A model generated the notes under the pieces. The model was given only the letters and a program-made list of their open reading frames with translations, ran no database searches and had not been told where the DNA came from. Of a stretch of DNA of 64,000 nucleotides, positions 1-64,000 are shown in pieces. The translations under genes and the position numbers were made by a program. Origin of the DNA: Eubacteriales bacterium (GTDB taxonomy: Bacteria > Bacillota > Clostridia > Oscillospirales > CAG-272); contig JAZOOS010000026.1 of assembly GCA_045655185.1 (NCBI GenBank), positions 9,505 to 73,504 on the forward strand. Direction: 5' to 3'. Numbering within the stretch: position 1 is the stretch's first letter; every line of letters begins with the position of its first letter.

Positions 1-679
1 GCGCCGCGATCTCCTTGACCGAGCGAATGCCCGTGTAGGCGATAAAGAGCGAAACGAAGAGCCCGGCGCACCCGTCGATCGGGAAATCGGGGATAAAGAG
101 CGAAAGCAGCATCGAAAGGAAAACAACGGCGGTCGAGATACAGTCGGAAAGGCAATCAAGCGCCGTGGCCGAAAGCGCCGCCGACTTGATCTTTTTGCCG
201 ACGTGGCGGTTAAAGCCCGCCATTAAGAATTTTACGCCGATCGAAAGAAGCAGCAAGGCAAGCGTGATGTAGCCGAGCGGGCCGCGTTCAAGCGCCGTCG
301 CTTCACCCGCTATGACCTTCGCGAGCGAATCCTTGAAAAGCTGGAAGGCGACCACCAGGATCAAAGCCGAAACCAAAAGCCCCGTCAGATACTCCATACG
401 TCCGTGCCCGAAGGGATGCTCCTTATCCGGCTTCTTCGAGGAAAGCTTGAAGCCGAGCAGCGTGATCAGCGAGGAAGCCGCGTCCGAAAGGTTATTAAGT
501 CCGTCGGAAAGGATCGAGATCGCCCCGACCAACACGCCAAAGAGGATCTTGCACCCCGAAAGAAGCAGGTTCATCACGATCCCGAAAAGGCCGGCCAGCC
601 GCCCGTAGGCGCCCCGTACCGCTTCGCTTTCCACATGATCTGCGTCCTTGATGAAAAGGCGCGTGAAAAGGTCAAACAT
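1..679 (-). CDS. cation diffusion facilitator (CDF) family metal transporter, 3' end beyond window edge
   Basis: Not in the ORF track because it runs off the window. My minus-strand translation from the ATG (comp. 677-679) reads MFDLFTRLFIKDADHVESEAVRGAYGRLAGLFGIVMNLLL...SDGLNNLSDAASSLITLLGFKLSSKKPDKEHPFGHGRMEYL... The D-x-x-HPFGHGR-x-E loop and multi-TM layout are typical of FieF/CzcD-type CDF proteins. Plus-strand ORFs 312..608 and 404..715 are antisense shadows. Confidence 0.75.
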   Translation of the reverse strand, partial: MFDLFTRLFIKDADHVESEAVRGAYGRLAGLFGIVMNLLLSGCKILFGVLVGAISILSDGLNNLSDAASSLITLLGFKLSSKKPDKEHPFGHGRMEYLTGLLVSALILVVAFQLFKDSLAKVIAGEATALERGPLGYITLALLLLSIGVKFLMAGFNRHVGKKIKSAALSATALDCLSDCISTAVVFLSMLLSLFIPDFPIDGCAGLFVSLFIAYTGIRSVKEIAA

Positions 680-711
680 AAAAGGTCTCCTTGTAAAGTT
701 GTTTTTACGGA

Positions 712-2151
712 TTAAAGCTTGTCGTCCTCAAAATTGGGTTCTATATTGTAAAAATCAAGCAAGGGTAAGAGCAGAAGCGCGGCAAGCCCCGCCGTGAAGC
801 CGCCGTTATAAAGCACGAAGCCGCCGTGCATAGAGGCGGTAACGCAACAGATCGCAGCGCTTGCAAAGCCCGCGGCAATGCCCACCTTGGCACCGTATTT
901 TCCCGCAAAGGGGCAAAGCCCCGTGGCAAAGGCAAGCCCGCCGAGATACACCTGGCTGCCAAGCGTCCAAGGGATCGACCAACCGAGCAGTTCGCACACC
1001 CCAAAGCAAAGCGCAAACAAAAGCGCGTACCCCAGGGCGATCGGCCAAACCGTACGGATCTGCTGCCCGTCAGCCGAGAAGGTCAGCGCCGCGAAGATCA
1101 CCCCAAGGGTGGGGCCGGTAAAGCCCGCCGCCTTGGGCAGGGCGGGGATAAGGGTCGGCAAAAGGGTAACGAGATCAAAGAAGACAAGCAGGCAAAGTCC
1201 GTATACCGCAAGGTTGATAAGGCAGACGGGGAAGCCGAAGCGATCGACGAAATCGGTGCCGTAGCCGGTTGAACGAAGCAGGGCGCCGAAGCCCTCAAAG
1301 CTTTTGTTGTTCGCAAGGTATCCCCAAAGAAGCGTGATGAGAAAGAGCGCGGCAAGGAAGAGATTGCAAAAGAGGATATAGCGGTAAGGCAGCGCCTCGT
1401 AGGCGCCGTTTGGCGGGTTTTGCGCCAGGGGGGCGACAAGCCCCAAGCAACGGTAAAGAAGCGCGTAGCAAAAGACACCGAGCAGCCCGATCGCGAGCCC
1501 CGCCTTATAAAGGCTGTATCCGCGGTGCATCTTTGAGGTACCCGCAATCAGCGCGGGAACCGCAAAGCCGACCCCGATCCCGAAGAGGAGCGAGAGAATC
1601 ACACCCGAAGCCGAGAGCCCAACGCCACCCCCGTGGGTCGGCGGATAGCGGAAGAGGAAATCCCCGATAAAGGGGCTAAGGGCGGTGGAAAAGAGGGCGA
1701 TGGGAAGATGCTCGCCAAAAGAAACGCGGCGGCAAAGACAATAGACGAAGGCGCCCAAAAGGATCGGTAAGCACGAAAGCAGCGAAAGCCCGTAAAAGCC
1801 GTGGGCGATCACAAGGAAATAGGCGGCAAGCGTGGTGGCGTTTGCCCGCGTTTTGCTAAGAAGCATCAAAAGGTTGACCAAAAGCCCCAACAGCGCGGTG
1901 TTAAAGAAGGCGCTGCCAAGCCCCCCAAGACGGAAATAGTCGGTGATAAGCGGCGAGGGGGTGGTTTGCAGGGCAAGAAAATGGCTCCAAAATTCGGTCT
2001 CCCTCGTGATAAGCGCGCCAAAAAGGGCGCTGAGCAAGAGAAAAAGACTGACGAAGAGGGTGTAAAGACGGATATAACGGGAAGCCCCCTCGGTGTGATG
2101 CAGCGAGGCGCGGTACGCCGAAAGCCGTGTTTTTATGGTTCTTTTTGCCAT
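712..2151 (-). CDS. polytopic integral membrane protein (possibly DUF1576-type; unverified)
   Basis: ORF 712..2301 (-). I prefer the internal start MAKRTIKTRL (ATG comp. 2149-2151). About 12 hydrophobic segments and no recognisable soluble domain. Confidence 0.6.
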   Translation of the reverse strand: MAKRTIKTRLSAYRASLHHTEGASRYIRLYTLFVSLFLLLSALFGALITRETEFWSHFLALQTTPSPLITDYFRLGGLGSAFFNTALLGLLVNLLMLLSKTRANATTLAAYFLVIAHGFYGLSLLSCLPILLGAFVYCLCRRVSFGEHLPIALFSTALSPFIGDFLFRYPPTHGGGVGLSASGVILSLLFGIGVGFAVPALIAGTSKMHRGYSLYKAGLAIGLLGVFCYALLYRCLGLVAPLAQNPPNGAYEALPYRYILFCNLFLAALFLITLLWGYLANNKSFEGFGALLRSTGYGTDFVDRFGFPVCLINLAVYGLCLLVFFDLVTLLPTLIPALPKAAGFTGPTLGVIFAALTFSADGQQIRTVWPIALGYALLFALCFGVCELLGWSIPWTLGSQVYLGGLAFATGLCPFAGKYGAKVGIAAGFASAAICCVTASMHGGFVLYNGGFTAGLAALLLLPLLDFYNIEPNFEDDKL

Positions 2152-2334
2152 GCGGACATCCTTTGCTTGTAAAATAGGGCGCCCTTTTCGGTCTTTTTCG
2201 GCGCTCTCTACTACTATATCATTTTTTGAAGAAATAATCAAGAGTCTTTGAAGGAGAAGGAGACCTCCCTCCTTGTGCCAAGATACCGGCATCAAAAGCA
2301 TGCGTACGGATCGACAAAAAATCGGTGTCTCTTC

Positions 2335-2363
2335 TTGACAAGCGGCATATCAAGTGATATAAT
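2335..2363 (+). promoter_or_regulatory. sigma-A type promoter of the SCIFF operon
   Basis: TTGACA (2335-2340), 17-nt spacer, TATAAT (2358-2363), about 34 nt upstream of the scfA ATG. Confidence 0.6.
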
Positions 2364-2396
2364 AAAGAAAAATCAGCTATACGGAGGAATATCAGT

Positions 2397-2543
2397 ATGG
2401 AACATATTAAGACGATCCAGACCCGCGACCTTTGCAAGAGCGCGAAGAACGGTGGCTGCGGCGAATGTCAGACCTCTTGCCAATCCGCCTGCAAGACCAG
2501 CTGCGGCATTGCCAATCAGAACTGCGAAAACACCAATAAGTAA
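2397..2543 (+). CDS. scfA: SCIFF (six-cysteines-in-forty-five) ribosomal peptide precursor
   Basis: 48-aa ORF, below the ORF-track size cut-off: MEHIKTIQTRDLCKSAKNGGCGECQTSCQSACKTSCGIANQNCENTNK. It carries the hallmark GGCGECQTSCQSACKTSC core, has a GGAGG RBS at 2383-2387, and lies directly upstream of a radical SAM/SPASM maturase. Confidence 0.9.
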   Translation: MEHIKTIQTRDLCKSAKNGGCGECQTSCQSACKTSCGIANQNCENTNK

Positions 2544-2544
2544 G

Positions 2545-2576
2545 AAAAAACGCCGCCGACGGGCGGCGTTTTTCTT
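2545..2576 (+). terminator. intrinsic terminator/attenuator between scfA and scfB
   Basis: AAAAAA-CGCCGCC-GACG-GGCGGCG-TTTTT, immediately after the scfA stop codon. Confidence 0.7.
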
Positions 2577-2611
2577 CGTCTACACCCCACAAAGCGAAAA
2601 GAGAGAAAGCT

Positions 2612-3994
2612 ATGGTACACTGTTATAAGCAGGGCGGCTACAACATCGTCCTTGACACCTATTCGGGCGCCATCCACGTCGTGGATGCGGTCGCCTTCGA
2701 TATGATAAACGAATTTGAAAGCTGCGAGAAGGGGGCGCTGATCGCCTCGCTTCTTGAAAAATATAAGGATGATCCCACCGTTACCGAGGAAGAGCTTCTT
2801 TCTTGCTACGGCGAGATCCTTTCTTTGAAGGAAAGCAAAAAGCTTTTCGCCCCCGACACCTTCGAAAAGCGGGCGGGGGATTTGAAGGAAAAGACCGCGG
2901 GGGTCGTTAAGGCGCTTTGCCTGCACGTGGCGCATACCTGCAACCTTACCTGCGCTTATTGCTTCGCGGGGCAGGGAAAATATGCGGGAAAGAGCGCGGT
3001 GATGTCTTTTGAGACCGGTAAGCGCGCCCTTGATTTCCTGATCGAAAACTCGGGTACGCGCCATAACCTTGAAGTCGATTTCTTCGGCGGCGAGCCGCTT
3101 CTTAATTTCGACGTCGTCAAGCAGCTGGTGGCCTACGCCCGCTCGGTCGAAAAAAAGCATAATAAGAACTTCCGCTTCACCCTTACCACCAACGGGATGC
3201 TGATTGACGGGGACGTTATTGATTTTGCCAACAGGGAAATGAGCAACGTGGTTCTGAGCCTTGACGGGCGAAAAGCGGTGCATGACCGCTATCGCGTTGA
3301 CGCACACGGCCGTGGCAGCTACGATCGCATCGTCCCGCTTTTTCAGGAGATGGTTAAAGCGCGCGAGGGCAAAAACTACTATATGCGCGGCACCTTTACC
3401 CACGAGAACCCCGATTTTTTGGAAGATATCAAGGAAATGCTTTCGCTCGGCTTCCGCGAGATCAGTATGGAGCCTGTGGTCGCCGCCCCCACCGATCCCG
3501 CCGCCCTTAGCGAAGAGGATCTTGCGGTGGTAATGAAGCAGTACGAAGAGCTGGCCGAGCTGATGCTGCAAAAGAAGAAGGAGGGCGATCCCTTTACCTT
3601 CTATCATTATATGATCGATCTTACGGGCGGCCCCTGCATCTATAAGCGGATCTCGGGCTGCGGCTCGGGCACCGAATATATGGCGGTCACCCCCACCGGA
3701 GACCTTTACCCCTGCCACCAGTTCGTCGGCGACGAGAAATTCAAGCTCGGCAACGTCTGGGACGGGGTTGATAATTTCGATATACAAAACGAGTTTCGTG
3801 CCTGCAACGTCTACGCGCGCCCCGAGTGCGCCGATTGCTGGGCCAAGCTTTATTGCTCGGGCGGGTGCGCCGCCAACGCCTATCACGCCACGGGCAGCAT
3901 CCGCGGCATCTACGAAAGCGGCTGCCGCCTTTTCCGTAAGCGTATGGAATGCGCGATCTACCTTGAGATCGCCAAGCGGGAGCTTGGGTTATGA
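2612..3994 (+). CDS. scfB: SCIFF radical SAM (SPASM) thioether-forming maturase
   Basis: 460 aa. CNLTCAYC (CxxxCxxC) radical SAM motif. Cys-rich SPASM-type C-terminus (CGSGTEYMAVTPTGDLYPCHQF...CADCWAKLYCSGGCAANA). Adjacent to the SCIFF precursor. Confidence 0.9.
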   Translation: MVHCYKQGGYNIVLDTYSGAIHVVDAVAFDMINEFESCEKGALIASLLEKYKDDPTVTEEELLSCYGEILSLKESKKLFAPDTFEKRAGDLKEKTAGVVKALCLHVAHTCNLTCAYCFAGQGKYAGKSAVMSFETGKRALDFLIENSGTRHNLEVDFFGGEPLLNFDVVKQLVAYARSVEKKHNKNFRFTLTTNGMLIDGDVIDFANREMSNVVLSLDGRKAVHDRYRVDAHGRGSYDRIVPLFQEMVKAREGKNYYMRGTFTHENPDFLEDIKEMLSLGFREISMEPVVAAPTDPAALSEEDLAVVMKQYEELAELMLQKKKEGDPFTFYHYMIDLTGGPCIYKRISGCGSGTEYMAVTPTGDLYPCHQFVGDEKFKLGNVWDGVDNFDIQNEFRACNVYARPECADCWAKLYCSGGCAANAYHATGSIRGIYESGCRLFRKRMECAIYLEIAKRELGL

Positions 3995-5325
3995 AAAACG
4001 CCCCCATTTATTCCTTCGTCAAGCGCTACGCCCAAAGGGGCGCGGTGCGCGCGCATATGCCGGGGCATAAGGGAAAACGTTTTTTGGGGCCCGAGCCCTT
4101 GGATATCACCGAGATTGCGGGCGCCGATGCGCTCTATCACGCAAACGGCATCATTCTGCAAAGCGAAAAATACGCCTCGGTGCTGTTCGGCTCGCAAAAG
4201 ACGCTCTATTCGACCGAGGGCTCTTCTCACTGTATTCGCGCGATGCTCTATCTTGCCAAGCTCTACGCCGCGAGCACGGGAAAAGAGGGGCGTATCCTTT
4301 GCGCCCGCAACGCCCATAAGTCGCTTCTTTCGGCGGCGGCGCTTACCGATACCGAGCTTTCCTGGCTTTACGGCGAGGGGTCGCTTCTTTCCTATACGCC
4401 CGACTTTGCGGAGATAGAGGCGCGCTTGCAAAGCGAAAGACCCGTCGCCCTTTTCGTCACCTCGCCCGATTATCTTGGGAACACCCTTGATCTTTTTGCG
4501 CTCTCTTCTCTTTGTCACCGATACGGCGCCCTGCTTCTCGTTGACAACGCCCACGGGGCATATCTGCGCTTTCTTTCGCCCTCGCTTCATCCCTTGGATG
4601 CCTCGTGTGATCTTTGCTGCGATTCGGCGCATAAGACCCTGCCTGCCTTAACGGGGGCCGCGTATCTGCATATCGGGCAGAATGCCCCTCTCTTCCTTTC
4701 GCAGGCGGCCGAGGGGGCGATGGCGCTTTTCGCCTCGACCAGCCCCTCGTATCTGACGCTTTCTTCGCTGGATACGCTGAACGAGCTTCTCTTCCGCCGC
4801 TTCCCGCGCGCCTTGGAAAACTTTCTTCCCAAGGTAAAGGAGTTAAAGGAAAGCCTTACGGCAAACGGCTATCGCTTGGTGGGGGATGAGCCCTTGAAGC
4901 TGACGCTTGCCACGAAGTCCTATGGGTATTTGGGAGAAACGCTTGCGGCCCTTTTGGAGCGAAAAAGGATCTTTGTCGAGCATGCGGACGCCGATCACGT
5001 CGTCTTGATGCTTTCCCCGCTTTTCGGGGGGCGTGAGCTTGTGAAGATCGGGCGAGCGCTTCTGTCGATCCCGCACCTTTTGCCGATCGAGGCGCCGCCG
5101 CCCCCCGCCGTACGGGGGGAAGCCGTCCTTTCCCCAAGGGAAGCGCTTTTTCGCCCAACGGTCACCGCGCCGCTTGAATGGGCCAAGGGGAAGATCCTCG
5201 GCGGCTTGCCGACGGCTTGTCCGCCGGCGGTTCCGATCTTAATGCCGGGCGAAAAAATAACCGAAGAAGCCATCGAAGCCTTCCGCTATTACGGCTACCG
5301 TGAGGTAGCGGTTCTTTGCGAATAA
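3991..5325 (+). CDS. PLP-dependent enzyme, Orn/Lys/Arg decarboxylase major-domain family
   Basis: 444 aa. HMPGHKG near the N-terminus and DSAHKTLPALTGAAYLH (PLP-lysine context). The start overlaps the scfB stop (ATGA). Confidence 0.75.
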   Translation: MKNAPIYSFVKRYAQRGAVRAHMPGHKGKRFLGPEPLDITEIAGADALYHANGIILQSEKYASVLFGSQKTLYSTEGSSHCIRAMLYLAKLYAASTGKEGRILCARNAHKSLLSAAALTDTELSWLYGEGSLLSYTPDFAEIEARLQSERPVALFVTSPDYLGNTLDLFALSSLCHRYGALLLVDNAHGAYLRFLSPSLHPLDASCDLCCDSAHKTLPALTGAAYLHIGQNAPLFLSQAAEGAMALFASTSPSYLTLSSLDTLNELLFRRFPRALENFLPKVKELKESLTANGYRLVGDEPLKLTLATKSYGYLGETLAALLERKRIFVEHADADHVVLMLSPLFGGRELVKIGRALLSIPHLLPIEAPPPPAVRGEAVLSPREALFRPTVTAPLEWAKGKILGGLPTACPPAVPILMPGEKITEEAIEAFRYYGYREVAVLCE

Positions 5326-5340
5326 AAGTAAAAACAAATA

Positions 5341-5386
5341 AAAAGCCAAAGCACACCGAGTTTGTTCGGGCGCTTTGGCTTTTTTC
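5341..5386 (+). terminator. intrinsic terminator
   Basis: AAAAAGCCAAAGC...GCTTTGGCTTTTTT long hairpin followed by a T-run after the decarboxylase-family gene. Confidence 0.6.
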
Positions 5387-5416
5387 GTATGATTTTCGGC
5401 TTTTTGCTTACAATAG

Positions 5417-5612
5417 TAGGGGCGACCATCGGTCGTCCATTGCAAGCGACCATCGGTCGTCTGTTCTCATGCACGGCGATGCCGTGATGATATACACCTT
5501 CGGTGATGATATACAATGTCCTTTGGACGTTGATGATATACACCTTCGGTGATGATATACCAAGGCCAAGGCCTTGGATAAAACCTTTGGTTTTGGTCGT
5601 CCGTTGCAAAGG
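5417..5612. repeat. hairpin-plus-word ('comb') array, word ATGATATA, plus two GGCGACC-ATC-GGTCGTC hairpins
   Basis: Units: CACGGC-GA-GCCGTG+ATGATATA, CACC-TTCG-GGTG+ATGATATA, CAATGTCC-TT-GGACGTTG+ATGATATA, CACC-TTCG-GGTG+ATGATATA, CCAAGGCC-AA-GGCCTTGG+ATAAAA. These are preceded by TAGGGGCGACCATCGGTCGTCC and GCGACCATCGGTCGTC. Confidence 0.85.
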
Positions 5613-5613
5613 A

Positions 5614-6858
5614 TCACCGAATTTTCGGGGCGGCGATACGGCGCTTTCGGTATTCAAGCGGCGTTTCCCCCTTGCTTTTTTTGAAAAGCTTGGAAAAATA
5701 TTGCAGATCGGGGATCCCCACGGCTGCCGCGATCTCACCGACACGTTCGTCGGTCCCCGTAAGAAGCGAGGCCGCCAGCTCCATCTTCTTTTCGTTTACG
5801 TATTCGGTAAGGCATCTTCCCGTCTCCTTTTTGAAAAGATCGGAAAAATAGCTTGCGGAAAGCCCAAGGCGAGAAGCGATCGCCGAAAGCGAAAGCGCGG
5901 CGCATGGGTCGGCGTTGATATAGGCGATCGCCTTTTGCACGGGGGGCGAATAGGACTTCAAGGAATGCTTTTGCACCAAGCGGCAATAGGTATAGGCGAT
6001 CTCCCCCAAAAGGGCGGAAAGCTCTGCCGTTGAGGAAGCGCCCTCGATCTTTAAGGCGAAATGGCGGGAAACGCTGTCAAGATGGATGGGGTGGACCCCG
6101 CCCCCCTCGGCCGCCTTGCGCGAAAGCGTGTTAAAGATCACCCCGTAATTCTGCAGATTCCGAAGTGGACTTTCGCTTCTTTTTTCCACGACCCCCATCG
6201 AAGCGGCCGAAAGCCCCTGCAAAAGAGAAAGGCGATGCGCCTGCCCGTGAGAAATGATATCCATCATTTCGTTTTCGTAGGCGTAGCGCAGCTCCAGCTC
6301 CTTTTCCGCGGGCAGAGTCGCCCCCCTTCCCCCCGTGCGCCGTGAGAGCACCTTTTGCAGGTCGATCTCGTATTTTTCCTTTACGGTGTGGAAAACGTAG
6401 CCGTCCTTCCCCCATAAAAGATCACCGAAGCTTTCCAGTAGCACAAAAAGCGCGTGGTCGCTTCTCACGGGGGGAAGCCTTTCGTAATAGTCGCTTGCCG
6501 CCTTGGGGATCTCCTCGTTTTGAAAAAGCGAGTGAAGGCGTTCAAGAAAGGCCTCGCGCCCTACCCCCTCGCGCCGATACGGGCCGATAAAAAGAAAGCG
6601 TTCCCCCTCGTTCAGCAGGCGCAAAAAGCTGTAGCTGCACAAAAAACGGTCGGTAAACGTGTAGATCCCTACATCGGTCGCCGCCCTGCAATGTGGCAAA
6701 AGAACCGCCCGCCTTTCTTCCTTGACCCCGAGAATGTCGCGAAGCCCCCCGTCAAAGGGCTCGCCCTCTCCTTCTTCCTTTTCGGTGAAGAAGAAAAAAC
6801 GAAGCGAAAGCTTCCCCAGCGTGCGGCAAAGAAACGAAAGCTCCTTTTGGTAGTCCAT
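5614..6858 (-). CDS. AraC family transcriptional regulator
   Basis: 414 aa. C-terminal double HTH (LSLSAIASRLGLSASYFSDLFKKETGRCLTEYVNEKKMELAASLL...VGEIAAAVGIPDLQYFSKLFKKSKGETPLEYRK). Divergent from the sugar transporter/GH2 genes. Confidence 0.85.
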   Translation of the reverse strand: MDYQKELSFLCRTLGKLSLRFFFFTEKEEGEGEPFDGGLRDILGVKEERRAVLLPHCRAATDVGIYTFTDRFLCSYSFLRLLNEGERFLFIGPYRREGVGREAFLERLHSLFQNEEIPKAASDYYERLPPVRSDHALFVLLESFGDLLWGKDGYVFHTVKEKYEIDLQKVLSRRTGGRGATLPAEKELELRYAYENEMMDIISHGQAHRLSLLQGLSAASMGVVEKRSESPLRNLQNYGVIFNTLSRKAAEGGGVHPIHLDSVSRHFALKIEGASSTAELSALLGEIAYTYCRLVQKHSLKSYSPPVQKAIAYINADPCAALSLSAIASRLGLSASYFSDLFKKETGRCLTEYVNEKKMELAASLLTGTDERVGEIAAAVGIPDLQYFSKLFKKSKGETPLEYRKRRIAAPKIR

Positions 6859-7048
6859 TTCGCTCTCCTTGTTGTTTTTTCTATATTTATACCGAAAGTG
6901 TACCTCTTTTTTGTGAAAATTTCAACTATTTTTTTACAATAATATAAAAAATTTACAAATTACAGGAAAATGCTACAAACACCATTGGCTTCTCTTTTGT
7001 TATAATAAAGGGGCAGTACAATATAAATTAAGAAAGGAATCTTTCGAA

Positions 7049-8611
7049 ATGGAAAATCAAAAGGCAAAAAGACCCTTTGGTATGCGCGATAAGCTTGCGT
7101 ATGCCGCCGGTGACCTTGGCTGCAATATGAGCTTTGCACTGAAAAGCACCGTACAGACCTTCTGGCTGGTCTATATGATGCTGGAGACCGGGCTTCTTTC
7201 GGCCCTGCTTCTTGTTGTGCAGATCTGGGACGCGGTGAACGACCCGCTGATCGGCTCCCTGATCGACAACGACAGAAGATCGTACAAAAACGGCAAATTC
7301 AAGACCTATATCTTTATCGGGGCCTGCGGGCTTTTGGTGGGCGGCGCCGCCGTCTTTCTTCCCTTCCCGAACGCGCCCGTCGTTTTAAAGGCGATCCTCT
7401 TTATCGTCGGCTATATCGTGTGGGATGCCTTCTATACGATCGCGAACGTTCCCTATGGCTCGATGCTTTCGCTCGTTTCCGAAGATCCAGGCGAGCGTGC
7501 CCAGCTTTCGACCTGGCGCTCGATCGGCTCGATGGTCGGGAATATCCTTCCCAATGTCATTCTGCCGATGCTCATCTGGCGCAAGGTGACCTGGGAGGGG
7601 AACACGAACTTCCTCGATCAGATCGTTCTGCCCGAGGGGGTCGGCGCCGATCAGTTCTTGATCAACCCCGAGACCAAGCTCCCCTATGAGATGGGGCAAG
7701 AGGTTTTAAGCCCGCTTACGGGTAAGCCGCTGGAGGTCTTGCTTGGCGAGCGCGTGTTCTTCGCGGCGCTTATTATGGGCGTTATCGGCTTCCTTGCTTT
7801 CCTCTTTATGCTGAAAAACATCACGGTTCGCGTGGACGAAAACTCGGTCAAGACCCAAGAAAAGACCGAGAAGTTCAACGTTCTCTCGGCCTTCGGTAAG
7901 TTTATGAAGAACCGCCCTGCCGTCGGCGCGACGCTCGCCGCCATGGGTATGTTCCTCGGCATGAACGCGGCGACCACCGCCTCGACCATCATGTTCGCGA
8001 CCTACTTCAATATGGCCTCTCTTTCGGGTATCGTGCAGGTTGTCGGCTTCTTACCGATGTTCCTCTTTATGCCCTTTATCACCAAGATCGTTGAAAAGTA
8101 CGGCAAAAAGGAAGCCTCGGTCATCGGTACGCTGGTCTCGATCGGCGGCGGTGTCATTATGATGATCTTCCCGCTGATCAACAACACGATGATCGCGCTT
8201 GCCGTCTTTATCCTTGGTCTCGTTGCCTTCGGCATCGGCCTTGGCGTTTACACCTGTGTATCCTGGGCGATGATGGGTGACGCGATCGACTATAACGAAT
8301 GGAAATTCGGCTCGCGCGAGGAAGGCACGGTCTATTCGCTTCACTCCTTCTTCCGTAAGCTGGCGCAGGGCGTTGGCCCCTCGGCCGTCCTTCTCATTAT
8401 GGGCTGGCTCGGCTACGAAGCCAAATACGGCACCATCGGCCAAAGCATCACCACCGCGCACAACATGTGCTGGCTGGTTGCCGCCCTTTATCTCTTCAGC
8501 GCTGTGCTTCAGTTCATCGGTATTGCTGTGATCTATAACCTCGATAAGAAAACGCTTGGCGAAATGAACGCCGAGCTTGAGGCAAGAAAAACCGCCGCCA
8601 CCGAAGAATAA
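7049..8611 (+). CDS. glycoside-pentoside-hexuronide (GPH):cation symporter family MFS transporter
   Basis: 520 aa, 12-TM type. N-terminal KLAYAAGDLGCN and DAVNDPLIGSLID motifs typical of MelB/GPH transporters. Confidence 0.8.
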   Translation: MENQKAKRPFGMRDKLAYAAGDLGCNMSFALKSTVQTFWLVYMMLETGLLSALLLVVQIWDAVNDPLIGSLIDNDRRSYKNGKFKTYIFIGACGLLVGGAAVFLPFPNAPVVLKAILFIVGYIVWDAFYTIANVPYGSMLSLVSEDPGERAQLSTWRSIGSMVGNILPNVILPMLIWRKVTWEGNTNFLDQIVLPEGVGADQFLINPETKLPYEMGQEVLSPLTGKPLEVLLGERVFFAALIMGVIGFLAFLFMLKNITVRVDENSVKTQEKTEKFNVLSAFGKFMKNRPAVGATLAAMGMFLGMNAATTASTIMFATYFNMASLSGIVQVVGFLPMFLFMPFITKIVEKYGKKEASVIGTLVSIGGGVIMMIFPLINNTMIALAVFILGLVAFGIGLGVYTCVSWAMMGDAIDYNEWKFGSREEGTVYSLHSFFRKLAQGVGPSAVLLIMGWLGYEAKYGTIGQSITTAHNMCWLVAALYLFSAVLQFIGIAVIYNLDKKTLGEMNAELEARKTAATEE

Positions 8612-8679
8612 TTCACCGTAAGACGCCCGACCCCCGTCGGGCGCCTTTTGGAAAACCATACGACCTAAAGGAGAAAATT

Positions 8680-10944
8680 ATGAGAAATAAGCTTTCCTTA
8701 AACGAAGGCTGGATCTTTTCGAAGACCGCCCCCCAAGCGATCGGCGCGTCCTTTGAGGGCGAAGCCGTTAATCTGCCCCACAGCTGGAACGCCACCGACG
8801 GGCAGGACGGCGGAAACGACTATTTCCGCGGCACCTGCTATTATTGCCGCGAGCTTACCGAAACGCTTACCGGCAGCCGCCATTTTTTGGAGATCAACGG
8901 CGCCAACTCGTCGAGCGACGTCTACGTCGGAAATGAAAAGCTCTTCCACCATGACGGCGGATATTCGACCTACCGCGTCGATATCACCGAGGCCCTCAAA
9001 AAGAGCAATCTTATCACAATCGCCGTTGACAACGCCCCGAGCGACAGCGTCTATCCCCAGATGGCCGACTTCACCTTCTACGGTGGCCTTTACCGTAACG
9101 TCAACCTCATTTCGGTCGAGGAGGCGCACTTCGATCTCGAATATTACGGCGCGCCAGGCATCCAGGTTACCCCGATTGTTGAAGGCAACGTTGCAAAAGT
9201 GACAACGAAACTTTACACAACCAACGCGTCGGGTGCCACCTTCCGCTATACGGTCACCGATAAAGAGGGCGCGGTTATCGCAAGCCTTGAAAGCGAGAAG
9301 GACGAGGAAACCGTCCTTATCGAGAACCCCGCCCTCTGGCACGGAAGAAAGAACCCCTACCTCTATACCGTAAAGGCCGAGCTGATCGAGAACGGCGAGG
9401 TCGTAGATGAGGTTTCGGCGCGCTTTGGCTGCCGCAGCTTCTCGATTGATCCCGAGCGCGGGTTTATCTTAAACGGCGAAGAATATCCGCTTCGCGGCGT
9501 ATCCCGCCACCAGGACCGCCTTGGCATCGGTAACGCCCTGCTTCCCGAGCATCACCGCGAGGATATCGACCTGATCCTTGAGGTCGGCGCCACCACCATT
9601 CGCTTGGCGCACTACCAGCACGATCAGTATTTCTACGATCTTTGCGACGAAAAGGGGCTTGTGATCTGGGCCGAGATTCCCTATATTTCGAAGCACATGG
9701 CGAATGGGCGCGAGAACACCCGCACCCAGATGATCGAGCTGGTATGCCAGAACTACAACCACCCCTCGATCGTTGTTTGGGGTCTTTCGAACGAGATCAC
9801 CATGAACGGTGACCGCGATCCCGATCTCCTTGACAACCACCGCATGCTCAACGACCTCGTTCATTCGATGGATAAGACCCGTCTTACCACCGTGGCGGCG
9901 GTTTCGATGTGCCCGATGGATAGCCCCTATCTTGATATCCCCGACGTGGTTTCCTATAACCACTACTTCGGTTGGTACGGCGGCGATACCGATATGAACG
10001 GCCCCTGGTTCGATAAGTTCCACGCCATGCACCCGACCCTGCCGATCGGCGTCAGCGAATACGGCTGCGAGGCGCTTAACTGGCATACCTCGGATCCCCG
10101 CCAGGGCGACTACACCGAGGAATATCAGGCCTACTACCACGAGGAGCTGATCAAGCAGCTCTTTACCCGTAAGTATCTGTGGGCGACCCACGTATGGAAT
10201 ATGTTCGACTTCGGCGCCGACGCGCGCAGCGAGGGCGGCGAGAACGGGCAGAACCATAAGGGTCTTGTCACCTTTGACCGCGCGTACAAGAAGGACGCCT
10301 TCTACGCCTACAAGGCCTGGCTTTCCGACGAGCCCTTCGTGCATATCTGCGGAAAGCGCTACGAGGAAAGAGTAGAGGACGTCACGCGCGTGACCGTCTA
10401 TTCGAACCTTCCCGAGGTCGAGCTGTTTGCCAACGGTGTCTCGCTTGGTAAAAAGCAAAGCGCCGAGCATTTCTTCTACTTCGACGTGCCGAACGCGGGA
10501 GAGACCAAGCTTTTGGCCGTCGGGGGCGAATGCCGCGACGAAAGCAGACTGCAAAAGGTCGATGAGTTCCCCGAAAAGTACCGCCTCGTTGAAAAGAACG
10601 CGATCCTTAACTGGTTCGAGGTCGATATGCCAAAGGGGCGCCTCTCGCTCAACGATAAGATGGGTGAGGTGCTGGCGACCCTGCGCGGCAAGCTCCTCTT
10701 CCTCTCGCTTGCCAAAAAGATGATGGGCGGCAAGAAGAAGGGCGAAAAGAAGAAAAAGGGCGAGGGCCCCTCTGCGATGGGCTTTACCCTTTCCAAGGAT
10801 ATGATGCAGATGCTCAACGGCTTCACGGTTCTTCGCCTGCTCGGTATGATGGGAATGCTGAATATCAGCTTCACCAAGGAAGAGCTGTTGGCGATCAACA
10901 AGAAGCTTAATCGCATCAAGAAGAAAAAGAAAAAAGAAGCGTAA
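8680..10944 (+). CDS. glycoside hydrolase family 2 (beta-galactosidase/beta-glucuronidase-like) with Lys-rich C-terminal tail
   Basis: 754 aa. LNEGWIF...NLPHSWNA sugar-binding domain start, TIM barrel with WGLSNEI (acid/base Glu) and VSEYG (nucleophile Glu). The tail ends ...NRIKKKKKKEA. Confidence 0.85.
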   Translation: MRNKLSLNEGWIFSKTAPQAIGASFEGEAVNLPHSWNATDGQDGGNDYFRGTCYYCRELTETLTGSRHFLEINGANSSSDVYVGNEKLFHHDGGYSTYRVDITEALKKSNLITIAVDNAPSDSVYPQMADFTFYGGLYRNVNLISVEEAHFDLEYYGAPGIQVTPIVEGNVAKVTTKLYTTNASGATFRYTVTDKEGAVIASLESEKDEETVLIENPALWHGRKNPYLYTVKAELIENGEVVDEVSARFGCRSFSIDPERGFILNGEEYPLRGVSRHQDRLGIGNALLPEHHREDIDLILEVGATTIRLAHYQHDQYFYDLCDEKGLVIWAEIPYISKHMANGRENTRTQMIELVCQNYNHPSIVVWGLSNEITMNGDRDPDLLDNHRMLNDLVHSMDKTRLTTVAAVSMCPMDSPYLDIPDVVSYNHYFGWYGGDTDMNGPWFDKFHAMHPTLPIGVSEYGCEALNWHTSDPRQGDYTEEYQAYYHEELIKQLFTRKYLWATHVWNMFDFGADARSEGGENGQNHKGLVTFDRAYKKDAFYAYKAWLSDEPFVHICGKRYEERVEDVTRVTVYSNLPEVELFANGVSLGKKQSAEHFFYFDVPNAGETKLLAVGGECRDESRLQKVDEFPEKYRLVEKNAILNWFEVDMPKGRLSLNDKMGEVLATLRGKLLFLSLAKKMMGGKKKGEKKKKGEGPSAMGFTLSKDMMQMLNGFTVLRLLGMMGMLNISFTKEELLAINKKLNRIKKKKKKEA

Positions 10945-10964
10945 GCGTTTCGCTAAATCTCCAG

Positions 10965-10999
10965 AGGGGGCTTGCAAAATTCGGCAAGCTCCCTTTTTT
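10965..10999 (+). terminator. intrinsic terminator
   Basis: AGGGGGCTTGC-AAAATTCG-GCAAGCTCCCT followed by TTTTTT. Confidence 0.65.
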
Positions 11000-11161
11000 A
11001 AAAAGCGGTTGGTAAAACACGGTCGCTTCTGTTTTTGGATTTCCAAATAAACAAATCTATTTGGAAAAGCGAAACGTTTATTTGGAAAAAGTGTTGACTT
11101 ATTCAAAAGAGTATGGTACGATATTTGTATACTTGTGTTTTGAAAAGGGGTTACGGGAAAA

Positions 11162-12196
11162 GTGAAAGTTGTAAATCAAGAAAAGGTGAAGAATTATATC
11201 CTGCGTTTGATAAAAACAAAACGAAAGGATTATGTTAAGGCAACGATCGAAGCTTTTGCTATCAGCAAATCAAGTGTGTATAACTATGTGAAGCAAATGG
11301 AAGAGGACGGGCTGATTGAAAAAAAAGGGGGGGCGTACGTCCTTCAAACAAACGCTTATTACTATTCCTTCAAAAACAACGGAACAAATGGGGAGGATTA
11401 TATTTACAGCCAGTTTATATCGAAGCATATCGCGTTTAAGAAAAACGTGAATTCTATATGGAATTACGCATTTACAGAAATGATGAACAACGCAATTGAG
11501 CATTCGGGGGCAGAGAACATATTTGTCGCTGTTTATCAAAACTGCCTTGATACTCAAATTCTTATTAAGGATGACGGGATCGGTATTTTTAGAAAAATTC
11601 AAGCCTTCATGAAAGAAAGCAAAAACGAAACCGTTTCGCTTCGGGAATGCGTTTCGCTTTTGTTCGCGGGGAAATTTACAACCGCCAAGCAATACCATAC
11701 GGGCGAGGGGATTTTCTTCACGTCTCATATCATGGACGAATTTATTATTTATTCGGACGACAATTTTTTTACCAGAAACAATTTTTCGTCTGCTCAAATA
11801 GAGAACAGTGATCTGCATAGCCTTATGAAAATGGAACAGGGAACGGTTGTAAGTATGACCCTTGGCAACAACACAAAAAAAGCGTTATCCGAGGTGTTTA
11901 ATACCTTTGCACCGGTTGAAGAAGGTTTTATAAAAACCACGATCCCGGTAGCGCATATGTTTGCGGGCGGGAACCCCGTATCTCGCTCTGAAGCAAGGCG
12001 ATTGCTTGGATGCGTAGCGCTCTTTAACGATATTGTTCTGGATTTTTCCGGAGTAGAAGAAATAGGTCAAGGCTTCGCGCACGAGCTTTTTGTTCTCGGA
12101 AAGCAAAAGCATCCGCATATCAATTTAAAAACCGTCAACGCCTGCAAATCGGTTGAGGATATGATAAAGCGAGTTATTAAAACGGCGGCTCTCTAA
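11162..12196 (+). CDS. fused wHTH - GHKL (HATPase_c-like) - STAS-like (DUF4325-type) protein
   Basis: 344 aa, GTG start. N-terminal SKSSVYNYVKQMEEDGLIEKK (winged HTH). N-box EMMNNAIEHSG, G1 DDGIGIF, G2 HTGEGIFF. C-terminal VLDFSGVEEIGQGFAHELFV resembles STAS/DUF4325. The region looks AT-richer than its flanks. Confidence 0.6.
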   Translation: MKVVNQEKVKNYILRLIKTKRKDYVKATIEAFAISKSSVYNYVKQMEEDGLIEKKGGAYVLQTNAYYYSFKNNGTNGEDYIYSQFISKHIAFKKNVNSIWNYAFTEMMNNAIEHSGAENIFVAVYQNCLDTQILIKDDGIGIFRKIQAFMKESKNETVSLRECVSLLFAGKFTTAKQYHTGEGIFFTSHIMDEFIIYSDDNFFTRNNFSSAQIENSDLHSLMKMEQGTVVSMTLGNNTKKALSEVFNTFAPVEEGFIKTTIPVAHMFAGGNPVSRSEARRLLGCVALFNDIVLDFSGVEEIGQGFAHELFVLGKQKHPHINLKTVNACKSVEDMIKRVIKTAAL

Positions 12197-12248
12197 TGAA
12201 GGTATGGCTGTTTTCCTTCAGCATTTTTGCAAAAAAGGCGGCTTTCGA

Positions 12249-12277
12249 TTGACAAATGTGCACCGCCGTGCTATAAT
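12249..12277 (+). promoter_or_regulatory. sigma-A type promoter of asd
   Basis: TTGACA (12249-12254), 17 nt, TATAAT (12272-12277). Confidence 0.6.
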
Positions 12278-12319
12278 GCGATATTGATAATATTTTTTCT
12301 TTATAAAGGAGATTTTACG

Positions 12320-13399
12320 ATGAAATTGAAGGTTGGTATTGTTGGCGCCACCGGTATGGTCGGCCAACGCTTCGTCACCCTGCTTGCCGATCATCCCTAT
12401 TTTGAGATCTCGGCCCTTATCGCCAGCGAAAGAAGCGCGGGGCGTACCTACCGTGAGGCGGTCGGCGCGCGTTGGAAGCTTTCGCAGCCGATGCCCCGGG
12501 CGGTAGAGGATATGGTCGTTATCTCGTCTGAGGACACCAAGGCGATCGCCGATAGCTGCGATTTCGTTTTCTGCGCCGTTAACCTGCCGAAGAGCGAGGT
12601 CGTTCTCTTGGAAGAGCGTCTTGCCAAGGCCGAGCTGCCGGTTGTTTCCAATAACTCCGCCAACCGTTGGACGCCCGACGTCCCCATGATGATCCCCGAG
12701 ATCAACGATAGCCACCTTTCGGTCATCGAATATCAGAAGAAGCGCCTTGGCACCACCCGCGGCTTTATCGCGGTTAAGCCCAATTGCTCGATCCAGAGCT
12801 ACGTGCCGGCCCTTACGCCCCTTCTTGCCTATAAGCCCACCAAGATCGTCGCGACCACCTATCAGGCGATCAGCGGCGCCGGCAAGACCTTTAACGAATG
12901 GCCCGAAATGGTCGGCAACGTCATTCCCTACATCGGCGGCGAAGAGGAAAAGAGCGAGCAGGAGCCGCTTCGCATCTGGGGTAAGGTGGAAGGTGGCGTG
13001 ATCGTAAAAGCCGAGTCGCCCATCATCACCACCCAGTGCATCCGCGTCCCGGTTATCGACGGACATATGGCCGCCGTCTTCGTATCCTTTGAGAAGAAGC
13101 CCGAGAAGGAAGCCATTCTCGAAGCCTGGCGTAGCTTCAAGGGCAAGCCCCAGGAGCTTGGCCTTCCTTCTGCGCCCGAACAGTTCATCACCTATTTTGA
13201 AGAAGACAACCGCCCCCAGACCCTGCTTGACCGCGATCTTTACGGCGGCATGGGCGTTTCGGTCGGCCGTCTGCGTGAAGACCCCCTCTTCGATTATAAG
13301 TTCGTCGGCCTTTCGCACAACACGCTCCGCGGTGCCGCGGGCGGCGCGCTTCTTAACGCTGAATTGCTTTATCGCGAGGGATATATCACAAAAAAGTAA
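12320..13399 (+). CDS. asd: aspartate-semialdehyde dehydrogenase
   Basis: ORF 12227..13399. Real start at MKLKVGIVGATGMVGQRF (GGAG RBS at 12308-12311). Active-site Cys context KPNCSIQ, and C-terminal SHNTLRGAAGGALLNAEL. Confidence 0.9.
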   Translation: MKLKVGIVGATGMVGQRFVTLLADHPYFEISALIASERSAGRTYREAVGARWKLSQPMPRAVEDMVVISSEDTKAIADSCDFVFCAVNLPKSEVVLLEERLAKAELPVVSNNSANRWTPDVPMMIPEINDSHLSVIEYQKKRLGTTRGFIAVKPNCSIQSYVPALTPLLAYKPTKIVATTYQAISGAGKTFNEWPEMVGNVIPYIGGEEEKSEQEPLRIWGKVEGGVIVKAESPIITTQCIRVPVIDGHMAAVFVSFEKKPEKEAILEAWRSFKGKPQELGLPSAPEQFITYFEEDNRPQTLLDRDLYGGMGVSVGRLREDPLFDYKFVGLSHNTLRGAAGGALLNAELLYREGYITKK

Positions 13400-13423
13400 A
13401 CCTTTGTAAAGGAAACCTTACAA

Positions 13424-14191
13424 ATGGAAATTATTGATTTTCACATTCATCCCCCTATCGGGAAAGAGGCGAACATCTGCCATTACAGGGATACCGTTGA
13501 AAACAGCGAGGCGACGATCCTTTCGGATATGCAGCGGGCGGGGATCTCCCGCTTCTGCGGCTCGGTGATCCTGAAGGACAGCGGTCCCGTGTCTCTCCTT
13601 GAAAGAACCAACACCGAAACGCTTGCGCTTGCCGAGCGCTTCGGGGGCGCGTATATCCCCGGCGCGATGATCCATCCTGCCGCCGTTCGTGAATCCTGCG
13701 AGTGGCTGGAGAAGATGCATAAGGCGGGTTGCCGCCTCATTGGCGAGATCGTCCCCTATATCCACCGCTGGGAGGGGGGATACCGAAATCCCGCCCTTCG
13801 GGAGATCTTATCGCTGGCGGGCGAGCTTTCGATGGTCGTTTCCTACCACAGCACGGAAGACGTCGCGGGGGAAATGGCGATGGTAAGCGAGAACCCCGAC
13901 ACCACCTTCGTCGCGGCCCACCCCGGGGAAAAGACACGCTTTCTTGCGCACCTTGACTCGATGAAGCAATATAAGAACCTCTGTCTCGATCTTTCGGGCA
14001 CGGGCCTCTTCCGCTACGGCCTTCTTCGCGAGGGTGTCAAGACCCTTGGGGCCGAGCGCTTCCTCTTCGGTACCGATTACCCCATCTGCAACCCGATGGC
14101 CTACCGCGCCGCGGTGGAATACGAGCCGATCTCGGATGCTGAAAAGGAGCTCATCTTCTCGGGCAACGCCAAGCGCCTTTTAGGGCTGTAA
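13424..14191 (+). CDS. amidohydrolase-2 (PF04909-like) family metal-dependent hydrolase
   Basis: 255 aa. MEIIDFHIHP metal-binding start and ...FLFGTDYP near the C-terminus. Confidence 0.75.
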   Translation: MEIIDFHIHPPIGKEANICHYRDTVENSEATILSDMQRAGISRFCGSVILKDSGPVSLLERTNTETLALAERFGGAYIPGAMIHPAAVRESCEWLEKMHKAGCRLIGEIVPYIHRWEGGYRNPALREILSLAGELSMVVSYHSTEDVAGEMAMVSENPDTTFVAAHPGEKTRFLAHLDSMKQYKNLCLDLSGTGLFRYGLLREGVKTLGAERFLFGTDYPICNPMAYRAAVEYEPISDAEKELIFSGNAKRLLGL

Positions 14192-14253
14192 AAAAATAGA
14201 AAAAAAACCGCCAAGCGGTGCCTGCGATATAGCAGTATAAACCAACTAACAGG

Positions 14254-14291
14254 AAAAGGATAGAGAATTTTTACGTTCTCTATCCTTTTTT
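14254..14291 (+). terminator. intrinsic terminator
   Basis: AAAAGGATAGAGAA-TTTTTACG-TTCTCTATCC-TTTTTTT. Confidence 0.7.
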
Positions 14292-14302
14292 TGACAAGCA
14301 CT

Positions 14303-14512
14303 GCATTTGTGGACACAAATGCTATTTTTAGTTATGAGTTATGAGGCTCGCTTACGCTCACCGTTATGAGTTTGCTCCGCAACCGTTATGATACGATCGC
14401 CAGGTTGCTTCAAGCTGCACCGAAGGTGCATCATAACTTGCCGAAGGCAATCATAACTCTAAACTCGCCACAGGCGATCATAGTTGGCGTCCTGCTCTAC
14501 GGCAGGCGCGCC
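14303..14512. repeat. comb array, word GTTATGAG (left half) / ATCATAAC (right half)
   Basis: GCATTTGT-GGAC-ACAAATGC, then GTTATGAG x3 and GTTATGAT. Then GCACC-GAA-GGTGC+ATCATAAC, TGCC-GAA-GGCA+ATCATAAC, CGCC-ACA-GGCG+ATCATAGT, and a terminal GGCGTCCTGC...GCAGGCGCGCC hairpin. Confidence 0.85.
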
Positions 14513-14564
14513 AAAGGGTGCTTTTTCTTTTTGGCTTTTTAAGGGAAGGGGGTTTCGCCCCGCT

Positions 14565-15170
14565 TTATTCCGCGCGGCTTCGGGAATACACCGTCATACC
14601 GACGCCCACGTCGCGAACGAGAATATCCTTCGGCATTTTCAAGAATCTGGCGGTTACGAAGAAGTCGCCCGCCGCCCCCGACAGATTCATGATCTGTATG
14701 ATGTAAACCACCCAAAACCACGAAAGGGGAACCAGGAAATTCACAACGGCAAGCACCGCGCCCCAAAGAACGACGGGCGCCTGCGCAATAAAGATATACG
14801 CCCCTTTCCCGTAATAATCGTCGCTTCCCGCAAAGGCGTAAAGCCCCGTAAAGCCGTATTTCACCCGCTTGGTACCGCACAGCTTCATAGCGGCGCCGTG
14901 AATAAGCTCGTGCAGGATGATGTATAACACCGACAAAACGATCAGCGCGCCAAAGCGAAGCGCGTAATTCGAAAGCCCCTCTTCCATACTGAAGAGCGTG
15001 GATATCGGGACCGCAATATGCGCGGGAACGGCCAGAAGAACGCCCAAAAGAACGGCAAAAAGGTTAATTCCAACCTTTGCTTTTTTGTCTTTTTGCAGAT
15101 CGACTGAATAGATCTTTGTATACCCTTCGGGCAAGCTTTCGATCGCGCGCATCGTGTAAGCTCCTTTCAT
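14565..15170 (-). CDS. DUF3267-type putative zincin metallopeptidase (membrane)
   Basis: 201 aa, multiple TM segments, HELIHG (HExxH) motif in the expected position. Confidence 0.7.
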   Translation of the reverse strand: MKGAYTMRAIESLPEGYTKIYSVDLQKDKKAKVGINLFAVLLGVLLAVPAHIAVPISTLFSMEEGLSNYALRFGALIVLSVLYIILHELIHGAAMKLCGTKRVKYGFTGLYAFAGSDDYYGKGAYIFIAQAPVVLWGAVLAVVNFLVPLSWFWVVYIIQIMNLSGAAGDFFVTARFLKMPKDILVRDVGVGMTVYSRSRAE

Positions 15171-15194
15171 ATCGGTTAAGGATAGAAAACGTTT

Positions 15195-15722
15195 TTATTT
15201 TTCCTTGTATTCATGCGTATCGGCGGGATAAACCAGCTTGATGCTCTTGCGATTTTGCAAGTGAACGATATAAAATTTATCCCCCGATGAAGCGAGCTGA
15301 TAGGCCGTTTTCGTGGCCTCAAAGGGCTTAAAGCCGTGAAAAACGAAAAAATCGAATTGACCGCGGCGCTGGCCCCGCACCGTTTCGGTTTTGTAGGATA
15401 AGGGCATAAGCTTGATCTCAAATTCCCCCGCCGCAAATTTCTTTCTTCTCCAAAGGAGGAGAAAAGCCGCAAAAAGCGCGGCACAAGCGTGGAAGGCAAA
15501 AAAGGCGATCGACAAAGCCGAAAACAAAAAAACAAGGGATGGGGCCGTGAAAAGATTGGAAACGATAAATAGGCAGAGAAGCGCCCCCATAACGCTAAAC
15601 AGAATGGTGAAAAGGATGGAAAGCAAATGCGCGCGGATCTCTTCCCTGCTAAAGGCAAGAAGATCTTCCCTCACGGTTTTTCGCGTGATTGGGATCTTCG
15701 TTTTCTTTTCCATAAGGATCAC
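15195..15722 (-). CDS. hypothetical 2-TM membrane protein (paralog of 17301..17864)
   Basis: 175 aa: charged N-terminus, two TM helices, RRKK, then a soluble tail ending ...KLVYPADTHEYKEK. Same layout and C-terminal motif as the ORF on the other side of the tRNA operon. Confidence 0.6.
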   Translation of the reverse strand: MILMEKKTKIPITRKTVREDLLAFSREEIRAHLLSILFTILFSVMGALLCLFIVSNLFTAPSLVFLFSALSIAFFAFHACAALFAAFLLLWRRKKFAAGEFEIKLMPLSYKTETVRGQRRGQFDFFVFHGFKPFEATKTAYQLASSGDKFYIVHLQNRKSIKLVYPADTHEYKEK

Positions 15723-15860
15723 CGCCTTTCTGATTGCATTGTATCATATTTTCCGATATTTTTCAACACAAAAACTTCCTTTCGTTTGGGGTACACACCG
15801 CAATACCAAAAGGAAGGGTTGGATAAGATTTTGGGGATTATTTGTTATCAATGAACGCAT

Positions 15861-15974
15861 CCAAATCACGGCAAAGCCGTGGATATCATCAAGGCGAAGC
15901 CTTGTATATCATCAAGACGCGGGAGAATGCACGCCGGTGCGTGATGATATGCCAAGCCTGCGGTTTGGATAAAA
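15861..15974. repeat. comb array, word ATATCATC (left) / GATGATAT (right)
   Basis: CCAAATCACGGCAAAGCCGTG+GATATCATC, AAGGC-GA-GCCTT+GTATATCATC, ...GCAC-GCCG-GTGC+GTGATGATATG, CCAAGCC-TGC-GGTTTGG+ATAAAAAAA. Confidence 0.85.
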
Positions 15975-16007
15975 AAATAAAGCACCCGAAATGGGTGCTT
16001 TATTTTT
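15975..16007. terminator. bidirectional intrinsic terminator
   Basis: AAATAAAGCACCC-GAAA-TGGGTGCTTTATTTTT. Near-identical copy at 16587..16624. Confidence 0.65.
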
Positions 16008-16032
16008 AGAGGTGTGTTGACAGAAAAGATGC

Positions 16033-16329
16033 CTACTTTTTTATTTTTGCAACTATTCTTGCAACAATTGAAAGAACGATATAGATTGTACATACACCTA
16101 CAAAAACCCAACCGATCGGGTTATCTCCACGAGATTCGACAAGCATAACAACGCCAACGACAAGAAGAACAAACAAGCAAATGCCTATCAAAGAAAATAT
16201 AACCACCAAAATCTTTTCTGTACGCGGTGAAAGAGCTTTGTTGGGCATAAAAGCAACAGAGAAGGCAACAAAGCCTTCGGCAAATATATTAAAAACAACT
16301 TCGACCAAAAAATCCACAAGAAAATCCAT
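16033..16329 (-). CDS. hypothetical small membrane protein
   Basis: 98 aa, 3 hydrophobic segments, looks AT-rich, bracketed by two related comb arrays. Confidence 0.5.
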   Translation of the reverse strand: MDFLVDFLVEVVFNIFAEGFVAFSVAFMPNKALSPRTEKILVVIFSLIGICLFVLLVVGVVMLVESRGDNPIGWVFVGVCTIYIVLSIVARIVAKIKK

Positions 16330-16394
16330 TGTTCTACCGCCCTTCTCGGCTTAGTATAGCATAAAAGCGGTGGGGAGTCAATCCGTTTGCGTGT

Positions 16395-16586
16395 CCAAAT
16401 CACGGCAAAGCCGTGGATGGAATCCGCAGCTTGTCTGCGGTATGGAATCGGCCCGTAGGGCCGAATGGAATCAAGCCGACGGGAAATACAGCCTAAAGGC
16501 TGATGCCATGCACGGCTCGCGCCGTGGTTCCATGCAATTCGCTTTGCGAATTGATGCCATGCCAAGCCTCCTTTGTCGGCTTGGAT
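16395..16586. repeat. comb array, word ATGGAAT (left) / TTCCATG-GCCATG (right)
   Basis: CCAAATCACGGCAAAGCCGTG+GATGGAAT, CCGCAG-CTTGT-CTGCGG+TATGGAAT, CGGCCC-GTA-GGGCCG+AATGGAAT, ...CACGGC-TCGC-GCCGTG+GTTCCATG, CAATTCGC-TT-GCGAATTG+ATGCCATG, CCAAGCC...GGCTTGG+ATAAAAAAA. Confidence 0.85.
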
Positions 16587-16624
16587 AAAAAAACAAAGCA
16601 CCCGAAATGGGTGCTTTGTTTTTT
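16587..16624. terminator. bidirectional intrinsic terminator ending the tRNA operon
   Basis: AAAAAAACAAAGCACCC-GAAA-TGGGTGCTTTGTTTTTTT, abutting the 3' end of tRNA-Cys. Confidence 0.7.
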
Positions 16625-16698
16625 TGGAGGCGCCACCCAGAATCGAACTGGGGGTAGAGGTGTTGCAGACCTTTGCCTTACCGCTTGGCCATGGCGCC
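16625..16698 (-). tRNA. tRNA-Cys (GCA)
   Basis: Reverse complement GGCGCCATGGCCAAGCGGTAAGGCAAAGGTCTGCAACACCTCTACCCCCAGTTCGATTCTGGGTGGCGCCTCCA. Cloverleaf folds, anticodon loop CT-GCA-AC, U73 discriminator, encoded CCA. Confidence 0.9.
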
Positions 16699-16734
16699 GA
16701 GGTAAAAACGGACACAGGGTTTCCGTGTCCGTTC

Positions 16735-16810
16735 TGGAGCGGATTACGGGGCTCGAACCCGCCACCTCGACCTTGGCAAGGTCGCGCTCTACCAAATGAG
16801 CTAAATCCGC
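16735..16810 (-). tRNA. tRNA-Gly (GCC)
   Basis: Reverse complement GCGGATTTAGCTCATTTGGTAGAGCGCGACCTTGCCAAGGTCGAGGTGGCGGGTTCGAGCCCCGTAATCCGCTCCA. Anticodon loop TT-GCC-AA. Confidence 0.9.
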
Positions 16811-16831
16811 AAGTGGCAGCATAATGCTGCA

Positions 16832-16907
<76 letters not shown>

Positions 16908-16910
16908 AAA

Positions 16911-16987
16911 TGGCGACCCGGATGGGGCTCGAACCCACGACCTCTGCCGTGACAGGGCAGCGCTCTAACCAACTGAGCTACCAGGCC
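16911..16987 (-). tRNA. tRNA-Asp (GTC)
   Basis: Reverse complement GGCCTGGTAGCTCAGTTGGTTAGAGCGCTGCCCTGTCACGGCAGAGGTCGTGGGTTCGAGCCCCATCCGGGTCGCCA. Anticodon loop CT-GTC-AC. Confidence 0.9.
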
Positions 16988-17015
16988 GTTTCACCAATGG
17001 AGGGGACAAAAAGGT

Positions 17016-17092
17016 TGGTGGGAACAATAGGACTCGAACCTATGACCCCTTGCTTGTAAGGCAAATGCTCTAACCAACTGAGCTATGCTCCC
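17016..17092 (-). tRNA. tRNA-Val (TAC)
   Basis: Reverse complement GGGAGCATAGCTCAGTTGGTTAGAGCATTTGCCTTACAAGCAAGGGGTCATAGGTTCGAGTCCTATTGTTCCCACCA. Anticodon loop CT-TAC-AA. Confidence 0.9.
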
Positions 17093-17121
17093 ATCCCGAC
17101 CGCTTTTTCAACGGCTTTCTA

Positions 17122-17150
17122 ATTATAGCAAAAGACTTTTGGTTTGTCAA
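17122..17150 (-). promoter_or_regulatory. sigma-A type promoter of the tRNA operon
   Basis: The minus strand reads TTGACA (comp. 17145-17150), 17 nt, TATAAT (comp. 17122-17127), about 30 nt upstream of tRNA-Val. Confidence 0.65.
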
Positions 17151-17300
17151 GCCCTTTTTTTGCATTTTTTTATTTTTTTATTTTTTCCTTACGAGAAAAG
17201 GCTTTTTTGCGCTTTCTCTCCCTTTTTTTTCTTGACGGATATCCGCGTTTGTGCTACTATAGCGGTAAGAGTATTGCATTTTCCGAAAGGGGGTAGAGGG

Positions 17301-17864
17301 GTGCCGGCAAAAGAACGCCTTACGAAAAAAGAGATCGAGATCGATATCAAAAGAAACCTAAAGGCGCCAAAGGAGATGACCGAGGATACCTACAAAAAAT
17401 GGTCGGCCATCGGATATGCCTTGGCCATTCCGATCGTTGTCTTGTTCTTTGTGAATTATCGGATCGCCCTATGGGCGTTCTTCTCGCTTGCCGCGCTGGA
17501 AATCCTTTTGTTGGTCGCGCGTTTTTCAGGTAAACGCCGCCAAAGCCGCACGGCAACGATCGAGGATTACGAGATCACCGTTGCCCCCCTTTTGCACAGC
17601 AAGGCTGAGCGGTACGCGCAAAAAGAATGGTCGAGAAAGCGCCGTGTGACCCGCCGGATCGAAAACTATTTTTTGGCCTTTGAAGGTCGAGACCTTTATC
17701 AGATCCCGGAAGAGAATTACCGTTGGAGCCGTGAATACGTGCTTTCCGATTTCTTTATCTTTCAAAACGCGCATCGGGGCGATGCGTTTATCTTGGCGAT
17801 CCGAAAAGAAACCGGAGAGATCGCCGCGGTCTACCCCACCGCCTTTTTCGATTATAAGGAATGA
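17301..17864 (+). CDS. hypothetical 2-TM membrane protein (paralog of 15195..15722)
   Basis: ORF 17085..17864. Preferred GTG start at 17301, after AAAGGGGG and a TTGACG-17-TACTAT promoter (17232-17260). The C-terminus ...AAVYPTAFFDYKE matches its paralog. Confidence 0.55.
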   Translation: MPAKERLTKKEIEIDIKRNLKAPKEMTEDTYKKWSAIGYALAIPIVVLFFVNYRIALWAFFSLAALEILLLVARFSGKRRQSRTATIEDYEITVAPLLHSKAERYAQKEWSRKRRVTRRIENYFLAFEGRDLYQIPEENYRWSREYVLSDFFIFQNAHRGDAFILAIRKETGEIAAVYPTAFFDYKE

Positions 17865-17904
17865 ATTTCGGCGTATGCCGCAAAAAAACTCTTGAAAGGA
17901 GAAT

Positions 17905-18360
17905 ATGGATATGGCTTACGAGTATTCCTATGACAAAGAAGAGAAAAAATACGAGGCGCCAAAGCTGAAAACCAACCGCTCGATGTTGAAGCTGAATATC
18001 CTCGGTATTCTGACGCTTGGCCTTTACAGCATTTTCTTCTATATCCCCTTTTCCTTTGATTTGGATAAGGTGGCGCCGAAAAGAGACGGCACCAAAACCA
18101 TGAACTTCCTTTTTGCCTATTTCCTTTCGATTTTCACCTTTTCGCTCGTGATCGATATATGGCATTATCATATTGCCGAGCGGATAGAGGAGGCGTTGGG
18201 GGCGAGAGGGATCGACTATGAATTCGGTCCGTCCGATTTCTGGTGCTGGCTGATTTTGGGGAGCCTGATTCTGGTGGGGCCCTTCGTTTATACCTATAAG
18301 CTTTGCAAGGCGATGAACCTGCTGTGCGCGCATTATAACGAAAACCCGTCTCTTGGGTAA
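17905..18360 (+). CDS. DUF4234-like small membrane protein
   Basis: 151 aa. RSMLKLNILGILTLGLYSIFFY plus a second TM pair; resembles DUF4234 proteins (from memory). Confidence 0.5.
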   Translation: MDMAYEYSYDKEEKKYEAPKLKTNRSMLKLNILGILTLGLYSIFFYIPFSFDLDKVAPKRDGTKTMNFLFAYFLSIFTFSLVIDIWHYHIAERIEEALGARGIDYEFGPSDFWCWLILGSLILVGPFVYTYKLCKAMNLLCAHYNENPSLG

Positions 18361-18412
18361 ACAGCGCCGCAACGGGCGCAGAATTTCATTATATATAAAA
18401 AGGAGAAAAAGA

Positions 18413-19228
18413 ATGTATAAGATCGGACTGTCTACCTACGGGTTTGACCTGGATGAAGCGAATTTCCAAAAGCTTCGCGAAAGCGGGATCGCCGCGGTGG
18501 AGATCTCTAAAAAATACAACGAGTACGATGACGTTGATTACAAAGCGGTCGGGGCGCTTTCACGGCAATACGGCGTGGGGGTCTGGTCCTTTCACCTGCC
18601 CTTTTCGCTGCTGGACGATATTTCCGCCCCTGACAAAGAGATCTACCAAAAGACGATCACCCGCCATAAGGGGCTGATCGAGATCGGGTCGGAGCTTGGG
18701 GCGCAGCGCTTCGTTCTTCATCCGAGTGCCGAGCCCATTCGCCCCGAGGACCGCGAGGAAAAGATCAAGCTTTCGATGCAAGCCTTGGATATTCTGGCCG
18801 AGCATGCCCACCGAAACGGCGCGGTGATCGCGGTCGAGGATCTGCCCAGAACCTGCCTTGGCAACACCGCCGAGGAGATGCTTCGCCTTATCAGCGCCAA
18901 CGATAAGCTGCGCGTTTGCTTCGATACCAACCACCTTTTGCAGGGGTCGATCGCCGATTTTATGAAGAAGCTCGGCAACAAGATCACGACGCTTCATATC
19001 TCAGACTACGATTTTATCGACGAAAAGCACTGGCTCCCCGGGGAGGGGGGGATCGACTGGGTCGAGTTTTACCAAATGCTTCAGGCGATCGGGTATGACG
19101 GCGTCTTTATGTACGAGGTGGGCTTGCAATGCCCCAAAACGCTTTCTCGCCGCGACCTTTGCTTTGCCGATTACGTAGAGAACGCAAAGGCGCTGTTTGC
19201 GGGCGTCACCCCGCCGCGCATTGATTGA
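18413..19228 (+). CDS. sugar phosphate isomerase/epimerase (xylose isomerase-like TIM barrel) family protein
   Basis: ORF 18353..19228. Start MYKIGLSTYGF after AGGAGAAA. ...FHLPF..., RFVLHPS, IAVEDL, DTNH and the HISD...HWLPGEG pattern. Confidence 0.75.
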   Translation: MYKIGLSTYGFDLDEANFQKLRESGIAAVEISKKYNEYDDVDYKAVGALSRQYGVGVWSFHLPFSLLDDISAPDKEIYQKTITRHKGLIEIGSELGAQRFVLHPSAEPIRPEDREEKIKLSMQALDILAEHAHRNGAVIAVEDLPRTCLGNTAEEMLRLISANDKLRVCFDTNHLLQGSIADFMKKLGNKITTLHISDYDFIDEKHWLPGEGGIDWVEFYQMLQAIGYDGVFMYEVGLQCPKTLSRRDLCFADYVENAKALFAGVTPPRID

Positions 19229-19288
19229 AAAAGGCGGCAAATTTTCGGTAAAAAGCCGAAAAAAGTTGTTTTTTCTTCAAAAAACCCC

Positions 19289-19317
19289 TTGACGGGTGTC
19301 GAAATCCGTGTTATAAT
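19289..19317 (+). promoter_or_regulatory. sigma-A type promoter of the riboswitch-agcS transcript
   Basis: TTGACG (19289-19294), 17 nt, TATAAT (19312-19317). Confidence 0.65.
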
Positions 19318-19337
19318 GACGCATCAATTGAATAAAT

Positions 19338-19506
19338 CCGAATGAAGTGTGCAGGAAAGTGTGGCAACACAGCCGAAGGAGTAACGCTCTCAGGTGTCCG
19401 CAAGGATAGAGACTGTATGCTGACGGATCTTTGGAGACGCCCACGTACGTGGGGGCCGAAGGGGCAAGCGCTGTGGCGCCAATCTCTCAGGCAAAAGGAC
19501 AAAGAG
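19338..19506 (+). promoter_or_regulatory. tandem glycine riboswitch
   Basis: Aptamer 2: GGAGACGCCC...GGGGGCCGAAGGGGCAAGCG...CTCTCAGGCAAAAGGACAAAG. Aptamer 1 (more degenerate): GCAGGAAAGTG...CAGCCGAAGGAGTAACGCTCTCAGGTGTCCGCAAGGATAGAG. Located upstream of an alanine/glycine symporter, a classical context. Confidence 0.8.
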
Positions 19507-19560
19507 CGAACCTTTTCGCATTTTTTGTTTTTTACGGGGCGTTTCGTACGCCCCTTTTTT
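19505..19560 (+). terminator. two consecutive leader terminators (expression platform)
   Basis: GCGAA-CCTT-TTCGC+ATTTTTTGTTTTTT, then GGGGCG-TTTCGTA-CGCCCC+TTTTTT. Confidence 0.6.
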
Positions 19561-19592
19561 GTTGTTTATTTTATGTTTCTTTGGAGGAAATT

Positions 19593-21137
19593 ATGGAACA
19601 GTTTATCAATGGCGTCACAAACGTCAACAACGCCGTCAACGGCGCGGTATGGGGTCTTCCCGGCCTCATCCTTCTCATCGGTACCGGCATTTTGCTGACC
19701 GTGCTCACCAAGGTCTTTCAGGTGCGGCACGTCGGGCATTGGTGGAAGCAAACCATCGCCAGTGTCTTTAAAAAGGACAGCAAAAGCACCAAGCAGACCG
19801 ACAAAAAGAGCATCTCGCAATTCCAAGCGCTTTGCGCCGCCCTTGCCGCCACGGTCGGCACGGGAAATATCGCGGGCGTTGCCGCCGCGATCGTAACGGG
19901 TGGCCCCGGCGCGGTTTTCTGGATGTGGTTCGCCGCCTTCTTCGGAATGATGACCAACTTCTCGGAAAACCTGCTCGGCATCTACTACCGCCGCCGCAAC
20001 AAGGACGGCGAGTGGTCGGGTGGCCCGATGTATTATCTGTGCGACGGGCTTGGCAAGCGCTACGGCAAGAAGTGGCTTTCGCCGACCTCGAAGGTCTTGG
20101 CGGTCCTCTTCTCTTGCTTTGCCATCCTTGCTTCCTTCGGTATCGGAAACATGGCGCAGATCAATAAGATCGTTCTTAACATGGACGCCGCCTTCTTCCA
20201 GAACGCCAGCCTCGGCGTGATCCCCGGCACCGATATCAATATCATCCACCTGCTGCTTGGCATTTTCCTGCTTATCATCGGCGCCCTCATTATCATCGGC
20301 GGGTTGAAGCGTATTGCCCGCTTTGCCGAGATCGTTGTTCCGATCATGGCTATCGTTTACGTCCTCGGCTCGCTCATCATCGTTTGCATCAACATCAGCC
20401 AGGTTGGCCCGATGTTCGTTTCGATCTTCAAGTTTGCCTTTACGCCTGCCGCCTTCCTTGGCGGTGGGATCGGCGTTCTCATCAAAAAGACGATGACGCA
20501 GGGCTTCAAGCGCGGCGTTTTCTCGAACGAGGCGGGTCTTGGCTCTTCGGTCATGGTTCACTCTTCCTCGAACGTCAAAGAGCCGGTCAAGCAGGGTATG
20601 TGGGGCATCTTTGAGGTCTTCTTCGATACCATGATCGTTTGCACCATGACGGCGGTCGTCGTTCTTTCGACCGGCTATATCGATCTTGCCACCGGTACGC
20701 CCGTGGCGGGCATCAACGGCGATACGCTGGTTTCGACCGCGTTTGGTAAATACTTCGGCGCCCCCGGCACCTGGTTCGTGGCGATCGCGATGCTCTTCTT
20801 CGCCTTTACCACGGTTCTCGGCTGGTCGCAATACGGCTCGAAGGCGGTCGAATACCTCTTCGGCACGAAGGGCGTGAAGGTCTATCGCTTCATCTTTGTC
20901 GCGATGATCGTTTCGGGTGCTATTATGGAGGGTGGCCTTGCCTGGGATCTTTCGGATACCTTCAACGGGCTGATGATGATCCCGAACCTTATCGGTGTTC
21001 TGGCGCTCTTCCCCTTGGTCGTTAAGATCACGAAGAACTACGTCGACCGTAAGATCTTTAAAAAGGATATCGCCCCGCTTCTTTCCTACGACCCCGAAAT
21101 TCAGGCGGAGATGGAAAGAACGCTTGACGAGGAATAA
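19593..21137 (+). CDS. agcS: alanine/glycine:cation (sodium) symporter, AGCS family
   Basis: ORF 19431..21137. Start MEQFINGVTNVNNAVNGAVWG after GGAGGAAA. FQALCAALAATVGTGNIAGVAAAI and SNEAGLGS motifs. Confidence 0.85.
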   Translation: MEQFINGVTNVNNAVNGAVWGLPGLILLIGTGILLTVLTKVFQVRHVGHWWKQTIASVFKKDSKSTKQTDKKSISQFQALCAALAATVGTGNIAGVAAAIVTGGPGAVFWMWFAAFFGMMTNFSENLLGIYYRRRNKDGEWSGGPMYYLCDGLGKRYGKKWLSPTSKVLAVLFSCFAILASFGIGNMAQINKIVLNMDAAFFQNASLGVIPGTDINIIHLLLGIFLLIIGALIIIGGLKRIARFAEIVVPIMAIVYVLGSLIIVCINISQVGPMFVSIFKFAFTPAAFLGGGIGVLIKKTMTQGFKRGVFSNEAGLGSSVMVHSSSNVKEPVKQGMWGIFEVFFDTMIVCTMTAVVVLSTGYIDLATGTPVAGINGDTLVSTAFGKYFGAPGTWFVAIAMLFFAFTTVLGWSQYGSKAVEYLFGTKGVKVYRFIFVAMIVSGAIMEGGLAWDLSDTFNGLMMIPNLIGVLALFPLVVKITKNYVDRKIFKKDIAPLLSYDPEIQAEMERTLDEE

Positions 21138-21152
21138 ATCCAAAAGCAACGC

Positions 21153-21190
21153 AAAGGCACTTGTGGAATTTTTGCCGCAAGTGCCTTTTT
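21153..21190 (+). terminator. intrinsic terminator
   Basis: AAAGGCACTTGTGG-AATTTTT-GCCGCAAGTGCC-TTTTT. Confidence 0.7.
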
Positions 21191-21194
21191 GATA

Positions 21195-21400
21195 TACGGA
21201 CGGATCACCCCCGTGCAAGGGGAGGTGGCTTGCGAAGCAAGACGGAAGGGTTGCTAAAACAATCCCTCACCGCCTGCGGCGGAGCTCCCTTTACACAAGG
21301 GAGCCTTTCTTCCACCATGCCCGATCTTTTGCTATGGAAGGATAAAACCTTCGATTTTTGTAGAGTAGGGGCGGCCATTGGCCGTCCGCGCGAAACGAGC
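21195..21400. repeat. hairpin-rich repeat tract upstream of cassette 1
   Basis: GCTTGC-GAA-GCAAG, CCGCC-TGC-GGCGG, GCTCCCTT-TACAC-AAGGGAGC, CTTCCA...TGGAAG+GATAAAACC, TAGGGGCGGCCATTGGCCGTCC. Confidence 0.7.
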
Positions 21401-21456
21401 AAATCGCTATCCCCGTTTTCACCGAAATATGCGTTATAATAGGGGCGCAAACCGAA

Positions 21457-21485
21457 TTGACGGCGAGTGATTTTTGATGTATAAT
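21457..21485 (+). promoter_or_regulatory. promoter of toxin cassette 1
   Basis: TTGACG, 17 nt, TATAAT. The same element is present upstream of cassettes 2 and 3. Confidence 0.65.
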
Positions 21486-21498
21486 AAAGGAGAATACG

Positions 21499-22040
21499 AT
21501 GAGCTCTGTTACAGAAGCGAATCCTTACGTTTTGGGAAACAGCAAAACGTGGAAGAATTGGCAAGCCAACTATAAAGAGCCGAGAACCTGCCTGCCGTGC
21601 GAAGATAAGCATGGGAAGATCTATCCTTTTCTTCAAGTTTAAAAATCCCCGAGCATCTGTTTTGTCGATGCGAAATTGTTCCAATGCGAACAAAACAAGT
21701 GGGGACAGCCACCGATAAAGGCTTTGGCTGGGCCGATGCTTGGTTGATGTATCGGGGCAGGTTGCCGGATTGTTATATTACAAAGAGAGATGCGCTGAAA
21801 ATGGGATGGAAATCTAACAAACAAAACTTGGCAGATGTTTGTCCGGAAAAGCTAATAGGAAATGTACCATATCGTAACTACGAGGGAAAACTTCCTATTA
21901 AGGCTGATCGAAGCTGGTATGAGGCAGATTTTGATTATATTGGCAACGATAGAGGGGCAAACAGAATTTTATATTCGAACGATGGCTTAATCTTTGTCAG
22001 CTACGATCATGCAAAAACTTTTTATGAATTAGTGAAATAA
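21499..22040 (+). pseudogene. mini-MuF - barnase-like RNase toxin, frameshifted (cassette 1)
   Basis: MSSVTEANPYVLGNSKTWKNWQANYKEPRTCLPCEDKHGKIYPF then TAA at 21640-21642. Relative to copies 2 and 3, one C is missing in TATCC(C)TTTT at about 21626. The shifted frame continues ...SSSLKIPEHLFCRCEIVPMRTKQVGT... through the full barnase-like domain (track ORF 21684..22040). Confidence 0.8.
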
Positions 22041-22052
22041 AGAGGTGACATT

Positions 22053-22373
22053 GTGCTGAACACATATAAATACAAAGTCGATTTTTCGGGCGTGGAGGAT
22101 TATTGGGATATCCACGGCATACTTAAAGAAAGCTTGAATTTTCCCGATTATTACGGCGGTCATTTGGACGCGCTTTTTGATTGCCTTACCGATATGCTTG
22201 GCGCCATTTCGATAATTGAAATACACGGAATAGAAAAACTTGAAAAGTATGACGGGTATGACAAAAGGGTGATTGATGTTTTTCGTGACGCAAAGCATGT
22301 TTATGATGAATTTTCCGACCGCTTCTTCGTTACGATCGTTCATGAGGACGGCACGCGCGAAGAAATCGTATAG
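22053..22373 (+). CDS. barstar-like immunity protein (cassette 1)
   Basis: 106 aa, GTG start. ILKESLNFPDYYGGHLDALFDCLTDML matches the barstar [23 protein letters not shown] motif. Confidence 0.8.
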   Translation: MLNTYKYKVDFSGVEDYWDIHGILKESLNFPDYYGGHLDALFDCLTDMLGAISIIEIHGIEKLEKYDGYDKRVIDVFRDAKHVYDEFSDRFFVTIVHEDGTREEIV

Positions 22374-22397
22374 CGGAAAGGGATAGAAAAAACGAGG

Positions 22398-22428
22398 AAA
22401 AGAGCAGAACCGCGGTTCTGCTCTTTTT
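22398..22428. terminator. terminator palindrome family member (bidirectional, shared with XRE gene)
   Basis: AAAAGAGCAGAACC-GCGG-TTCTGCTCTTTTT. Confidence 0.75.
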
Positions 22429-22642
22429 ATTTATACCGTTGCTTCTCGTCGGTCTCGCCGAGAAGGTAGTCAACACTCGTACCGTAAAAGCGCGCAAGAC
22501 GAATGAGAATGGCGGTTGGAATATCATTTTCCCCGGTTTCGTATTTCGAATAGCCGGTTTGCGACATGCCCAGCATTTTCGCGATCTCGGTTTGATTCAT
22601 ATCAAGGTCCTCTCGCAGGTTCCGTATCCTTGGATATTTCAT
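22427..22642 (-). CDS. XRE family HTH transcriptional regulator
   Basis: 71 aa. IRNLREDLDMNQTEIAKMLGMSQTGYSKYETGENDIPTAILIRLARFYGTSVDYLLG. Confidence 0.85.
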   Translation of the reverse strand: MKYPRIRNLREDLDMNQTEIAKMLGMSQTGYSKYETGENDIPTAILIRLARFYGTSVDYLLGETDEKQRYK

Positions 22643-22682
22643 GCTTCACACTCCTGTAACAAGCTTATACTCATTATAGGAT

Positions 22683-22727
22683 AATCTGTTTCAGGCTATT
22701 GACTTTTAACCTTAAACAGGTTATAAT
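22683..22727 (+). promoter_or_regulatory. divergent promoter with two related operator-like sites
   Basis: TTGACT (22699-22704), 17 nt, TATAAT (22722-22727). AATCTGTTTCAGGCT (22683-22697) and AACCTTAAACAGGTT (22708-22722) are 25 bp apart; the second lies in the spacer. Confidence 0.55.
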
Positions 22728-22783
22728 TTTTCTTGAATATTTCTGCTTGCTTTCCTTCTTGCGGCTTTATGATGAGGTGAAAA

Positions 22784-23131
22784 ATGGTAGGCTTTATTGC
22801 TTTTCTTTTTTTGGTAATGGGCGGTGCTGTGCTGACGGTTCGATATATTGTTGCGAAAAAATTTGAGGAGATAGCCAAGCAAAAGGGCTACGGGAAAGAA
22901 GCTCACGCTTTTGCGATGTGCTTCTGGCTTGGCGTTTTTGGGGCTTTGTACGTTATTGCGTTACCCGATCGTATGTTTTTACCCGACGAGGCGAAGAAAA
23001 TACAGCAAAAAGCGGCTTCCCGTTCCAAAAAACCTCGGCGGCATCCGTGCCCTTGCTGCCGATTGCCGATCCGATACGGAGCAGAAGCATGCCCCTTTTG
23101 CCATCAGCTTATTGAGTGGCCCTCGGAATAA
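22784..23131 (+). CDS. small membrane protein with C-terminal zinc ribbon
   Basis: 115 aa, 2 TM, C-terminal CPCCRLPIRYGAEACPFCHQLIEWPSE. Paralog at 31412..31822. Confidence 0.6.
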   Translation: MVGFIAFLFLVMGGAVLTVRYIVAKKFEEIAKQKGYGKEAHAFAMCFWLGVFGALYVIALPDRMFLPDEAKKIQQKAASRSKKPRRHPCPCCRLPIRYGAEACPFCHQLIEWPSE

Positions 23132-23140
23132 AAGAAAAGG

Positions 23141-23170
23141 AAAAGAGCAGAACCGCGGTTCTGCTCTTTT
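23141..23170. terminator. terminator palindrome family member
   Basis: AAAAGAGCAGAACC-GCGG-TTCTGCTCTTTT. Confidence 0.7.
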
Positions 23171-23216
23171 CCTTTTGCATACAATAAAAAAAGGCAAAAA
23201 TTTTTTTGTAAACCCC

Positions 23217-23245
23217 TTGACAGTCACGTGACCGTGTGATATAAT
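23217..23245 (+). promoter_or_regulatory. promoter of the DUF1836-NfeD-flotillin operon with spacer palindrome
   Basis: TTGACA, 17 nt, TATAAT. The spacer begins with the perfect palindrome GTCACGTGAC. Confidence 0.6.
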
Positions 23246-23294
23246 CAAAGCACATAACGAAGAGATCAAAGAACGACGAAAAGGAGGAAGGGCG

Positions 23295-23852
23295 ATGAAG
23301 CTTGGGGCCTTACCGGGGACCACGATTGAAGTATCCCACCTTGAAAAAGACAGCGCGCGCCACGTATTCTCGCATATTTTTTCCGCCGGAGGGGTCGTGC
23401 TTTCGCAGCTTTCGCATATGACGGGGCTTGAACCGCATACGATCCAAAACTGGGTCAAGCGCGGCTTTCTTTCCCCACCGCAGCACCGCCAGTATACCGA
23501 ACGGCAGTTCGCGCGGGTGGTGATCATCAATCTCTTGCGGCAAAGCATGCAGATCGATAAGATCGTAGAGCTTTTGTCCTCGATCAACGGGAATCTTTCG
23601 GATGAGAGAGATGACCGTATTGATGACCCCACGCTTTACAATATGTTCGCTAATGTGCTTTGCGCCATCGGCGAGGGGTATCCGTCGCAAGAGGCGGTGA
23701 AGGCCGCCGCGCAAGGTGAGCTTGAAGGCTTTTCCGAACGCTACGCGGGGGATAAAAAACGGATCGAAAGGGTGCTTTCGGTTATGGTCTACGCGCATCT
23801 ATGCTCGGCCGCCAAGGCGCGGATCGATCACTTGCTTTGCACACTTGATTAA
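23295..23852 (+). CDS. DUF1836-like HTH protein
   Basis: 185 aa. LSQLSHMTGLEPHTIQNWVKRGFLSPPQHRQYTERQFARVVIINLLRQSMQIDKI resembles the DUF1836 signature (from memory). Confidence 0.55.
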   Translation: MKLGALPGTTIEVSHLEKDSARHVFSHIFSAGGVVLSQLSHMTGLEPHTIQNWVKRGFLSPPQHRQYTERQFARVVIINLLRQSMQIDKIVELLSSINGNLSDERDDRIDDPTLYNMFANVLCAIGEGYPSQEAVKAAAQGELEGFSERYAGDKKRIERVLSVMVYAHLCSAAKARIDHLLCTLD

Positions 23853-23866
23853 AGGAGGAGTTTGTT

Positions 23867-24484
23867 ATGTTAGGTCAATGGTTTGAGGCGCTCGGCCTTT
23901 TCGGGCAGATCTGCCTTTGCTTCGCCGTTCCTTCCTCGATCGTTTTACTCGTACAGATCGTGCTTTCGCTCCTTGGCCTTTCGGACGGCGGTATGGACCT
24001 TGCCGACGGGGCAGACGGGGAGCTACCCGATCTTCCCGACGATCTTGAGGATTTTTCGCCCGGCGACGTCGATCTTGGCGGCTTTCACATCCTTACGCTT
24101 CGTACGGTGATGGCCTTCTTCGTGTCCTTCGGCTGGATGGGCGTTTCGCTTGCGAATAACGCGCTTGCCCCGTGGGCGCAAATGCTGATCTCGATCGGCT
24201 TTGGGCTTGCTATGATGGCGCTGGTCGCCTTCTTGATGTGGGGGGTCTACCGCCTGCAAGCAGACGGCACCGCCCAAAACGTTAACGCCCTCGGCTCCTC
24301 GGGCACGGTGTATCTCACCGTCCCCGCCGAGCGGGTCGGCCACGGTAAGGTCAACGTGATGCTCCAAGGCGCGTACGTTGAGCGTGATGCCGTGACCGAT
24401 GAAAAGGCGCCCCTTTCCTACGGAACCGAGATCGTGGTCGTCGGTGTTTCGGGGGAAAACACCTTAGTCGTCGCCAAAAAATAA
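23867..24484 (+). CDS. NfeD-like membrane protein (flotillin partner)
   Basis: 205 aa, N-terminal TM helices, C-terminal OB-like GHGKVNVMLQGAYVERDAVTDEKAPLSYGTEIVVVGVSGENTLVV. Directly upstream of the flotillin gene. Confidence 0.7.
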   Translation: MLGQWFEALGLFGQICLCFAVPSSIVLLVQIVLSLLGLSDGGMDLADGADGELPDLPDDLEDFSPGDVDLGGFHILTLRTVMAFFVSFGWMGVSLANNALAPWAQMLISIGFGLAMMALVAFLMWGVYRLQADGTAQNVNALGSSGTVYLTVPAERVGHGKVNVMLQGAYVERDAVTDEKAPLSYGTEIVVVGVSGENTLVVAKK

Positions 24485-24519
24485 AAGATACAATTTTTAC
24501 AATATAAGGAGGAAAATTC

Positions 24520-25917
24520 ATGGGACCCATTTTAACCGCACTCATCGTCATCGTCGTTATCGCCTTGGCCATTCTTCTCTGGGCTTGCACGCGCTATCGC
24601 AAATGCCCCTCGGATAAGATCATGGTCATTTACGGTAAGGTCGGCAAAAACAAGGACGGCTCTGCCCGCAGTGCGACCTGTATGCACGGTGGCGCCCGCT
24701 TTATCGTACCCGTCATTCAATCGGTCGAATTCCTTGACCTGACCCCCATTTCGATCGGGGTCGACCTTCGCAACGCCCTTTCTCGCCAGAACATCCGTAT
24801 CGACGTTCCGTCGAGCTTCACCGTCGGTATCTCGACCGAGCCCGGCATCATGCAAAACGCCGCCGAGCGGCTTTTGGGGCTCCAGCTCTCCGAGATCCAG
24901 GATCTTGCCAAGGATATCATCTTCGGTCAGCTGCGTCTGGTTATCGCCACGATGGATATTGAAGAGATCAATACCGACCGCGATAAGTTCCTTGACGAGG
25001 TCAGCCGCAACGTAGAAACCGAGCTGAAAAAGATCGGGCTCCGTCTTATCAACGTAAACGTCACCGATATCTCGGATGAGTCGGGCTACATCACCGCTCT
25101 CGGTCGAGAGGCCGCCGCCAAGGCGATCAACGACGCGAAGAAGTCGGTTGCCGAAAAGAACCGCGACGGTGCGATCGGCGAAGCCAACGCCCAGAAGGAT
25201 GAGCGTATCAACGTTGCCCAAGCCAACTCGGTCGCCGTAAAGGGTGAAAACGATGCCAAGGGTGAGATCGCCCTGTCGAACGCCCAGTTGCGTGAAAAGG
25301 AGGCCGAGGCGCAAAGAATCGCCATCGCCGCCGAAAAGATCCAAGAGGCAAAGGCGTTAGAGGAAGCCTACGCCGCCGAAAAGGCCGCCGAAGAAGCCCG
25401 TAAGGCCAGAGAAAGAGCTTCGCTTGAAGCCGACGTTATCGTTAAGGCCGAGATCGAAAAGCGCCGCTTAGAGCTTGCCGCCGAGGCCGAGGCCGAGCAG
25501 ATCCGCCGCCGTGCCAAGGGTGAAGCCGACGCGATCTTCGCCAAGATGCAGGCCGAGGCAAACGGTATGAAGGAAATGCTGACCAAGCAGGCGGACGGCT
25601 TTGAAGAGCTGGTTCGCGCCGCGGGCGGCGGTGCCGACGAGGCGCTTCGCTTGATGATCGCCGATAAGCTCGAAGAGCTGATGAAGATCCAGGTAGAAGC
25701 GATCTCCAACATCAAGATCGACAAGGTCACCGTCTGGGATAACGGCGCGAATAGCGACGGCAAGACCGCGACCGCCGGATTTCTTTCGGGTATGATGAAG
25801 AGCGTGCCGCCGCTGGACGAGGTCTTCTCGATGGCGGGTATGTCGCTTCCCTCGATCCTCGGCTCCAAGAAGGAAGAGACCGCCGCGGTTGAGAAAAAAG
25901 ACGAAGCCGCCGAATAA
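24520..25917 (+). CDS. flotillin (SPFH/band-7) family protein
   Basis: 465 aa. N-terminal hairpin TM, an SPFH domain, then a long Ala/Glu-rich coiled coil (EAEAQRIAIAAEKIQEAKALEEAYAAEKAAEEARKARE...). Confidence 0.85.
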   Translation: MGPILTALIVIVVIALAILLWACTRYRKCPSDKIMVIYGKVGKNKDGSARSATCMHGGARFIVPVIQSVEFLDLTPISIGVDLRNALSRQNIRIDVPSSFTVGISTEPGIMQNAAERLLGLQLSEIQDLAKDIIFGQLRLVIATMDIEEINTDRDKFLDEVSRNVETELKKIGLRLINVNVTDISDESGYITALGREAAAKAINDAKKSVAEKNRDGAIGEANAQKDERINVAQANSVAVKGENDAKGEIALSNAQLREKEAEAQRIAIAAEKIQEAKALEEAYAAEKAAEEARKARERASLEADVIVKAEIEKRRLELAAEAEAEQIRRRAKGEADAIFAKMQAEANGMKEMLTKQADGFEELVRAAGGGADEALRLMIADKLEELMKIQVEAISNIKIDKVTVWDNGANSDGKTATAGFLSGMMKSVPPLDEVFSMAGMSLPSILGSKKEETAAVEKKDEAAE

Positions 25918-25957
25918 GCCGCCTTTCTTCAAAAAAGAAAAGAAAACTTTGCAAAAT

Positions 25958-25989
25958 AAAAGAGCAGAGCCGAGGCTCTGCTCTTTTTA
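25958..25989. terminator. terminator palindrome family member
   Basis: AAAAGAGCAGAGCC-GA-GGCTCTGCTCTTTTT. Confidence 0.7.
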
Positions 25990-26072
25990 CATCTACCCGC
26001 CGCCCGTTTGATGCAAGGCGATGCCGTGATGATATACCAAGGCAAGGCCTTGGATAAAAACCGTAGGTGTAG

Positions 26073-26294
26073 GGTTAGTGCAGAAAAAACGGCAAAGGCG
26101 TTTTTTCAATCGGTGTCGGCCAAAGCGCGAGCGGGCAGAGCCGAGCAGGCGCAGGCGATAGAACGCGACACACGACGCCGACAGGTTAGTGCAGAAAAAA
26201 CGGCAAAGGCGTTTTTTCAATCGGTGTCGGCCAAAGCGCGAGCGGGCAGAGCCGAGCAGGCGCAGGCGATAGAACGCGACACACGACGCCGACA
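26073..26294. repeat. perfect 111-bp tandem duplication
   Basis: GGTTAGTGCAGAAAAAACGGCAAAGGCGTTTTTTCAATCGGTGTCGGCC...GACGCCGACA occurs twice head-to-tail (26073-26183, 26184-26294), identical by eye. Confidence 0.9.
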
Positions 26295-26391
26295 GGTCGA
26301 GCATCGCTCGTCCGGTTTTTCCTCGTAGGCGCGTAGGGGCGACCATTGGTCGTCCGCTGAAATATGCGTTATAATAGGGGCGTAAACCGAT

Positions 26392-26420
26392 TTGACGGCG
26401 AGCGATTTTTGATGTATAAT
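26392..26420 (+). promoter_or_regulatory. promoter of toxin cassette 2
   Basis: TTGACG (26392-26397), 17 nt, TATAAT (26415-26420). Confidence 0.65.
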
Positions 26421-26433
26421 AAAGGAGAATACG

Positions 26434-26976
26434 ATGAGCTCTGTTACAGAAGCGAACCCTTACGTTTTGGGAAACAGCAAAACGTGGAAGAATTGGCAAG
26501 CAAAATATAAAGAGCCGAGAACCTGCCTGCCGTGCGAAGAAAAGCATGGGAAAATTTATCCCTTCACTTCAAGTTTTAAAATTCCCGAGCATTTGTTTTG
26601 CCGATGCGAAATTGTCCCGATGCGAACAAAGCAGGTGGGCACAGTAACCGACAAGGGCTTCGACGGCGCCGATGCTTGGTTGATGTATCGGGGTAGGTTG
26701 CCGGATTATTACGTTACGAAGGAAGAAGCAATGGCTTGTGGGTGGGATTACAGAAAGAAAAATCTTGCAGAAAAATGCCCCTGCAAAATGATAGGTGGAA
26801 ACATTTATCGGAATGATGACTTAAAACTTCCCACTTCTCCTGATAGGGAGTGGCGAGAAGCCGATTTCGATTTCGTATCTGGAAAAAGAAATCGAAAAAG
26901 AATTTTATATTCAAACGACGGGTTGATTTTTGTCAGCTATGATCACGCGCAAACCTTTTATGAACTAGTGAAATGA
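26434..26976 (+). CDS. mini-MuF - barnase-like RNase toxin (cassette 2)
   Basis: 180 aa. RTCLPCEEKHGKIYPF...IPEHLFCRCEIVP (MuF/SPP1 gp7 C-terminal core), then YVTKEEAMACGW...LKLP...WREADFDF...RKRILYSNDGLIFVSYDHAQTFYELVK (barnase-like, Glu/His pair present). Confidence 0.8.
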   Translation: MSSVTEANPYVLGNSKTWKNWQAKYKEPRTCLPCEEKHGKIYPFTSSFKIPEHLFCRCEIVPMRTKQVGTVTDKGFDGADAWLMYRGRLPDYYVTKEEAMACGWDYRKKNLAEKCPCKMIGGNIYRNDDLKLPTSPDREWREADFDFVSGKRNRKRILYSNDGLIFVSYDHAQTFYELVK

Positions 26977-26986
26977 GGTAAATCCA

Positions 26987-27313
26987 ATGCTTGAAACTTA
27001 CAGATACAGAGTTGATTTATCCAAAGCCAAAAACCATTGGGAGATACACGATATCTTGAAAGAAGCCTTGGATTTTCCCGATTATTACGCAGGACATCCG
27101 TATGCTCTGTGGGATTGCTTAACCGATATGCTGGGCGGGATCAATTACATAGAGATCTCGGGAATGGAAAACGTGAAAATGGTTTCCGCCGAAGATTATA
27201 AAGAGATTCTTTCCTTGCTAAAAGAAACCAAACATGCTTACGACGATAAATTTTCCGACCGCTTCTTCGTTACCATCGTTCACGAGGACGGCACGCGCGA
27301 AGAGATCCTGTGA
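26987..27313 (+). CDS. barstar-like immunity protein (cassette 2)
   Basis: 108 aa. ILKEALDFPDYYAGHPYALWDCLTDML; ends ...VHEDGTREEIL, like the other two copies. Confidence 0.8.
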   Translation: MLETYRYRVDLSKAKNHWEIHDILKEALDFPDYYAGHPYALWDCLTDMLGGINYIEISGMENVKMVSAEDYKEILSLLKETKHAYDDKFSDRFFVTIVHEDGTREEIL

Positions 27314-27338
27314 TAAAAAACGATCGCGCCAACAAAAC

Positions 27339-27373
27339 AAAAAAGAGCAGAACCGCGGTTCTGCTCTTTTTTT
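27339..27373. terminator. terminator palindrome family member
   Basis: AAAAAAGAGCAGAACC-GCGG-TTCTGCTCTTTTTTT. Confidence 0.7.
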
Positions 27374-27492
27374 GTGCCGCCGCTTCGGGAGAGCCCCTTT
27401 TTTATCGGTCGTTTTTCCTTGCGCGTATCTTGCAAAACGGCTCTTGGCGTGCTATACTGATACCGTAATTGTTTTTTTAAGGAGATGTTACT

Positions 27493-29187
27493 ATGAAACG
27501 CATTCTGCCCTTTTTGATCGTGTTGCTTGCCTTTGCTTGCGTTCTTTGCGCGTGTGATGACCCCGGTGACGGCGGCCCCGAGGCAGGCACCAAGCCGATG
27601 GGCAACAGCTGTACGCACAACTGGGAAATGTCGATGGATCCCCAAGAAGACAGCGAGGGCTCGATCAACTGTACCCTTTGCCACTATGGCGAAAGCTTCC
27701 CCGCGCTTTCCGATAGCCGCCTTACGGCAAGCGAGGATGGCGACGCAACGATTTACAGCTTCACGACCATGGACGGCTCTGTCGCTACCTACCGCTTTGA
27801 GCATTTTGTTTTCGAAGCGTGCGAGGGCGGGTATAACCTGATCGAATATCGCGGCAACAAGGCTGCCGTCGTGATCCCCTCGACCTACAACGGCCAGACG
27901 GTCGTTTCGGTCGGCCGTAACGATAGCTTCCCGATCTTTGATAGTGCTTCGATCACCTCGGTCACCTTCCCCGATTCGATCAGCGAGATCGAGGGCTATC
28001 TTTTCAGTACGAACTGCACGGCGCTGACGGGGCTGTATCTGCCCGCTACGGGGGATGATCTGACGATCAGAGGCCTCTTTATGGGGCAAAATATTCCGGT
28101 TAAGACGGTAACGGTTACCTCGGGCACGACGCTTGGCTTCTACTTCTTCGCCGAGTGTCAAAGCCTTGAAACCGTGTATCTTCCCTCGACCGTCCGCTCG
28201 ATCGGCTACGACGCCTTCGGCCAGTGCGATTCGCTTGACGTCGTCTATTTCGATTGCACGCTGGCCGAATACTGCGAGATCCTTTTCGACAACAATTGGT
28301 ATTCCGCCTCGCATCCGATGTATAACGCCGACACCTTTTACTTCAAGGATGAAAACGGCGAATACGTTACGGTCGGCGACGTTCTCGTGATTCCCGAGGG
28401 GGTCACGTCGATCAGCGCCAAGGCCTTTATGCATATGCCGATGCACACCCTCGTCCTGCCCGATTCGGTCACCGTGATCGGCGAAGAGGCCTTCCAGTAC
28501 TGCGAGAATCTTACGGCCGTGGTGCTGGGCACGGGTCTTCAATCGGTCGGCAAGAACGCGTTTTATCAGTCCTCCTCGCTTGAAACCGTGTATTATAAGG
28601 GCGATTACTCGGGCTGGCGTTACGTCCAAATCGATAACTCGGATAGCCCCAGCAACTATTACCTCCTCCACGCCGAAACCTATTACTACCAAGAAGAGGG
28701 CGACGTCTTTGATTACGCCAGGGGTGAGGTGCGCTGGCACTTTGACGAGAACGGCCTGCCCGTCCTCTGGAGCTTTGATCTGACCAACACGGTCGACGGC
28801 AAGACCTTCGTCCACGCCGGCACCGAGGTCGAGATCTCGGATGAATATTGGTACATGTTAGAGGCCGCCGAGGCGCAGGGCATGCTGGAATACGTCTTAG
28901 AGGGCGAGCAGCTCTTCTTCTATCAAAACAGCGAAACGAAAGAAGAGTTTGAAGAAAAGGTCCAAAACGCTATGAACGAGGATTACACCGCCCTTTCGAT
29001 CTCGTTTGCCGAGGGGCGCTTCACCGGTATCGACACCTACCCCGCCTCGTATATCGAGCTGGAGGGCGATAAGATCTACCGCGTTTCCAACGAAACCTTG
29101 GTCTTTACCATCGAAAACGGCAACCTCGTTTGGGATAATTCCAATGAGTATATTACCGTGATCACCACGCTTACCCTTTCGGAATAA
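27493..29187 (+). CDS. BspA-type leucine-rich repeat (LRR_5) lipoprotein
   Basis: 564 aa. Signal peptide plus lipobox (LLAFACVLCAC|DDP). Repeated ...IPSTV.SIG..AF..C.SL..V.. units (VYLPSTVRSIGYDAFGQCDSLDVVYF, LVLPDSVTVIGEEAFQYCENLTAVVLG). Confidence 0.75.
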   Translation: MKRILPFLIVLLAFACVLCACDDPGDGGPEAGTKPMGNSCTHNWEMSMDPQEDSEGSINCTLCHYGESFPALSDSRLTASEDGDATIYSFTTMDGSVATYRFEHFVFEACEGGYNLIEYRGNKAAVVIPSTYNGQTVVSVGRNDSFPIFDSASITSVTFPDSISEIEGYLFSTNCTALTGLYLPATGDDLTIRGLFMGQNIPVKTVTVTSGTTLGFYFFAECQSLETVYLPSTVRSIGYDAFGQCDSLDVVYFDCTLAEYCEILFDNNWYSASHPMYNADTFYFKDENGEYVTVGDVLVIPEGVTSISAKAFMHMPMHTLVLPDSVTVIGEEAFQYCENLTAVVLGTGLQSVGKNAFYQSSSLETVYYKGDYSGWRYVQIDNSDSPSNYYLLHAETYYYQEEGDVFDYARGEVRWHFDENGLPVLWSFDLTNTVDGKTFVHAGTEVEISDEYWYMLEAAEAQGMLEYVLEGEQLFFYQNSETKEEFEEKVQNAMNEDYTALSISFAEGRFTGIDTYPASYIELEGDKIYRVSNETLVFTIENGNLVWDNSNEYITVITTLTLSE

Positions 29188-29202
29188 AAAACGCCAATCG
29201 TA

Positions 29203-29235
29203 AAAAAGAGCAGAACCGAGGTTCTGCTCTTTTTA
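29203..29235. terminator. terminator palindrome family member
   Basis: AAAAAAGAGCAGAACC-GA-GGTTCTGCTCTTTTT. Confidence 0.7.
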
Positions 29236-29389
29236 CATCTATCCGCCGCGCGTTTTTTCTGCGGACGGCCGATGGCCGTTTCGTTGCGTTTTTCACCGTA
29301 GGGGCGAGCATCGCTCGTCCGCGCGAAACGGGCAAAGCGTTGTCCTCATTTGCGCCGAAATATGCGTTATAATAGGGGCGCAAGCCGAT

Positions 29390-29418
29390 TTGACGGCGAT
29401 CGATTTTTGATGTATAAT
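29390..29418 (+). promoter_or_regulatory. promoter of toxin cassette 3
   Basis: TTGACG (29390-29395), 17 nt, TATAAT (29413-29418). Confidence 0.65.
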
Positions 29419-29431
29419 AAAGGAGAATACG

Positions 29432-29974
29432 ATGAGCTCTGTTACAGAAGCGGATCCTTATGTTTTTGGAAACAGCAAAACGTGGAAGAATTGGCAAGCA
29501 AAATATAAAGAGCCGAGAACCTGCAAGCCGTGCGAGGATAAACATGGGAAGATCTATCCCTTTTCTTCAAGTTTAAAAATTCCCGAGCATTTGTTTTGCC
29601 GATGCGAAATTGTCCCGATGCGAACAAAGCAGGTGGGCACAGTAACCGACAAGGGCTTCGACGGCGCCGATGCTTGGTTGATGTATCGGGGCCGGTTGCC
29701 GGATTATTATGTTACGAAAGAAGAAGCGAAGGGGAAAGGGTTTCGCCGCAAAAAGCAAAACTTGGCAGATGTTCTTCCCGGTCAAATGATAGGGGGGGAT
29801 GAGTTTAGTAACGATCAAAGAAAATTGCCGGACGCACCAAACAGAAGATGGTACGAAGCCGATCTTGATTATACTTACGGAAAAAGAAATTTGAAAAGGA
29901 TTTTATATTCAAGTGACGGTTTGATTTTTGTAACGAAAGATCATTATCAAACATTTTACGAAGTAATAAAGTGA
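29432..29974 (+). CDS. mini-MuF - barnase-like RNase toxin (cassette 3)
   Basis: 180 aa. Closest of the three to Bacillus barnase: YVTKEEAKGKGF..KQNLADVLPGQMIGGDEFSNDQRKLPDAPNRRWYEADLDYTYGKRNLKRILYSSDGLIFVTKDHYQTFYEVIK. Confidence 0.85.
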   Translation: MSSVTEADPYVFGNSKTWKNWQAKYKEPRTCKPCEDKHGKIYPFSSSLKIPEHLFCRCEIVPMRTKQVGTVTDKGFDGADAWLMYRGRLPDYYVTKEEAKGKGFRRKKQNLADVLPGQMIGGDEFSNDQRKLPDAPNRRWYEADLDYTYGKRNLKRILYSSDGLIFVTKDHYQTFYEVIK

Positions 29975-29983
29975 GGGAAAGAG

Positions 29984-30301
29984 ATGGATAAATATGTTGT
30001 GGATTTTTCCGAAGTAACACATTACATCGAGATTCATGAAGCATTAAAGAAAGATTTGGATTTTCCCGATTATTACGGCGGGAACACCGATGCTTTATGG
30101 GATTGCTTGACCGATATGCTGGGCGATTCTTCGCATATTGAGCTTGTTGGCTTTGAAAAGGTAAAAGAACGCTATAAAAATGAATGGGAAGGCATCCTTC
30201 GAATTATGAAAAAAGCAAAGCATGCCTACGGCGGTAAATATGCAAACACATTTGTTGTCGTGTTAATACATGAGGACGGCACACGGGAAGAGATCCTATA
30301 A
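29984..30301 (+). CDS. barstar-like immunity protein (cassette 3)
   Basis: 105 aa. ALKKDLDFPDYYGGNTDALWDCLTDML. Confidence 0.85.
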   Translation: MDKYVVDFSEVTHYIEIHEALKKDLDFPDYYGGNTDALWDCLTDMLGDSSHIELVGFEKVKERYKNEWEGILRIMKKAKHAYGGKYANTFVVVLIHEDGTREEIL

Positions 30302-30326
30302 TAAAAATTAACCGTGCCAACAAAAT

Positions 30327-30357
30327 AAAAAGAGCAGAAATTTCTTCTGCTCTTTTT
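30327..30357. terminator. terminator palindrome family member (bidirectional)
   Basis: AAAAAGAGCAGAA-ATTTC-TTCTGCTCTTTTT. Confidence 0.7.
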
Positions 30358-30562
30358 ATTTTTCATCCGAAAGACCGATAAAATAATCGGCACTCACCTT
30401 GTAAAAATGACAAAGCTTTATTAGGTCATCAATTTTTAACTCGGCCCTTCCGTCCTCAATGTGACTGTATCCTTGTTGCGATTTGTTTATAACCGCGGCT
30501 ACCTCTCGTTGTGTTAGATCTCTGTCTTCCCGCAGGTTTCGCATCCTTGTTCTGTAATCCAT
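30356..30562 (-). CDS. XRE family HTH transcriptional regulator
   Basis: ORF 30356..30616. Preferred start MDYRTRMRNLREDRDLTQREVAAVINKSQQGYSHIEDGRAELKIDDLIKLCHFYKVSADYFIG. Confidence 0.8.
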   Translation of the reverse strand: MDYRTRMRNLREDRDLTQREVAAVINKSQQGYSHIEDGRAELKIDDLIKLCHFYKVSADYFIGLSDEK

Positions 30563-30609
30563 AAATGCCCCCCATTCCTTGCACCAGTAAAGATATAAAA
30601 AGTGTAGCA

Positions 30610-30655
30610 TACTCAAAAATTGAGTATTGACATTTACTCAAAGATTGAGTATAAT
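30610..30655 (+). promoter_or_regulatory. divergent promoter with two 17-bp palindromic operators
   Basis: TACTCAAAAATTGAGTA (30610-30626) and TACTCAAAGATTGAGTA (30635-30651), 25 bp apart. TTGACA (30627-30632), 17 nt, TATAAT (30650-30655). Confidence 0.65.
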
Positions 30656-30737
30656 GGGTTTGTTGCGGCAAACCATAGGCTTTATGCAAGGCTTCGCCGA
30701 TCAATACTTTATTATTTTGTGCATTTGGAGGAGAACG

Positions 30738-31391
30738 ATGAAAAAAGTTGTTTCAGCAATTCTGTTGGTGGCCATGCTGCTCTTGGCTGTCGGCTGCGAT
30801 GATCCCACCACCCCAAACTGTGAGCACGAATGGCAAAGCGCAACGTGCGAAAGCGCACAGTCTTGTTTGAAATGCTTTGAAACGAGAGGGGAGGCTTTGG
30901 GGCACACAACCGAAACGGGAAAGTGCTCTCGGTGCGGTTTAGTATTCAGCTCTTGGGAAATAAGTGAATACGTTGACGAATTTCAGCAACCAACGGGAGA
31001 AAAATTTGTAACGACGGATGCATATGGAACGTTTAGCAATAGTGCTACGACAAACTCGGAGTTATATGCGTGTGTACAGGTTACGACAGAAGATATAGCC
31101 ATTATGCTGTGGGAATACGGCAGCTATTTGGTGAAAGGTGTATATGACACAGACACTTATAGCATAACCGTATTGGATGAGAATGGAATTAAGCATTATT
31201 TTAATGGGGTCATGTATGAGGACGGAACCAGAATTTATATTTCGTCCGCACAGTACACAAAATTTCGTTCTTTATTGAAGAAACCACAAGAACTAAGTAT
31301 TTATTTAAAGTATTCCAAGTATACCACCTCAACCTATCTGTTTACGATTGAAACCGACGGCTTTTTCGATTTGTATTCAGAAATTCAATAA
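30738..31391 (+). CDS. hypothetical lipoprotein
   Basis: ORF 30627..31391. Start MKKVVSAILLVAMLLLAVGC|DDP (lipobox) after GGAGGAGAA. Cys/His-rich segment NCEHEWQSATCESAQSCLKCFE...GKCSRCG. Confidence 0.65.
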   Translation: MKKVVSAILLVAMLLLAVGCDDPTTPNCEHEWQSATCESAQSCLKCFETRGEALGHTTETGKCSRCGLVFSSWEISEYVDEFQQPTGEKFVTTDAYGTFSNSATTNSELYACVQVTTEDIAIMLWEYGSYLVKGVYDTDTYSITVLDENGIKHYFNGVMYEDGTRIYISSAQYTKFRSLLKKPQELSIYLKYSKYTTSTYLFTIETDGFFDLYSEIQ

Positions 31392-31411
31392 CGTTTAAAA
31401 GGAGACAAAAA

Positions 31412-31822
31412 ATGCACGACAAAAAACTTTTAGGCTCAACTTTGGTGCGCATAGCCCTTCTCTCAGCTGTTTTTGCTATCGTTTGCTTTTTTATGGGAAC
31501 GGGAGACTACGAAACCTATATAACCTACGGTGGCGATGCGTATACGGGGATGCAGAACGCATCGGCGCAAGCGGCCAATAACGTAAAAGCTTTGGCCGAA
31601 ATAGTTTCTATGGGCTTTGGCGCTCTTTTTCTGATCATCAGCAGTGTGCTTTTTGCGTTGGGGAAATATTACGGGGGCAAGGTTTTGGAAAAGAAAAAAA
31701 TACCCGAAGCTGAGCAAACCCCTGCCGTAAAGCAACATCAATGCCCTTGCTGCCGCGCGCTGATCCCATACGGAATAGAAGAGTGTCCCTCGTGTCATCA
31801 GCTTATTGAGTGGCCCTCGTGA
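31412..31822 (+). CDS. small membrane protein with C-terminal zinc ribbon (paralog of 22784..23131)
   Basis: 136 aa. C-terminal CPCCRALIPYGIEECPSCHQLIEWPS. The last 24 nt of coding sequence are identical to the paralog. Confidence 0.6.
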   Translation: MHDKKLLGSTLVRIALLSAVFAIVCFFMGTGDYETYITYGGDAYTGMQNASAQAANNVKALAEIVSMGFGALFLIISSVLFALGKYYGGKVLEKKKIPEAEQTPAVKQHQCPCCRALIPYGIEECPSCHQLIEWPS

Positions 31823-31834
31823 CAAAAGAAAACG

Positions 31835-31863
31835 AAAAGAGCAGAAATTTCTTCTGCTCTTTT
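31835..31863. terminator. terminator palindrome family member
   Basis: AAAAGAGCAGAA-ATTTC-TTCTGCTCTTTT. Confidence 0.7.
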
Positions 31864-31926
31864 CTTCTTGCTTTCTTCCCGCATTTGTGGTATAAAGAGA
31901 AAGGAATTTTTGAAAGGGGGGATCGT

Positions 31927-33285
31927 ATGAGCCGGGTCACCGATATGACGAGCGGGAATATAGCCGCGCGACTGTTAAGCTTTTCTTTTCCCCTGATCCT
32001 TTCGAATATCGGGCAGCAGCTCTATATGATCGCCGATGCTTCGATCGTAGGCTTGGGGCTGGGGGTACGGGCGCTTGCCGCCGTTGGCGCGACCGATTGG
32101 TGCTACTGGCTCTTTTTATGGACGGTCATCGGTACGACGGGGGCCTTCGCCACCTTTATCTCGCGCCATTTCGGGAATCACGATCTCGAGAAAATGAATC
32201 GCGCGATCGGTGCCTCGATCCGCCTTTGCGCCGTGATCGCCGCAATCGTTACCGCCGCGGGGCTTTTGTCGGCTTGGCCGCTGCTTCGCCTTCTTAACAC
32301 CCCCTCGGATATCATTGGGCAATCCGCCACCTATCTTCTTACGATGCTTGCGGGGCTGCCGATCGTTTTCGCTTATAATATGGCCGCCTCGATCCTACGC
32401 GCGCTGGGAGACGGGAAATCCCCGCTTTTTGCGATGCTGATCGCCGCCGTCCTTAACGTGGGGCTTGACCTTGTTTTCGTTTTAGTGCTCCCCTTCGGTG
32501 TGTTCGGCGCGGCGGCGGCCTCGCTGATCTCTCAGCTTTTTGCCTTCCTTTATTGCTTCTTGCGGATACGGAAAACCGAGGGGATCGACCTCTCGCGCGG
32601 GCGAGGGCGTCCGCTTCCCGGTATGCAAAAGGAGATGCTGGCGCTTGCCCTGCCGATCGCTTTGCAATATATCGTTTTGTCGCTTGGCGGGATCGTTCTT
32701 CAATCGACGGTTAACGTCCAAGGGAGTGTGTTCGTTGCGGGCTATACCGCCACCTCAAAGCTTTATGGGCTCTTGGAAGCGGTTTCGATCGCCCTCGGGA
32801 TGGCCTTTGCCACCTTTACGGCGCAAAATTACGGCGCGGGGAATTTCGGGCGGATCAAAAAAGGGATCTACGTCAGCAGCCTCTTGTGCCTGATCTTCGC
32901 GCTTCTTTTCGGCGCGCTCGTCCTTTTCCTTGGTGAAGGGATGCTTTCGCTCTTCCTTGACAAGGGGGACCCCGCCACCCCGCTTGCCCTGCCGATCGCG
33001 CTTCGCTTCTTGCGTATTCTCGGCGCGTTCCTCTTTGTTTTGTATTTGATCCATATCTTCCGCAACGTCTTGCAATCCATGGGCATCTCGCGCTGGTCGC
33101 TGCTTTCGGGCTTTTCGGAGTGCGCCGTGCGGATCCTGATGGCGAAGGTCTTTATCCTTCCTTTTTCGACCGACGCCCTCTTCTTTGCCGAGCCCGCCGC
33201 CTGGCTTGGCGCCCTGCTTACCGTCTGTATCCCCTATTTCTTCTATCAAGCAAAATGGGGGAAAGACAAAAGAACGGACGGATAG
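31927..33285 (+). CDS. MATE family efflux transporter
   Basis: ORF 31810..33285. Start MSRVTDMTSGNIAARLLSFSFPLILSNIGQQLYMIADASIVG. 12 TM segments. Confidence 0.8.
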   Translation: MSRVTDMTSGNIAARLLSFSFPLILSNIGQQLYMIADASIVGLGLGVRALAAVGATDWCYWLFLWTVIGTTGAFATFISRHFGNHDLEKMNRAIGASIRLCAVIAAIVTAAGLLSAWPLLRLLNTPSDIIGQSATYLLTMLAGLPIVFAYNMAASILRALGDGKSPLFAMLIAAVLNVGLDLVFVLVLPFGVFGAAAASLISQLFAFLYCFLRIRKTEGIDLSRGRGRPLPGMQKEMLALALPIALQYIVLSLGGIVLQSTVNVQGSVFVAGYTATSKLYGLLEAVSIALGMAFATFTAQNYGAGNFGRIKKGIYVSSLLCLIFALLFGALVLFLGEGMLSLFLDKGDPATPLALPIALRFLRILGAFLFVLYLIHIFRNVLQSMGISRWSLLSGFSECAVRILMAKVFILPFSTDALFFAEPAAWLGALLTVCIPYFFYQAKWGKDKRTDG

Positions 33286-33316
33286 TATCCTTCTGTATAA
33301 AACAAAAAGAGCAGAA

Positions 33317-33708
33317 TTAGCGTGTTATCCTTAACGGAGAACACGCAGCGATATAAATCTCTTTTGGGATTTGCGATATGTTTTGAACACCTCGCCGTAG
33401 GCGAGATATTCAAAACTCGATATTTGCTACGCAAACGATGTGCCCTGCGGGGCGTGAGGGGATTTATATCATATCGCACCGAGCATAGCACGGTATATCG
33501 CAACCGAGTGAAACGAGGTTATATCGCATTCGCACGGCGAATATATCGTCTAACGTAAAAAGAGATAACATTTCGGCTACAAACCGATCTGTTATCTCTT
33601 TCTGTCGTTATAAGGGTTTGGGCTTAGTCCAATTAGCGTTTGTCCAGACAAATGCGATGCTTGCACTTTTGTCAAAGTGTAAATTCTCCGCTAAGAACAT
33701 CACCCATT
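33317..33708. repeat. comb array (word GCGATAT / ATATCGC) plus extra hairpins, inserted in the loop of a terminator palindrome
   Basis: The left arm AAAAAGAGCAGAA (33304-33316) and right arm TTCTGCTCTTTT (33709-33722) are separated by about 390 nt. The insert begins TAGCGTGTTATCC...GGAGAACACGC and contains GCGATAT x3 followed by ATATCGCA x3. Confidence 0.8.
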
Positions 33709-33744
33709 TTCTGCTCTTTTTCTTATTTCTGTAAACAAAACTTT

Positions 33745-34794
33745 TTATTTAAAAAGCTCGGCAAGCGTATCGAGCTCCTGTTCCTCGAAGGAGCCGGGGG
33801 TGACCTTCGGGCGGGCGGTCTTGATCATCTCGCGGGCGATGGCTTCATCGATCGGGGCGGGGGTGGCGCCGAGGATGCGGTGGGCGTTGCCGCCGTAGAT
33901 CAGCTCCAGCGCTTCGGGGGGCGCGTCGATGCCACAATAGATCTTACCGACGTAATCGTTCTTCGCGTCAAGCCCCGTCTCGAAGAAGTTATGCATCATA
34001 TTGGGGCGGTGATGATAGGTCTTGCAGTTGTAGGTATCGGTTCCGAAGAGGAAGCGGTCGGCGTGCGAAAGGATGAAGGGGCGCCAGAAATCCAGCTCCT
34101 TGGTCATCGTCAGGATTTCCTGCGGCCCGGGGGTGACGTCAAGATAGGTGTTCTTGTAGGTGAAGAATTTTTCAGCACGCTCGCGGTGGTAGCTGAAAAA
34201 GCCCCAGTGCGCGATGATCAGCGTAAGATCTGGATGCTTGTCAAGGAGATGGAAGATCGAATTCTGTAAGTCGTCGAAGGTCGGCACGCTTTCGTCGCAG
34301 AACCACCCATGCTCTAAGGCGTATTTATCGATACGGGTAAGATCCCAGAATTCTTCGGGATCGCCGACGTGCATCACGATCGGGAAATTCGTTTCCTCAC
34401 AGTAGCTGTAAAGCGGGTCGAATACGGGATCGTCGATCTCTTTGCCGATCATGCGGTAGACCGAGGGCTTTCCCTCTAACATTTTCAGCCCGTCAAAGCC
34501 CGCCGCCCGATAAAGCTTGGCCTGGCGAACGAAATCGGCGGCCTGCTCTTCGTCCGAAAGCGTCTTATCATGCTCGGGGCCGGCGAGGGCGAAGGCGCGG
34601 GGGGCAAGCAGCTTCTTGTGCCCCAAGGCCTGCGCGTTTTGAATGGGGTCCATTGAAAGTCCGTGGGTCGGCAGGGAAAGCAGTGCAAGCTCCCGTACAT
34701 TGCATTCCTCGCACACCGCGTTAAGAATGCGTACCGATTCGTGAAGAGGGACCTCACAGGTAAAATGAAAATGGCTGTCAAAGACCGGTCTCAT
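33745..34794 (-). CDS. amidohydrolase-2 (PF04909-like) family protein
   Basis: ORF 33745..34881. Start MRPVFDSHFHFTCEV... Also HVGDPEEF and FLFGTDTY. Confidence 0.75.
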   Translation of the reverse strand: MRPVFDSHFHFTCEVPLHESVRILNAVCEECNVRELALLSLPTHGLSMDPIQNAQALGHKKLLAPRAFALAGPEHDKTLSDEEQAADFVRQAKLYRAAGFDGLKMLEGKPSVYRMIGKEIDDPVFDPLYSYCEETNFPIVMHVGDPEEFWDLTRIDKYALEHGWFCDESVPTFDDLQNSIFHLLDKHPDLTLIIAHWGFFSYHRERAEKFFTYKNTYLDVTPGPQEILTMTKELDFWRPFILSHADRFLFGTDTYNCKTYHHRPNMMHNFFETGLDAKNDYVGKIYCGIDAPPEALELIYGGNAHRILGATPAPIDEAIAREMIKTARPKVTPGSFEEQELDTLAELFK

Positions 34795-35015
34795 AGCGTT
34801 TCTCCTCGTTTCTTTTTCGGATACAGTATAGCATAAAGAAAGACGAAAAGGCAAGCACAAAAAGATTAAAAATAAGCACAATACTACGATTGTTGGGGAA
34901 AGGAAGGGGGAGATTCGCGCGGGCGCGCTAACTTTTTCTTGTATTTTTAAAAAGAATGTGCTATACTTTAAAAAATAATATAAAGAAAGATAAATCCCGA
35001 AAAGGGGGAATGGAT

Positions 35016-36374
35016 ATGAATATCGTTATTATCGGCGGGGGAACCGTCGGCTCGGCTGTTTGCACCCAGCTTTCCGAGGAGGGGCACAGCGTTACCCTCG
35101 TAGACAAGGACGCTTCGCTGCTTTCCGAGGTATCAAACGTTTGCGACGTATTCGGGGTCGCGGGGAACGGGGCCGACGTCTCGGTGCTTCGCCGCGCGGG
35201 GGCCGAGCGGGCGGATCTTCTTATCGCCATCACGGCAGAGGACGAGATCAACATTCTTTCCTGCATGGCGGCGCGTCGGCTCGGCGCGCACCATACCGTG
35301 GCGCGGGTACGGAATCCCGCTTACGGAGAGCTGGTTCAGATGATGCGCAAGGAAAGAAGCCTTTCCTTCACCATCAACCCCGAGTTGGCCGCGGCGCGCG
35401 AGATCTACCGCACGCTTCGCTTTCCCGCCGCCGCCAAGATCGATACCTTCTGCCGCGGCAGGGTCGAGGTAGCCGAATTTTCGCTTAGCGAGGAATGTCC
35501 GCTCGTCGGCAAATCGCTGTACGATCTGCGTAACGAAATGAACCTGCACTTCCTCGTCTGCGCCGTTATGCGCGACGGGGTTCCCTATATCCCCTCGGGT
35601 AATTTCATTTTGCGGGAGGGGGATCTTGTCAGCGTGACCGCCCCCGAAACCGAGATCGCCGCCTTTTTCCGCGCGATCGGCCTTTACAAGAACCCCGTGC
35701 GCCGCGTGCTGATCGCGGGGGGCGGGCGCGTTGCCTATTATCTGTGCGAGCTCTTGCAAAAGAGCAAGATCGACACCACGGTGATCGAAAAGGATAAAGA
35801 GCTCTGTCATCTTTTTGCCGAGCATTTTCCCGCCTGCACGGTGGTATGCGATAACTTCACCAAGCAAGAAACGCTTTTGGAAGAGGGCATTGAGTCGGCC
35901 GACGCCTTCCTCGCCCTTTCGGATATAGACGAGGAAAACGCCATCATTTCGCTTTACGCCAAGACCCGCGAGGTACCGAAGATCGTTACCCTGATCAGAA
36001 CGATTTCCTACATCGACTTCTTTAAGAGCGCGGGGCTGGAGGGCGTCATTTCCCCGAAGCTTTCGACGGCGGCGAGCCTTGTGCGCTACGTCCGCTCGAT
36101 CAACGGCGAGAGGGATTCGGAGATCGAATCGCTTTATAAGCTGTTTGACGGAAGCGTTGAGGTAACCGAATTCCTCGTGAAGGAGGAGATCGAGGACGTC
36201 ACGGGCGTGCCGTTGAAGGAGCTTCGCGCAAGAGAGGGCATTCTTATCGCTTGCATCATGCACGAAAACGACATCGTGATCCCCAAGGGCGATGACGTGA
36301 TCAGAAGCGGCGACACGGTGCTTGTCGTTTCGCTTGGCGGACAGCTGAAAAATATCGGAGATATCGTAAAATAA
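35016..36374 (+). CDS. trkA: Trk potassium uptake system NAD-binding subunit TrkA
   Basis: MNIVIIGGGTVGSAVC (Rossmann GxGxxG), a second RVLIAGGGRVAYYL repeat, and two RCK_C-like segments. Confidence 0.85.
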   Translation: MNIVIIGGGTVGSAVCTQLSEEGHSVTLVDKDASLLSEVSNVCDVFGVAGNGADVSVLRRAGAERADLLIAITAEDEINILSCMAARRLGAHHTVARVRNPAYGELVQMMRKERSLSFTINPELAAAREIYRTLRFPAAAKIDTFCRGRVEVAEFSLSEECPLVGKSLYDLRNEMNLHFLVCAVMRDGVPYIPSGNFILREGDLVSVTAPETEIAAFFRAIGLYKNPVRRVLIAGGGRVAYYLCELLQKSKIDTTVIEKDKELCHLFAEHFPACTVVCDNFTKQETLLEEGIESADAFLALSDIDEENAIISLYAKTREVPKIVTLIRTISYIDFFKSAGLEGVISPKLSTAASLVRYVRSINGERDSEIESLYKLFDGSVEVTEFLVKEEIEDVTGVPLKELRAREGILIACIMHENDIVIPKGDDVIRSGDTVLVVSLGGQLKNIGDIVK

Positions 36375-37819
36375 TGAATTACCGAATGCTTGGATACCTC
36401 TTGGGGCTTTTGCTTTTGCTGGAAGGGGCGCTGCTTTCGCTTCCCATGCTGGTATCGATCGTGTATCACGAATCCCCCTTGCCCTTCCTTTATACGATGG
36501 GGATCGTTCTTCTTGTCGGCGTCGCTCTTGTTTTGCAAAAGCCCAAGGATCACCGCATCTACGCCAAGGACGGGTTCGTTATGGTGGCGGGCGGCTGGAT
36601 CCTTTTGTCGCTTTTCGGGGCGCTTCCCTTCGTTCTCTCGGGGGCGATCCCCTCGTATGTTGACGCGCTTTTTGAAACCGTATCGGGCTTTACCACGACG
36701 GGCTCCTCAATCCTTACCGCGATCGAAGGGCTGCCGAAGGGGATCCTCTTCTGGCGCAGCTTTACGCACTGGGTCGGCGGCATGGGGGTCTTGGTGCTGG
36801 TGCTTGCCCTCTTCCCGAATGACAATCGCCGCTCTATGGTCCTTCTGCGCGCCGAGGTGCCGGGGCCGCAAAAGGGAAAGCTTGTTCCCAAGGCAAGACA
36901 GACTGCCTTGATCCTGTACGGCATCTACGTCGCCTTGACGGTTGTTGAGATGCTCGCCCTTCTTCTTTGCGGGATGCCCTTTTACGATGCGGCCGTCAAC
37001 GCGCTCGCAACGGCGGGTACGGGCGGCTTTTCGGTCTTGAACGCTTCGATCGGCGGCTACCAAAACCCCGCGGCCGAATGGGTGATCGCCACCTTTATGC
37101 TGTTTTTTGGCATCAATTTCAGCCTTTATTTCTTTATCCTTATCGGTCGCTTTCGCGATTTCTTCAAGAGCGAGGAGCTAAGGGTCTATCTTCTGCTCGT
37201 TTTCGGCGCGACGGTTCTTATCACCGTCAATACCCTTTCTCTTTCCGAAAGCTTTTCGGAATGTGTGCGCGCCGCCTTCTTCCAGGTGACGAGTATTTCC
37301 TCGACCACCGGCTTCGCCACGCTGGATTACGACGCGCTCTGGCCGGCGCTTTCCAAGGCGATCCTGGTCCTTTTGACCGTCGTCGGCGCGATGGCGGGCT
37401 CTACGTCGGGCGGTATGAAGATCTCGCGCGTGATCATTCTCTTTAAAAGCGCGATTCGTGAGATACGGCACGTGCTTCGCCCCCGCTCGGTCAATCTGAC
37501 GCGGCTGGACGGCGAGGTCTTGCGTGAAGAGACCGTGCGCGCCACGTCCGGTTATTTAACCGTTTACCTCTTGCTTCTCGTCTTCGGTACGGTCTTGCTT
37601 TCGCTTGACCCCTTCGGCAGCCTTGAAGTCAGCTTCACCGCCGCCCTTACCTCGCTCAGCAACGTGGGGCCGGGGCTTGGCGCCATCGGTCCTGCGGGGA
37701 ATTTTGCGGGCTTTTCGGTCTTATCCAAGCTTTTGCTCAGCTTTCTGATGCTGGTCGGGCGTCTTGAGATCTTCCCAATGCTGATCCTCTTTTCCCCCAC
37801 GACCTGGAAAAGACGCTAA
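36374..37819 (+). CDS. trkH: TrkH family potassium uptake membrane subunit
   Basis: 481 aa, polytopic. TTTGSS / TAGTGGF / SSTTGFA / NVGPGLG pore-loop-like repeats. Start overlaps the trkA stop. Confidence 0.85.
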   Translation: MNYRMLGYLLGLLLLLEGALLSLPMLVSIVYHESPLPFLYTMGIVLLVGVALVLQKPKDHRIYAKDGFVMVAGGWILLSLFGALPFVLSGAIPSYVDALFETVSGFTTTGSSILTAIEGLPKGILFWRSFTHWVGGMGVLVLVLALFPNDNRRSMVLLRAEVPGPQKGKLVPKARQTALILYGIYVALTVVEMLALLLCGMPFYDAAVNALATAGTGGFSVLNASIGGYQNPAAEWVIATFMLFFGINFSLYFFILIGRFRDFFKSEELRVYLLLVFGATVLITVNTLSLSESFSECVRAAFFQVTSISSTTGFATLDYDALWPALSKAILVLLTVVGAMAGSTSGGMKISRVIILFKSAIREIRHVLRPRSVNLTRLDGEVLREETVRATSGYLTVYLLLLVFGTVLLSLDPFGSLEVSFTAALTSLSNVGPGLGAIGPAGNFAGFSVLSKLLLSFLMLVGRLEIFPMLILFSPTTWKRR

Positions 37820-37865
37820 GATACCTTGCCCCGTGCAGCTATCCCCATAAAACCGAAATAAAGAA

Positions 37866-37900
37866 AGAGCCGCAGATTTTCTGCGGCTCTTTGCTTTTTT
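37866..37900 (+). terminator. intrinsic terminator
   Basis: AGAGCCGCAG-ATTTT-CTGCGGCTCT + TTGCTTTTTT. Confidence 0.7.
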
Positions 37901-37903
37901 GGT

Positions 37904-38434
37904 TTACAACGCTTCTTGTCCTATTAGATTTATAATTTTCTTTTTCTTCTTCTGTGCATAGTTGTAGGCAACGGCAGTTCCGCTTTTTGGCTGATAGTCT
38001 GTTAAATCACGCCTGCTGCTTTTTCTTTTTGGCGGAACATAATTTTCATCGAAGTACACAACGCAAAAATCCGATTTGTTTATCATTTCCCGATTGCGCT
38101 CTACGTAGGAAGCTTTGCCTGCGTTTTCCATATGTTCGGGGAAGTAAGTATCTTCATAATGTTTAAGTAAACTGACTTTATACCAATCGGGGATACGTTG
38201 AAACGCCGACCTTACGTAAATACGCTTTATGTGGGGATATTTTTCTTTCAGCTTTGTAACGGTTTTATGGCATAAGTCATCAAATTCGCTTCTGCTGCCG
38301 AAATAAAAAACGCTCACTGATTTTTCTGTTATCAAAAACTCGACCTCTCTTGTAAGCCTTGCAAGCAGCTTGGGCGTTTCATTTATCTTCCTGTGTCCAA
38401 AAAAGCAACAAGAATATCTTTTTCGTTCTTCCAT
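37904..38434 (-). CDS. SLOG superfamily protein, DUF1273/YpsA-like
   Basis: 176 aa. SCCFFGHRKI...VFYFGSRSEFDDLCHKTVTKLKEKYPHIKRIYV pattern of the DUF1273 family (from memory). The islet looks AT-rich. Confidence 0.6.
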   Translation of the reverse strand: MEERKRYSCCFFGHRKINETPKLLARLTREVEFLITEKSVSVFYFGSRSEFDDLCHKTVTKLKEKYPHIKRIYVRSAFQRIPDWYKVSLLKHYEDTYFPEHMENAGKASYVERNREMINKSDFCVVYFDENYVPPKRKSSRRDLTDYQPKSGTAVAYNYAQKKKKKIINLIGQEAL

Positions 38435-38540
38435 AGCATCACCGCAAAATATTATAGATATACAGTATATTCATTTGAAACATTATAACACATATTTTCG
38501 CTAAAATGAATACATAATATGTTTATTTTGGGGTGATTTT

Positions 38541-38741
38541 ATGGCTATTAAGAGTGTTTCGATACGGATTGAGGAAGAAATGTTAAATAAAATCGCTTAC
38601 GTTGCGGATTACGAGGGCAGAAGCGTGAACAGTCACGTTCTTGTTTTGATCCGGGAAAACATCAAAGCGTTTGAAGAAGCAAACGGGGCAATCGAAGGAA
38701 ACATAGATCCCGACGTGAATGTAAAACCTACTCGCAAGTAA
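38541..38741 (+). CDS. Arc/CopG-type ribbon-helix-helix protein
   Basis: 66 aa. SVSIRIEEEMLNKIAYVADYEGRSVNSHVLVLIRENIKAFEE (beta strand followed by two helices). Paralog at 50160..50351. Confidence 0.65.
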   Translation: MAIKSVSIRIEEEMLNKIAYVADYEGRSVNSHVLVLIRENIKAFEEANGAIEGNIDPDVNVKPTRK

Positions 38742-38776
38742 AAAAAGGTGTAGCCGCGAATGGCTACACCTTTTGT
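38742..38776. terminator. bidirectional intrinsic terminator
   Basis: AAAAAAGGTGTAGCC-GCGAA-TGGCTACACCTTTT. Confidence 0.65.
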
Positions 38777-38804
38777 GTTCTTTTTCAAATCATTGGTTGA
38801 GCGC

Positions 38805-39020
38805 TTATTTTTGTATGGCCGGATCGTCGCTGATCTCCAGAAGATAATCGACCGAAACCCCGTGAAAGGCCGAAAGCTTGATCAGAATATCAGTGGGAAT
38901 ATCCCGTTGCCCCAGCTCGTAATTGCTGTAAACCTGCTGCGAGCAATTGAGGGCGCGTGCTATGTCCTTTTGCGTCAGATCCTTGTCCTCGCGCAGATCC
39001 CGTATCCGTTTATAAACCAT
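38805..39020 (-). CDS. XRE family HTH transcriptional regulator
   Basis: 71 aa. IRDLREDKDLTQKDIARALNCSQQVYSNYELGQRDIPTDILIKLSAFHGVSVDYLLE. Confidence 0.85.
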   Translation of the reverse strand: MVYKRIRDLREDKDLTQKDIARALNCSQQVYSNYELGQRDIPTDILIKLSAFHGVSVDYLLEISDDPAIQK

Positions 39021-39058
39021 CGCGTCATCCCCCTTCTCGTTTTAAAAAATTATAACAA

Positions 39059-39103
39059 ACCGCAAAATGCAGTATTGACATTTACCGCAAATTGCAGTAG
39101 ACT
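39059..39103 (+). promoter_or_regulatory. divergent promoter with two operator-like repeats
   Basis: ACCGCAAAATGCAGTA (39059-39074) and ACCGCAAATTGCAGTA (39084-39099), 25 bp apart. TTGACA (39075-39080), 17 nt, TAGACT (39098-39103). Confidence 0.55.
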
Positions 39104-39139
39104 GTCGGTATATAATTTGTTTTTGGGAGAGGAAAACGA

Positions 39140-39418
39140 ATGGAAATTTATTTATGTGTAATTTTGTTTGACGGATTTGCGGTAGGAACTCTCCTTTGGG
39201 CTTTTATAAAAGCGGTGCTTGGGGATACGCGCTTGGCAAGGTTGCTTGCTTTGATAGGGGCGATTGGTGGGGGTTTTGCCTATTTTCGGTGGTGCATCGT
39301 GCTTCTTGTTTCCGAAGAAGTGAAAGAAATTTATTTTCGGCTCGTTTGCTTTGCCCCGGTTCTTTTTGTAATTGCGCTTTGTTTAACCGATCATCTGTTC
39401 AAAAAGGACGACGAATAG
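39140..39418 (+). CDS. hypothetical small membrane protein
   Basis: 92 aa, 3 TM segments, divergent from the XRE gene. Confidence 0.5.
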   Translation: MEIYLCVILFDGFAVGTLLWAFIKAVLGDTRLARLLALIGAIGGGFAYFRWCIVLLVSEEVKEIYFRLVCFAPVLFVIALCLTDHLFKKDDE

Positions 39419-39471
39419 CTCGAAAAAACTTTTTTCGAAGGCTTGTTTCGCGGTGGAAAAGCCGCAAAAAG

Positions 39472-39506
39472 AAAAGAGATGCGATTGCATCTCTTTTTCT
39501 TTTTTT
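39472..39506. terminator. bidirectional intrinsic terminator
   Basis: AAAAGAGATGC-GATT-GCATCTCTTTTT, flanked by A- and T-runs. Confidence 0.65.
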
Positions 39507-39509
39507 AAT

Positions 39510-40322
39510 TTACTTGTTTTGGATATGCACGTCGAGCTGGTGATAGGGGATCTTGACGCCCGCTTCGTCAAAGCGGCGCTTCACGGTTTCCAAAAGGTCG
39601 AAATGCACGGTCCAGTAGTCGGCGCTTTCCACGAAGACGCGCACCGTCAGCTTGATCGAATGTTCGCCAAGCTCGCCAAGGCGGACAAAGGGGGCGGGGT
39701 CCTTCAAGACGAGAGGGTGCTCTTGGCATACCGCCGAGGCGATCCCCTTCGCCTTTTCAAGATCGGTGTCGTAGGCGATCGAAAAGACGGCTTCCACACG
39801 GCGGGTCTTTTGCAAAGAATAATTTACGATAGTGCCCGAAGAAAGCGATCCGTTCGGGATATAGATGATCTTGTTGTCGGGCGTGCGCAGCTTGGTGTTG
39901 GTGATATGGATCTCTTCCACCGTACCCCCGAAGCCTTGCGCTTCGATATAATCGTCGATGCGGAAGGGGCGGGTAAGCAGAATAAGAACGCCGCCCGCAA
40001 GATTTGAAAGCGCGCCGTTTACGGCAAGGCCGAGCCCAACGCCCAGCGAAGCAATAAGGGCGGTAAGCCCACCCGTATCAATGCCGACGTAGCCGACGAG
40101 GCAAACGGCGACAACGATCTTCAACCCGATCCGTATGGTGTAGGATACCGTATGGCTGACGGTTTTGTCGGCGTGCTTCCTTTCGGCCGCCTTTTCGATC
40201 CGCCGTGCGAGGAAATTGATGAGCTTAAACGAGATGAAGAGAAGAATGAGCGCCACGAGAAGCTTGATTCCCGCGGTGGTTGCCCAGTTGATGACGGTGG
40301 TTAACAGAGCTTGCCAATCCAT
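39510..40322 (-). CDS. small-conductance mechanosensitive channel (MscS family)
   Basis: 270 aa. 3 TM segments, then ALSNLAGGVLILLTRPFRIDDYIE...GTVEEIHITNTKLRTPDNKIIYIPNG. Confidence 0.85.
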   Translation of the reverse strand: MDWQALLTTVINWATTAGIKLLVALILLFISFKLINFLARRIEKAAERKHADKTVSHTVSYTIRIGLKIVVAVCLVGYVGIDTGGLTALIASLGVGLGLAVNGALSNLAGGVLILLTRPFRIDDYIEAQGFGGTVEEIHITNTKLRTPDNKIIYIPNGSLSSGTIVNYSLQKTRRVEAVFSIAYDTDLEKAKGIASAVCQEHPLVLKDPAPFVRLGELGEHSIKLTVRVFVESADYWTVHFDLLETVKRRFDEAGVKIPYHQLDVHIQNK

Positions 40323-40368
40323 AGTTTTCTCCTTGCTTTTTTATTTGGAAAGCATCGCGCCACCCCTT

Positions 40369-42423
40369 TTACGGGGCTTTGTCGGTTGTCTTTTTGGCGG
40401 GGGCTTTTTGGGGCGCGGCCGTCTTTTTGGCGGTAGGCGCCGCGGTTTTGGGCGACGCTTTTTTCGCGGGCGACTTGGCCTTTGTCTTGGCAATCGCCAA
40501 AGAAGCCTCTGCCGAGGGGTTTTTCCCCCTTTGGGGGCGGGCGGCGCTTTCCTTTACGCCCCCTTTTCTCTTGGGGGCGGCCTTTTTGGTCTTTTCTTCC
40601 CCGAAGGATTCGCGGAAGGCGGTCTCAAACCCCTCTTCCATTTCCTCTATCGAAACGGGATTGGGAAGGGAGGGGCGCTTGCCTCTGCCCAGCTTCAGCT
40701 TTTGCTCAAAGCTCATGCGGATGCGGTACGCGAGCCATTCCTTTTCCATGCGAGAACGAAGCAGATCCGCCCAGAAATCGCCGCGCTTCATCGTCACCGA
40801 AAGATTATCGAGGATCCCATCGAGGATCCCTTGTCCCGGTTGCTCGGAAAGCACCATAAAGGGCTCTTTTTCGGCGTAATAAAGCTTGATGCGGCGGGCG
40901 CAGGGCAGCTCGGGAAAGATAAATTCCATTTTAAAGACGGGAAAGCCGTCGGTATCGTCGCAGAATTCCCCGCGCGCTCGCAAAAGGTAGCTTTCGCCCC
41001 GAACCGTCACCACGTTTTCGACAAAGTCCGAAAAGCCGATGCCGATGCGATAGCTTTCGTTCCCCTCTTTGATATAGGCGTAAAGCTTTTTGTCAAACAC
41101 GCCCATATGGATCGAGTGGATCCCTTGGTTTAAGCTGTTTTGCATCAGCATGACGAAAACCGGCAGAAGCCCGAAGTTGTTGGGGGCGGCGACGAAGGTG
41201 GTATTCGGCAGGGTGGAAAGGAGCTTGGGGAAGCCCCGCCCGTGCCATTCGTGGTGAGGGGCGTGATAGGGCTTGGTGAAGGTGCGGGTGGCAAAAAAGC
41301 TTTCCGCGACCCTTCTTAGGCGACGGTAGCCCCGCCGATCCTTTTTCAGCGACGGGGGGAAGGGGCGAGAGAAATACTCGCGAACGAGGGGAAGCAGATT
41401 TCCCTGCTGGTACAGCTCGCAGTTCCCGGCGTTGCAGCAAAGAACGATGCCGTTTTCGGGGCAGATCCAGATGTTTTGCCCCAGCATCCCGTTGCAAAGC
41501 AGGCTTTTGCCGTCCTCGGCCACCCAGATCTGATAGCCGTAGCTGTAAGGACCCAGCTTTTCGGGGGTCGCCTTATGCGGGCGGCACATCTCGTCGATCC
41601 ATTTTGCGGGGATCAGGCGGCGGCCCTTATACATTCCGCGCGAAAGGATCAATTCTCCAAGCTTGAGCATATCCCCGGGGGCAAGGTAAAGCCCCCAGCC
41701 ACCCTTGGTGATGCCGCGGGGGCATCTTTCCCAAACGATATCGTCGATCCCCAGGGGCTCAAAAAGGCGGGGGCGCAGATAATCGGGAAGCGATTGCTTC
41801 GTGATGCGTTCGATCACCGCCGAAAGCATATAGGAATTCATGCTGTTGTAGGCAAAGCCCGTGCCGGGGGTAAAGGTGGGGACCGCGTCGAAGAAGGAGC
41901 GGATCCAATCCTCGCTCGTGACCGAGCCTGTCTCGGCAAAAGGCACGCCGCTTGACATCGAGAGCAGGTGGCGAATCGTGATCAGCCGGCTTTTGCCGCC
42001 GTAAAGCGGAGAGAGCTTGTCGGGAAAGAGCGTATAAAGCGGGGTGTCAAGCGAAAGCTTCCCCTCGTCGAGCAAAAGCCCGACGGCAAGCCCCGTAACC
42101 GTTTTGCAGACCGAATGGGTCAGATGCCGTACGGAAAGATCGTATCCGGGGGCGGCTACCGCCAGAAAGGGCTTTCCCCATCGGCTGATCGAAAGCGTAT
42201 GAAGCGCAATGCCGCGGTCACTTTCCAAGGCCTCTAAAAAATCGCGCAAATACGAGGAAGAGAGCCCTATTTCCTCGGGGCGAACACGTACCGAGGGGGC
42301 CTCGGCTCGCTTAGCGATGCGCAGCTTTTGCGGTGTGTAGGGGATCTGCGTGCCATCGGTGCTTCCGCGCACGAAAACGCGGTACAGAAGCGAAAGCGCG
42401 CGCCGTTGTCTTCTCAGCTCCAT
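40369..42423 (-). CDS. serine hydrolase (beta-lactamase/transpeptidase-like fold) with Lys/Ala/Pro-rich tail
   Basis: 684 aa. SxxK motif THSVCKTVTG and FAYNSMNSY (YxN). The C-terminal ~80 aa is low complexity (KTKAKSPAKKASPKTAAPTAKKTAAPQKAPAKK). The true start may be internal. Confidence 0.7.
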   Translation of the reverse strand: MELRRQRRALSLLYRVFVRGSTDGTQIPYTPQKLRIAKRAEAPSVRVRPEEIGLSSSYLRDFLEALESDRGIALHTLSISRWGKPFLAVAAPGYDLSVRHLTHSVCKTVTGLAVGLLLDEGKLSLDTPLYTLFPDKLSPLYGGKSRLITIRHLLSMSSGVPFAETGSVTSEDWIRSFFDAVPTFTPGTGFAYNSMNSYMLSAVIERITKQSLPDYLRPRLFEPLGIDDIVWERCPRGITKGGWGLYLAPGDMLKLGELILSRGMYKGRRLIPAKWIDEMCRPHKATPEKLGPYSYGYQIWVAEDGKSLLCNGMLGQNIWICPENGIVLCCNAGNCELYQQGNLLPLVREYFSRPFPPSLKKDRRGYRRLRRVAESFFATRTFTKPYHAPHHEWHGRGFPKLLSTLPNTTFVAAPNNFGLLPVFVMLMQNSLNQGIHSIHMGVFDKKLYAYIKEGNESYRIGIGFSDFVENVVTVRGESYLLRARGEFCDDTDGFPVFKMEFIFPELPCARRIKLYYAEKEPFMVLSEQPGQGILDGILDNLSVTMKRGDFWADLLRSRMEKEWLAYRIRMSFEQKLKLGRGKRPSLPNPVSIEEMEEGFETAFRESFGEEKTKKAAPKRKGGVKESAARPQRGKNPSAEASLAIAKTKAKSPAKKASPKTAAPTAKKTAAPQKAPAKKTTDKAP

Positions 42424-42538
42424 TTTTTCCTCCTTCTCCTCTTTTATACAGAATTTCTCTTTACTATTATTGTATCACTGTTGTCCCGAAAAAACAAGCG
42501 ACCGAGGAAAAAATAAAAAAGCGACGGTAGTCGCTTTT

Positions 42539-43891
42539 TTATTTGATTCGCAATCCTTTCGGGTAGTGGTTTTTGGCGACCCCGTCGCTGACCTTCACCC
42601 CGCCCAGCGGCACGCCGCAGCAAAGAAGGGCGGCATACCCGCGGGCAAGCTCGGTCGGGACGGTTTCGCCACGCAGGTAAGCGGTCATCTCGGGGCTTTC
42701 CCACGAAAGATCCGACTTACGGTAAAAGCAAGAGCCGAGGGCGGAAAAGAGGTGGTGGTGCGGCAAAAAGACGCGCCCGCGCAGATTGCCGAGGCACACG
42801 CCGCTTCGTACCACGCCGCGCGGTGGCAGCGCGATCGCCGCGGGGGAAAGGATCTCTTCCCCGAGGGAGGCAAGCTCGCCCACCTTGTCGATCGGCAGCA
42901 TCTCGGAAAGCGCTTTTTGGATCTCGGCCTCGTCCTTCTTTGCGACGGCTCGGCGCGCGTCTTTATAGAGAAGACCGCCCACCCCACCCGCCGTGCGGCG
43001 AAAGAGGGCGATAAACTGCCCTTCGCCGGGGCTTTTGTGCGGATAAAAGCGGCGGCAGAGCGAAAGATCGACCTCGTCTGAAAGCGAAAGCCCGGGGGCG
43101 GTGACCGCCGAAACCGCCTCTTTTACGGGAATTAAAACAAAATCGGGGTGGGTCGCCAAAAACCACAGAACGTTCTCTTCGTTTTCTTCGGGCGCAAAGG
43201 TGCAGGTCGAATACAAAAGCTGCCCGCCCTCCGCTACGGTCTTTGCGGCGTAAGAAAGGATCATCCTCTGCCGTTCGGCGCAAAGGGTAACGTTCTCGGG
43301 GCTCCATTCGCTCTTTGCCTCGGGATATTTTCGGAACATGCCCTCGCCCGAGCAGGGGGCGTCTACCACCGTAAGATCGAAAAAGCGGTCGAAAAGCGAA
43401 GCAATCGCTTCGGGCCCCTCGTTCATCACCACCGTGTTGCAAAGCCCAAGCCGCTCAACGTTGCCGAGCAGGGTCAAGGCGCGTGAGCGTACGTATTCGT
43501 TGGAAACAAGCAGGCCGCCCGCGCCGATCTTTTCGGCCAGCTGCCCGCTTTTTCCGCCGGGGGAGGCGCAAAGATCAAGCGCGCGTATCCCTTCCTCTAC
43601 CGTCACCGCTTCGATCGCCGCCATGGCGGATGGGTCCTGCATATAATACATCCCCGCGTGGTGGTGCGGCAGATTTCCCGCCCTCGCCCCCTCGGGAATG
43701 AGGTAGCCCCCGTCGGCAAAGGGGAGCTTTTTTGGCGCAAAGGGGAGAAGCGAAAGCAGCCTATCGGGGGAGATCTTTTGTTGGTTCACCCGCAAGGCGT
43801 GGCGCGCGGGGGAATTCATCGTTTCGCAAAAATCGCTGTATTCTTCCCCTAAAATATCTTTCATTCGTAAAAGAAACTTTTCAATCATCAC
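42539..43891 (-). CDS. RsmB/RsmF (NOL1/NOP2/Sun) family rRNA m5C methyltransferase
   Basis: 450 aa. DLCASPGGKS, DAPCSGEGMFRK and LLYSTCTF motifs. Confidence 0.8.
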   Translation of the reverse strand: MMIEKFLLRMKDILGEEYSDFCETMNSPARHALRVNQQKISPDRLLSLLPFAPKKLPFADGGYLIPEGARAGNLPHHHAGMYYMQDPSAMAAIEAVTVEEGIRALDLCASPGGKSGQLAEKIGAGGLLVSNEYVRSRALTLLGNVERLGLCNTVVMNEGPEAIASLFDRFFDLTVVDAPCSGEGMFRKYPEAKSEWSPENVTLCAERQRMILSYAAKTVAEGGQLLYSTCTFAPEENEENVLWFLATHPDFVLIPVKEAVSAVTAPGLSLSDEVDLSLCRRFYPHKSPGEGQFIALFRRTAGGVGGLLYKDARRAVAKKDEAEIQKALSEMLPIDKVGELASLGEEILSPAAIALPPRGVVRSGVCLGNLRGRVFLPHHHLFSALGSCFYRKSDLSWESPEMTAYLRGETVPTELARGYAALLCCGVPLGGVKVSDGVAKNHYPKGLRIK

Positions 43892-44483
43892 GCTTCTCCT
43901 CTCGGATTGACGAAAGCGCCGCGCGGTATTCCTCCTCGCTGTAAACGAGGTTCAGGGCGCCAAGCAGGGCGTTCGGCGAAAGGTCGGGCGGCAGGGAAAG
44001 CGCACGGCAAAGTGCTTCGCGCAAAAGGGCGCTTCCCTCGCCCCCCAACAGCCCGTCGCCGTAAAGATCGGCCTTGGTAAGCGAAAGACCATTCCCCCTT
44101 TTTCCCTCGCCAAAGAACGGGCGAAGCAACGAAAGCAGGGTTTCGTTATCGGTGCCCTCGACCCCGAGGAGCCCGGCTTTTCCCGCCACTCTTTTGCGCT
44201 TTTCCTTCCCCGGTACCGCGGGGATATACAGATGAAACACCTTTTCCTTCGGCAAGCATTCGGATAGAAAGGATCGGATCTGGCGGCCGCCGCCGTCGCT
44301 GTCGGTCAGAACGATCACCCCGCCCCCCTCGGCGATCTTTCGCAAAAAAGCGATGCGATCCCCTCGGTTGAAAAGCGAAAAGCCGCCAAGCGGAATGACC
44401 TGCCCCGAAATAAGGCTGTCCAGCTTGACCTTGTCATATTTTCCCTCAACTAAGATCGGCAGGGAAACGGTTGGCTTTTCCAT
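43881..44483 (-). CDS. Toprim domain protein (RNase M5-like / DUF4093-type)
   Basis: ORF 43881..44513. Start MEKPTVSLPILVEGKYDKVKL... Also VIVLTDSDGGGRQIR (Toprim DxD). Confidence 0.65.
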   Translation of the reverse strand: MEKPTVSLPILVEGKYDKVKLDSLISGQVIPLGGFSLFNRGDRIAFLRKIAEGGGVIVLTDSDGGGRQIRSFLSECLPKEKVFHLYIPAVPGKEKRKRVAGKAGLLGVEGTDNETLLSLLRPFFGEGKRGNGLSLTKADLYGDGLLGGEGSALLREALCRALSLPPDLSPNALLGALNLVYSEEEYRAALSSIREEKRDD

Positions 44484-45166
44484 CAGGCTTTTCCTTTCTC
44501 CCCGCCTTGGCATAAGCCCGCTTCCTTAACGGGGCAGGTGTGACAGGCAGGATTTTTCGCGGTGCATACCTCCCGCCCGAAGAAGACCAGGCGGTGGCAA
44601 AAATCAGAAGAATTCATCCCCTCTAAAAGCGGCGTCAGGGTTCTTTCGGTCAAAAGCGGGTCGCGGCAGCCCTTCGGCGTAAAGCCGAGGCGCGACGAAA
44701 GGCGAATACAGTGCGTATCGGCAACGACGGCAGGGAGACCGAACAGATCCCCCCGTAAAAGATTGGCGATCTTACGTCCGACCCCCGGCAAAAGAAGCAG
44801 CTCGTCCATCTCTTGGGGAAGGATACCCCCAAAGCGCGTGCAAAGCATTTGGCAAGCGCCGATAAGATCCTTCGCCTTGGCGCGGTAAAGCCCGCATGAG
44901 CGGATATAGCCCTCGAGCTCTTCTTGCTCGGCCGATGCCATATCGGCGGCGGTGGGATAGCGCCGAAAAAGCGGCCCCGCCACGATATTCACGCGCGCGT
45001 CGGTGCATTGGGCGGAAAGCCGCCCCATCACCAAAAGGCGGTAGGGGTCGCCCTCGTACCGCAGCGCGCAGACCGCCTCGGGGTATAATTCTTCAAGAAG
45101 CGCAAACAGGCGCTTCATCTTCGCCTTTTTCTCGGGCGAAACTCTTTTTTTCTTGGCATTAGCCAT
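44483..45166 (-). CDS. nth: endonuclease III
   Basis: 227 aa. HhH-GPD (LLLLPGVGRKIANLL) and the C-terminal 4Fe-4S cluster loop CTAKNPACHTCPVKEAGLC. Confidence 0.85.
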   Translation of the reverse strand: MANAKKKRVSPEKKAKMKRLFALLEELYPEAVCALRYEGDPYRLLVMGRLSAQCTDARVNIVAGPLFRRYPTAADMASAEQEELEGYIRSCGLYRAKAKDLIGACQMLCTRFGGILPQEMDELLLLPGVGRKIANLLRGDLFGLPAVVADTHCIRLSSRLGFTPKGCRDPLLTERTLTPLLEGMNSSDFCHRLVFFGREVCTAKNPACHTCPVKEAGLCQGGEKGKA

Positions 45167-45776
45167 TTGTAACCTCGCATAAAAGCTTATCTAACAGGCG
45201 GGTGGGAAGCCCCACGACGTTATCGTACGCCCCCTCGATCGAAAGAACCAGTGCGCCGCCAAGGCCTTGGATGCCATAGGCGCCCGCTTTATCCATCGGC
45301 TCGCCGGTCTTTACGTACGCAAGCGCTTCTTCCCGACAAAAGGCGCGGAAGGTAACGGCGGTGGTATCGGTGGCGCTCAAAAGGCGGTCGCCGCAAAGCA
45401 CCGCGACCCCCGTGTGCACGAAATGCGTCTTGCCCGAAAGTGAAAGAAGCATCGCAAGCGCGTCTTCTTCATCCTTCGGCTTGCCAAGCGCCACCCCCAG
45501 AAGATCCACCACCGTATCGGCGGCGATCAAAACGCCGTTGGGGGGCAGAAGGGCGCGCCCCGCCTCGGCCTTTCTTCTTGCGATCGTAAGCGCCCCCTCA
45601 CAAGGGGGAACGGCGGCAGAAAGGCTTTCGTCAATATCGGTGGGGCACACCGAAAAGGATAGCCCCATTTCAAGGCACAGCTCGCGGCGGCGGGGCGAAG
45701 CCGAGGCCAAAAGGATCGGTCGCTCACCCGCCGAAAAGGCGTAGGGGGCACGGTCTTGCTCTTTTAAAAAGCTCAT
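45159..45776 (-). CDS. maf: Maf family nucleoside triphosphate pyrophosphatase
   Basis: 205 aa. ILLASASPRRRELCLEMGLSF...DIDE, ...DTVV..., and AGAYGIQG. Confidence 0.85.
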   Translation of the reverse strand: MSFLKEQDRAPYAFSAGERPILLASASPRRRELCLEMGLSFSVCPTDIDESLSAAVPPCEGALTIARRKAEAGRALLPPNGVLIAADTVVDLLGVALGKPKDEEDALAMLLSLSGKTHFVHTGVAVLCGDRLLSATDTTAVTFRAFCREEALAYVKTGEPMDKAGAYGIQGLGGALVLSIEGAYDNVVGLPTRLLDKLLCEVTNG

Positions 45777-45777
45777 C

Positions 45778-47793
45778 TTATTTTCCGATGCGGCGTACGG
45801 CGCCGGGAAGGGGTAAGCCCCGCTTGGCCGCCGTCAGAACCGCCTCGCACTCTCTTTCGTTTTCAATCGTAAATAAATAATGCTCGTATAGAATCCCCGC
45901 CGATAAAAGCGCCTCGGGCTTGTCGCCCATATAGGTGGGAACGCTGTTAAGGATATAGTTGCGGTGGGGATAGACCCGCATCATGGGAAAATCCACGCGG
46001 CGGCGGTCGGTAAGCGTTGCTTCGTTGCATGTTTGGCACCCGCCGTTTTCACGGATAAAGCAGCGCTCGGTCACCATTAAGGGGATGCGCCCGTAGGTCA
46101 GGACCCGCCCTGCGTTCATCGCGCCGATCGCGCCAAGCCCCATCTCGGGCGAGAGGATCGCATCCTGCGCCCCCGCCGCCCTCACCTCGGCAAGGCTTTC
46201 GCGGTTGGTGATATTCAGGCGAAAATCGCCGATCGGGATAAGCCCCGCCTCCTTGGCAAGGCTGATCGCCCCCATTTGCGGGCAAAGGGCGTATTTCACC
46301 CCTCTATTTTTCGCTTCTTGTAAAGCTTCCTTTACTAAGTCAAGCTCGCTCGGCATAAAGACGGGCGGCAGGGCGACCCCTTGCGGTGTGGGAAGGGCAT
46401 CAAATCCCTCGGTAAGAAGCGGGTAGAAGATCGCGTCAAAAAGCCCCGAGACCCTTATTGCCTTGATTTGCTGCGGGCGGTGGCAAAGCGCCGTTCGGCG
46501 GGGCAGCTCACCCTCTTTTACAAGAGGCGTTTTTTCATAAAGCGGCTCCTTTTGCGTCGGTCGTTTCGCGTCGCAAAAGGCCTCGACCGCGCGGCGGCGT
46601 AGGGCGTTCAGCGCCCCCATCGGCAGAAACAGCCCATCTTCAAGCGTGAGCGAAAGGTCGGCTTCGGCAAGAGAAAGGAAGCTTCCCCCCATTTTGCAAA
46701 GCTGCTTTTTAACCGTTTCCTCGGTCAGCGGCGCGCCGGTGGCCAAGAGCGGGGTATCCCCCGTAACGGTCACGCTTTTCCCGCCTTTGAGAAGCGTAAG
46801 CGTGGCGGGCTTGTCCTTTTGGATCACGGCTTTTCCCTCAACCGAAAGGCGGGCGGGAAGAAAGGGGGTCTCGTTTTCTGTCGCGCGGCTTCTTTCCTTA
46901 TCCGCCTCGCTGCGCGTACCGGTCATTCTTTGGCGAAGGTTGCCTGTATAATATCCGTCGGTAAACCCACCGCGGGAAAATAGGTCGGCAAGCCTCTTTT
47001 TTTCTTCCGCATTCGCCGCGCGCCCCTCGTCAAGAAGGCGGCGGTAGATCGAGGTCACGCCGTATACGTACGAGGGGGATTTCATCCGCCCCTCGATCTT
47101 TAAGGACGCAACCCCCGATGCGATCAGCGAGGGGATGTGGTCGGCAAGCGAAAGATCCTTAAGGCTTAAGGGATAGCCCCCGTTGTAGGGCAGGCGGCAG
47201 GGCTGGGCGCACTCACCGCGGTTGCCGCTTCGCCCGCCGACGAGCGAGGAAAAGAGGCACTCTCCCGAATGGCAAACGCACAAAGCGCCGTGCAAAAAGA
47301 CCTCGACCTCGCTTTTCGACGTATCGACGAGCGTACGGATATCGGAAAGCGACATTTCACGTGCCGCTACCACCCTTGTTGCCCCCCGCCCGAAATAAAA
47401 ATCGGCGGTTTCTTGGTTATGAACGAAGGACTGGGTCGATGCGTGGACAGGTAGATCGGGCAGATGCTTTTGAAGCAGCTTCATCACGCCAAGATCGGCT
47501 ACGATCACAGCGTCCGCCCCCGTGTCGCGTACGGTTTTGGCGTAGGCAAGAAGCTCGGGCAGCTCTTTATCGTAAACGAGGGTGTTAAGCGTGACGTATA
47601 CCTTTACGCCGAAAAGATGCGCGTAAGAAACCGCCGCGGCCAATTCTTCGTCGCCAAAATTCTTGGCGTACGCGCGGGCGTTAAAGCGACCGCCGAGATA
47701 GACGGCGTCTGCCCCGCCGGCAACCGCGGCGTATAAGGCCTCGACCCCGCCCGCGGGCGCCAAAAGCTCGGGCAGTGCGGTGCTTCTTTTCAT
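45778..47793 (-). CDS. peptidase U32 family protein
   Basis: ORF 45778..47952. Start MKRSTALPELLAPAGG after AGGAGGGG. U32 signature EVFLHGALCVCHSGEC. Confidence 0.8.
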   Translation of the reverse strand: MKRSTALPELLAPAGGVEALYAAVAGGADAVYLGGRFNARAYAKNFGDEELAAAVSYAHLFGVKVYVTLNTLVYDKELPELLAYAKTVRDTGADAVIVADLGVMKLLQKHLPDLPVHASTQSFVHNQETADFYFGRGATRVVAAREMSLSDIRTLVDTSKSEVEVFLHGALCVCHSGECLFSSLVGGRSGNRGECAQPCRLPYNGGYPLSLKDLSLADHIPSLIASGVASLKIEGRMKSPSYVYGVTSIYRRLLDEGRAANAEEKKRLADLFSRGGFTDGYYTGNLRQRMTGTRSEADKERSRATENETPFLPARLSVEGKAVIQKDKPATLTLLKGGKSVTVTGDTPLLATGAPLTEETVKKQLCKMGGSFLSLAEADLSLTLEDGLFLPMGALNALRRRAVEAFCDAKRPTQKEPLYEKTPLVKEGELPRRTALCHRPQQIKAIRVSGLFDAIFYPLLTEGFDALPTPQGVALPPVFMPSELDLVKEALQEAKNRGVKYALCPQMGAISLAKEAGLIPIGDFRLNITNRESLAEVRAAGAQDAILSPEMGLGAIGAMNAGRVLTYGRIPLMVTERCFIRENGGCQTCNEATLTDRRRVDFPMMRVYPHRNYILNSVPTYMGDKPEALLSAGILYEHYLFTIENERECEAVLTAAKRGLPLPGAVRRIGK

Positions 47794-47950
47794 AGACCCC
47801 TCCTTGACTTTCTTTTGCGCTTGACTTTTTCGCGCGTTTTTTGTACAATATTCTTGTCGCGCATGGGATTTTGCGCAACCCATCTTTATTATATTATAAA
47901 TCGAAGCAAAAGAAAAGAGAAAAGTGAAAACTTTTCGCAAGGAGAAGCGC

Positions 47951-48487
47951 ATGATGGAAGAAGAAAGCTTTAACGGCGCGCAGTACGGCGTTGAAAAGAA
48001 GGCAGAGGGGAAAAACCTCTTGCTTCGCCGCCTCGTGCTTTTCGGTATGCTTGCCTTTTCGGTCGGCTATATCCTTTTGTTTACCGTGGTGTTGGCGATG
48101 CCGATGGTTATTGCGATCCTACCGGTCGCTTGGCTGATCTTTTATCCCTTCTTTATGCGGTTTCTTACTTACGACTGCGAATACCGCTTAGAGCATGGCG
48201 AGCTGTTTTTTGAAAAGCTTTATAAAAACAAAAAGCGCAAAAGGCTCTTTTCGGTGATCATTAAGGAAACCGAGCGGATCGCGCCGCTTACAAGGAGCTT
48301 GTCCTTCGGTAACTACGATAAGGTTATCGATATGCGCGGCAGTGTGAAGAGCCCCGATTCGTATTTTCTTACCTACCGCAAGGACGGTAAGCGTATCGCC
48401 GTTTGCTTTGAGGCGACCGCGAAAATGGTACGCCTTATGTCGCATTATAACCCGAACACCGTCGTATCAAAGGAGTTGCGGTATTGA
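47951..48487 (+). CDS. hypothetical 2-TM membrane protein
   Basis: ORF 47924..48487. ATG at 47951 after AAGGAG. Start overlaps dus by ATGA-like coupling at the 3' end. Confidence 0.5.
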   Translation: MMEEESFNGAQYGVEKKAEGKNLLLRRLVLFGMLAFSVGYILLFTVVLAMPMVIAILPVAWLIFYPFFMRFLTYDCEYRLEHGELFFEKLYKNKKRKRLFSVIIKETERIAPLTRSLSFGNYDKVIDMRGSVKSPDSYFLTYRKDGKRIAVCFEATAKMVRLMSHYNPNTVVSKELRY

Positions 48488-49458
48488 ATAAGAAAAAAGA
48501 TTTTCCGCGCCTTTGGCTCTCACCGATGGCGGGATACAGCGATGCGGCGATGCGCCGTGTTTGCTTCTCCTTGGGGCTGGAAGGCGCCGTCAGCGAGATG
48601 ATCTCCGCCAAGGCGGTGGTCTACCGCGATAAGAAGACGGTGGCGCTCGGTCGCCTTTTTCCCGACGAGGGGCCGGTCTTTATCCAGCTTTTCGGCAGCG
48701 AGCCAAGCATTATGGCCGAGGCGGCTTCTATGATCGCCGAAGGCTATTGCGGCGATATTCTGCCCGCCGGCATTGATGTTAATATGGGCTGCCCCGTCCC
48801 GAAGATCACGGGGAACGGCGAGGGGAGCGCGCTGATGAAGAGCCCCGCGCTTTGCTACGGTATTATCCGCGAAATGCGGGCGGCTCTTCCCCCCGAGATG
48901 CCGCTTTCGTGCAAATTCCGCGTGGGCTGGGACGAGGGGCAAAAAAATGCCGTTGAGGTGGCCAAGGCCGCCGAAGAGGGGGGCGCCGACCTTCTCTTTA
49001 TGCACGGAAGGACCAAGGCCGCCATGTACGCAGGGGAAGCCGATTGGGAAAGCATCGGTAAGGTTGCCGAGGCGGTTTCGACCCCCTTGATCGGAAACGG
49101 GGATATCACAAGCGCCGAGATCGCCAAAAGCCGCATGGAAAGCTACGGCGTATACGGCGTAATGGTTGGGCGCGGCGCCATCGGGAATCCCTTTTTGTTC
49201 CGCGAGATCAAAGCCCTTTTAGAGGGGAAAAGCGCCCCGCTGCCAAGCATTGAGGAACGGGTAAAAACCGCCCTATGGCAGCTCTCTCTTTCGGTTGAGG
49301 AAAAGGGGGAAGCGGTCGCCGTGCGCGAATGCCGTAAGCAGATCGCCACCTACCTTGCGGGGCTCTCCCGCGTTGCCGCCGCCCGCGCCGCCATCAACGC
49401 ATCCTGCACCTATCTTGAGATCCAAGCGATCCTTGAGGGCTTTTTGCCAAGCAAATAA
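48484..49458 (+). CDS. tRNA-dihydrouridine synthase
   Basis: 324 aa. LSPMAGYSD, DVNMGCPVPKI (catalytic Cys) and MHGRT. Confidence 0.85.
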   Translation: MNKKKDFPRLWLSPMAGYSDAAMRRVCFSLGLEGAVSEMISAKAVVYRDKKTVALGRLFPDEGPVFIQLFGSEPSIMAEAASMIAEGYCGDILPAGIDVNMGCPVPKITGNGEGSALMKSPALCYGIIREMRAALPPEMPLSCKFRVGWDEGQKNAVEVAKAAEEGGADLLFMHGRTKAAMYAGEADWESIGKVAEAVSTPLIGNGDITSAEIAKSRMESYGVYGVMVGRGAIGNPFLFREIKALLEGKSAPLPSIEERVKTALWQLSLSVEEKGEAVAVRECRKQIATYLAGLSRVAAARAAINASCTYLEIQAILEGFLPSK

Positions 49459-49473
49459 AAAGAGCAGAACCGT

Positions 49474-49675
49474 AGCGTGATACTCCAAGCGGAGTATTCA
49501 CGCTACAACTATGATTGCCCTTACGGGCAAGTTATGAGTTATGAGATGCTTCGTATCGTTATGATTGGCTTCGCCAAGTTTTAGGTTACAAAGGCAATCA
49601 TATCATAACGCTTGCCGTGCAAGCTCATAACGGGGAGCGAAGCGAACCTCATAACTCTAAACTAAACGAACAGAA
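49474..49675. repeat. comb array (word GTTATGA / TCATAAC) flanked by a duplicated terminator left arm
   Basis: Begins GTAGCGTGATACTCC-AAGC-GGAGTATTCACGCTAC. Then TGCCC-TTAC-GGGCA+AGTTATGAGTTATGAG, TGGC-TTC-GCCA, GCTTGC-CGT-GCAAGC+TCATAAC, ...TCATAACTCTAAACT. Flanked by AAAAAGAGCAGAACCGT at 49457-49473 and within 49674-49691. Confidence 0.8.
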
Positions 49676-49709
49676 AAAAGAGCAGAACCGTGTGTTCTGC
49701 TCTTTTTTT
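49674..49709. terminator. terminator palindrome family member
   Basis: AAAAAAGAGCAGAAC-CGTGT-GTTCTGCTCTTTTTTT. Confidence 0.7.
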
Positions 49710-49726
49710 CGGCCGAGCGATCGCCC

Positions 49727-50056
49727 CTACGGGCAAAGAACCACCTCGCATGGCTTACCGATACGCTCAGCATAGCGTATGACCGAAAGCGTCCCTTTTG
49801 AACTGCCGTCCCAAAAAGCCACGATCTTATCGGCATAATCAACGATCTCATAATTTCGCTTAATCGGCGCTGCCCGACCGTATCTCTTGTATTCGGGCAA
49901 AAATACGGTAAGTGCTAACCCCTTTTCTTTCGCATACAAAGCGGCACAAGTATCTATCCCCGAAGCACCCCCTGAAACGATCTCATCTCCCGCCAAAACG
50001 CATGGCGACAAATCACGTATCTGCAAATTTCTTGACCCAATGATTGCTATTTTCAT
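49727..50056 (-). CDS. SLOG superfamily protein, DUF2493-like
   Basis: 109 aa. MKIAIIGSRN...IVSGGASGIDTCAALYAKEKG...KIVAFWDGSSKGT. Confidence 0.65.
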   Translation of the reverse strand: MKIAIIGSRNLQIRDLSPCVLAGDEIVSGGASGIDTCAALYAKEKGLALTVFLPEYKRYGRAAPIKRNYEIVDYADKIVAFWDGSSKGTLSVIRYAERIGKPCEVVLCP

Positions 50057-50159
50057 AATCTCCTCCCCAATTTCGTGTACTTAAATTAAGTATACTTACA
50101 ACATTATACCACAAAATAATCTTAAAATATACTTAAAATAAGTTTTTGTGGAGAATTTT

Positions 50160-50351
50160 ATGAGAGATAAAAGAAATAAGCATCTTGGTATTGAGATTGA
50201 TCCTGTTCTTCATTATAAGCTTCACTACATTTCGAAATATTACGGCCGTTCGGCCAACGGAGAGATCCTTTATTTAATACGTCAGGAGATACGCGCCTTT
50301 GAAAAGGCCGAAGGGGAGATCGCGGTGCCCGATATGGGAGAAGGCCAATAA
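50160..50351 (+). CDS. Arc/CopG-type ribbon-helix-helix protein
   Basis: ORF 50148..50351. ATG at 50160 after GGAG. HLGIEIDPVLHYKLHYISKYYGRSANGEILYLIRQEIRAFEK aligns with the RHH at 38541..38741. Confidence 0.65.
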   Translation: MRDKRNKHLGIEIDPVLHYKLHYISKYYGRSANGEILYLIRQEIRAFEKAEGEIAVPDMGEGQ

Positions 50352-50359
50352 GCAATAAG

Positions 50360-50392
50360 AAAAAAGAGCAGAAACTCGGTTCTGCTCTTTTT
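50360..50392. terminator. terminator palindrome family member
   Basis: AAAAAAGAGCAGAA-ACTCGG-TTCTGCTCTTTTT. Confidence 0.7.
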
Positions 50393-50396
50393 GTTT

Positions 50397-50780
50397 TTAT
50401 TTTTTTGTCAATTGCTTATAAAAAGCATACGCATTCAGCCCGCTTACGATGAGGCATACGCCGGTCAGACAAAGGCAGACGATGCTCTTTACGGGGACAT
50501 TGACCGTATAAAGCCCGAAGTTGCCGAGGATCTTATAAAGAAGGATCGGCAGATAAAGGGCCAAAAGGAGATATTCCCGCTTGTAGTAGGGAAAGGTCGT
50601 CGCCCCCGCTTTTTTAAACAGCTTTTTGCTGAGGATAAACAGCACAACGCCGCCGTGCATCAGAAGAAGCACGAGGAAGAAAAGCGGAAAGCTGACGAAC
50701 TGCAAAAGGCAGATGAAGCCGAAGGTGCAAAGAATGGCGAGAAGAAAGAGGATATACGCCCGCTTGTATTCTTTTTGCAT
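50397..50780 (-). CDS. hypothetical 4-TM membrane protein (last gene of the ABC operon)
   Basis: 127 aa, hydrophobic. Its start lies 4 nt after the upstream ATPase stop. Confidence 0.5.
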   Translation of the reverse strand: MQKEYKRAYILFLLAILCTFGFICLLQFVSFPLFFLVLLLMHGGVVLFILSKKLFKKAGATTFPYYKREYLLLALYLPILLYKILGNFGLYTVNVPVKSIVCLCLTGVCLIVSGLNAYAFYKQLTKK

Positions 50781-50783
50781 GGC

Positions 50784-51803
50784 TTACCCTTCCTTTTTCA
50801 CAAGGTGGCAGGCAACGTAATGCCCCTCTTCGACCTCAATCGTCTCAGGCTTTACCGTAAAGCACTTCTCGGTCGCCTTCGGGCAACGCTGGCAGAAGCG
50901 GCAGCCCTTCGGGGGATCGATGGGGCTTGGGATATCGCCTTCGAGATGGATGCGCTCGCGCTTGTTATCCACGTCCACGTCAAGCACCGCCGAAAGCAGG
51001 GCCTGTGTATAGGGATGAAGCGGGTTCTTGTAGATAAGCTCGGTCTTGCCGCTTTCCATCATCTTTCCAAGATACATAACCGTCATATGCGTGCAGACGG
51101 TTTTAACGACCGCTAAGTTATGCGAGATGAAAAGATAGGTCATCCCGATCTCCTTTTGCAGGCGCATCAGAAGATTAAGGATCTGCGCGTGAACCGAAAC
51201 GTCCAGCGCCGATACCGGCTCATCACATACCAAAAAGTCGGGGTTTAAGATGATCGCGCGGGCAATGCCGATACGCTGGCGCTGACCGCCCGAGAAATCC
51301 GAGGGGTGGCGGTGCAGGTCTCTTTCGGAAAGACCGACGAGCTTCAAAAGCTCAACAACGCGCGCTTCGACCTCTTCTTCGGTATAGCCGCCGCGAATAC
51401 GCATCGGCTCGCCAATGATTCTTGACACGTCCCAACGGGGATTGAGCGACGAATAGGGATCCTGAAAGACCATCTGCATCGAACGGCGAAGCTCGTTAAA
51501 CTCGCCCTTCTTTACGCCGAAAAGATCTTTTCCCTTGAAATAGACGGTACCGTTCGTCGGGGATACCATGCCGAGCATCGCGTTGGCAAGCGTCGATTTA
51601 CCGCATCCCGATTCACCGACAAGACCGTAGGTCTCGCCGGGGTAGATCGAAAGCGTCATATCCGAAACTGCTTTAACCGATTTCTTCTTGGCAAAGGGCA
51701 TGCCGCCGGTCACGGGGAAATGTACCGAAAGGTTCTTGACCTCAACGAGGGGCTTTTTCTCCTCGGCCACCCCGGCGGTCACGGTCTTTTCACTCTCGTT
51801 CAT
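50784..51803 (-). CDS. oligopeptide/dipeptide ABC transporter ATP-binding protein (OppF/DppF-like)
   Basis: 339 aa. Walker A GESGCGKS, signature FSGGQRQR, Walker B FLVCDEPVSALD, and the C-terminal oligopeptide-type extension (PPKGCRFCQRCP). Confidence 0.85.
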   Translation of the reverse strand: MNESEKTVTAGVAEEKKPLVEVKNLSVHFPVTGGMPFAKKKSVKAVSDMTLSIYPGETYGLVGESGCGKSTLANAMLGMVSPTNGTVYFKGKDLFGVKKGEFNELRRSMQMVFQDPYSSLNPRWDVSRIIGEPMRIRGGYTEEEVEARVVELLKLVGLSERDLHRHPSDFSGGQRQRIGIARAIILNPDFLVCDEPVSALDVSVHAQILNLLMRLQKEIGMTYLFISHNLAVVKTVCTHMTVMYLGKMMESGKTELIYKNPLHPYTQALLSAVLDVDVDNKRERIHLEGDIPSPIDPPKGCRFCQRCPKATEKCFTVKPETIEVEEGHYVACHLVKKEG

Positions 51804-52792
51804 GCTTCCTCCCCCTTTCTCAGCGGATGATGGCAGCGAACACGCCGCCCCGGCTCAATCTCACGAAGCGGGGGCATCTTTTCGCGGCATTCGTCGGTCG
51901 CGTACGGGCAGCGCGGGTGGAAATAGCAGCCCTTCGGCTTGAACATGGGGTGCGGAACCGAATCGGGGATCTGGATAAACTCGTGATGATCGTCCGAAAG
52001 CTTCGGAATGGCACCTAAAAGCCCCTCGGTATACGGGTGATAGGGCTTCTTAAAGAGGTCGTAGGCAGGCGAGGATTCAACGATCTTGCCCGCGTACATA
52101 ACGTAGATGCGATCGGCCATATTGGCAACGATGCTAAGGTCGTGCGTGATAAGCAGAAGCGAGGTGCCGTGCTTCTTCTGCATATCGGAAAGCACGTCAA
52201 GCACCTGCGCTTGAATGGTAACGTCAAGCGCCGTGGTCGGCTCGTCCGCGATGATTAAGTGCGGCTGGCAGGCAAAGGCCATGGCGATGAGAACGCGCTG
52301 GCGCATACCGCCCGAAAGCTGGTGCGGGAAATCCCGGTATCGCTGCTCGGGAGAGGGAACGCCAACCAGCGAAAGGGCCTTGATGGTATGCTCCTTCGCT
52401 TGCTTACGGGTCAGCTTCTGGTGGCGGATAAAGACCTCGTCGATCTGCTTACCGACCGTCATAACCGGATTTAAGGCGGTCATGGCGTCCTGGAAGATCA
52501 TCGACATACGGCTTCCGCGGATCGCTTGCATCTTCTTTTCGGGCAGATCCTTTAATTCCTCGCCCTCCAGCTTCAATTCGTCAACCGAGATAAGGGCCGG
52601 GGGGGAACTCAGCAGCTTCATGATCGACAAAGAGGTCATGCTCTTTCCGCAGCCCGATTCACCGACGAGCGCGACGCACTCGCCCTCGTTGATATCGAGG
52701 TCAACGCCCTCGACCGCGCGGATGATGCCCATCTCGTTGGGGAAGATGACCTTAAGATTGCGCAGCTTCAGTACATTCTTCGCGTTGTCCAT
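51800..52792 (-). CDS. oligopeptide/dipeptide ABC transporter ATP-binding protein (OppD/DppD-like)
   Basis: 330 aa. GESGCGKS, LSGGMRQR, LIIADEPTTALD, and ...KGCYFHPRCPYA. Confidence 0.85.
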   Translation of the reverse strand: MDNAKNVLKLRNLKVIFPNEMGIIRAVEGVDLDINEGECVALVGESGCGKSMTSLSIMKLLSSPPALISVDELKLEGEELKDLPEKKMQAIRGSRMSMIFQDAMTALNPVMTVGKQIDEVFIRHQKLTRKQAKEHTIKALSLVGVPSPEQRYRDFPHQLSGGMRQRVLIAMAFACQPHLIIADEPTTALDVTIQAQVLDVLSDMQKKHGTSLLLITHDLSIVANMADRIYVMYAGKIVESSPAYDLFKKPYHPYTEGLLGAIPKLSDDHHEFIQIPDSVPHPMFKPKGCYFHPRCPYATDECREKMPPLREIEPGRRVRCHHPLRKGEEA

Positions 52793-53960
52793 GGCACTCT
52801 TCCTCCCCTTCGCTGTTTTCGTCCATCGAATCGAATACCTCTTGGATATAGGTTCCGTTCAGATGCTTAAAGATCTTATAAACGCTGCTCGTTTGCTTCA
52901 TCTTCGGGTTAAAGACCTCTTCCATCGCCACGCCGATACGCATAAAGGCGAAGACCGCGAGGAAGATACCGATACCGGGGGCGATGATCCACCACCAGTG
53001 ACCGAAGAGCATGGCGCCGCCGCTTTGTACCTCGGCAAGCATTTTGCCCCAGCTGATCGCGGTGGGGTCACCAAGCCCTAAGAAGCTGAGCCCTGCCTCG
53101 GCAACCATGATGCCGGCGCTCGTAAGAGCGGTCGACATAATAAGCAGGTTGGAAACACCGGGCAGAATATGCTTCATCATAATATGCATACGGGAAGCCC
53201 CCGCAAGCTCGGCCGCCTTGACGTAGTTGCTGTTTTTGAGAACCAACGTCTGCGAGCGAATGACACGGGAAAGCCCCTGCCAGCCGAAAATGGTGAAGAT
53301 AAAGATGATCATGCCGTAGCTCTTACCGAAAAGGTTGGTAAGAACGATGGTAAGCGGCAGAGTCGGGATAACCAGCATAACGTCAACCACACGCATGATC
53401 GCGGTATCGACCCATCCGCCGACGTACCCCGAAAGGATCCCCATAAAGGCGCCGAGGAAGCAGGTAAGGATACCGGTCACCACGCCGATCGAAAGCGAAA
53501 CGCGCGAGCCGTAGACCAGCATACTGAAAATATCCTGCCCCGTCGAGATGGTGGTGCCGAGGGGATGCTCCCAGCTCGGGGAAAGGCCCTTTTCGCTGCG
53601 CTCTGTAACGTCATACGGGTCAAAGGGCGCGATAAGCGGCGCAAAGACCGCCATAATGACGAGCAGCGCAAGCAGGATCAGCCCCACGCGGCCCTTCGGG
53701 CGGCGCCAGAGCTTAACGATAAATTTCCCGGTCCCGATGCCGGCCGCCTTCAAGCGGTGCCAGAAGCCGATCCCAAAGGCTTTTAACGCCGAGGGGGTGG
53801 CCTTGACGATGCGAACCGCCGTCGGGGGGACCGCACGGAAGAAGCGAACGATTGCCGAGGGGGTCGCCTTGCAAACGGCAAGGAACCCATGGGCGAATTT
53901 CTTGCAGAAGCAAGAAGCTTTGCCGAAGAAGGACTTAAGTGCAGGTACGATCTTATTCAT
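52752..53960 (-). CDS. ABC transporter permease (OppC/DppC-like) with N-terminal extension
   Basis: 402 aa. A BPD_transp_1-type core preceded by about 100 aa containing the repeated ATPSA(I/L) motif. The 3' end overlaps the next gene by 41 nt. Confidence 0.75.
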   Translation of the reverse strand: MNKIVPALKSFFGKASCFCKKFAHGFLAVCKATPSAIVRFFRAVPPTAVRIVKATPSALKAFGIGFWHRLKAAGIGTGKFIVKLWRRPKGRVGLILLALLVIMAVFAPLIAPFDPYDVTERSEKGLSPSWEHPLGTTISTGQDIFSMLVYGSRVSLSIGVVTGILTCFLGAFMGILSGYVGGWVDTAIMRVVDVMLVIPTLPLTIVLTNLFGKSYGMIIFIFTIFGWQGLSRVIRSQTLVLKNSNYVKAAELAGASRMHIMMKHILPGVSNLLIMSTALTSAGIMVAEAGLSFLGLGDPTAISWGKMLAEVQSGGAMLFGHWWWIIAPGIGIFLAVFAFMRIGVAMEEVFNPKMKQTSSVYKIFKHLNGTYIQEVFDSMDENSEGEEECHGQREECTEAAQS

Positions 53961-54961
53961 TATCTGCGTCCTCCTTTCGCCGCGGCACGCGGGTCAATGA
54001 GACAGTAGCAAAGGTCGGTGATAAGGTTGGCGACCAGGGCAAAGGTCGAAAGGAAGAGCATAATACCCATCATCAGCGGGTAGTCGTTGCTGTTGTTCGC
54101 CTCAAGGAAAAGCGTGCCCATACCGTTCCAGTTAAAGATCTGCTCGATAACGACGGCGCCGCCAATCAGACCGCTGATGCTCATACCGAGGTTGGTAACG
54201 ATCGGCAGAATGGCGTTTCGGAGCGTGTGCTTATAAAGAACCGTGCTTGTAGAAAGACCCTTCGAGCGGGCGGTCAGGATAAAGTCCTCACCCGATACGG
54301 CGATCACGCTGTTACGGGTGGACTGGGCATAACCGACGATCGAGCCGATCGACATACTGAAGATCGGCAGGGCGGCGTTGTAGAACACCCGCTTGATCGC
54401 TTCCCACGACCAATCGAACCCGGCGACCATGTTGGGGTCGGTATAGGCGGGGAACCATTCCCATTCAAAGCCCATGTAGAGAATAAAGATCAGGGCGATG
54501 AAGAAGGCGGGAAGGGCGGTCGTAAAGGTCGAAGCGTTCATTAAGACGAGGTCGGGCCAGCGCCCCCTTCGCCAAGCGGCAAAGGCGCCGAAGAGCACGC
54601 CGAAGAGCACGCCGATCAGCATCGTGCTGACCGAAAGGACCAGCGTCCACGGAATGCGCTCAAAGATGAGGTCGATAACCTTCGGCGAGCCCGATTTGAA
54701 CGAGGTCCCGAGGTCACCGTGGAAAAGGTCGTTTACGTAGTTTAAGTACTGCTGTCCGGTCGAAACGTCAAAGCCGTACTGCTTGCGCGTTAAGGCCTTG
54801 ACCGCCTCGTAAGCGTCATCGTCCATGTTGCCCTGGGGCGGATAATAGCGCTCGGCCGGGTCGTCTACCCCGATACGGGGAATAAAGAAATTGAGGGTCA
54901 GAACGACAAAGAAAATGATGATCGTATAAAAAATACGACGAAAAACGTATCCTTTTGACAT
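53960..54961 (-). CDS. ABC transporter permease (OppB/DppB-like)
   Basis: 333 aa. MSKGYVFRRIFYTIIIFFVVLTLNFFIPR is a typical OppB start. Contains the EAA-like loop ARSKGLS. Confidence 0.85.
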   Translation of the reverse strand: MSKGYVFRRIFYTIIIFFVVLTLNFFIPRIGVDDPAERYYPPQGNMDDDAYEAVKALTRKQYGFDVSTGQQYLNYVNDLFHGDLGTSFKSGSPKVIDLIFERIPWTLVLSVSTMLIGVLFGVLFGAFAAWRRGRWPDLVLMNASTFTTALPAFFIALIFILYMGFEWEWFPAYTDPNMVAGFDWSWEAIKRVFYNAALPIFSMSIGSIVGYAQSTRNSVIAVSGEDFILTARSKGLSTSTVLYKHTLRNAILPIVTNLGMSISGLIGGAVVIEQIFNWNGMGTLFLEANNSNDYPLMMGIMLFLSTFALVANLITDLCYCLIDPRAAAKGGRR

Positions 54962-54970
54962 AATGCCCCC

Positions 54971-56830
54971 TTACTGAACTCTTTGAAGGTTCTGCAGCGA
55001 CTCGGTGCTGAAGCAGGTGCCGCCCGTCGGGGCGATCCAGCCCGTATAACGGTCACTGCGCGCGACCGATACGATCTGCGAGCAATAAAGCGGGATCTTA
55101 TAATACTGCTCGGCGATCTCTACCTGAAGCTCCTTCAAAAGCTCGTATTTCGTGTTGCGGTTGATGGTGGTTCTCATCTCGTCGATCTTTTCCTTCATTT
55201 CCGCATCCTGCAGGCGGCCGTAGTTCGAGGATTTTCCGAGGTTGACGAAGTGCGAATTCATCATGATATCGGCCGTCGAGGCGGTAAAGGATACGCCCTG
55301 CAGCGTCATATCGAATTTACCCGAATAGAGGTAGGTGTTCTCGGGCGTGCTTCCTTTCGGGGCGTATTTGACCTCCACCCCGATCTTTTGCAGCTGAACC
55401 TGCAAGAAGCTGATCAGATCCTGCTCACCGGGCGAGCCAAGGATCTCGTAGCAAACGCGCTCCCCCTCGTAAAGGCGGTAGCCGTCCTTGTCCTTCTCGG
55501 GGCAGATCTCGTCAAGCAGGCGGTTGGCTTCGGCGACCCTGGCGGCATAATCGTTTCCGAGGATATTGTGCGCCAAGGGATTGTAGATTTCGGTTTGGGA
55601 CGAAGAAACCAGACCCATGCTAAAGGTCGTGGCGGCGCCCCCCTGTACGCTTTCTATCAGGTTTTCCTGGTTGATGGCAAGGGCGATCGCCTTTCGGAAA
55701 TTCGGATTCTTAAAAAGGGCGCGAAGCGGGGTGGTTTGCTCGGTCGTCGGGTTGAGGTTGAGGACCAGCGTTTCGGCGTAGGTGCCGCCCGAGCGCAGGG
55801 TCACAATATCCTCTTCCTTTTCGAAGAGAGGGCTGTAGTTTGGGTTGACCGAGGAATCCAAAACGTCGATATAGCCGTTTAAGATCGAGAAGATCGCCAC
55901 GTTCTGCTCTTGATACAGAATGAATTTCAGCTTGTCTACCTTGTAAAGATAGTCGTCGCCGTCTTTAAGGTGGTAGTCCTCGCGGCGGTCAAGCACGATG
56001 ACCTGCGCGTTCGAGTGCGCGGTATCTAAGGTAAAGGGGCCGCAGCCGACGGGATTCATATAAAGGCTTTTCAGCTCGGGGCTCGGGTCGGTGCTGTTGA
56101 CCGGCATATCGGGGCCGATGACCGGGGCGTACAGATGCTCGGGCAGGATCAGAACCGTGGTAAAGAGCGAGGTAATGGCACCGAGTACCTTTTTGGTATG
56201 TAAGTAAATGACCGTATCCTCTTCGCCCTCGGCAAACGTATACTTGTTGCCGGGGTTATGGGCGGCGGTATACAGACCGTTTTTCGTACGTGTGCCCGCC
56301 GTATACTCGTGGTTGAGGTCGGCGACCCACGCCAAAGCGCCCGCGTGGTTCGAGCGCGAGTTATCGGCGCACAGGTCGAAGGAGAAGTAAACGTCCTCTA
56401 CCGTTACGGGCGTGCCGTCACTCCAGGTCGCGTTATCGTAGAGGGTGACCTTCACGGGGATATAAGCGCCTTTGCTGCCGTAATGGTATTCAAGCGCGTC
56501 ATAGTCGACCTTTCCGTCTTCGGTCACAAGAGGCGTGCCGTCGGGCGCGATGTAGCACCATTCCTTGGCAAGGTTCGGCAAAAACTCACCCGTCGTATCG
56601 TCCTGCTGGAAAAGCGTGCTGTAAATCATGCTGGAAATGGTGGGGGCAATACCGTCACGCGATTGCCAGGGCATGTAGGACGAGGGGAAAGAGGTCCCCA
56701 CGTGCCCGATATACAGCGTGTCGCTCGTATCGTTCATTCTTTCCTTGCTTGCGCCGCCGCAGCTGCAAAAAAGCGGAACCAGCATCGTAAGCAAGCACAG
56801 GAACGCGAGAATTCTTTTAAAGCTTCGCAT
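54971..56830 (-). CDS. ABC transporter substrate-binding lipoprotein (family 5, peptide/nickel type)
   Basis: 619 aa. Lipobox LFCSC|GG. Size and position are typical of OppA/DppA-like SBPs. Confidence 0.75.
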   Translation of the reverse strand: MRSFKRILAFLCLLTMLVPLFCSCGGASKERMNDTSDTLYIGHVGTSFPSSYMPWQSRDGIAPTISSMIYSTLFQQDDTTGEFLPNLAKEWCYIAPDGTPLVTEDGKVDYDALEYHYGSKGAYIPVKVTLYDNATWSDGTPVTVEDVYFSFDLCADNSRSNHAGALAWVADLNHEYTAGTRTKNGLYTAAHNPGNKYTFAEGEEDTVIYLHTKKVLGAITSLFTTVLILPEHLYAPVIGPDMPVNSTDPSPELKSLYMNPVGCGPFTLDTAHSNAQVIVLDRREDYHLKDGDDYLYKVDKLKFILYQEQNVAIFSILNGYIDVLDSSVNPNYSPLFEKEEDIVTLRSGGTYAETLVLNLNPTTEQTTPLRALFKNPNFRKAIALAINQENLIESVQGGAATTFSMGLVSSSQTEIYNPLAHNILGNDYAARVAEANRLLDEICPEKDKDGYRLYEGERVCYEILGSPGEQDLISFLQVQLQKIGVEVKYAPKGSTPENTYLYSGKFDMTLQGVSFTASTADIMMNSHFVNLGKSSNYGRLQDAEMKEKIDEMRTTINRNTKYELLKELQVEIAEQYYKIPLYCSQIVSVARSDRYTGWIAPTGGTCFSTESLQNLQRVQ

Positions 56831-56909
56831 AATAACTCCGTTTTTTGAAAATTCGGTAAGAACGCAAAAAGACCGTAGAATAGACCACGGTCAGTTTGCG
56901 TTTATACAA

Positions 56910-57569
56910 TTAACCGATGGGGGGGAACTGCATCTTGGCGCCGAAGCCTTCCTTCGTCGCGCTGTTGTCGTACACCTCTTCGATGCGGAAAACGTAAGCG
57001 GGATAGCTGAGCCAACGGTTCATATCCGGGCTGTGGTATACGTCGTGCTGCGCGTTGATGAACTGCTGATAGATCTCACGCTTGCCGGTATCGTTCTCAT
57101 CGTGGATCTCCATCTGGCCGCGAAGCTCGTAGGAGATCATCGGGGGCTGATAGAAGAGGATGGTAGCCTGGGGGTTAGCCTTGTAGTTGATGTAGCTGTG
57201 ATCCTTCGCCATTTCCAGCGAGCCGATGCAGCTAAAGTCTACGCGGTGCTGCGCCTCGGGACCGTACATGTACTTGACAAGCAGGCCAAGACCGCGCTTG
57301 GAGTACTCTTTATCCTCGGGATCGTAGGTCTTGATATGCTCAATGTAGGCTTCCAGCGTTTCTTCCAAATATTCGGGCTTGGGCATAAAGCCGATGCCCT
57401 TGATGCTGGCGTTAAGACCGGCAGGGCCGTAGGAAACGAGGGCCGGGTCGTGCGAGCAGAAGCTTAAAAAGACCTTCTCCTTGCTCATTTCCACGCCGTT
57501 ATAGATGTTCATAACGGTTTGGGCGCGGGTGCGGAATGCCCAGTTAAAAAAGATTTCTGCAGATTTCAT
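56910..57569 (-). CDS. hypothetical protein
   Basis: 219 aa, soluble, no motif I recognise. Has its own terminator (GACCGT...ACGGTC+TTTTT on the minus strand at about 56860-56890). Confidence 0.5.
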   Translation of the reverse strand: MKSAEIFFNWAFRTRAQTVMNIYNGVEMSKEKVFLSFCSHDPALVSYGPAGLNASIKGIGFMPKPEYLEETLEAYIEHIKTYDPEDKEYSKRGLGLLVKYMYGPEAQHRVDFSCIGSLEMAKDHSYINYKANPQATILFYQPPMISYELRGQMEIHDENDTGKREIYQQFINAQHDVYHSPDMNRWLSYPAYVFRIEEVYDNSATKEGFGAKMQFPPIG

Positions 57570-57725
57570 AATATGTCTCCTTTACTTACACGGTTCTGGC
57601 CGTATTTTTTCCTATTATATCATACGAAAGGCCCCCATGTCAACCGAAAAATCGATATTTCTTTTCTTTCCAACCGCTTTACCCCACAAAAGCGAAAAAA
57701 CTTTTGTTTAATAAAGCAAATCCCC

Positions 57726-57754
57726 TTGACAAGCGCAAAGGTTATCTGTATAAT
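57726..57754 (+). promoter_or_regulatory. sigma-A type promoter
   Basis: TTGACA (57726-57731), 17 nt, TATAAT (57749-57754). Confidence 0.6.
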
Positions 57755-57802
57755 AAGGATTAAGCACAAGCTTTTTAAAAAACTATACTTTTGGAGGTAA
57801 TT

Positions 57803-59266
57803 ATGAAAAGAATTGCTGCACTTCTTTTGACTGTTCTGATGTGCTTGTCCTGCATGCTCGTCAGCTGCGGTCCCACCGATCCCACCGATACCACAACCGA
57901 GGATCCCGTAACCACCACCGCGACGCCTGCCAATCCCGCGATCGCGGCGATCGCCGGCGACTACCTGCTTGACGCCAAGCCCTTTGGCATGGCCATGTCT
58001 TGGTACGTTTGTATCGGCGCTGACGAGACCTTTAAGATCTCGACCAAGCGCGATTTCTCGGTGGATAAGGGCCACGGCGTTGTAACCGAAAGCAACGGCA
58101 CCTTCGTTTTCGTTTATTCCCACGGCACGACGACTGAGCCGATCACCGCCACCTTCACGGTAGCAGACGGTAACCTCGTCTTCTCGACCGCCGTTCCCGT
58201 CGGCGCCGCCACCGTCTCTTCCAGCGAGGCGGAGAATCCCGTGACCGCTTACACCCTTGCGAACGAAGAGGTCCTCGGCGAGTACGTCGGCACCTATGAA
58301 AAGCAAAGCATGATGGGTACGACCCTTTACGAGTACTCCATCGTTCTTGCGGCGGGCAGAAAGTACACCTTCACCAGCTCCTTCACGATGGGTGGTACCA
58401 CCTACACGCTGGTCGAGACCGGTTCCTTCGCGATCGACGGCACCACCTTCACCATCACCCCCAAGACTATGGATAAGGGCATGGGTGCGGGCGTTGAGGC
58501 TGTCACGGTCGATCCCGTCGCCGGTACGCTTGAAAACGGCGTGATCACCGCTGCCTTCCAGCACTCCGCCATGGCCTCCTCGCGTGTAGAATGCACCGCC
58601 CAGAAGACCACCACCGCTGAGGTTGCGGGTATTTATCAAGCGCAGAAGACCGTAATGGCCGGCCCGATGGGTGCTATGAACACGATGGTTGGCTTGAAGC
58701 TTGACAAGTTCGGCGGATATCAATACGTGTGCATGAGCTCCGGCGCTATGGGCAACGGCGCTTACGGCGAACAGGGCACCTTTACCTTCACCGCTACCGA
58801 GATCGTTCTCACCAAGACCCATGACCTCAATCCTGAAAACGGCGAAGTAACGCCCGTTACCGGCGAAGTAACGCCCATCACCATCACCCGCGGCGCTCTT
58901 TCGGTCAGCGGCTCCTTCCCCACCGCAGGCGCTGCAACCTCGGCTACGCTGTATCATGAATCGATCATGGGTCCCTTCGCGGCTTCGCTTACGGCTGAAG
59001 AGGCTACCGACGGCGTTGCCAGAACCGCTCAGCTCGTTCTGGATGCTGACGGAACCTTCGAGATCCTGATCAAGGTCGATGACGAAGTCGTTCACACCGT
59101 AGAAGGCAGCTTCACGGTTACCAAGGGCATGGGCGTTCAGCTCAACCTCACCCTTGCCGATGAAAGCGCCACGCTCGTCGGTATGGTTGCCGACGGCATG
59201 ATCAACGTCACCGGCGTTCCGGTAGACGGAAACGGCACCGAGATCAGCTTCGGCTTTGCCAGATAA
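57803..59266 (+). CDS. hypothetical Thr/Gly-rich lipoprotein
   Basis: ORF 57791..59266. Start MKRIAALLLTVLMCLSCMLVSC|GPTDP (lipobox) after GGAGG. Confidence 0.65.
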   Translation: MKRIAALLLTVLMCLSCMLVSCGPTDPTDTTTEDPVTTTATPANPAIAAIAGDYLLDAKPFGMAMSWYVCIGADETFKISTKRDFSVDKGHGVVTESNGTFVFVYSHGTTTEPITATFTVADGNLVFSTAVPVGAATVSSSEAENPVTAYTLANEEVLGEYVGTYEKQSMMGTTLYEYSIVLAAGRKYTFTSSFTMGGTTYTLVETGSFAIDGTTFTITPKTMDKGMGAGVEAVTVDPVAGTLENGVITAAFQHSAMASSRVECTAQKTTTAEVAGIYQAQKTVMAGPMGAMNTMVGLKLDKFGGYQYVCMSSGAMGNGAYGEQGTFTFTATEIVLTKTHDLNPENGEVTPVTGEVTPITITRGALSVSGSFPTAGAATSATLYHESIMGPFAASLTAEEATDGVARTAQLVLDADGTFEILIKVDDEVVHTVEGSFTVTKGMGVQLNLTLADESATLVGMVADGMINVTGVPVDGNGTEISFGFAR

Positions 59267-59284
59267 TCCATAAACGGTATAAGG

Positions 59285-59313
59285 AAAAAAGGCGAGAAAA
59301 TCTCGCCTTTTTT
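59285..59313 (+). terminator. intrinsic terminator
   Basis: AAAAAAGGCGAGA-AAA-TCTCGCC-TTTTTT. Confidence 0.7.
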
Positions 59314-59339
59314 CCTATAAGCCTTATAAAATCAAATAT

Positions 59340-59627
59340 ACGGCAGGGGGCATAAGATATACTTGCTGTGCAAGCATGATAGAATATCCGTTCCTTATAT
59401 GCCCGCGATATCATAGCGAAGCTATATACCCGTTCCGCTCGGAGCATTGGATATCATCCGTCCGAAAGCGAGATGTACTCGTTTTCGGGCGAGTATCTCA
59501 TCAAGCCGCAGGGAAAATACACGCGGAAGCGTGATGATATGCCCCGCACTTCGCGCGGTGATGTAAGGAGCGGAGCGACGGAATAGCGAGCCTGCGAGCG
59601 TCTATACCAAGCCTGCGGCTTGGATAA
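59340..59627. repeat. comb array, word ATATCATC-like (left) / GATGATAT (right)
   Basis: CTTGC-TGT-GCAAG, ...GGATATCATCC, ACTCG-TTTTCGGG-CGAGT+ATCTCATC, CACGC-GGAA-GCGTG+ATGATATG, ...CCAAGCC-TGC-GGCTTGG+ATAAAAAAA. Confidence 0.75.
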
Positions 59628-59670
59628 AAAAATTCGACAAGACGACGCTCGTCGTTCGGAAGGACAGTTT

Positions 59671-59720
59671 TGCAAGAATACGGTATATTTCGCAAGAGAT
59701 ATGCCGTATTCTTGCTTTTT
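59671..59720. terminator. long hairpin terminator at the element edge
   Basis: GCAAGAATACGGTATAT-TTCGCAAGAG-ATATGCCGTATTCTTGC + TTTTTT, abutting the recombinase stop. Confidence 0.6.
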
Positions 59721-59726
59721 TAGTTT

Positions 59727-61436
<1,710 letters not shown>

Positions 61437-61472
61437 TTATTATACAATGCCCGGCGTATCCTTGCAATTCTG

Positions 61473-61769
61473 TCATAGTAAGTCGTCGGTCAGCTTTTGG
61501 GATAGTATCAGATCCCGAAACTGCGAAAGCAGAGTGCTTTTGCCTTCTTCGGCAAAATGGGTATTGACAACATAATCCACCGTGCCGATGCGCTTGGTGA
61601 AATTGAGTGCCGTAGGATAAGCAACAACGCGCAAATCACGATTGCCATTCGTATAAGGTCTTGAATGCGGAATGTGGTCATCTAAAATGATAGGCTCATC
61701 AATATTGATGGGTTCACGGATGATAACACCGCGAACGTCGGGCATTTCTATTTTCTTTATCATAGGCAC
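61473..61769 (-). CDS. hypothetical protein with TnpW-like C-terminus
   Basis: 98 aa. FTKRIGTVDYVVNTHFAEEGKSTLLSQFRDLIL resembles transposon-encoded TnpW proteins of clostridial conjugative transposons (from memory). Confidence 0.45.
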   Translation of the reverse strand: MPMIKKIEMPDVRGVIIREPINIDEPIILDDHIPHSRPYTNGNRDLRVVAYPTALNFTKRIGTVDYVVNTHFAEEGKSTLLSQFRDLILSQKLTDDLL

Positions 61770-61776
61770 TCTCCTT

Positions 61777-62664
61777 TCATCTGCTCTCGCGTTCGCTGCG
61801 CTTCTTTATCTGTCGGATACGTTCTTGCTCCAACAAGCGCAGTATGGTGGCTTCTATCTGCGATACGGGAACACCGCGCCCGAAATATTTATCGAGCTTT
61901 TCTCTCTGTATCTTGACCGTTTCCTTTTGGTTCGGCTTTTCCTCGGTCATAATATCAAAGATGGTGTCCATATCGAGTTTCCCGTCTTGGCTGAGCCGCT
62001 TCATACGAATAGCTTGGCTGAGGGATGGTGTAGCATCCTCGCTTTCAATCGTAGTCAGCAAATCGTATTGCTCTTGCTCCCGTAAATGCGAAAGCTCCAC
62101 GGCAGGACGGAAGGCAATGCGCCCTTCATCCACCATATCAAGCAATTCGGGAATAAGGAGATTAAGACGGATATAACGGAACACTTGGTCACGGCTCTCT
62201 CCCGCCGCACTTCCGATCTCTGCCGCACTATCGATTGCCGACTTTGTTGCCATTGGCGACAAAGTAAGGTCAGTGCGCTCTCCTTGTCTTTTCATCGCGT
62301 CCATCTTCATCTTGTAAGCCTTGGCTTTCTCGCTCGGAAGAATATGCTCACGGTGAAGGTTGGAGTCCACCATTTCAAGAATGGCATCCTCGCGGCTAAG
62401 CTCCTTGACGATGGTGGGGATTGCTTTGATGCCGAGCTTCTGACACGCAAACAAGCGGCGGTGTCCCGATACGATCTCATACTCGCCGTTAGTTAACGGT
62501 CGTACTGTGATGGGCGTGAGTATGCCTTGGTTATAGATGCTATCCACAAGGCTTGCCATTTCCTCGTTGTCAACCACTTTGTAGGGATGCTCCTCAAAGG
62601 AACGGAGCACGGTAACGGGCAAATCAATTACTGTAATTTTCTCTCTGCTCTTGGTTTCTGTCAT
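61777..62664 (-). CDS. ParB/Srx N-terminal domain protein
   Basis: 295 aa. GILTPITVRPLTNGEYEIVSGHRRLFACQKLG (ParB box II-like). Confidence 0.75.
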   Translation of the reverse strand: MTETKSREKITVIDLPVTVLRSFEEHPYKVVDNEEMASLVDSIYNQGILTPITVRPLTNGEYEIVSGHRRLFACQKLGIKAIPTIVKELSREDAILEMVDSNLHREHILPSEKAKAYKMKMDAMKRQGERTDLTLSPMATKSAIDSAAEIGSAAGESRDQVFRYIRLNLLIPELLDMVDEGRIAFRPAVELSHLREQEQYDLLTTIESEDATPSLSQAIRMKRLSQDGKLDMDTIFDIMTEEKPNQKETVKIQREKLDKYFGRGVPVSQIEATILRLLEQERIRQIKKRSERESR

Positions 62665-62954
62665 TCAATATCCTCCTTGTTGTTAATCTCGTTCATCTTG
62701 GCTCTTGCCATTGCCTTACGTTCCTCGGTGTAGGGATCGGTGATGCGGCAAGCGAACCTTTTCTTGTCAATCTCAAACGAAAGGTATCCAAGCTCGTCAT
62801 CGTCGGTCAGCCTGCAAAGTGTCGGGAACTTCTCGGCAAAGGCAAGCAACCGTTTCTTTAGTGCGGTGTTGTGTGTCCGTATTACTACGGGCGCGGGTGT
62901 TTCATCAAAATAGATTTCGGTTGTTTTTTCATTCTTTTTCTTATTTGTTATCAT
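62661..62954 (-). CDS. hypothetical protein
   Basis: 97 aa. Overlaps the ParB-like gene start by 4 nt (operonic). Confidence 0.5.
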   Translation of the reverse strand: MITNKKKNEKTTEIYFDETPAPVVIRTHNTALKKRLLAFAEKFPTLCRLTDDDELGYLSFEIDKKRFACRITDPYTEERKAMARAKMNEINNKEDIE

Positions 62955-63176
62955 AAAGTCCTCCTAATTTGGGTTGTTTTTTGAAGCAAGGTGTTTTTCA
63001 GTCAAAAAAGCTCGGTCAAAAGCGTGGAAAAATGCGGATTTTTCAATAGAAAACGCCTTTATGGTGTGGGATACGTTTTGCGGTGCTAAAAACGGGAAAA
63101 TGCCGTTTTTCTTCGGTCAAGACCGTAAAACTGCTTTCGCGGGCGGTAGCAAATTTGTACGGTCAAGACCGTGCTT

Positions 63177-64000
63177 TTATCTGTCCTTGCGTCCGTCTTT
63201 TTTTGGGGCGGATTTCTGTTTTTCTTGCTCCAATAGCTGCGGGAACTCGATCAGCATTACGGTTCGCTCAACCGATGCGCTGCGGTCATACACGTCCTTG
63301 CACATCGCAAACTCCTTGCGGAGCGTTTTTATCTTTTCGGTCAGCGCAAAGATCTCATCGCGTATCGGTTGCACCTGCTCGGGATCCTTCATCCAACGAA
63401 TCTTATTCCAAAGTGTTCGCCGTTCCTTGCAGAGCGCTTTGATTTGCGGATCGACCTTCAGAGCGTGCTGAATGAGATCATCCTTCGTTTCAAGTCCGTA
63501 CTTGCCGAGAAACTTGGCTTGCTCCGAGTACATACGGGCGCGGCGAATATCATCCTTGATGACGGCATAAGCTTCGGGATTTTTGGGGATAACCTTCGGT
63601 ATCGCACCGAGCAGGTAGAGGTAGTGCAGATAGAGCGCGCGAAGTCCTTTCGGCTTCTCCTGCAAGGTAGGCTTGTAATACTCAATCTTTTTCCATTCCA
63701 TCGTCTGTGCATTACGCCTTACCCTCGCTTCTATATCAGCCTCGGTATATCCCGCGCCGAGCTTGTCCAAGCGAAAGAATTTGTTAGAGCCATACGGTTT
63801 GATGCGGAGATATTGACCTCGACGTTCAAAGGTGTATCCGAGGGTGCGCATACGATTGTAAAAGTATTTGATGATATACTCGTAGTTGGCTACTGCATCA
63901 ATGTCCGCGCGAATCTGATCGCGTATGGTTGGAATACCTTTTTTCTCGGCGTGAACCTCTGCTATATGCTTAGCTCCTTGGTGCTTCGGTTTCTCGATGA
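63177..64000 (-). CDS. relaxase/mobilisation protein, C-terminal part (5' end beyond window)
   Basis: The frame is open to the window edge (...IEKPKHQGAKHIAEVHAEKKGIPTIRDQIRADIDAVANYEYIIKYFYNRMRTLGYTFERRGQYLRIKPYGSNKFFRLDKLGAGYTEADIEARV...). This resembles the post-catalytic region of clostridial ICE relaxases (from memory). Confidence 0.6.
   Translation of the reverse strand, partial: IEKPKHQGAKHIAEVHAEKKGIPTIRDQIRADIDAVANYEYIIKYFYNRMRTLGYTFERRGQYLRIKPYGSNKFFRLDKLGAGYTEADIEARVRRNAQTMEWKKIEYYKPTLQEKPKGLRALYLHYLYLLGAIPKVIPKNPEAYAVIKDDIRRARMYSEQAKFLGKYGLETKDDLIQHALKVDPQIKALCKERRTLWNKIRWMKDPEQVQPIRDEIFALTEKIKTLRKEFAMCKDVYDRSASVERTVMLIEFPQLLEQEKQKSAPKKDGRKDR

Follow-up and report, generated by a model that had tools for sequence, protein, structure and literature searches.

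A modular hairpin-array family located at intrinsic terminators in gut Clostridia

Introduction

The hairpins of one REP family have a common sequence in alternating orientation and a conserved foot tetranucleotide such as GTAG, and REP and BIME elements can affect transcript stability or termination. In foldback and subterminal-repeat transposons (Drosophila FB, En/Spm, Tn7, Mu) the repeats are protein-binding sites in duplex DNA without hairpin spacers, and autonomous elements of the foldback type encode a transposase. Integron attC sites carry one pair of R and L boxes (RYYYAAC...GTTRRRY) and have an IntI gene nearby.

The BOX repeat of pneumococci is built as boxA-(boxB)n-boxC with conserved modules of 45-59 nt, and SPRITE is terminator-like (PMC3049150). 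Clusters of adjacent hairpins, located between operons and near gene ends, have been described as intrinsic terminators (PMC8355165).

The window studied here (the whole stretch of DNA analysed, 64 kb) contains at 14303-14512 a tract of short hairpins alternating with a small word that is inverted half-way. Such arrays are called combs below. The tract is a copy of a genuine family of arrays of modular hairpins that appears not to have been described before and is present in more than 100 species of gut Clostridia. Combs resemble REP/BIME elements and REPINs in having opposed GC-rich extragenic palindromes near gene ends and a polar unit of motif and hairpin, but their hairpins all differ and are arranged in two blocks. 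With foldback transposons they share inverted arms of tandem short repeats, a variable repeat number and a unique middle; we know of no bacterial equivalent of foldback elements at comb size. Like attC sites, recombination sites that are defined by the structure of a folded single strand and not by sequence, combs have short complementary boxes around a variable palindromic core and separate small genes. Unlike in attC, the word is specific to the locus, is repeated up to six times and stands in the opposite order; an integrase was not seen. As in MITEs, terminal inverted repeats (class I, judged by eye) and presence/absence polymorphism were found, whereas near-identical copies were not, nor was an autonomous partner in the window and 919 kb of related loci.

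BOX elements and combs are both small intergenic modular repeats with variable internal units between fixed ends; BOX and SPRITE share with combs tight predicted folds, enrichment downstream of genes, nesting with other repeats and the lack of a transposase of their own (PMC3049150). Combs differ from BOX in that the internal hairpins are unrelated in sequence, the constant part being only a word of 7-12 nt, and in the half-way inversion and the adjoining separate terminator and tRNA 3' ends. Moreover, BOX is found in one species group, whereas combs occur across a whole bacterial family of Clostridia, unrelated to pneumococcus. The hairpin clusters of PMC8355165 are generic; unlike for combs, no repeated words, inversion or family conservation were reported. 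Full-text literature searches yielded no description of these arrays.

The array at 14303-14512

The sequence-only reading had described this tract as four words followed by three inverted ones with differing hairpins in between, and the sequence itself bears this out. GTTATGA starts on the + strand at 14331, 14338, 14363 and 14385. Its complement is present at 14431-14437 and 14451-14457, and a degenerate copy, ATCATAGT, at 14477. The unrelated GC-rich hairpins between the words are GCACC-GAA-GGTGC, TGCC-GAA-GGCA, CGCC-ACA-GGCG and TTGC-TCC-GCAA. GTTATGA occurs 16 times in the window (4.6 +/- 2.1 expected), and 12 of the 16 occurrences lie within this array and the one at 49474. The following features were assigned by sequence, the last also by comparison with L002 (L numbers designate related loci).

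14303..14329, + strand: boundary hairpin GCATTTGTGGACACAAATGC with T-run, directly 5' of the first word (then AGTTAT...), terminator-like
14330..14392, + strand: 5' arm with four GTTATGA words
14393..14429, + strand: unique centre ACGATCGCCAGGTTGCTTCAAGC and central hairpin GCACC-GAA-GGTGC
14430..14484, + strand: 3' arm with inverted words ATCATAAC (14430, 14450) and ATCATAGT (14477)
14485..14540, + strand: long terminal hairpin TTGGCGTCCTGC...GCAGGCGCGCCAA, then GGGTGCTTTTTCTTTT

The same junction of hairpin, T-run and AGTTAT is found 3' of tRNA genes in L017, L087 and L051. The separators of the 5' arm are one imperfect and one perfect hairpin with pyrimidine-rich loops, while the 3' arm holds the TGCC-GAA-GGCA and CGCC-ACA-GGCG hairpins and a motif, TCATAACTCTAAAC, in common with the 49474 array. 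The array of L001 shows only two differences, both within the centre (14393..14429). Behind the same gene L002 has a simple terminator, of which GGGTGCTTTTTCTTTT is the 3' arm plus T-tract, and the comb is located between the two halves of this terminator. About 310 nt (14205-14517) thus appear to sit within an ancestral terminator.

Other combs in the window

Seven further tracts of this design are present in the window. The same architecture with different words had been claimed for other intergenic sites, and all of these exist, with three corrections of detail: 5472-5583 holds four GATGATATA words in a single orientation only, the right-arm words of 16395-16586 are imperfect (ATGCCATG, GTTCCATG), and 59340-59627 is degenerate. 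The word GATGATAT was observed 14 times in the window (1.1 +/- 1.0 expected). Repeated 7-mers form 31 local clusters in the window, compared with 0-5 after Markov shuffling. This number includes several k-mers that overlap within one and the same array, as well as a few unrelated clusters, for example that of the tRNAs. The combs and adjoining features are:

49473..49673, + strand: second GTTATGA/TCATAAC comb; a complete terminator follows, reaching 49709
33317..33555, + strand: GCGATAT/ATATCGC comb; right end TCTAACG, then terminator 33556-33602
16394..16584, + strand: class I comb, words ATGGAAT / xxCCATG; ends and centre by sequence
16585..16698, - strand: A-tract, terminator hairpin AAAGCACCCGAAATGGGTGCTTT, T-tract and tRNA-Cys; the T-tract adjoins the CCA end of tRNA-Cys
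16353..16381, - strand: predicted outward sigma-70-type promoter TTGACT-17-TGnTATACT, 13 nt left of the left end of the 16394 comb
15860..16007, + strand: class I comb whose words are ATATCATC (twice) and GATGATAT (once), by sequence
5463..5594, + strand: one-armed class I comb with hairpin, four GATGATATA words, CCAAGGCCAAGGCCTTGG-ATAAAA and mini-terminator
26010..26062, + strand: minimal class I element with hairpin, one GATGATATA word, CCAAGGCAAGGCCTTGG and ATAAAAA; same form in L002
59330..59641, + strand: class I comb, degenerate, with CCAAGCCTGCGGCTTGG-ATAAAAAAA at its end, by sequence

The 33317 and 49473 combs have homologous left-end hairpins (TAGCGTG...CACGC in the former). The 16394 comb has left end TCCAAATCACGGCAAAGCCGTG, centre CAAGCCGACGGGAAATACA and right-end hairpin CCAAGCC...GGCTTGG, and its ends and terminator are the same as those of the 15860 comb (terminator 15979-16001). 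The neighbouring tRNA-Cys gene (16625-16698) is the last of a Val-Asp-Phe-Gly-Cys operon. On the other side, the predicted promoter is positioned to drive a 98-aa ORF (16033-16329), an arrangement also present in many homologues. The one-armed comb lies inside a 187-nt segment (5423-5609). The terminator of the 59330 comb is interrupted after TTCGACAAG by an element encoding a large serine recombinase, and the same junction is found in L053. The window also contains a separate family of GTAG-led palindromes (5416, 21365, 26333 and 29298).

Architecture of the elements

The canonical element begins with a terminal hairpin and, as a rule, three modules of word and hairpin. After a unique centre come inverted modules, again mostly three, and another terminal hairpin, and a bidirectional terminator of A-tract, hairpin and T-tract follows directly. 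Modules are polar: an AT-rich word of 7-12 nt is joined to a short GC-rich hairpin whose loop is usually GNA or GNRA on the strand whose word lacks G. Module counts (left,right) range from (0,1) to (6,3) with mode (3,3); terminal hairpins are kept and one-armed copies exist. In 57 of 60 arrays both arms carry the same word class. It had been proposed that an architecture is conserved rather than a sequence. The differing words agree with this, but in the GATGATAT class the sequence is conserved as well: more than 100 species retain its 12-nt words, its two terminal hairpins and its centre motif.

The inter-word segments (81 + 96 distinct ones) have a mean fold z of about -4 and form 38 + 59 different stems. 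Identity with REP/BIME was rejected on the absence of a common palindrome sequence among these hairpins and the variation of the constant word by array. Module hairpins are followed by a word and lack a U-tract of their own. Their loops are mostly of 3 nt and their stems are shorter than those of the true terminators next to them, which have a mean stem of 9.1 bp and loops of mostly 4 nt. Triloops make up 52-59% of the comb hairpins versus 23% of the adjacent terminators. The module hairpins were rejected as intrinsic terminators for lack of a T-run and for their short stems and 3-nt loops. GNA triloops closed by C:G are very stable in DNA.

The earlier exclusion of CRISPR holds: the words are 7-12 nt long and inverted half-way and the inter-word segments are palindromic with a median of 17-18 nt, whereas CRISPR needs repeats of ~23-50 nt in one orientation and non-palindromic spacers of ~26-72 nt. 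Integron attC was rejected because GTTATGA misfits GTTRRRY, the order is GTT...AAC, the words occur 3-4 times and the words of other combs are unrelated. DNA uptake sequences were dismissed since the words vary by locus, DnaA boxes with one 7-of-9 match per array, a group II intron remnant with no domain V match in Rfam, and a lambda-type attP with arm sites with no integrase nearby.

Class I ends are alike in inverted orientation (ATCAAGGCGAAGCCTTGTATATCATCA vs reverse complement ATCCAAGCCGCAGGCTTGGCATATCATCA); judged by eye, ATCA-hairpin-TG-TATATCATCA on the left is similar to ATCCA-hairpin-TGG-CATATCATCA, the right end read as its reverse complement. Such likeness would be expected if the words were protein-binding sites in duplex DNA, being either subterminal repeats for a transposase or sites for a regulator of the adjacent promoter, with the hairpins as mere spacers. 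The inversion of the words from one arm to the other, with a unique centre in between, which recalls transposon ends with several sites, the strict conservation of class I words across species and the location of arrays directly upstream of a predicted promoter fit this explanation. However, at least 10 unrelated word types, several of them in one 8-kb stretch, would need as many proteins, and the word spacing is irregular (19 to 31 nt). Spacers, furthermore, need not be hairpins, yet their pairing is kept by compensatory change. Binding sites with passive spacers are therefore considered very improbable.

Folding and covariation

Left and right words had been suggested to be complementary, giving an interrupted stem with side hairpins. 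Both the predicted folds and an RNAalifold consensus support this far beyond shuffled or slid controls. In minimum-energy folds the left words pair with the right words and the hairpins are side branches. Pairing is better than in dinucleotide shuffles, with z from -3.8 to -8.5: -3.8 (+ strand) and -4.0 (- strand) for 14296-14520, -4.9 for 16390-16590 and -8.5 for 49466-49680. No shuffle matched the native folds of these three regions. The consensus of 28 canonical homologues contains helices L1:R3, L2:R2 and L3:R1 plus side hairpins, with 97.7% of cells paired versus 90.4% in shuffles. Compensatory change was found in 19 pairs versus 10.9 +/- 1.7 in shuffles (0/500 as high), and the covariation score was 0.204, compared with 0.072 in shuffles and with no slid control above 0.051.

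In class I the compensatory changes were found in five side hairpins. The inter-arm helices are almost invariant, so that their pairing is not proven by covariation; no fine-scale covariation between particular left and right words was detected in the ATATCATC class (|z| <2), and the usual TGATGAGATACA in R1 gives an uncompensated A.G mismatch with L3. Complementarity was also found between the centre and a terminal hairpin, with a mean of 9.39 contiguous pairs versus 7.66 +/- 0.16 in shuffles (0/2000) and at least seven covarying variants.

The combs may be genes for a family of structured noncoding RNAs of ~120-250 nt. Transcription would proceed into the adjoining terminator and be convergent with that of the tRNA operon, and the product would act through its successive four-way junctions, e.g. 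as a scaffold or decoy for an RNA-processing enzyme. This is a serious rival, though on balance we consider it unlikely. The conservation of class I sequence and structure in more than 100 species, including the five hairpins with compensatory changes, the frequent GNRA and GNA loops and a conserved stretch TATTATAGCATAAAAGCG..ATAAATCA 5' of the first hairpin argue for an RNA. So do departures from the inter-arm helices, which on the array strand, read towards the terminator, are mostly U.G (~22 cells) versus C.A or other mismatches (~10 cells). The loop bias, and partly the G.U bias, reverse between the arms, which is unexpected for one functional strand: class I left arms have 15 G.U pairs on the + strand versus 1 on the - strand, right arms 9 versus 21. 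No such strand asymmetry was found in class II. Highly variable module number with one-armed copies, and the presence of many word classes together in one genome, also count against an RNA gene, as does the location of the class II copies of the window within 3' regions of protein-coding genes, not as units of their own. No Rfam family was matched: Rfam 15 at gathering score identified only tRNAs and a glycine riboswitch in the window, and at E<5 nothing credible over 14150-16700.

Distribution and strain differences

One end motif of the GATGATAT class matched at least 120 contigs, nearly all from uncultured Acutalibacteraceae/Oscillospiraceae gut genomes, and these contigs also carry combs of at least nine other word types. 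Many contigs terminate inside comb arrays. Among 2.9 million viral contigs the class I end motif gave four matches, taken as chance, and blastn against phage and plasmid collections gave none. Relatives were reached via homologues, since an exact-protein look-up of the upstream gene gave none; a metagenome scan for filled and empty sites with the end of that gene had no matches.

The elements sit at intrinsic terminators, and strains differ by their presence or absence and by module number. Insertion polymorphism, as predicted from the sequence-only reading, was indeed observed: three presence/absence differences were found among related strains, two of them at terminators. Segment 5423-5609 is missing in L001 and 49473-49673 in L127, where the terminator is intact without a comb; L128 has the comb with one difference. 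A target-site duplication of uniform length was not seen: a direct repeat of 16 nt, AAAAAGAGCAGAACCG, borders the 49473 comb (49457-49472 and 49675-49690), only A-runs are present at class I copies, and the empty site of L001 shows no clear duplication. Copies in the window share only ends or words and no near-identical ones were found, nor is a recent burst of copying apparent. Across the window and 919 kb of related loci, neither a transposase or longer autonomous element with comb ends nor separated half-arrays flanking genes were encountered, and of the 20 ORFs scanned, from the 64-kb window and 8-kb loci, none was a Y1 transposase. An origin by retroposition, starting from a terminated transcript, would explain the travelling terminator and the CCA/A-run junction. 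It was dropped because 5' truncation is not seen: the single-left-word arrays inspected (L050, L054) retain the left terminal hairpin, and the upstream promoter motif is conserved.

Terminators, tRNA genes and promoters

The terminator adjoins the CCA end of an opposite-strand tRNA gene in 61 of 126 class I copies, the array lying 28-41 nt from the tRNA 3' end. Fifteen tRNA identities are involved, and identical terminator sequences occur beside different tRNAs. The T-tract is present on the array's own strand as well. The array is always directly 5' of the terminator, and an own-strand T-tract would be needless if only the tRNA had to be terminated, which again agrees with a noncoding RNA. 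However, the only good promoter faces the opposite way, and the + strand at the array start has a TATTAT box with no convincing -35. The array end away from the terminator often supplies the -35 box of the predicted outward promoter. The arrays had been placed at transcript 3' ends, which is not simply so: their canonical position is between a terminator and the next promoter. The bidirectional terminator, the abutting tRNA 3' end, the outward promoter and the complementarity of centre and terminal hairpin are regularities that the sequence-only reading did not contain.

Behind tRNA operons series of comb, small gene, comb and small gene were found in the window, L017, L094 and L042. At the orthologous Val-Asp-Phe-Gly-Cys operon the window and L017 have different combs and different small genes downstream, and L017 has four combs with four different words in 2.1 kb. 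Genes for 23S_rRNA_IVP four-helix-bundle proteins are 20 of ~110 left-hand neighbours, often in tandem with a comb between. These series, the variation of the inter-comb genes between related genomes and the 23S_rRNA_IVP tandems suggest that combs could be recombination sites delimiting small gene cassettes, used as folded single-stranded DNA in analogy to attC. The dominance of triloops in comb hairpins and a rotational symmetry by which both strands fold alike point the same way. We nevertheless hold this improbable. No tyrosine recombinase was found beside the arrays and the tRNA operon among the 20 ORFs scanned; only large serine recombinases were seen, targeting the terminator rather than the comb. 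The words misfit the attC core RYYYAAC...GTTRRRY and their order is reversed, each cassette would have its own promoter and terminator, unlike integron cassettes, and no cassette was seen at two different combs.

Discussion

We tentatively prefer, at somewhat below even chance, the explanation that combs are modular fold-back repeats that lodge at terminators and mark the boundaries of transcription units. With two opposed module blocks around a centre, either strand can fold into a ladder once single-stranded. The rungs of this ladder would be word:word helices, each with hairpins on both sides, so that a chain of four-way junctions results, and pairing of the centre with a terminal hairpin would offer a second structure. 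The elements may spread or be exchanged at the DNA level, with terminators serving as landing sites or as portable homology, and arrays may grow or shrink by slippage between identical words. As boundary elements they would cause a transcript arriving from either side to fold into a very stable structure beside a two-way terminator, so that tRNA operons, which are highly transcribed, would be shielded from the variable small genes behind them. It is position alone that suggests this boundary or insulator role. Conservation of class I in more than 100 species would be expected of a functional gene more than of a selfish repeat and counts against the fold-back repeat explanation. So do the lack of a transposase or autonomous element with comb ends in the window and 919 kb of related loci, the lack of signs of a recent copying burst and of a uniform target-site duplication, and the near invariance of the inter-arm helices.

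A possible but rather doubtful alternative is that combs are a new form of genetic punctuation defined by structure, self-contained units of terminator, comb and promoter in which the chain of four-way junctions is the active part, either as noncoding RNA produced next to tRNA operons or as folded single-stranded DNA used by a recombinase to exchange small gene cassettes. If the junction chain is the active part, the words are free to vary as long as both arms change together, and one architecture would be compatible with many sequences.

In a large group of Clostridia from gut and rumen, metagenome assemblies are broken by these arrays, and combs left unannotated could be taken for tandem or CRISPR-like repeats. 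Should the RNA or the recombination-site explanation be true, combs would represent structured nucleic acids of a new class, made of repeated four-way junctions. If instead combs are boundary elements, many borders of transcription units, and especially the ends of tRNA operons, would be marked in these bacteria by a portable unit of terminator, structure and promoter. As an insulator part this unit would be a natural choice, and it would explain the great variability found behind tRNA operons in this family.

Layout and setting of the reported comb

The array at 14303-14512 is a comb, in which modules of a word and a hairpin form two opposed arms around a unique centre:

14303 onward: hairpin and T-run
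Left arm: AGTTATGA-GTTATGAG, hairpin, GTTATGAG, hairpin, GTTATGAT
Centre: unique sequence containing the hairpin GCACC-GAA-GGTGC
Right arm: ATCATAAC, hairpin, ATCATAAC-TCTAAAC, hairpin, ATCATAGT
End: long terminal hairpin

The words and hairpins that the sequence-only reading had described here were borne out. GTTATGA was found 16 times in the window (4.6 ± 2.1 expected), 12 of these inside the reported comb and a comb at 49473, while GATGATAT, the word of the combs termed class I, occurs 14 times against 1.1 expected. Every other site named as a comb is indeed present, but the tract 5463-5594 has words in a single orientation only. Convergent genes for an amidohydrolase (end 14191) and a DUF3267 protein (end 14565) flank the reported comb, and five of the eight arrays of the window have such a setting. 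Homologues of the upstream amidohydrolase with a named source are from Agathobacter and Hungatella (48-53 % identity). The window, from an uncultured clostridial bacterium, also carries a SCIFF peptide gene.

Combs in other species

The class I end motif, CCAAGSC-loop-GSCTTGG-ATAAAA, matched at least 120 contigs in a scan of one genome per species. Nearly all listed matches were from gut and rumen MAGs of Acutalibacteraceae, Oscillospiraceae or unclassified Clostridia. The canonical class I element reads:

Start: AAATCA, then a hairpin
Left arm: (TGTATATCATCA + hairpin) x n
Centre: CAAGCCGNNAG..ATACA, then the central hairpin
Right arm: (TGATGATATACA + hairpin) x m
End: CCAAGCC-loop-GGCTTGG, then ATAAAAAAA

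Left and right module counts in 96 arrays range from (0,1) to (6,3), with (3,3) as the mode (37 arrays). The arrays inspected that have a single left word, in the related loci L050 and L054, retain the left terminal hairpin, and module number thus varies internally. When the same related loci (919 kb) were searched without specifying a word, the design was recovered with the word pairs AGTGATAT/ATATCACT, ATGAAAT/ATTTCAT, ACTTCAT/ATGAAGT, AGTGATG/CATCACT, ATGAAGC/GCTTCAT, AATGATG/CATCATT, ATGTAAT/ATTACAT, ATGGAAT/ATTCCAT and GTTATGA/TCATAAC, the last being that of the reported comb. This bears out the claim that a single architecture comes with many words. The further statement that sequence is not conserved does not hold for the GATGATAT class, which is strongly conserved in sequence between species.

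On the G-free strand of a word, the loop of the next hairpin is usually GNA or GNRA, with the mirror image in the other arm. In class I it is the 5' arm, on either strand, that has the G-free words; in the reported class it is the 3' arm. Loops of 3 nt were found in 52-59 % of comb hairpins versus 23 % of adjoining terminators. By this rotational symmetry either strand offers the same structure, which does not tell which nucleic acid matters.

Folding and covariation

Single-strand folds of both strands of the reported tract (z-scores -3.8 and -4.0), of 16390-16590 (-4.9) and of 49466-49680 (-8.5) were better than all shuffles. In the predicted folds left words pair with right words and the hairpins stay as side branches, in line with the long interrupted stem that had been proposed. 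RNAalifold analysis of 28 canonical copies, without imposing the comb form, gave the helices L1:R3, L2:R2 and L3:R1 between left- and right-arm words, with a hairpin at each junction. Pairing cells made up 97.7 % of this alignment (90.4 % shuffled), 19 pairs were changed on both sides (10.9 ± 1.7 shuffled; 0 of 500 shuffles as high), and the covariation score was 0.204 versus 0.072 shuffled and at most 0.051 with partners slid. Side hairpins account for 15 of the 19 compensated pairs, and 15 of the 26 inter-arm pairs are invariant. Because the inter-arm helices are nearly invariant, inter-arm pairing is compatible with these data but not proven by them. The frequent R1 word TGATGAGATACA gives an uncompensated A.G mismatch; word classes agree between the arms in 57 of 60 arrays.

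The centre CAAGCCGACAG is complementary to part of the terminal hairpin, namely its loop and 3' half, giving this hairpin two possible partners. Both change together (GACAG with CTGTC, GCAGG with CCTGC, GAAG with CTTC, GATTT with AAATC, and others), with a mean of 9.39 contiguous pairs versus 7.66 ± 0.16 shuffled (0 of 2000 as high). Class II combs follow an analogous scheme with sequences of their own (AGTTATATTCGCC terminal, GGCGAATATAA central).

Terminators, tRNA genes and promoters

Directly after the array follow an A-tract, a hairpin and a T-tract, forming a two-way intrinsic terminator (mean stem 9.1 bp). Among 126 copies of class I, 62 have a tRNA gene no more than 260 nt away, in every case on the opposite strand. 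For all but one of these (61 of 62), the tRNA 3' end is separated from the array motif by only 28-41 nt, with the terminator T-tract leading directly into the TGG encoding CCA. Class I combs adjoin 15 tRNA identities; in the window, the comb 16394-16584 adjoins tRNA-Cys. Identical terminator sequences occur beside different tRNAs in different species, and the terminator therefore moves together with the array. Further operon-terminal tRNAs in the same loci precede combs of other word classes. The junction of hairpin, T-run and AGTTAT in the reported comb is the one found behind tRNA genes in L017, L087 and L051; in this the comb fits the same context.

The far array end often carries an outward promoter (TTGATT, 17 nt, TGnTATAAT, ribosome-binding site, start codon), its TTGATT provided by the end AAATCAA; the genes behind are small and mutually unrelated. 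A promoter scan of the window gave TTGACT-17-TATACT at 16381-16353. Behind tRNA operons combs alternate with small genes, the window series being tRNA operon, comb, 98-aa ORF, comb, 175-aa ORF, DUF3267 gene and reported comb. The orthologous Val-Asp-Phe-Gly-Cys operon in L017 is followed by four different combs, with genes different from those of the window.

The chief rival explanation is that combs are a true noncoding RNA gene family transcribed into the two-way terminator. Deep conservation, an additional T-tract and a U.G bias on the strand running into the terminator agree with this, but the sole good promoter points outward, the loop bias is mirrored between the arms and copy architecture is highly variable. 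The favoured and most likely reading is that combs are modular fold-back repeats at terminators, acting as transcription-unit boundaries.

Genes for 23S_rRNA_IVP four-helix-bundle proteins make up 20 of ~110 left-hand neighbours. They (PF05635) are the most frequent neighbours of class I combs (L005, L027, L036, L040, L042, L044, L094 and others), in some loci as tandem copies with a terminator-comb-promoter unit in between.

A second exact copy of the last 16-22 nt of the tRNA was seen 106-229 nt downstream of 16 of 91 operon-terminal tRNA genes (L017, L033, L037, L045, L049, L051, L055, L057, L065, L068, L082, L090, L098, L102, L106, L111), followed by an A-run and terminator and in 11 cases also a comb. 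Such copies are what small insertions into the 3' end of a tRNA gene, or recombination at the shared terminators, leave behind.

Differences between related genomes

Comparison of related strains for presence or absence, as the sequence-only reading had suggested, did bring out comb differences. A GTAG-led palindrome with a one-armed comb (5423-5609) is missing in L001, elsewhere ~94 % identical, and its L002 counterpart is a single-module version. The terminator at the Dus gene is intact in L127 (AAAAAGAGCAGAACC-GCC-GTTCTGCTCTTTTTTT); the window has a comb there, with AAAAAGAGCAGAACCG on one side and a second, complete terminator of the L127 type on the other. In L002 the amidohydrolase gene is followed by a simple terminator, the 3' arm of which, GGGTGCTTTTTCTTTT, is found again in the window directly after the reported comb. 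This suggests that comb and neighbours are situated within that terminator. The reported array in L001 is near-identical, with two differences.

The region behind the Val-Asp-Phe-Gly-Cys operon was rearranged in each relative examined. L001 has ~50 nt in place of 14623-16393, and in L002 (13254-13890 versus window 16624-17261) the operon lies the other way round with respect to the amidohydrolase gene that flanks it.

Other features of the window

5416-5445, 21365-21394, 26333-26362, 29298-29327: GTAGGGGCGNCCATYGGNCGTCC, a GTAG-led palindrome of a separate REP-like family
10946-12223: segment with a HATPase_c and DUF4325 (STAS-like) gene
19421-19512: glycine riboswitch aptamer (65 bits), ordinary, ahead of a gene for a sodium:alanine symporter (longest ORF 19431-21137)
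21420-22370, 26355-27310, 29353-30300: ~950-bp paralogous units
22398, 23141, 25958, 27341, 29204, 30319, 31826, 49669, 50354: terminators with the stem AAAAGAGCAGAACCGCGGTTCTGCTCTTTT
26073-26183, 26184-26294: 111-nt unit in exact tandem duplicate
59633-61421: edge of a recombinase-bearing element
59727-61421 (-): large serine recombinase gene at the element edge (Resolvase, Recombinase, Zn_ribbon_recom, DUF4368)

The AAAAGAGCAGAACCGCGGTTCTGCTCTTTT stem, near-identical in at least nine terminators behind unrelated genes, is a dispersed repeat in its own right; one of these terminators is the site holding the 49473 comb. Three paralogous two-gene units each have a GTAGGGGCGNCCATYGGNCGTCC copy directly upstream of the promoter, and the copy at 5416 was gained or lost jointly with the adjacent comb (versus L001). 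The ~950-bp units are 65-94 % identical, and their ORFs (~180 and ~108 aa) look like a toxin and immunity protein pair. The segment 10946-12223, missing in L001 and L002, looks like an inserted accessory gene. The 111-nt unit appears to be inserted in a GTAG palindrome directly after GTAGGG, in the manner of IS200/IS605-type elements; the copy in L002 (3097-3227) is 100 % identical for 131 nt, although that genome is ~85 % identical elsewhere. The recombinase-bearing element breaks the terminator of a comb after TTCGACAAG. The junction ..AAGGACAGTTTT.. was also found in L053, L082, L045 and L010, and the comb's terminator thus acts as an attachment site.

Place among known repeats

From the observed position, polymorphism and structure of the combs we infer how they may move and act. 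A comb would use terminators for landing or as shared homology, its module number would be altered by slippage, and it would serve as a transcription-unit boundary. Among the nearest known systems are pneumococcal BOX and SPRITE repeats (PMC3049150), REP/BIME clusters, foldback-type transposon ends, integron attC sites and generic hairpin-cluster terminators (PMC8355165). All have some features in common with combs, but combs depart from each of them in defining features. Involvement of the combs in cassette recombination, or in protein binding, is considered less likely. No description of combs was found in the sources covered, Rfam and full-text literature. Combs belong among the structured, modular intergenic repeats, with a fair chance that they are something more distinctive.

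Follow-up and report, generated by a model that had tools for sequence, protein, structure and literature searches.

The BIME/REP elements of enterobacteria and the pneumococcal BOX elements (boxA-boxB(n)-boxC) are extragenic, lie at the 3′ ends of transcription units and fold strongly; both are built from palindromic units and short conserved linkers, with end modules that are conserved and internal units that vary in number. At the ends of operons, BIME-2 elements serve as sites for gyrase. Folded single-stranded DNA ends with C-GNA-G mini-hairpins occur in Streptomyces telomeres, parvovirus termini and the origins of ssDNA phages. In integrons, small genes alternate with directly oriented attC sites, which combine conserved ends and a single-strand fold with a variable interior; the cassettes stack at one attachment point and their content varies between close relatives. 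The intervening sequences (IVSs) of 23S rRNA are excised from the precursor and carry the 23S_rRNA_IVP/‘S23p’ ORF, which belongs to the TIGR02436/PF05635 protein family (PMC4990558; bioRxiv 10.1101/2024.02.27.582315). IVSs are inserted in helix 25 or 45 of this stable RNA, and RNase III cuts them out; they have self-complementary structured flanks, a patchy distribution and apparent horizontal exchange. GOLLD and ROOL RNAs are highly structured, are found in gut and rumen Firmicutes and often lie beside tRNA genes. The arrays described here resemble each of these systems in some traits and differ from it in others.

Two arrays, A1 and A2, are located at the 3′ end of a tRNA operon in the window, which is the whole 64,000-nt stretch of DNA that was analysed. 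An earlier note on this DNA had described two arrays with common termini here. This was confirmed in the sequence, with start coordinates that lie 1 base earlier (A1, 15860-16007; A2, 16394-16625; terminators included). The features are as follows:

15195-15766, minus strand: unit of a 175-aa membrane ORF (15722-15195; promoter TTGAAA-17-TACAAT, 15766-15738), the next co-directional unit behind A1
15860-15970, plus strand: array A1, a short class-C copy with a layout homologous to the L005 and L011 arrays; opens with TCCAAAT and the first hairpin CACGGC-aaa-GCCGTG
15883 and 15906, plus strand: A1 left words ATATCAT
15911-15923, plus strand: degenerate A1 centre box ATCAAGACGCGGG
15944, plus strand: single A1 right word ATGATAT
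15952-15968, plus strand: A1 3′ hairpin CCAAGCC-tgc-GGTTTGG with one G.T pair
15971-16007, unstranded: bidirectional intrinsic terminator T1 (A-run, AAAGCACCC-gaaat-GGGTGCTTT, T-run), which also ends the ORF98 transcript
16008-16014, unstranded: AGAGGTG, probably a decayed tRNA-Cys end (GGAGGCG, 16626-16632; 5 of 7 bases match)
16015-16033, unstranded: 19-nt junction motif TGTTGACAGAAAAGATGCC
16033-16329, minus strand: ORF98, gene of a 98-aa small membrane protein, the cassette between A1 and A2
16353-16381, minus strand: sigma-70-type promoter of ORF98, TTGACT-17-TATACT with TG
16394-16586, plus strand: array A2, a class-G copy with a layout homologous to the L010 and L012 arrays; opens with TCCAAAT and the first hairpin
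16417, 16442 and 16465, plus strand: A2 left words ATGGAAT with side hairpins
16470-16483, plus strand: A2 centre box ATCAAGCCGACGGG
16472-16480, plus strand: centre strand CAAGCCGAC of the long-range helix, partner GTCGGCTTG at 16575-16583
16503, 16527 and 16554, plus strand: words ATGCCAT, GTTCCAT and ATGCCAT of the A2 right arm, which has three hairpins
16562-16584, plus strand: A2 3′ hairpin CCAAGCC-tcctttgtc-GGCTTGG
16587-16625, unstranded: bidirectional intrinsic terminator T2, whose T-run overlaps the first base of the tRNA-Cys CCA end
17092-16625, minus strand: tRNA operon Val-Asp-Phe-Gly-Cys, promoter TTGACA-17-TATAAT at 17150-17122
About 59403-59633, plus strand: third, degenerate class-C array with words ATATCAT and ATCTCAT, centre ATCAAGCCGCAGGG (59500), right word ATGATAT (59534) and 3′ hairpin CCAAGCCTGCGGCTTGG (59607)

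The first 25 nt of A1 and A2 are identical. This start, TCCAAATCACGGCAAAGCCGTGGAT, occurs exactly twice in the window (15860-15884 and 16394-16418), with 0 copies expected from 100 shuffles, and the terminator core AAAGCACCCGAAATGGGTGCTTT is likewise present in exactly two copies (15979-16001 and 16595-16617). Both 3′ ends read GCCAAGCCT..GG(C/T)TTGGATAAAAAAA(T/C)AAAGCACCC..GGGTGCTTT(A/G)TTTTT, and they differ in nothing but the loop of the last hairpin and one compensatory pair of the terminator stem (T-A versus C-G). T1 and T2 each have a GC-rich hairpin, a T-run and an A-run in front, which makes them the same on both strands; they fold into stems of 15-17 bp, A/T runs included. A simple terminator scan missed both because its T-run window begins past the extended stem. 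The proposal that A2 supplies the terminator of the tRNA operon holds, as its T-run runs straight into the tRNA-Cys CCA end. Compared with shuffled sequences, A1 and A2 fold far better as RNA or DNA and on either strand (z −5.4 to −8.3). When the window was scanned for more clusters of hairpins with perfect stems of at least 6 bp, the only ones to emerge were A2 and an unrelated operator-like promoter at 30609-30674. Repeat family D17 was considered as a source of additional arrays and rejected; its copies sit in coding sequence.

A1 and A2 differ in word class and belong to one widespread and so far unannotated modular family of hairpin ladders. We found this family about 90 times in genomes of Clostridia/Oscillospiraceae and in gut or rumen metagenomes. 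The 13 genome matches were obtained with a 5′ motif and the about 75 metagenome matches with an independent 3′ motif; copies from both sources have one common architecture. Outward from the tRNA or tmRNA gene it consists of the bidirectional terminator, which abuts the CCA end of that gene, a 3′ hairpin CCAAGCC..GGCTTGG, units, a centre box (consensus ATCAAGCCG) that is complementary to the 3′ arm, inverted units, and the conserved first hairpin. Each of the two arms contains 2-8 units, and each unit is made up of an 8-nt AT-rich word and a 5-9-bp GC-rich hairpin. Units are direct repeats inside an arm and inverted only between arms; the arms are dyad-related, and the polarity of the hairpin loops is mirrored along with them. 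Unit number is variable and whole arrays can occur in tandem (e.g. L099, L045); one joint that goes back 286 was also seen. A2 has all defining features of the family (3′ hairpin, ATAAAAA, terminator, centre box and word-plus-hairpin arms), A1 has them with a degenerate centre (CAAGACGCGG) and the G.T pair in the 3′ hairpin, and the third array, which the earlier note had missed, is degenerate and has neither a tRNA nor a clean terminator beside it. A right arm that inverts between its bracketing 12-bp inverted repeats was also considered, and is unsupported, since all 13 copies found with the 5′ motif are in the same state.

The family is apparently undescribed so far: nothing in the literature, in Rfam or among phages and plasmids matched it. 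Rfam 15 at gathering threshold reports only five tRNAs and a glycine riboswitch in the whole window. A permissive scan of 15780-16640 yielded only terminator-driven noise far below the cut-offs, seventeen related loci gave no Rfam match at the arrays, and phage, plasmid and viral collections contained no array matches. In contrast to GOLLD and ROOL RNAs, the arrays thus lack an Rfam match and are not found in phages; they are also much smaller, repetitive, dyad-symmetric and without G.U pairs.

Of 63 testable copies, 33 have the 3′ end of a convergent tRNA or tmRNA gene 27-40 nt past ATAAA, always on the same side. The partners of these 33 arrays have 16 different identities. On the opposite side, none of 55 arrays has a tRNA within 700 nt. 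An array always has the terminator on one side and the next co-directional gene on the other; the genes around the arrays, by a survey of 148 neighbouring proteins, are ordinary chromosomal ones. This invariable position, preferentially behind tRNA and tmRNA genes, would suit a host-domesticated BIME/REP-like mosaic at the ends of very highly transcribed units, acting either in back-up bidirectional termination or pausing, or as a place where gyrase or nucleoid proteins bind so that supercoiling caused by transcription is relieved. The mosaic modular build with its variable unit number, the dyad symmetry, the bidirectional terminator that the element brings along and the ordinary neighbours would all fit such a role, for which, however, conserved words, a centre box and a covarying helix would be superfluous. 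Only some tRNA operon ends on the same contigs carry an array, the arrays differ fully at the same site in close relatives and are near-identical in distant contexts, and the words are out of phase with the DNA helix. Linkage to a four-helix-bundle (4HB) gene, described below, would be left unaccounted for. We therefore regard this explanation as unlikely. The build differs as well. In REP/BIME it is the palindrome, with a GTAG-type box at its 5′ side, that is constant and recurs genome-wide, and successive units alternate in orientation; in the arrays the linker words are the constant part, the hairpin sequences change between units in a compensatory way, the units of one arm are direct, and no GTAG box stands at them. 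No RAYT (Y1 HUH transposase) is among the 25 commonest neighbour Pfam families listed. The attachment to tRNA/tmRNA terminators with fixed polarity, the covarying long-range helix and the 4HB link set the arrays apart from BIME/REP and BOX elements alike.

The words fall into six classes (ATGTAAT/ATTACAT, ATATCAT/ATGATAT, ATGGAAT/ATTCCAT, GTGAAAT/ATTTCAC, ATGAAGC/GCTTCAT and GCGATAT/ATATCGC), and in all six the left word is complementary to the right word. The left and right majority cores are exact complements of each other in 47 of 72 arrays; under permutation this count averaged 21.5 and peaked at 34, and none of 5000 permutations reached 47. Unit by unit, a comparison of the word variants within arrays gave no support for covariation or for intramolecular word pairing (185 mismatches in nested register versus 181 in parallel register; 9 versus 11 wins with 45 ties). 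The A2 word ATGCCAT can pair with ATGGAAT if one A.G mismatch is accepted. Word identity itself is conserved within a class, and there are conserved words that are not complementary (ATGCCATC, ATGAGATA, ATGTTAT). Of what had been claimed for A1 and A2, the view that both represent one element type, whose termini are conserved and whose self-complementary interior varies, is supported. Complementarity of left and right words holds at the level of the class and is unsupported at the level of the unit, and the stronger statement that complementarity and not identity is under constraint is not borne out. The covariation that had been looked for in the words sits in the side hairpins and in a helix between centre and 3′ end. 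Given the missing unit-level support and the non-complementary words, an inverted repeat of one recognition word fits equally well as base pairing.

Such an inverted motif could be read as protein-binding arrays on duplex DNA, be it arm-type sites of a trans-acting recombinase or operators through which the 4HB protein or another regulator controls the adjacent promoter. The recurrence of the same inverted motif in six classes agrees with this, and so do the overlap of the −35 box of the conserved promoter with the first hairpin and the N-terminal types of the 4HB protein, which track the word classes. The latter association may however be mere physical linkage. Words are spaced 23-26 nt in the left and 19-30 nt in the right arm and are not helically phased, and spacings of 19-30 bp would place the sites on different faces of the helix; unphased spacing points to extruded hairpins rather than flat duplex sites. 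As the perfect GC-rich palindromic spacers with their compensatory evolution and the long-range helix are also left unexplained, duplex binding is in our view very unlikely. Helical phasing of the words had been considered separately and was rejected on the same spacing.

Compensatory changes were found at 18 of 57 consensus pairs, in the side hairpins, of a structure alignment of 11 sequences, a sample too small for firm statistics. The long-range helix, which joins the centre box to the 3′ hairpin over 9-12 bp, brackets one arm. Among 47 distinct copies it is 90.4% paired, five pairs are changed on both sides, and its covariation is 0.257 compared to 0.111 in shuffles, with none of 500 shuffles reaching the observed score. 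The partner strand GTCGGCTTG in A2 could instead pair with CCAAGCC at 16562-16568; the minus-strand DNA fold of A2 selects the centre-to-3′ helix. This complementarity and the mirrored loop polarity of the arms are both absent from the earlier note.

The stems are almost purely Watson-Crick: G.U pairs occupy 5 of 627 cells and are rarer than outright mismatches. Wobble pairs show no strand bias (G.T versus A.C, 8 versus 12 overall; 4:4 and 3:6 by arm). On the plus strand, 62 of 115 left-arm loops are of the G(N)NA type, and so are 34 of 90 right-arm loops when these are read on the minus strand; loops of the opposite kind, T(N)NC, number 0 and 2. The dominant loops are C-GAA-G, C-GTA-G and C-GCA-G, which are the classic stable DNA mini-hairpin loops (Hirao, Yoshizawa). 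In their dense short GC stems, GAA/GTA/GCA triloops, Watson-Crick-only pairing and larger foldbacks joining the arms, the arrays are like folded ssDNA ends. Those are ends or origins of replicons, whereas the arrays are internal chromosomal multi-copy sites with no associated replication protein. Hypervariable stems of the kind made by diversity-generating retroelements were considered too and rejected, because the arrays evolve no faster than the 4HB gene.

No plus-strand promoter for the arrays was found in any of their very different left flanks. This speaks against a plus-strand small RNA gene that is convergent with the tRNA operon and ends at the shared terminator. An array followed by A-run, hairpin and T-run does resemble an sRNA with an intrinsic terminator, the right boundary of the element coincides with the end of the T-run, the A1 3′ hairpin has one G.T pair, and the long-range helix ends in G.T pairs on the plus strand. 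But on the left a divergent gene often starts at a distance of only 20 nt, the hairpins have no excess of wobble pairs, and no Rfam family matches, so that such a gene is extremely improbable.

On the tRNA strand, a strong terminator stands ahead of the array, and in many copies a promoter is located between the array and the next gene. Transcription from this side would require terminator read-through. The array could then be a cis-acting structured RNA, which would insulate the downstream gene from the very strong tRNA promoter, or would serve as a processing site and 5′ stabilizer of a promoter-less 4HB mRNA, in the manner of an IVS-like trailer of a stable-RNA operon. The very strong folding and the covariation of hairpins and long-range helix are in line with this, as are the UUCG or UACG loops that some right-arm hairpins have on the plus strand. 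In one class, the 4HB start codon follows about 20 nt past the array with no promoter between them, and the same protein family is encoded in the excised IVSs (PMC4990558; bioRxiv 10.1101/2024.02.27.582315). The conserved leader contains CACCGC ahead of the −10 box, so that its pairing with the SD-like GCGGTG would be confined to transcripts that read through, and one metatranscriptome contig is unbroken from tRNA-Val through the terminator into the array. Against it stand the near absence of G.U pairs, the lack of strand bias, the loop polarity, which is mirrored between arms and reversed in a sister family, and the canonical terminator. Moreover, class-C, window-type and sister-family copies (e.g. 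L071, L095) have a promoter between array and gene, and in these the array is thus not part of that mRNA. In the one clean data set, the array and its flanks have the same RNA depth, a pattern that DNA carry-over could also produce. Taken together, we consider a structured RNA doubtful. The Watson-Crick-only stems, the lack of strand bias, the mirrored loops and the missing plus-strand promoter favour a reading at the DNA level. Metatranscriptome assemblies do contain array sequence (with flat depth and no strand information), which leaves room for transcription; the genome of the window itself is barely present in public runs.

The commonest neighbour of the arrays is a TIGR02436/PF05635 gene (E = 1.7e-19), 23S-rRNA-IVS/Avd-like, which was found at 27 loci. 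Four of four contexts that were ascertained through this 4HB protein and not through the array also carry an array. The linked subfamily has about 1900 clusters at E ≤ 1e-10, and its N-terminal types MAKNLLLEY, MPKNLLLDY and MxKNYLLxY go with the word classes. The 64-kb window contains no 4HB gene (best tblastn E = 0.47). Unlike the IVSs, the elements lie behind a tRNA or tmRNA gene and its terminator, form a ladder of many hairpins and not one long stem, have the ORF outside the structure and, in the window, come without the 4HB gene. Neither the 4HB protein nor ORF98 nor the 175-aa protein has a match in PADLOC and PHROGs.

The earlier-noted 98-aa ORF between the arrays is a real gene with 12 homologues of 72-90% identity and its own promoter. 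ORF98 has no Pfam family above cut-off, and exact-protein look-ups for it and for a DUF3267 neighbour found nothing on record. This promoter belongs to a promoter/leader cassette (CACCGCTTTTATGCTATAMT..AAGG(G)CGGT), which is conserved next to arrays and precedes unrelated ORFs there. The 19-nt motif behind T1 recurs beside the arrays of L003, L009, L014, L025, L103 and L107, in each case 6-7 nt past the T-run, and the adjoining genes are unrelated. The probable tRNA-end remnant and the 19-mer mark the cassette junctions. L103 comes from a close relative (tRNA operon 95% identical, ORF98 91%); its copy of the junction is intact, TTGGAGGCG, with a 7/7 match to the tRNA end, its arrays and cassettes at the same tRNA-Cys are completely different from those of the window, and the 175-aa unit is missing. 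It had been suggested that the ORF plus one array was inserted or duplicated at the tRNA end. With the AGAGGTG remnant, the 19-nt motif and the different cassettes of L103, insertion of ORF98 beside the tRNA end is plausible. Simple duplication is not supported, as A1 resembles L005/L011 and A2 resembles L010/L012; within this genome, the identity of A1 and A2 is limited to the first hairpin and the terminator. The earlier note had proposed to look for a tRNA-Cys followed by one array and no ORF; this arrangement exists in L001, L006, L016, L055, L021, L035, L050 and L078.

Modules are conserved in unrelated contexts. The block of 4HB gene plus array is 85-100% identical between MAGs with unalignable flanks, and between L006 and L016 the array is 94.4% and the adjacent tRNA-Cys gene 77.0% identical. 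High conservation of this kind could also stem from strong selection and not from transfer. The arrays have no linked recombinase, transposase or reverse transcriptase (Phage_integrase accounts for 2 of the 148 neighbouring proteins), no integrase is encoded between 13 and 19.5 kb of the window, including beside the tRNA, and no pair of empty and filled sites with base-exact boundaries was recovered. An integrative island that targets tRNA genes would be expected to have an integrase there and a direct repeat of the tRNA 3′ end at its distal boundary; for the repeat, the window offers the 5-of-7 match and L103 the exact one. Direct repeats of tRNA ends, 16-20 nt long, were also found in the vicinity in L010, L036 and L044, where they bound other small insertions of about 150 nt.

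We favour, with a probability of roughly 40%, the explanation that the array is a cis element that acts at the DNA level by folding as a single strand, and that it belongs to an exchangeable module stacked at tRNA 3′ ends. Such a module would consist of terminator, array, and a 4HB or other small gene with the conserved promoter; small, horizontally exchanged modules of this kind would pile up at the 3′ ends of stable-RNA genes. The window would then hold two stacked modules, in the order tRNA-Cys, T2-A2-promoter-ORF98-19-mer, tRNA-end remnant, T1-A1-promoter-175-aa gene. The array would be the cis-acting part, acting as transiently single-stranded folded DNA, and a single-stranded stage must be assumed because six-base-pair stems cannot extrude from relaxed duplex DNA. 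The words may represent one recognition motif in both orientations, and recognition would be by structure plus short conserved motifs, as with integron attC, REP/BIME and the IVSs. Mobility or recombination as the purpose, and any part of the 4HB protein in it, are what this arrangement would suggest.

A more specific version would make the arrays recombination sites of an integron-like cassette system, with tRNA/tmRNA 3′ ends as attachment points and the Avd-like 4HB protein as an accessory factor. In a variant, copying would proceed via an RNA intermediate primed on the CCA end, which would explain why the element boundary is CCA followed by the complement of the terminator U-tail. Arrays and small genes alternate in direct orientation in the window (A2-ORF98-A1), in L045 and in L103, as integron cassettes do. 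However, the element ends are TCCAAAT.. and ..GGCTTGGATAAAAAA and not the RYYYAAC/GTTRRRY of attC, the junction motif TGTTGACA does not fit GTTRRRY, there is no intI or attI, the cassettes have their own promoters, attachment is at the tRNA/tmRNA 3′ end, and the fold is far more elaborate. We consider an integron-like system quite unlikely; if it were true, mobile genetic systems would gain a new class and the 23S-rRNA-IVS protein family its first functional handle.

If the family is what it appears to be, a very widespread and highly structured element of gut and rumen Oscillospiraceae has hitherto gone unannotated. It would provide the TIGR02436/23S-rRNA-IVS/Avd-like proteins, whose function outside diversity-generating retroelements is unknown, with a nucleic-acid partner and with a genomic logic, the ends of stable-RNA genes, and the tRNA 3′ flank in these bacteria would be a hot spot for cassettes that needs no integrase close by. 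The hairpin-ladder design, with its conserved linkers, freely evolving perfect hairpins, mirrored loops and lack of wobble, is a good test case for selection on structure at the RNA versus the DNA level.

Two arrays of short words and hairpins lie on either side of a small gene at the end of a tRNA operon. Both begin with the 25-mer TCCAAATCACGGCAAAGCCGTGGAT, of which the 64-kb window has only these two copies (15860 and 16394); the terminator core AAAGCACCCGAAATGGGTGCTTT likewise has just two (15979 and 16595), each count far above chance. An earlier note had described the pair, placing it one base too high; its observation is confirmed and its interpretation is partly supported. The internal words differ as described: A1 has two copies of ATATCAT followed by ATGATAT, A2 three copies of ATGGAAT followed by ATGCCAT, GTTCCAT and ATGCCAT. 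The small ORF between them, ORF98, is a real gene with 12 homologues (72-90% identity) and its own promoter.

Arrays and adjoining features in the window
15860-16007: array A1, with terminator T1
16329..16033, minus strand: ORF98, encoding a 98-aa small membrane protein
16381..16353: promoter of ORF98
16340-16381: conserved promoter/leader cassette CACCGCTTTTATGCTATAATACACCCAAGGCGGTGAT
16394-16625: array A2, with terminator T2
17092..16625, minus strand: operon of five tRNA genes (Val, Asp, Phe, Gly, Cys)
~59403-59633: third array, degenerate, class C (words ATATCAT and ATCTCAT, centre ATCAAGCCGCAGGG, 3′ hairpin CCAAGCCTGCGGCTTGG)

The A2 terminator consists of an A-run, a hairpin and a T-run and can be read as a terminator both ways; the tRNA-Cys CCA end starts on its final T. 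The third array has no adjoining tRNA and no clean terminator. Grouped by internal word pair (classes T, C and G), A1 is a shortened class-C array resembling those of the related loci L005 and L011, and A2 is a class-G array of the L010 and L012 type. A1 and A2 share genome-specific, identical sequence only in the first hairpin (loop AAA) and in the terminator, which points to recombination or gene conversion acting on the ends and not to a whole array having been duplicated.

An exact-pattern scan for the 5′ terminus in one genome per species gave 13 true matches, each in single copy, in Clostridia, Oscillospiraceae or Eubacteriales MAGs from animal or human gut, together with five chance matches in coding DNA of unrelated phyla. 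The 3′ hairpin motif, searched independently against metagenome contigs, matched at 83 loci, of which about 75 are true arrays; rumen, camel, kangaroo, pig and human gut are among the sources. A single plan underlies every copy.

Plan of the arrays, + strand
First: (T)CCAAAT, then the first hairpin, usually CACGGC-GNA-GCCGTG
Second: units of an 8-nt AT-rich word and a GC-rich hairpin
Third: centre box ATCAAGCCGNNN
Fourth: units of a hairpin and a complementary word
Fifth: CCAAGCC-loop-GGCTTGG, ATAAAAAA, terminator hairpin and T-run

An array has from one to at least eight units, and identical units occur in runs (L099 and L042). Sister families (L071, ~4000-4368; L095, ~1900-2220; L116; L103, ~2930-3050 and ~4330-4800; L090) have the word pairs GTGAAAT/ATTTCAC, with reversed loop polarity, ATGAAGC/GCTTCAT and GCGATAT/ATATCGC, and likewise follow tRNA genes or adjoin the same promoter cassette. 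In L095 a Gut-1 RNA (RF01706, 64 bits; 2111-2179, minus strand) also adjoins tRNA genes. These dyad-symmetric hairpin-ladder elements are a new family. Rfam contains no family matching them, phage, plasmid and viral collections hold nothing similar, and no description was found in the literature. The element is not an ordinary one, is no artefact and is absent from current catalogues. BIME/BOX mosaic elements, attC sites and rRNA intervening sequences are the nearest known kinds, but it fails defining features of each; a BIME-like housekeeping role is among the less likely readings.

The neighbourhood was surveyed for the 63 arrays whose sequence extends 130 nt or more past the terminator. An opposite-strand tRNA or tmRNA gene is present at 33 of them, with 16 different identities, and its 3′ end is located 27-40 nt past ATAAA, directly behind the terminator. 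The polarity is strict, since a survey of 700 nt on the other side of 55 arrays found no tRNA; the arrays lie in fixed orientation behind the terminators of stable-RNA genes. They are not found at every tRNA operon end of array-bearing contigs. The commonest gene on the far side, present at 27 loci and transcribed in the same direction as the tRNA, encodes a 117-aa TIGR02436 "four helix bundle protein" (4HB; PF05635, 23S_rRNA_IVP family; E = 1.7e-19), whose closest solved structure is 2RLD. This subfamily has 1934 clusters at E <= 1e-10, and in the four contexts found through the protein (L111, L112, L114 and L116) an array is located directly upstream. The hairpin-ladder elements are linked to the 4HB gene; the window itself contains none. 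Other known members of the TIGR02436/PF05635 family are encoded in 23S rRNA intervening sequences or, under the name Avd, in diversity-generating retroelements (PMC4990558; bioRxiv 10.1101/2024.02.27.582315; PMC10053308). In one array class about 20 nt, without a promoter, separate the array from the 4HB start codon; in others a strong promoter intervenes. The CACCGCTTTTATGCTATAATACACCCAAGGCGGTGAT cassette is also found left of arrays in L020, L031, L071, L077, L082, L095 and others, where it precedes unrelated small ORFs. For the CACCGC in its upstream part to pair with the SD-like GCGGTG, a transcript would have to start further upstream.

The hairpins and a long-range helix covary. This helix, missed in the earlier note, pairs the centre box CAAGCCGNNN with the loop and 3′ arm of the last hairpin (for example GACGAA/TTCGTC, GACAG/CTGTC, GCAG/CTGC, GTAG/CTAC, GCC/GGC and GATTT/AAATC) and competes with the local hairpin CCAAGCC/GGCTTGG. 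Its 12 pairs are 90.4% paired in 47 distinct copies, compared with 16-42% in slid controls, and both sides change in five pairs. The covariation score is 0.257 vs. 0.111 in shuffles (0/500 reach it), a count that is not a probability because the sequences are related. Among the 57 pairs of an RNAalifold consensus built from 11 class-T arrays, 18 have compensatory double changes, mostly in side hairpins.

The words themselves had been thought to be constrained in complementarity and not in identity. This holds at class level: ATGTAAT goes with ATTACAT, ATATCAT with ATGATAT and ATGGAAT with ATTCCAT, and in 47 of 72 arrays the majority left core complements the majority right core exactly (21.5 expected by permutation). 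Variants within an array show no covariation in the nested foldback register (185 mismatches vs. 181 in the parallel register), and ATGCCATC, ATGAGATA and the last-left ATGTTAT are conserved without a complement; therefore the constraint applies to classes only, not unit by unit. An inverted repeat of one recognition word accounts equally well for the complementarity, as protein-binding arrays on duplex DNA might have. Word spacing (23-26 nt left, 19-30 nt right) is out of phase with the DNA helix, which argues against such flat duplex binding, a less likely reading, and for extruded hairpins.

Pairing, loops, promoters and spacing point away from a conventional RNA of one strand. The stems are almost purely Watson-Crick, with G.U in 5/627 cells (alignment A3), rarer than outright mismatches. 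Single stem mismatches are 8 G.T vs. 12 A.C overall (4:4 and 3:6 by arm), without wobble preference on either strand. Loop polarity is mirrored between the arms: left-arm loops are G(N)NA on the + strand in 62/115 cases and T(N)NC in none, right-arm loops are G(N)NA on the minus strand (34/90 vs. 2), and in both arms the hairpins, read inward, start with CA after the word. The GTGAAAT family has the reverse polarity. The commonest loops, C-GAA-G, C-GTA-G and C-GCA-G, are classic extra-stable DNA mini-hairpin loops. A + strand sRNA, which would end at the T-run, is less likely; none of the very different left flanks has a + strand promoter. On the tRNA strand the array is positioned behind a strong terminator. 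The main rival is a read-through RNA of this strand, an IVS-like trailer by which the downstream message would be insulated, processed or stabilised. Array sequence occurs in metatranscriptome assemblies, where a single contig continues from tRNA-Val past the terminator into the array; the contigs lack strand information, and depth is flat across the flanks. The case for the array as RNA is weak, and we regard this rival as rather doubtful. Our main reading, with a probability of about 0.4, is that the element acts at the DNA level, folded single-stranded, and would be the cis site of modules stacking at tRNA 3′ ends. The window would then contain two stacked modules, with ORF98 as putative cargo of the proximal one.

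Conservation and turnover are typical of exchanged modules. The block of 4HB gene and array is 85-100% identical in L001, L003, L006, L007, L009, L014, L016 and L030, where neither flank can be aligned and the terminator hairpin is exchanged independently. Array conservation equals or exceeds that of the adjacent tRNA-Cys gene; between L006 and L016 identity is 94.4% for the array, 90.9% for 4HB and 77.0% for tRNA-Cys. The window has a close relative in L103 (identity 95% in the tRNA operon, 91% in ORF98 and 81% in the DUF3267 gene). From tRNA-Cys to DUF3267 the arrays and genes of L103 are wholly different. There the terminator comes first, then a GCTTCAT-class array, a 4HB fragment, a lipoprotein gene, a 19-mer and TTGGAGGCG, the exact tRNA-Cys 3′ end, followed by promoter, ORF98, GCGATAT-class array and acyltransferase. 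The 19-mer, TGTTGACAGAAAAGATGCC, is also found in the window (16015-16033) after the A1 terminator and AGAGGTG, and L003, L009, L014, L025 and L107 have it at the corresponding place next to unrelated genes.

Whole arrays in tandem occur in L045. A contig of L091 (1389-1674, run X16) joins the array 5′ end to a point 40 nt past the terminator, going back 286 nt, which reflects either a tandem array or a circle of 286 nt; other metatranscriptome or metagenome contigs skip 53-70 nt, equal to 2-3 units. Several nearby tRNA or tmRNA 3′ ends are duplicated around insertions of about 150 nt, as direct repeats of 16-20 nt (L010, ~4260-4440; L036, ~2555-2725 and ~3390-3529; L044; L034). L010 and L034 have the end CTCAAACGTGCGCGTC in common. 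These indicate a separate small element targeting tRNA 3′ ends. An integron-like or retro-mobile cassette system using tRNA/tmRNA CCA ends and the Avd-like protein is improbable. Only two integrases are present among 148 neighbouring proteins and the neighbours are ordinary chromosomal genes, which argues against classical islands.

Further features of the window
21420-22367, 26355-27307 and 29353-30295: three paralogous gene copies of ~1 kb (70-94% nt identity)
21365, 26333 and 29298: REP-like boxes, GTAG plus hairpin (GTAGGGGCGRCCATYGGYCGTCC), one before each paralogue
5416: fourth GTAGGGGCGRCCATYGGYCGTCC box, isolated
26073-26294: 111-nt unit in exact tandem duplication (family D8), just upstream of the second paralogue
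22398, 23141, 25958, 27341, 29204 and 50362: terminator hairpin family AAAAGAGCAGAACCGNGGTTCTGCTCTTTT (D5-D7), at least seven gene ends
30319 and 31826: hairpins similar to AAAAGAGCAGAACCGNGGTTCTGCTCTTTT
19421-19512, + strand: glycine riboswitch aptamer (RF00504, 65 bits), before a Na+/alanine symporter-type ORF (19431-21137)
30609-30674: promoter TTGACA..TATAAT inside two 17-nt palindromes, TACTCAAAAATTGAGTA and TACTCAAAGATTGAGTA

The terminator hairpins of the window behave like repeated modules. The promoter at 30609-30674 is operator-like and is located upstream of a lipoprotein-like ORF.
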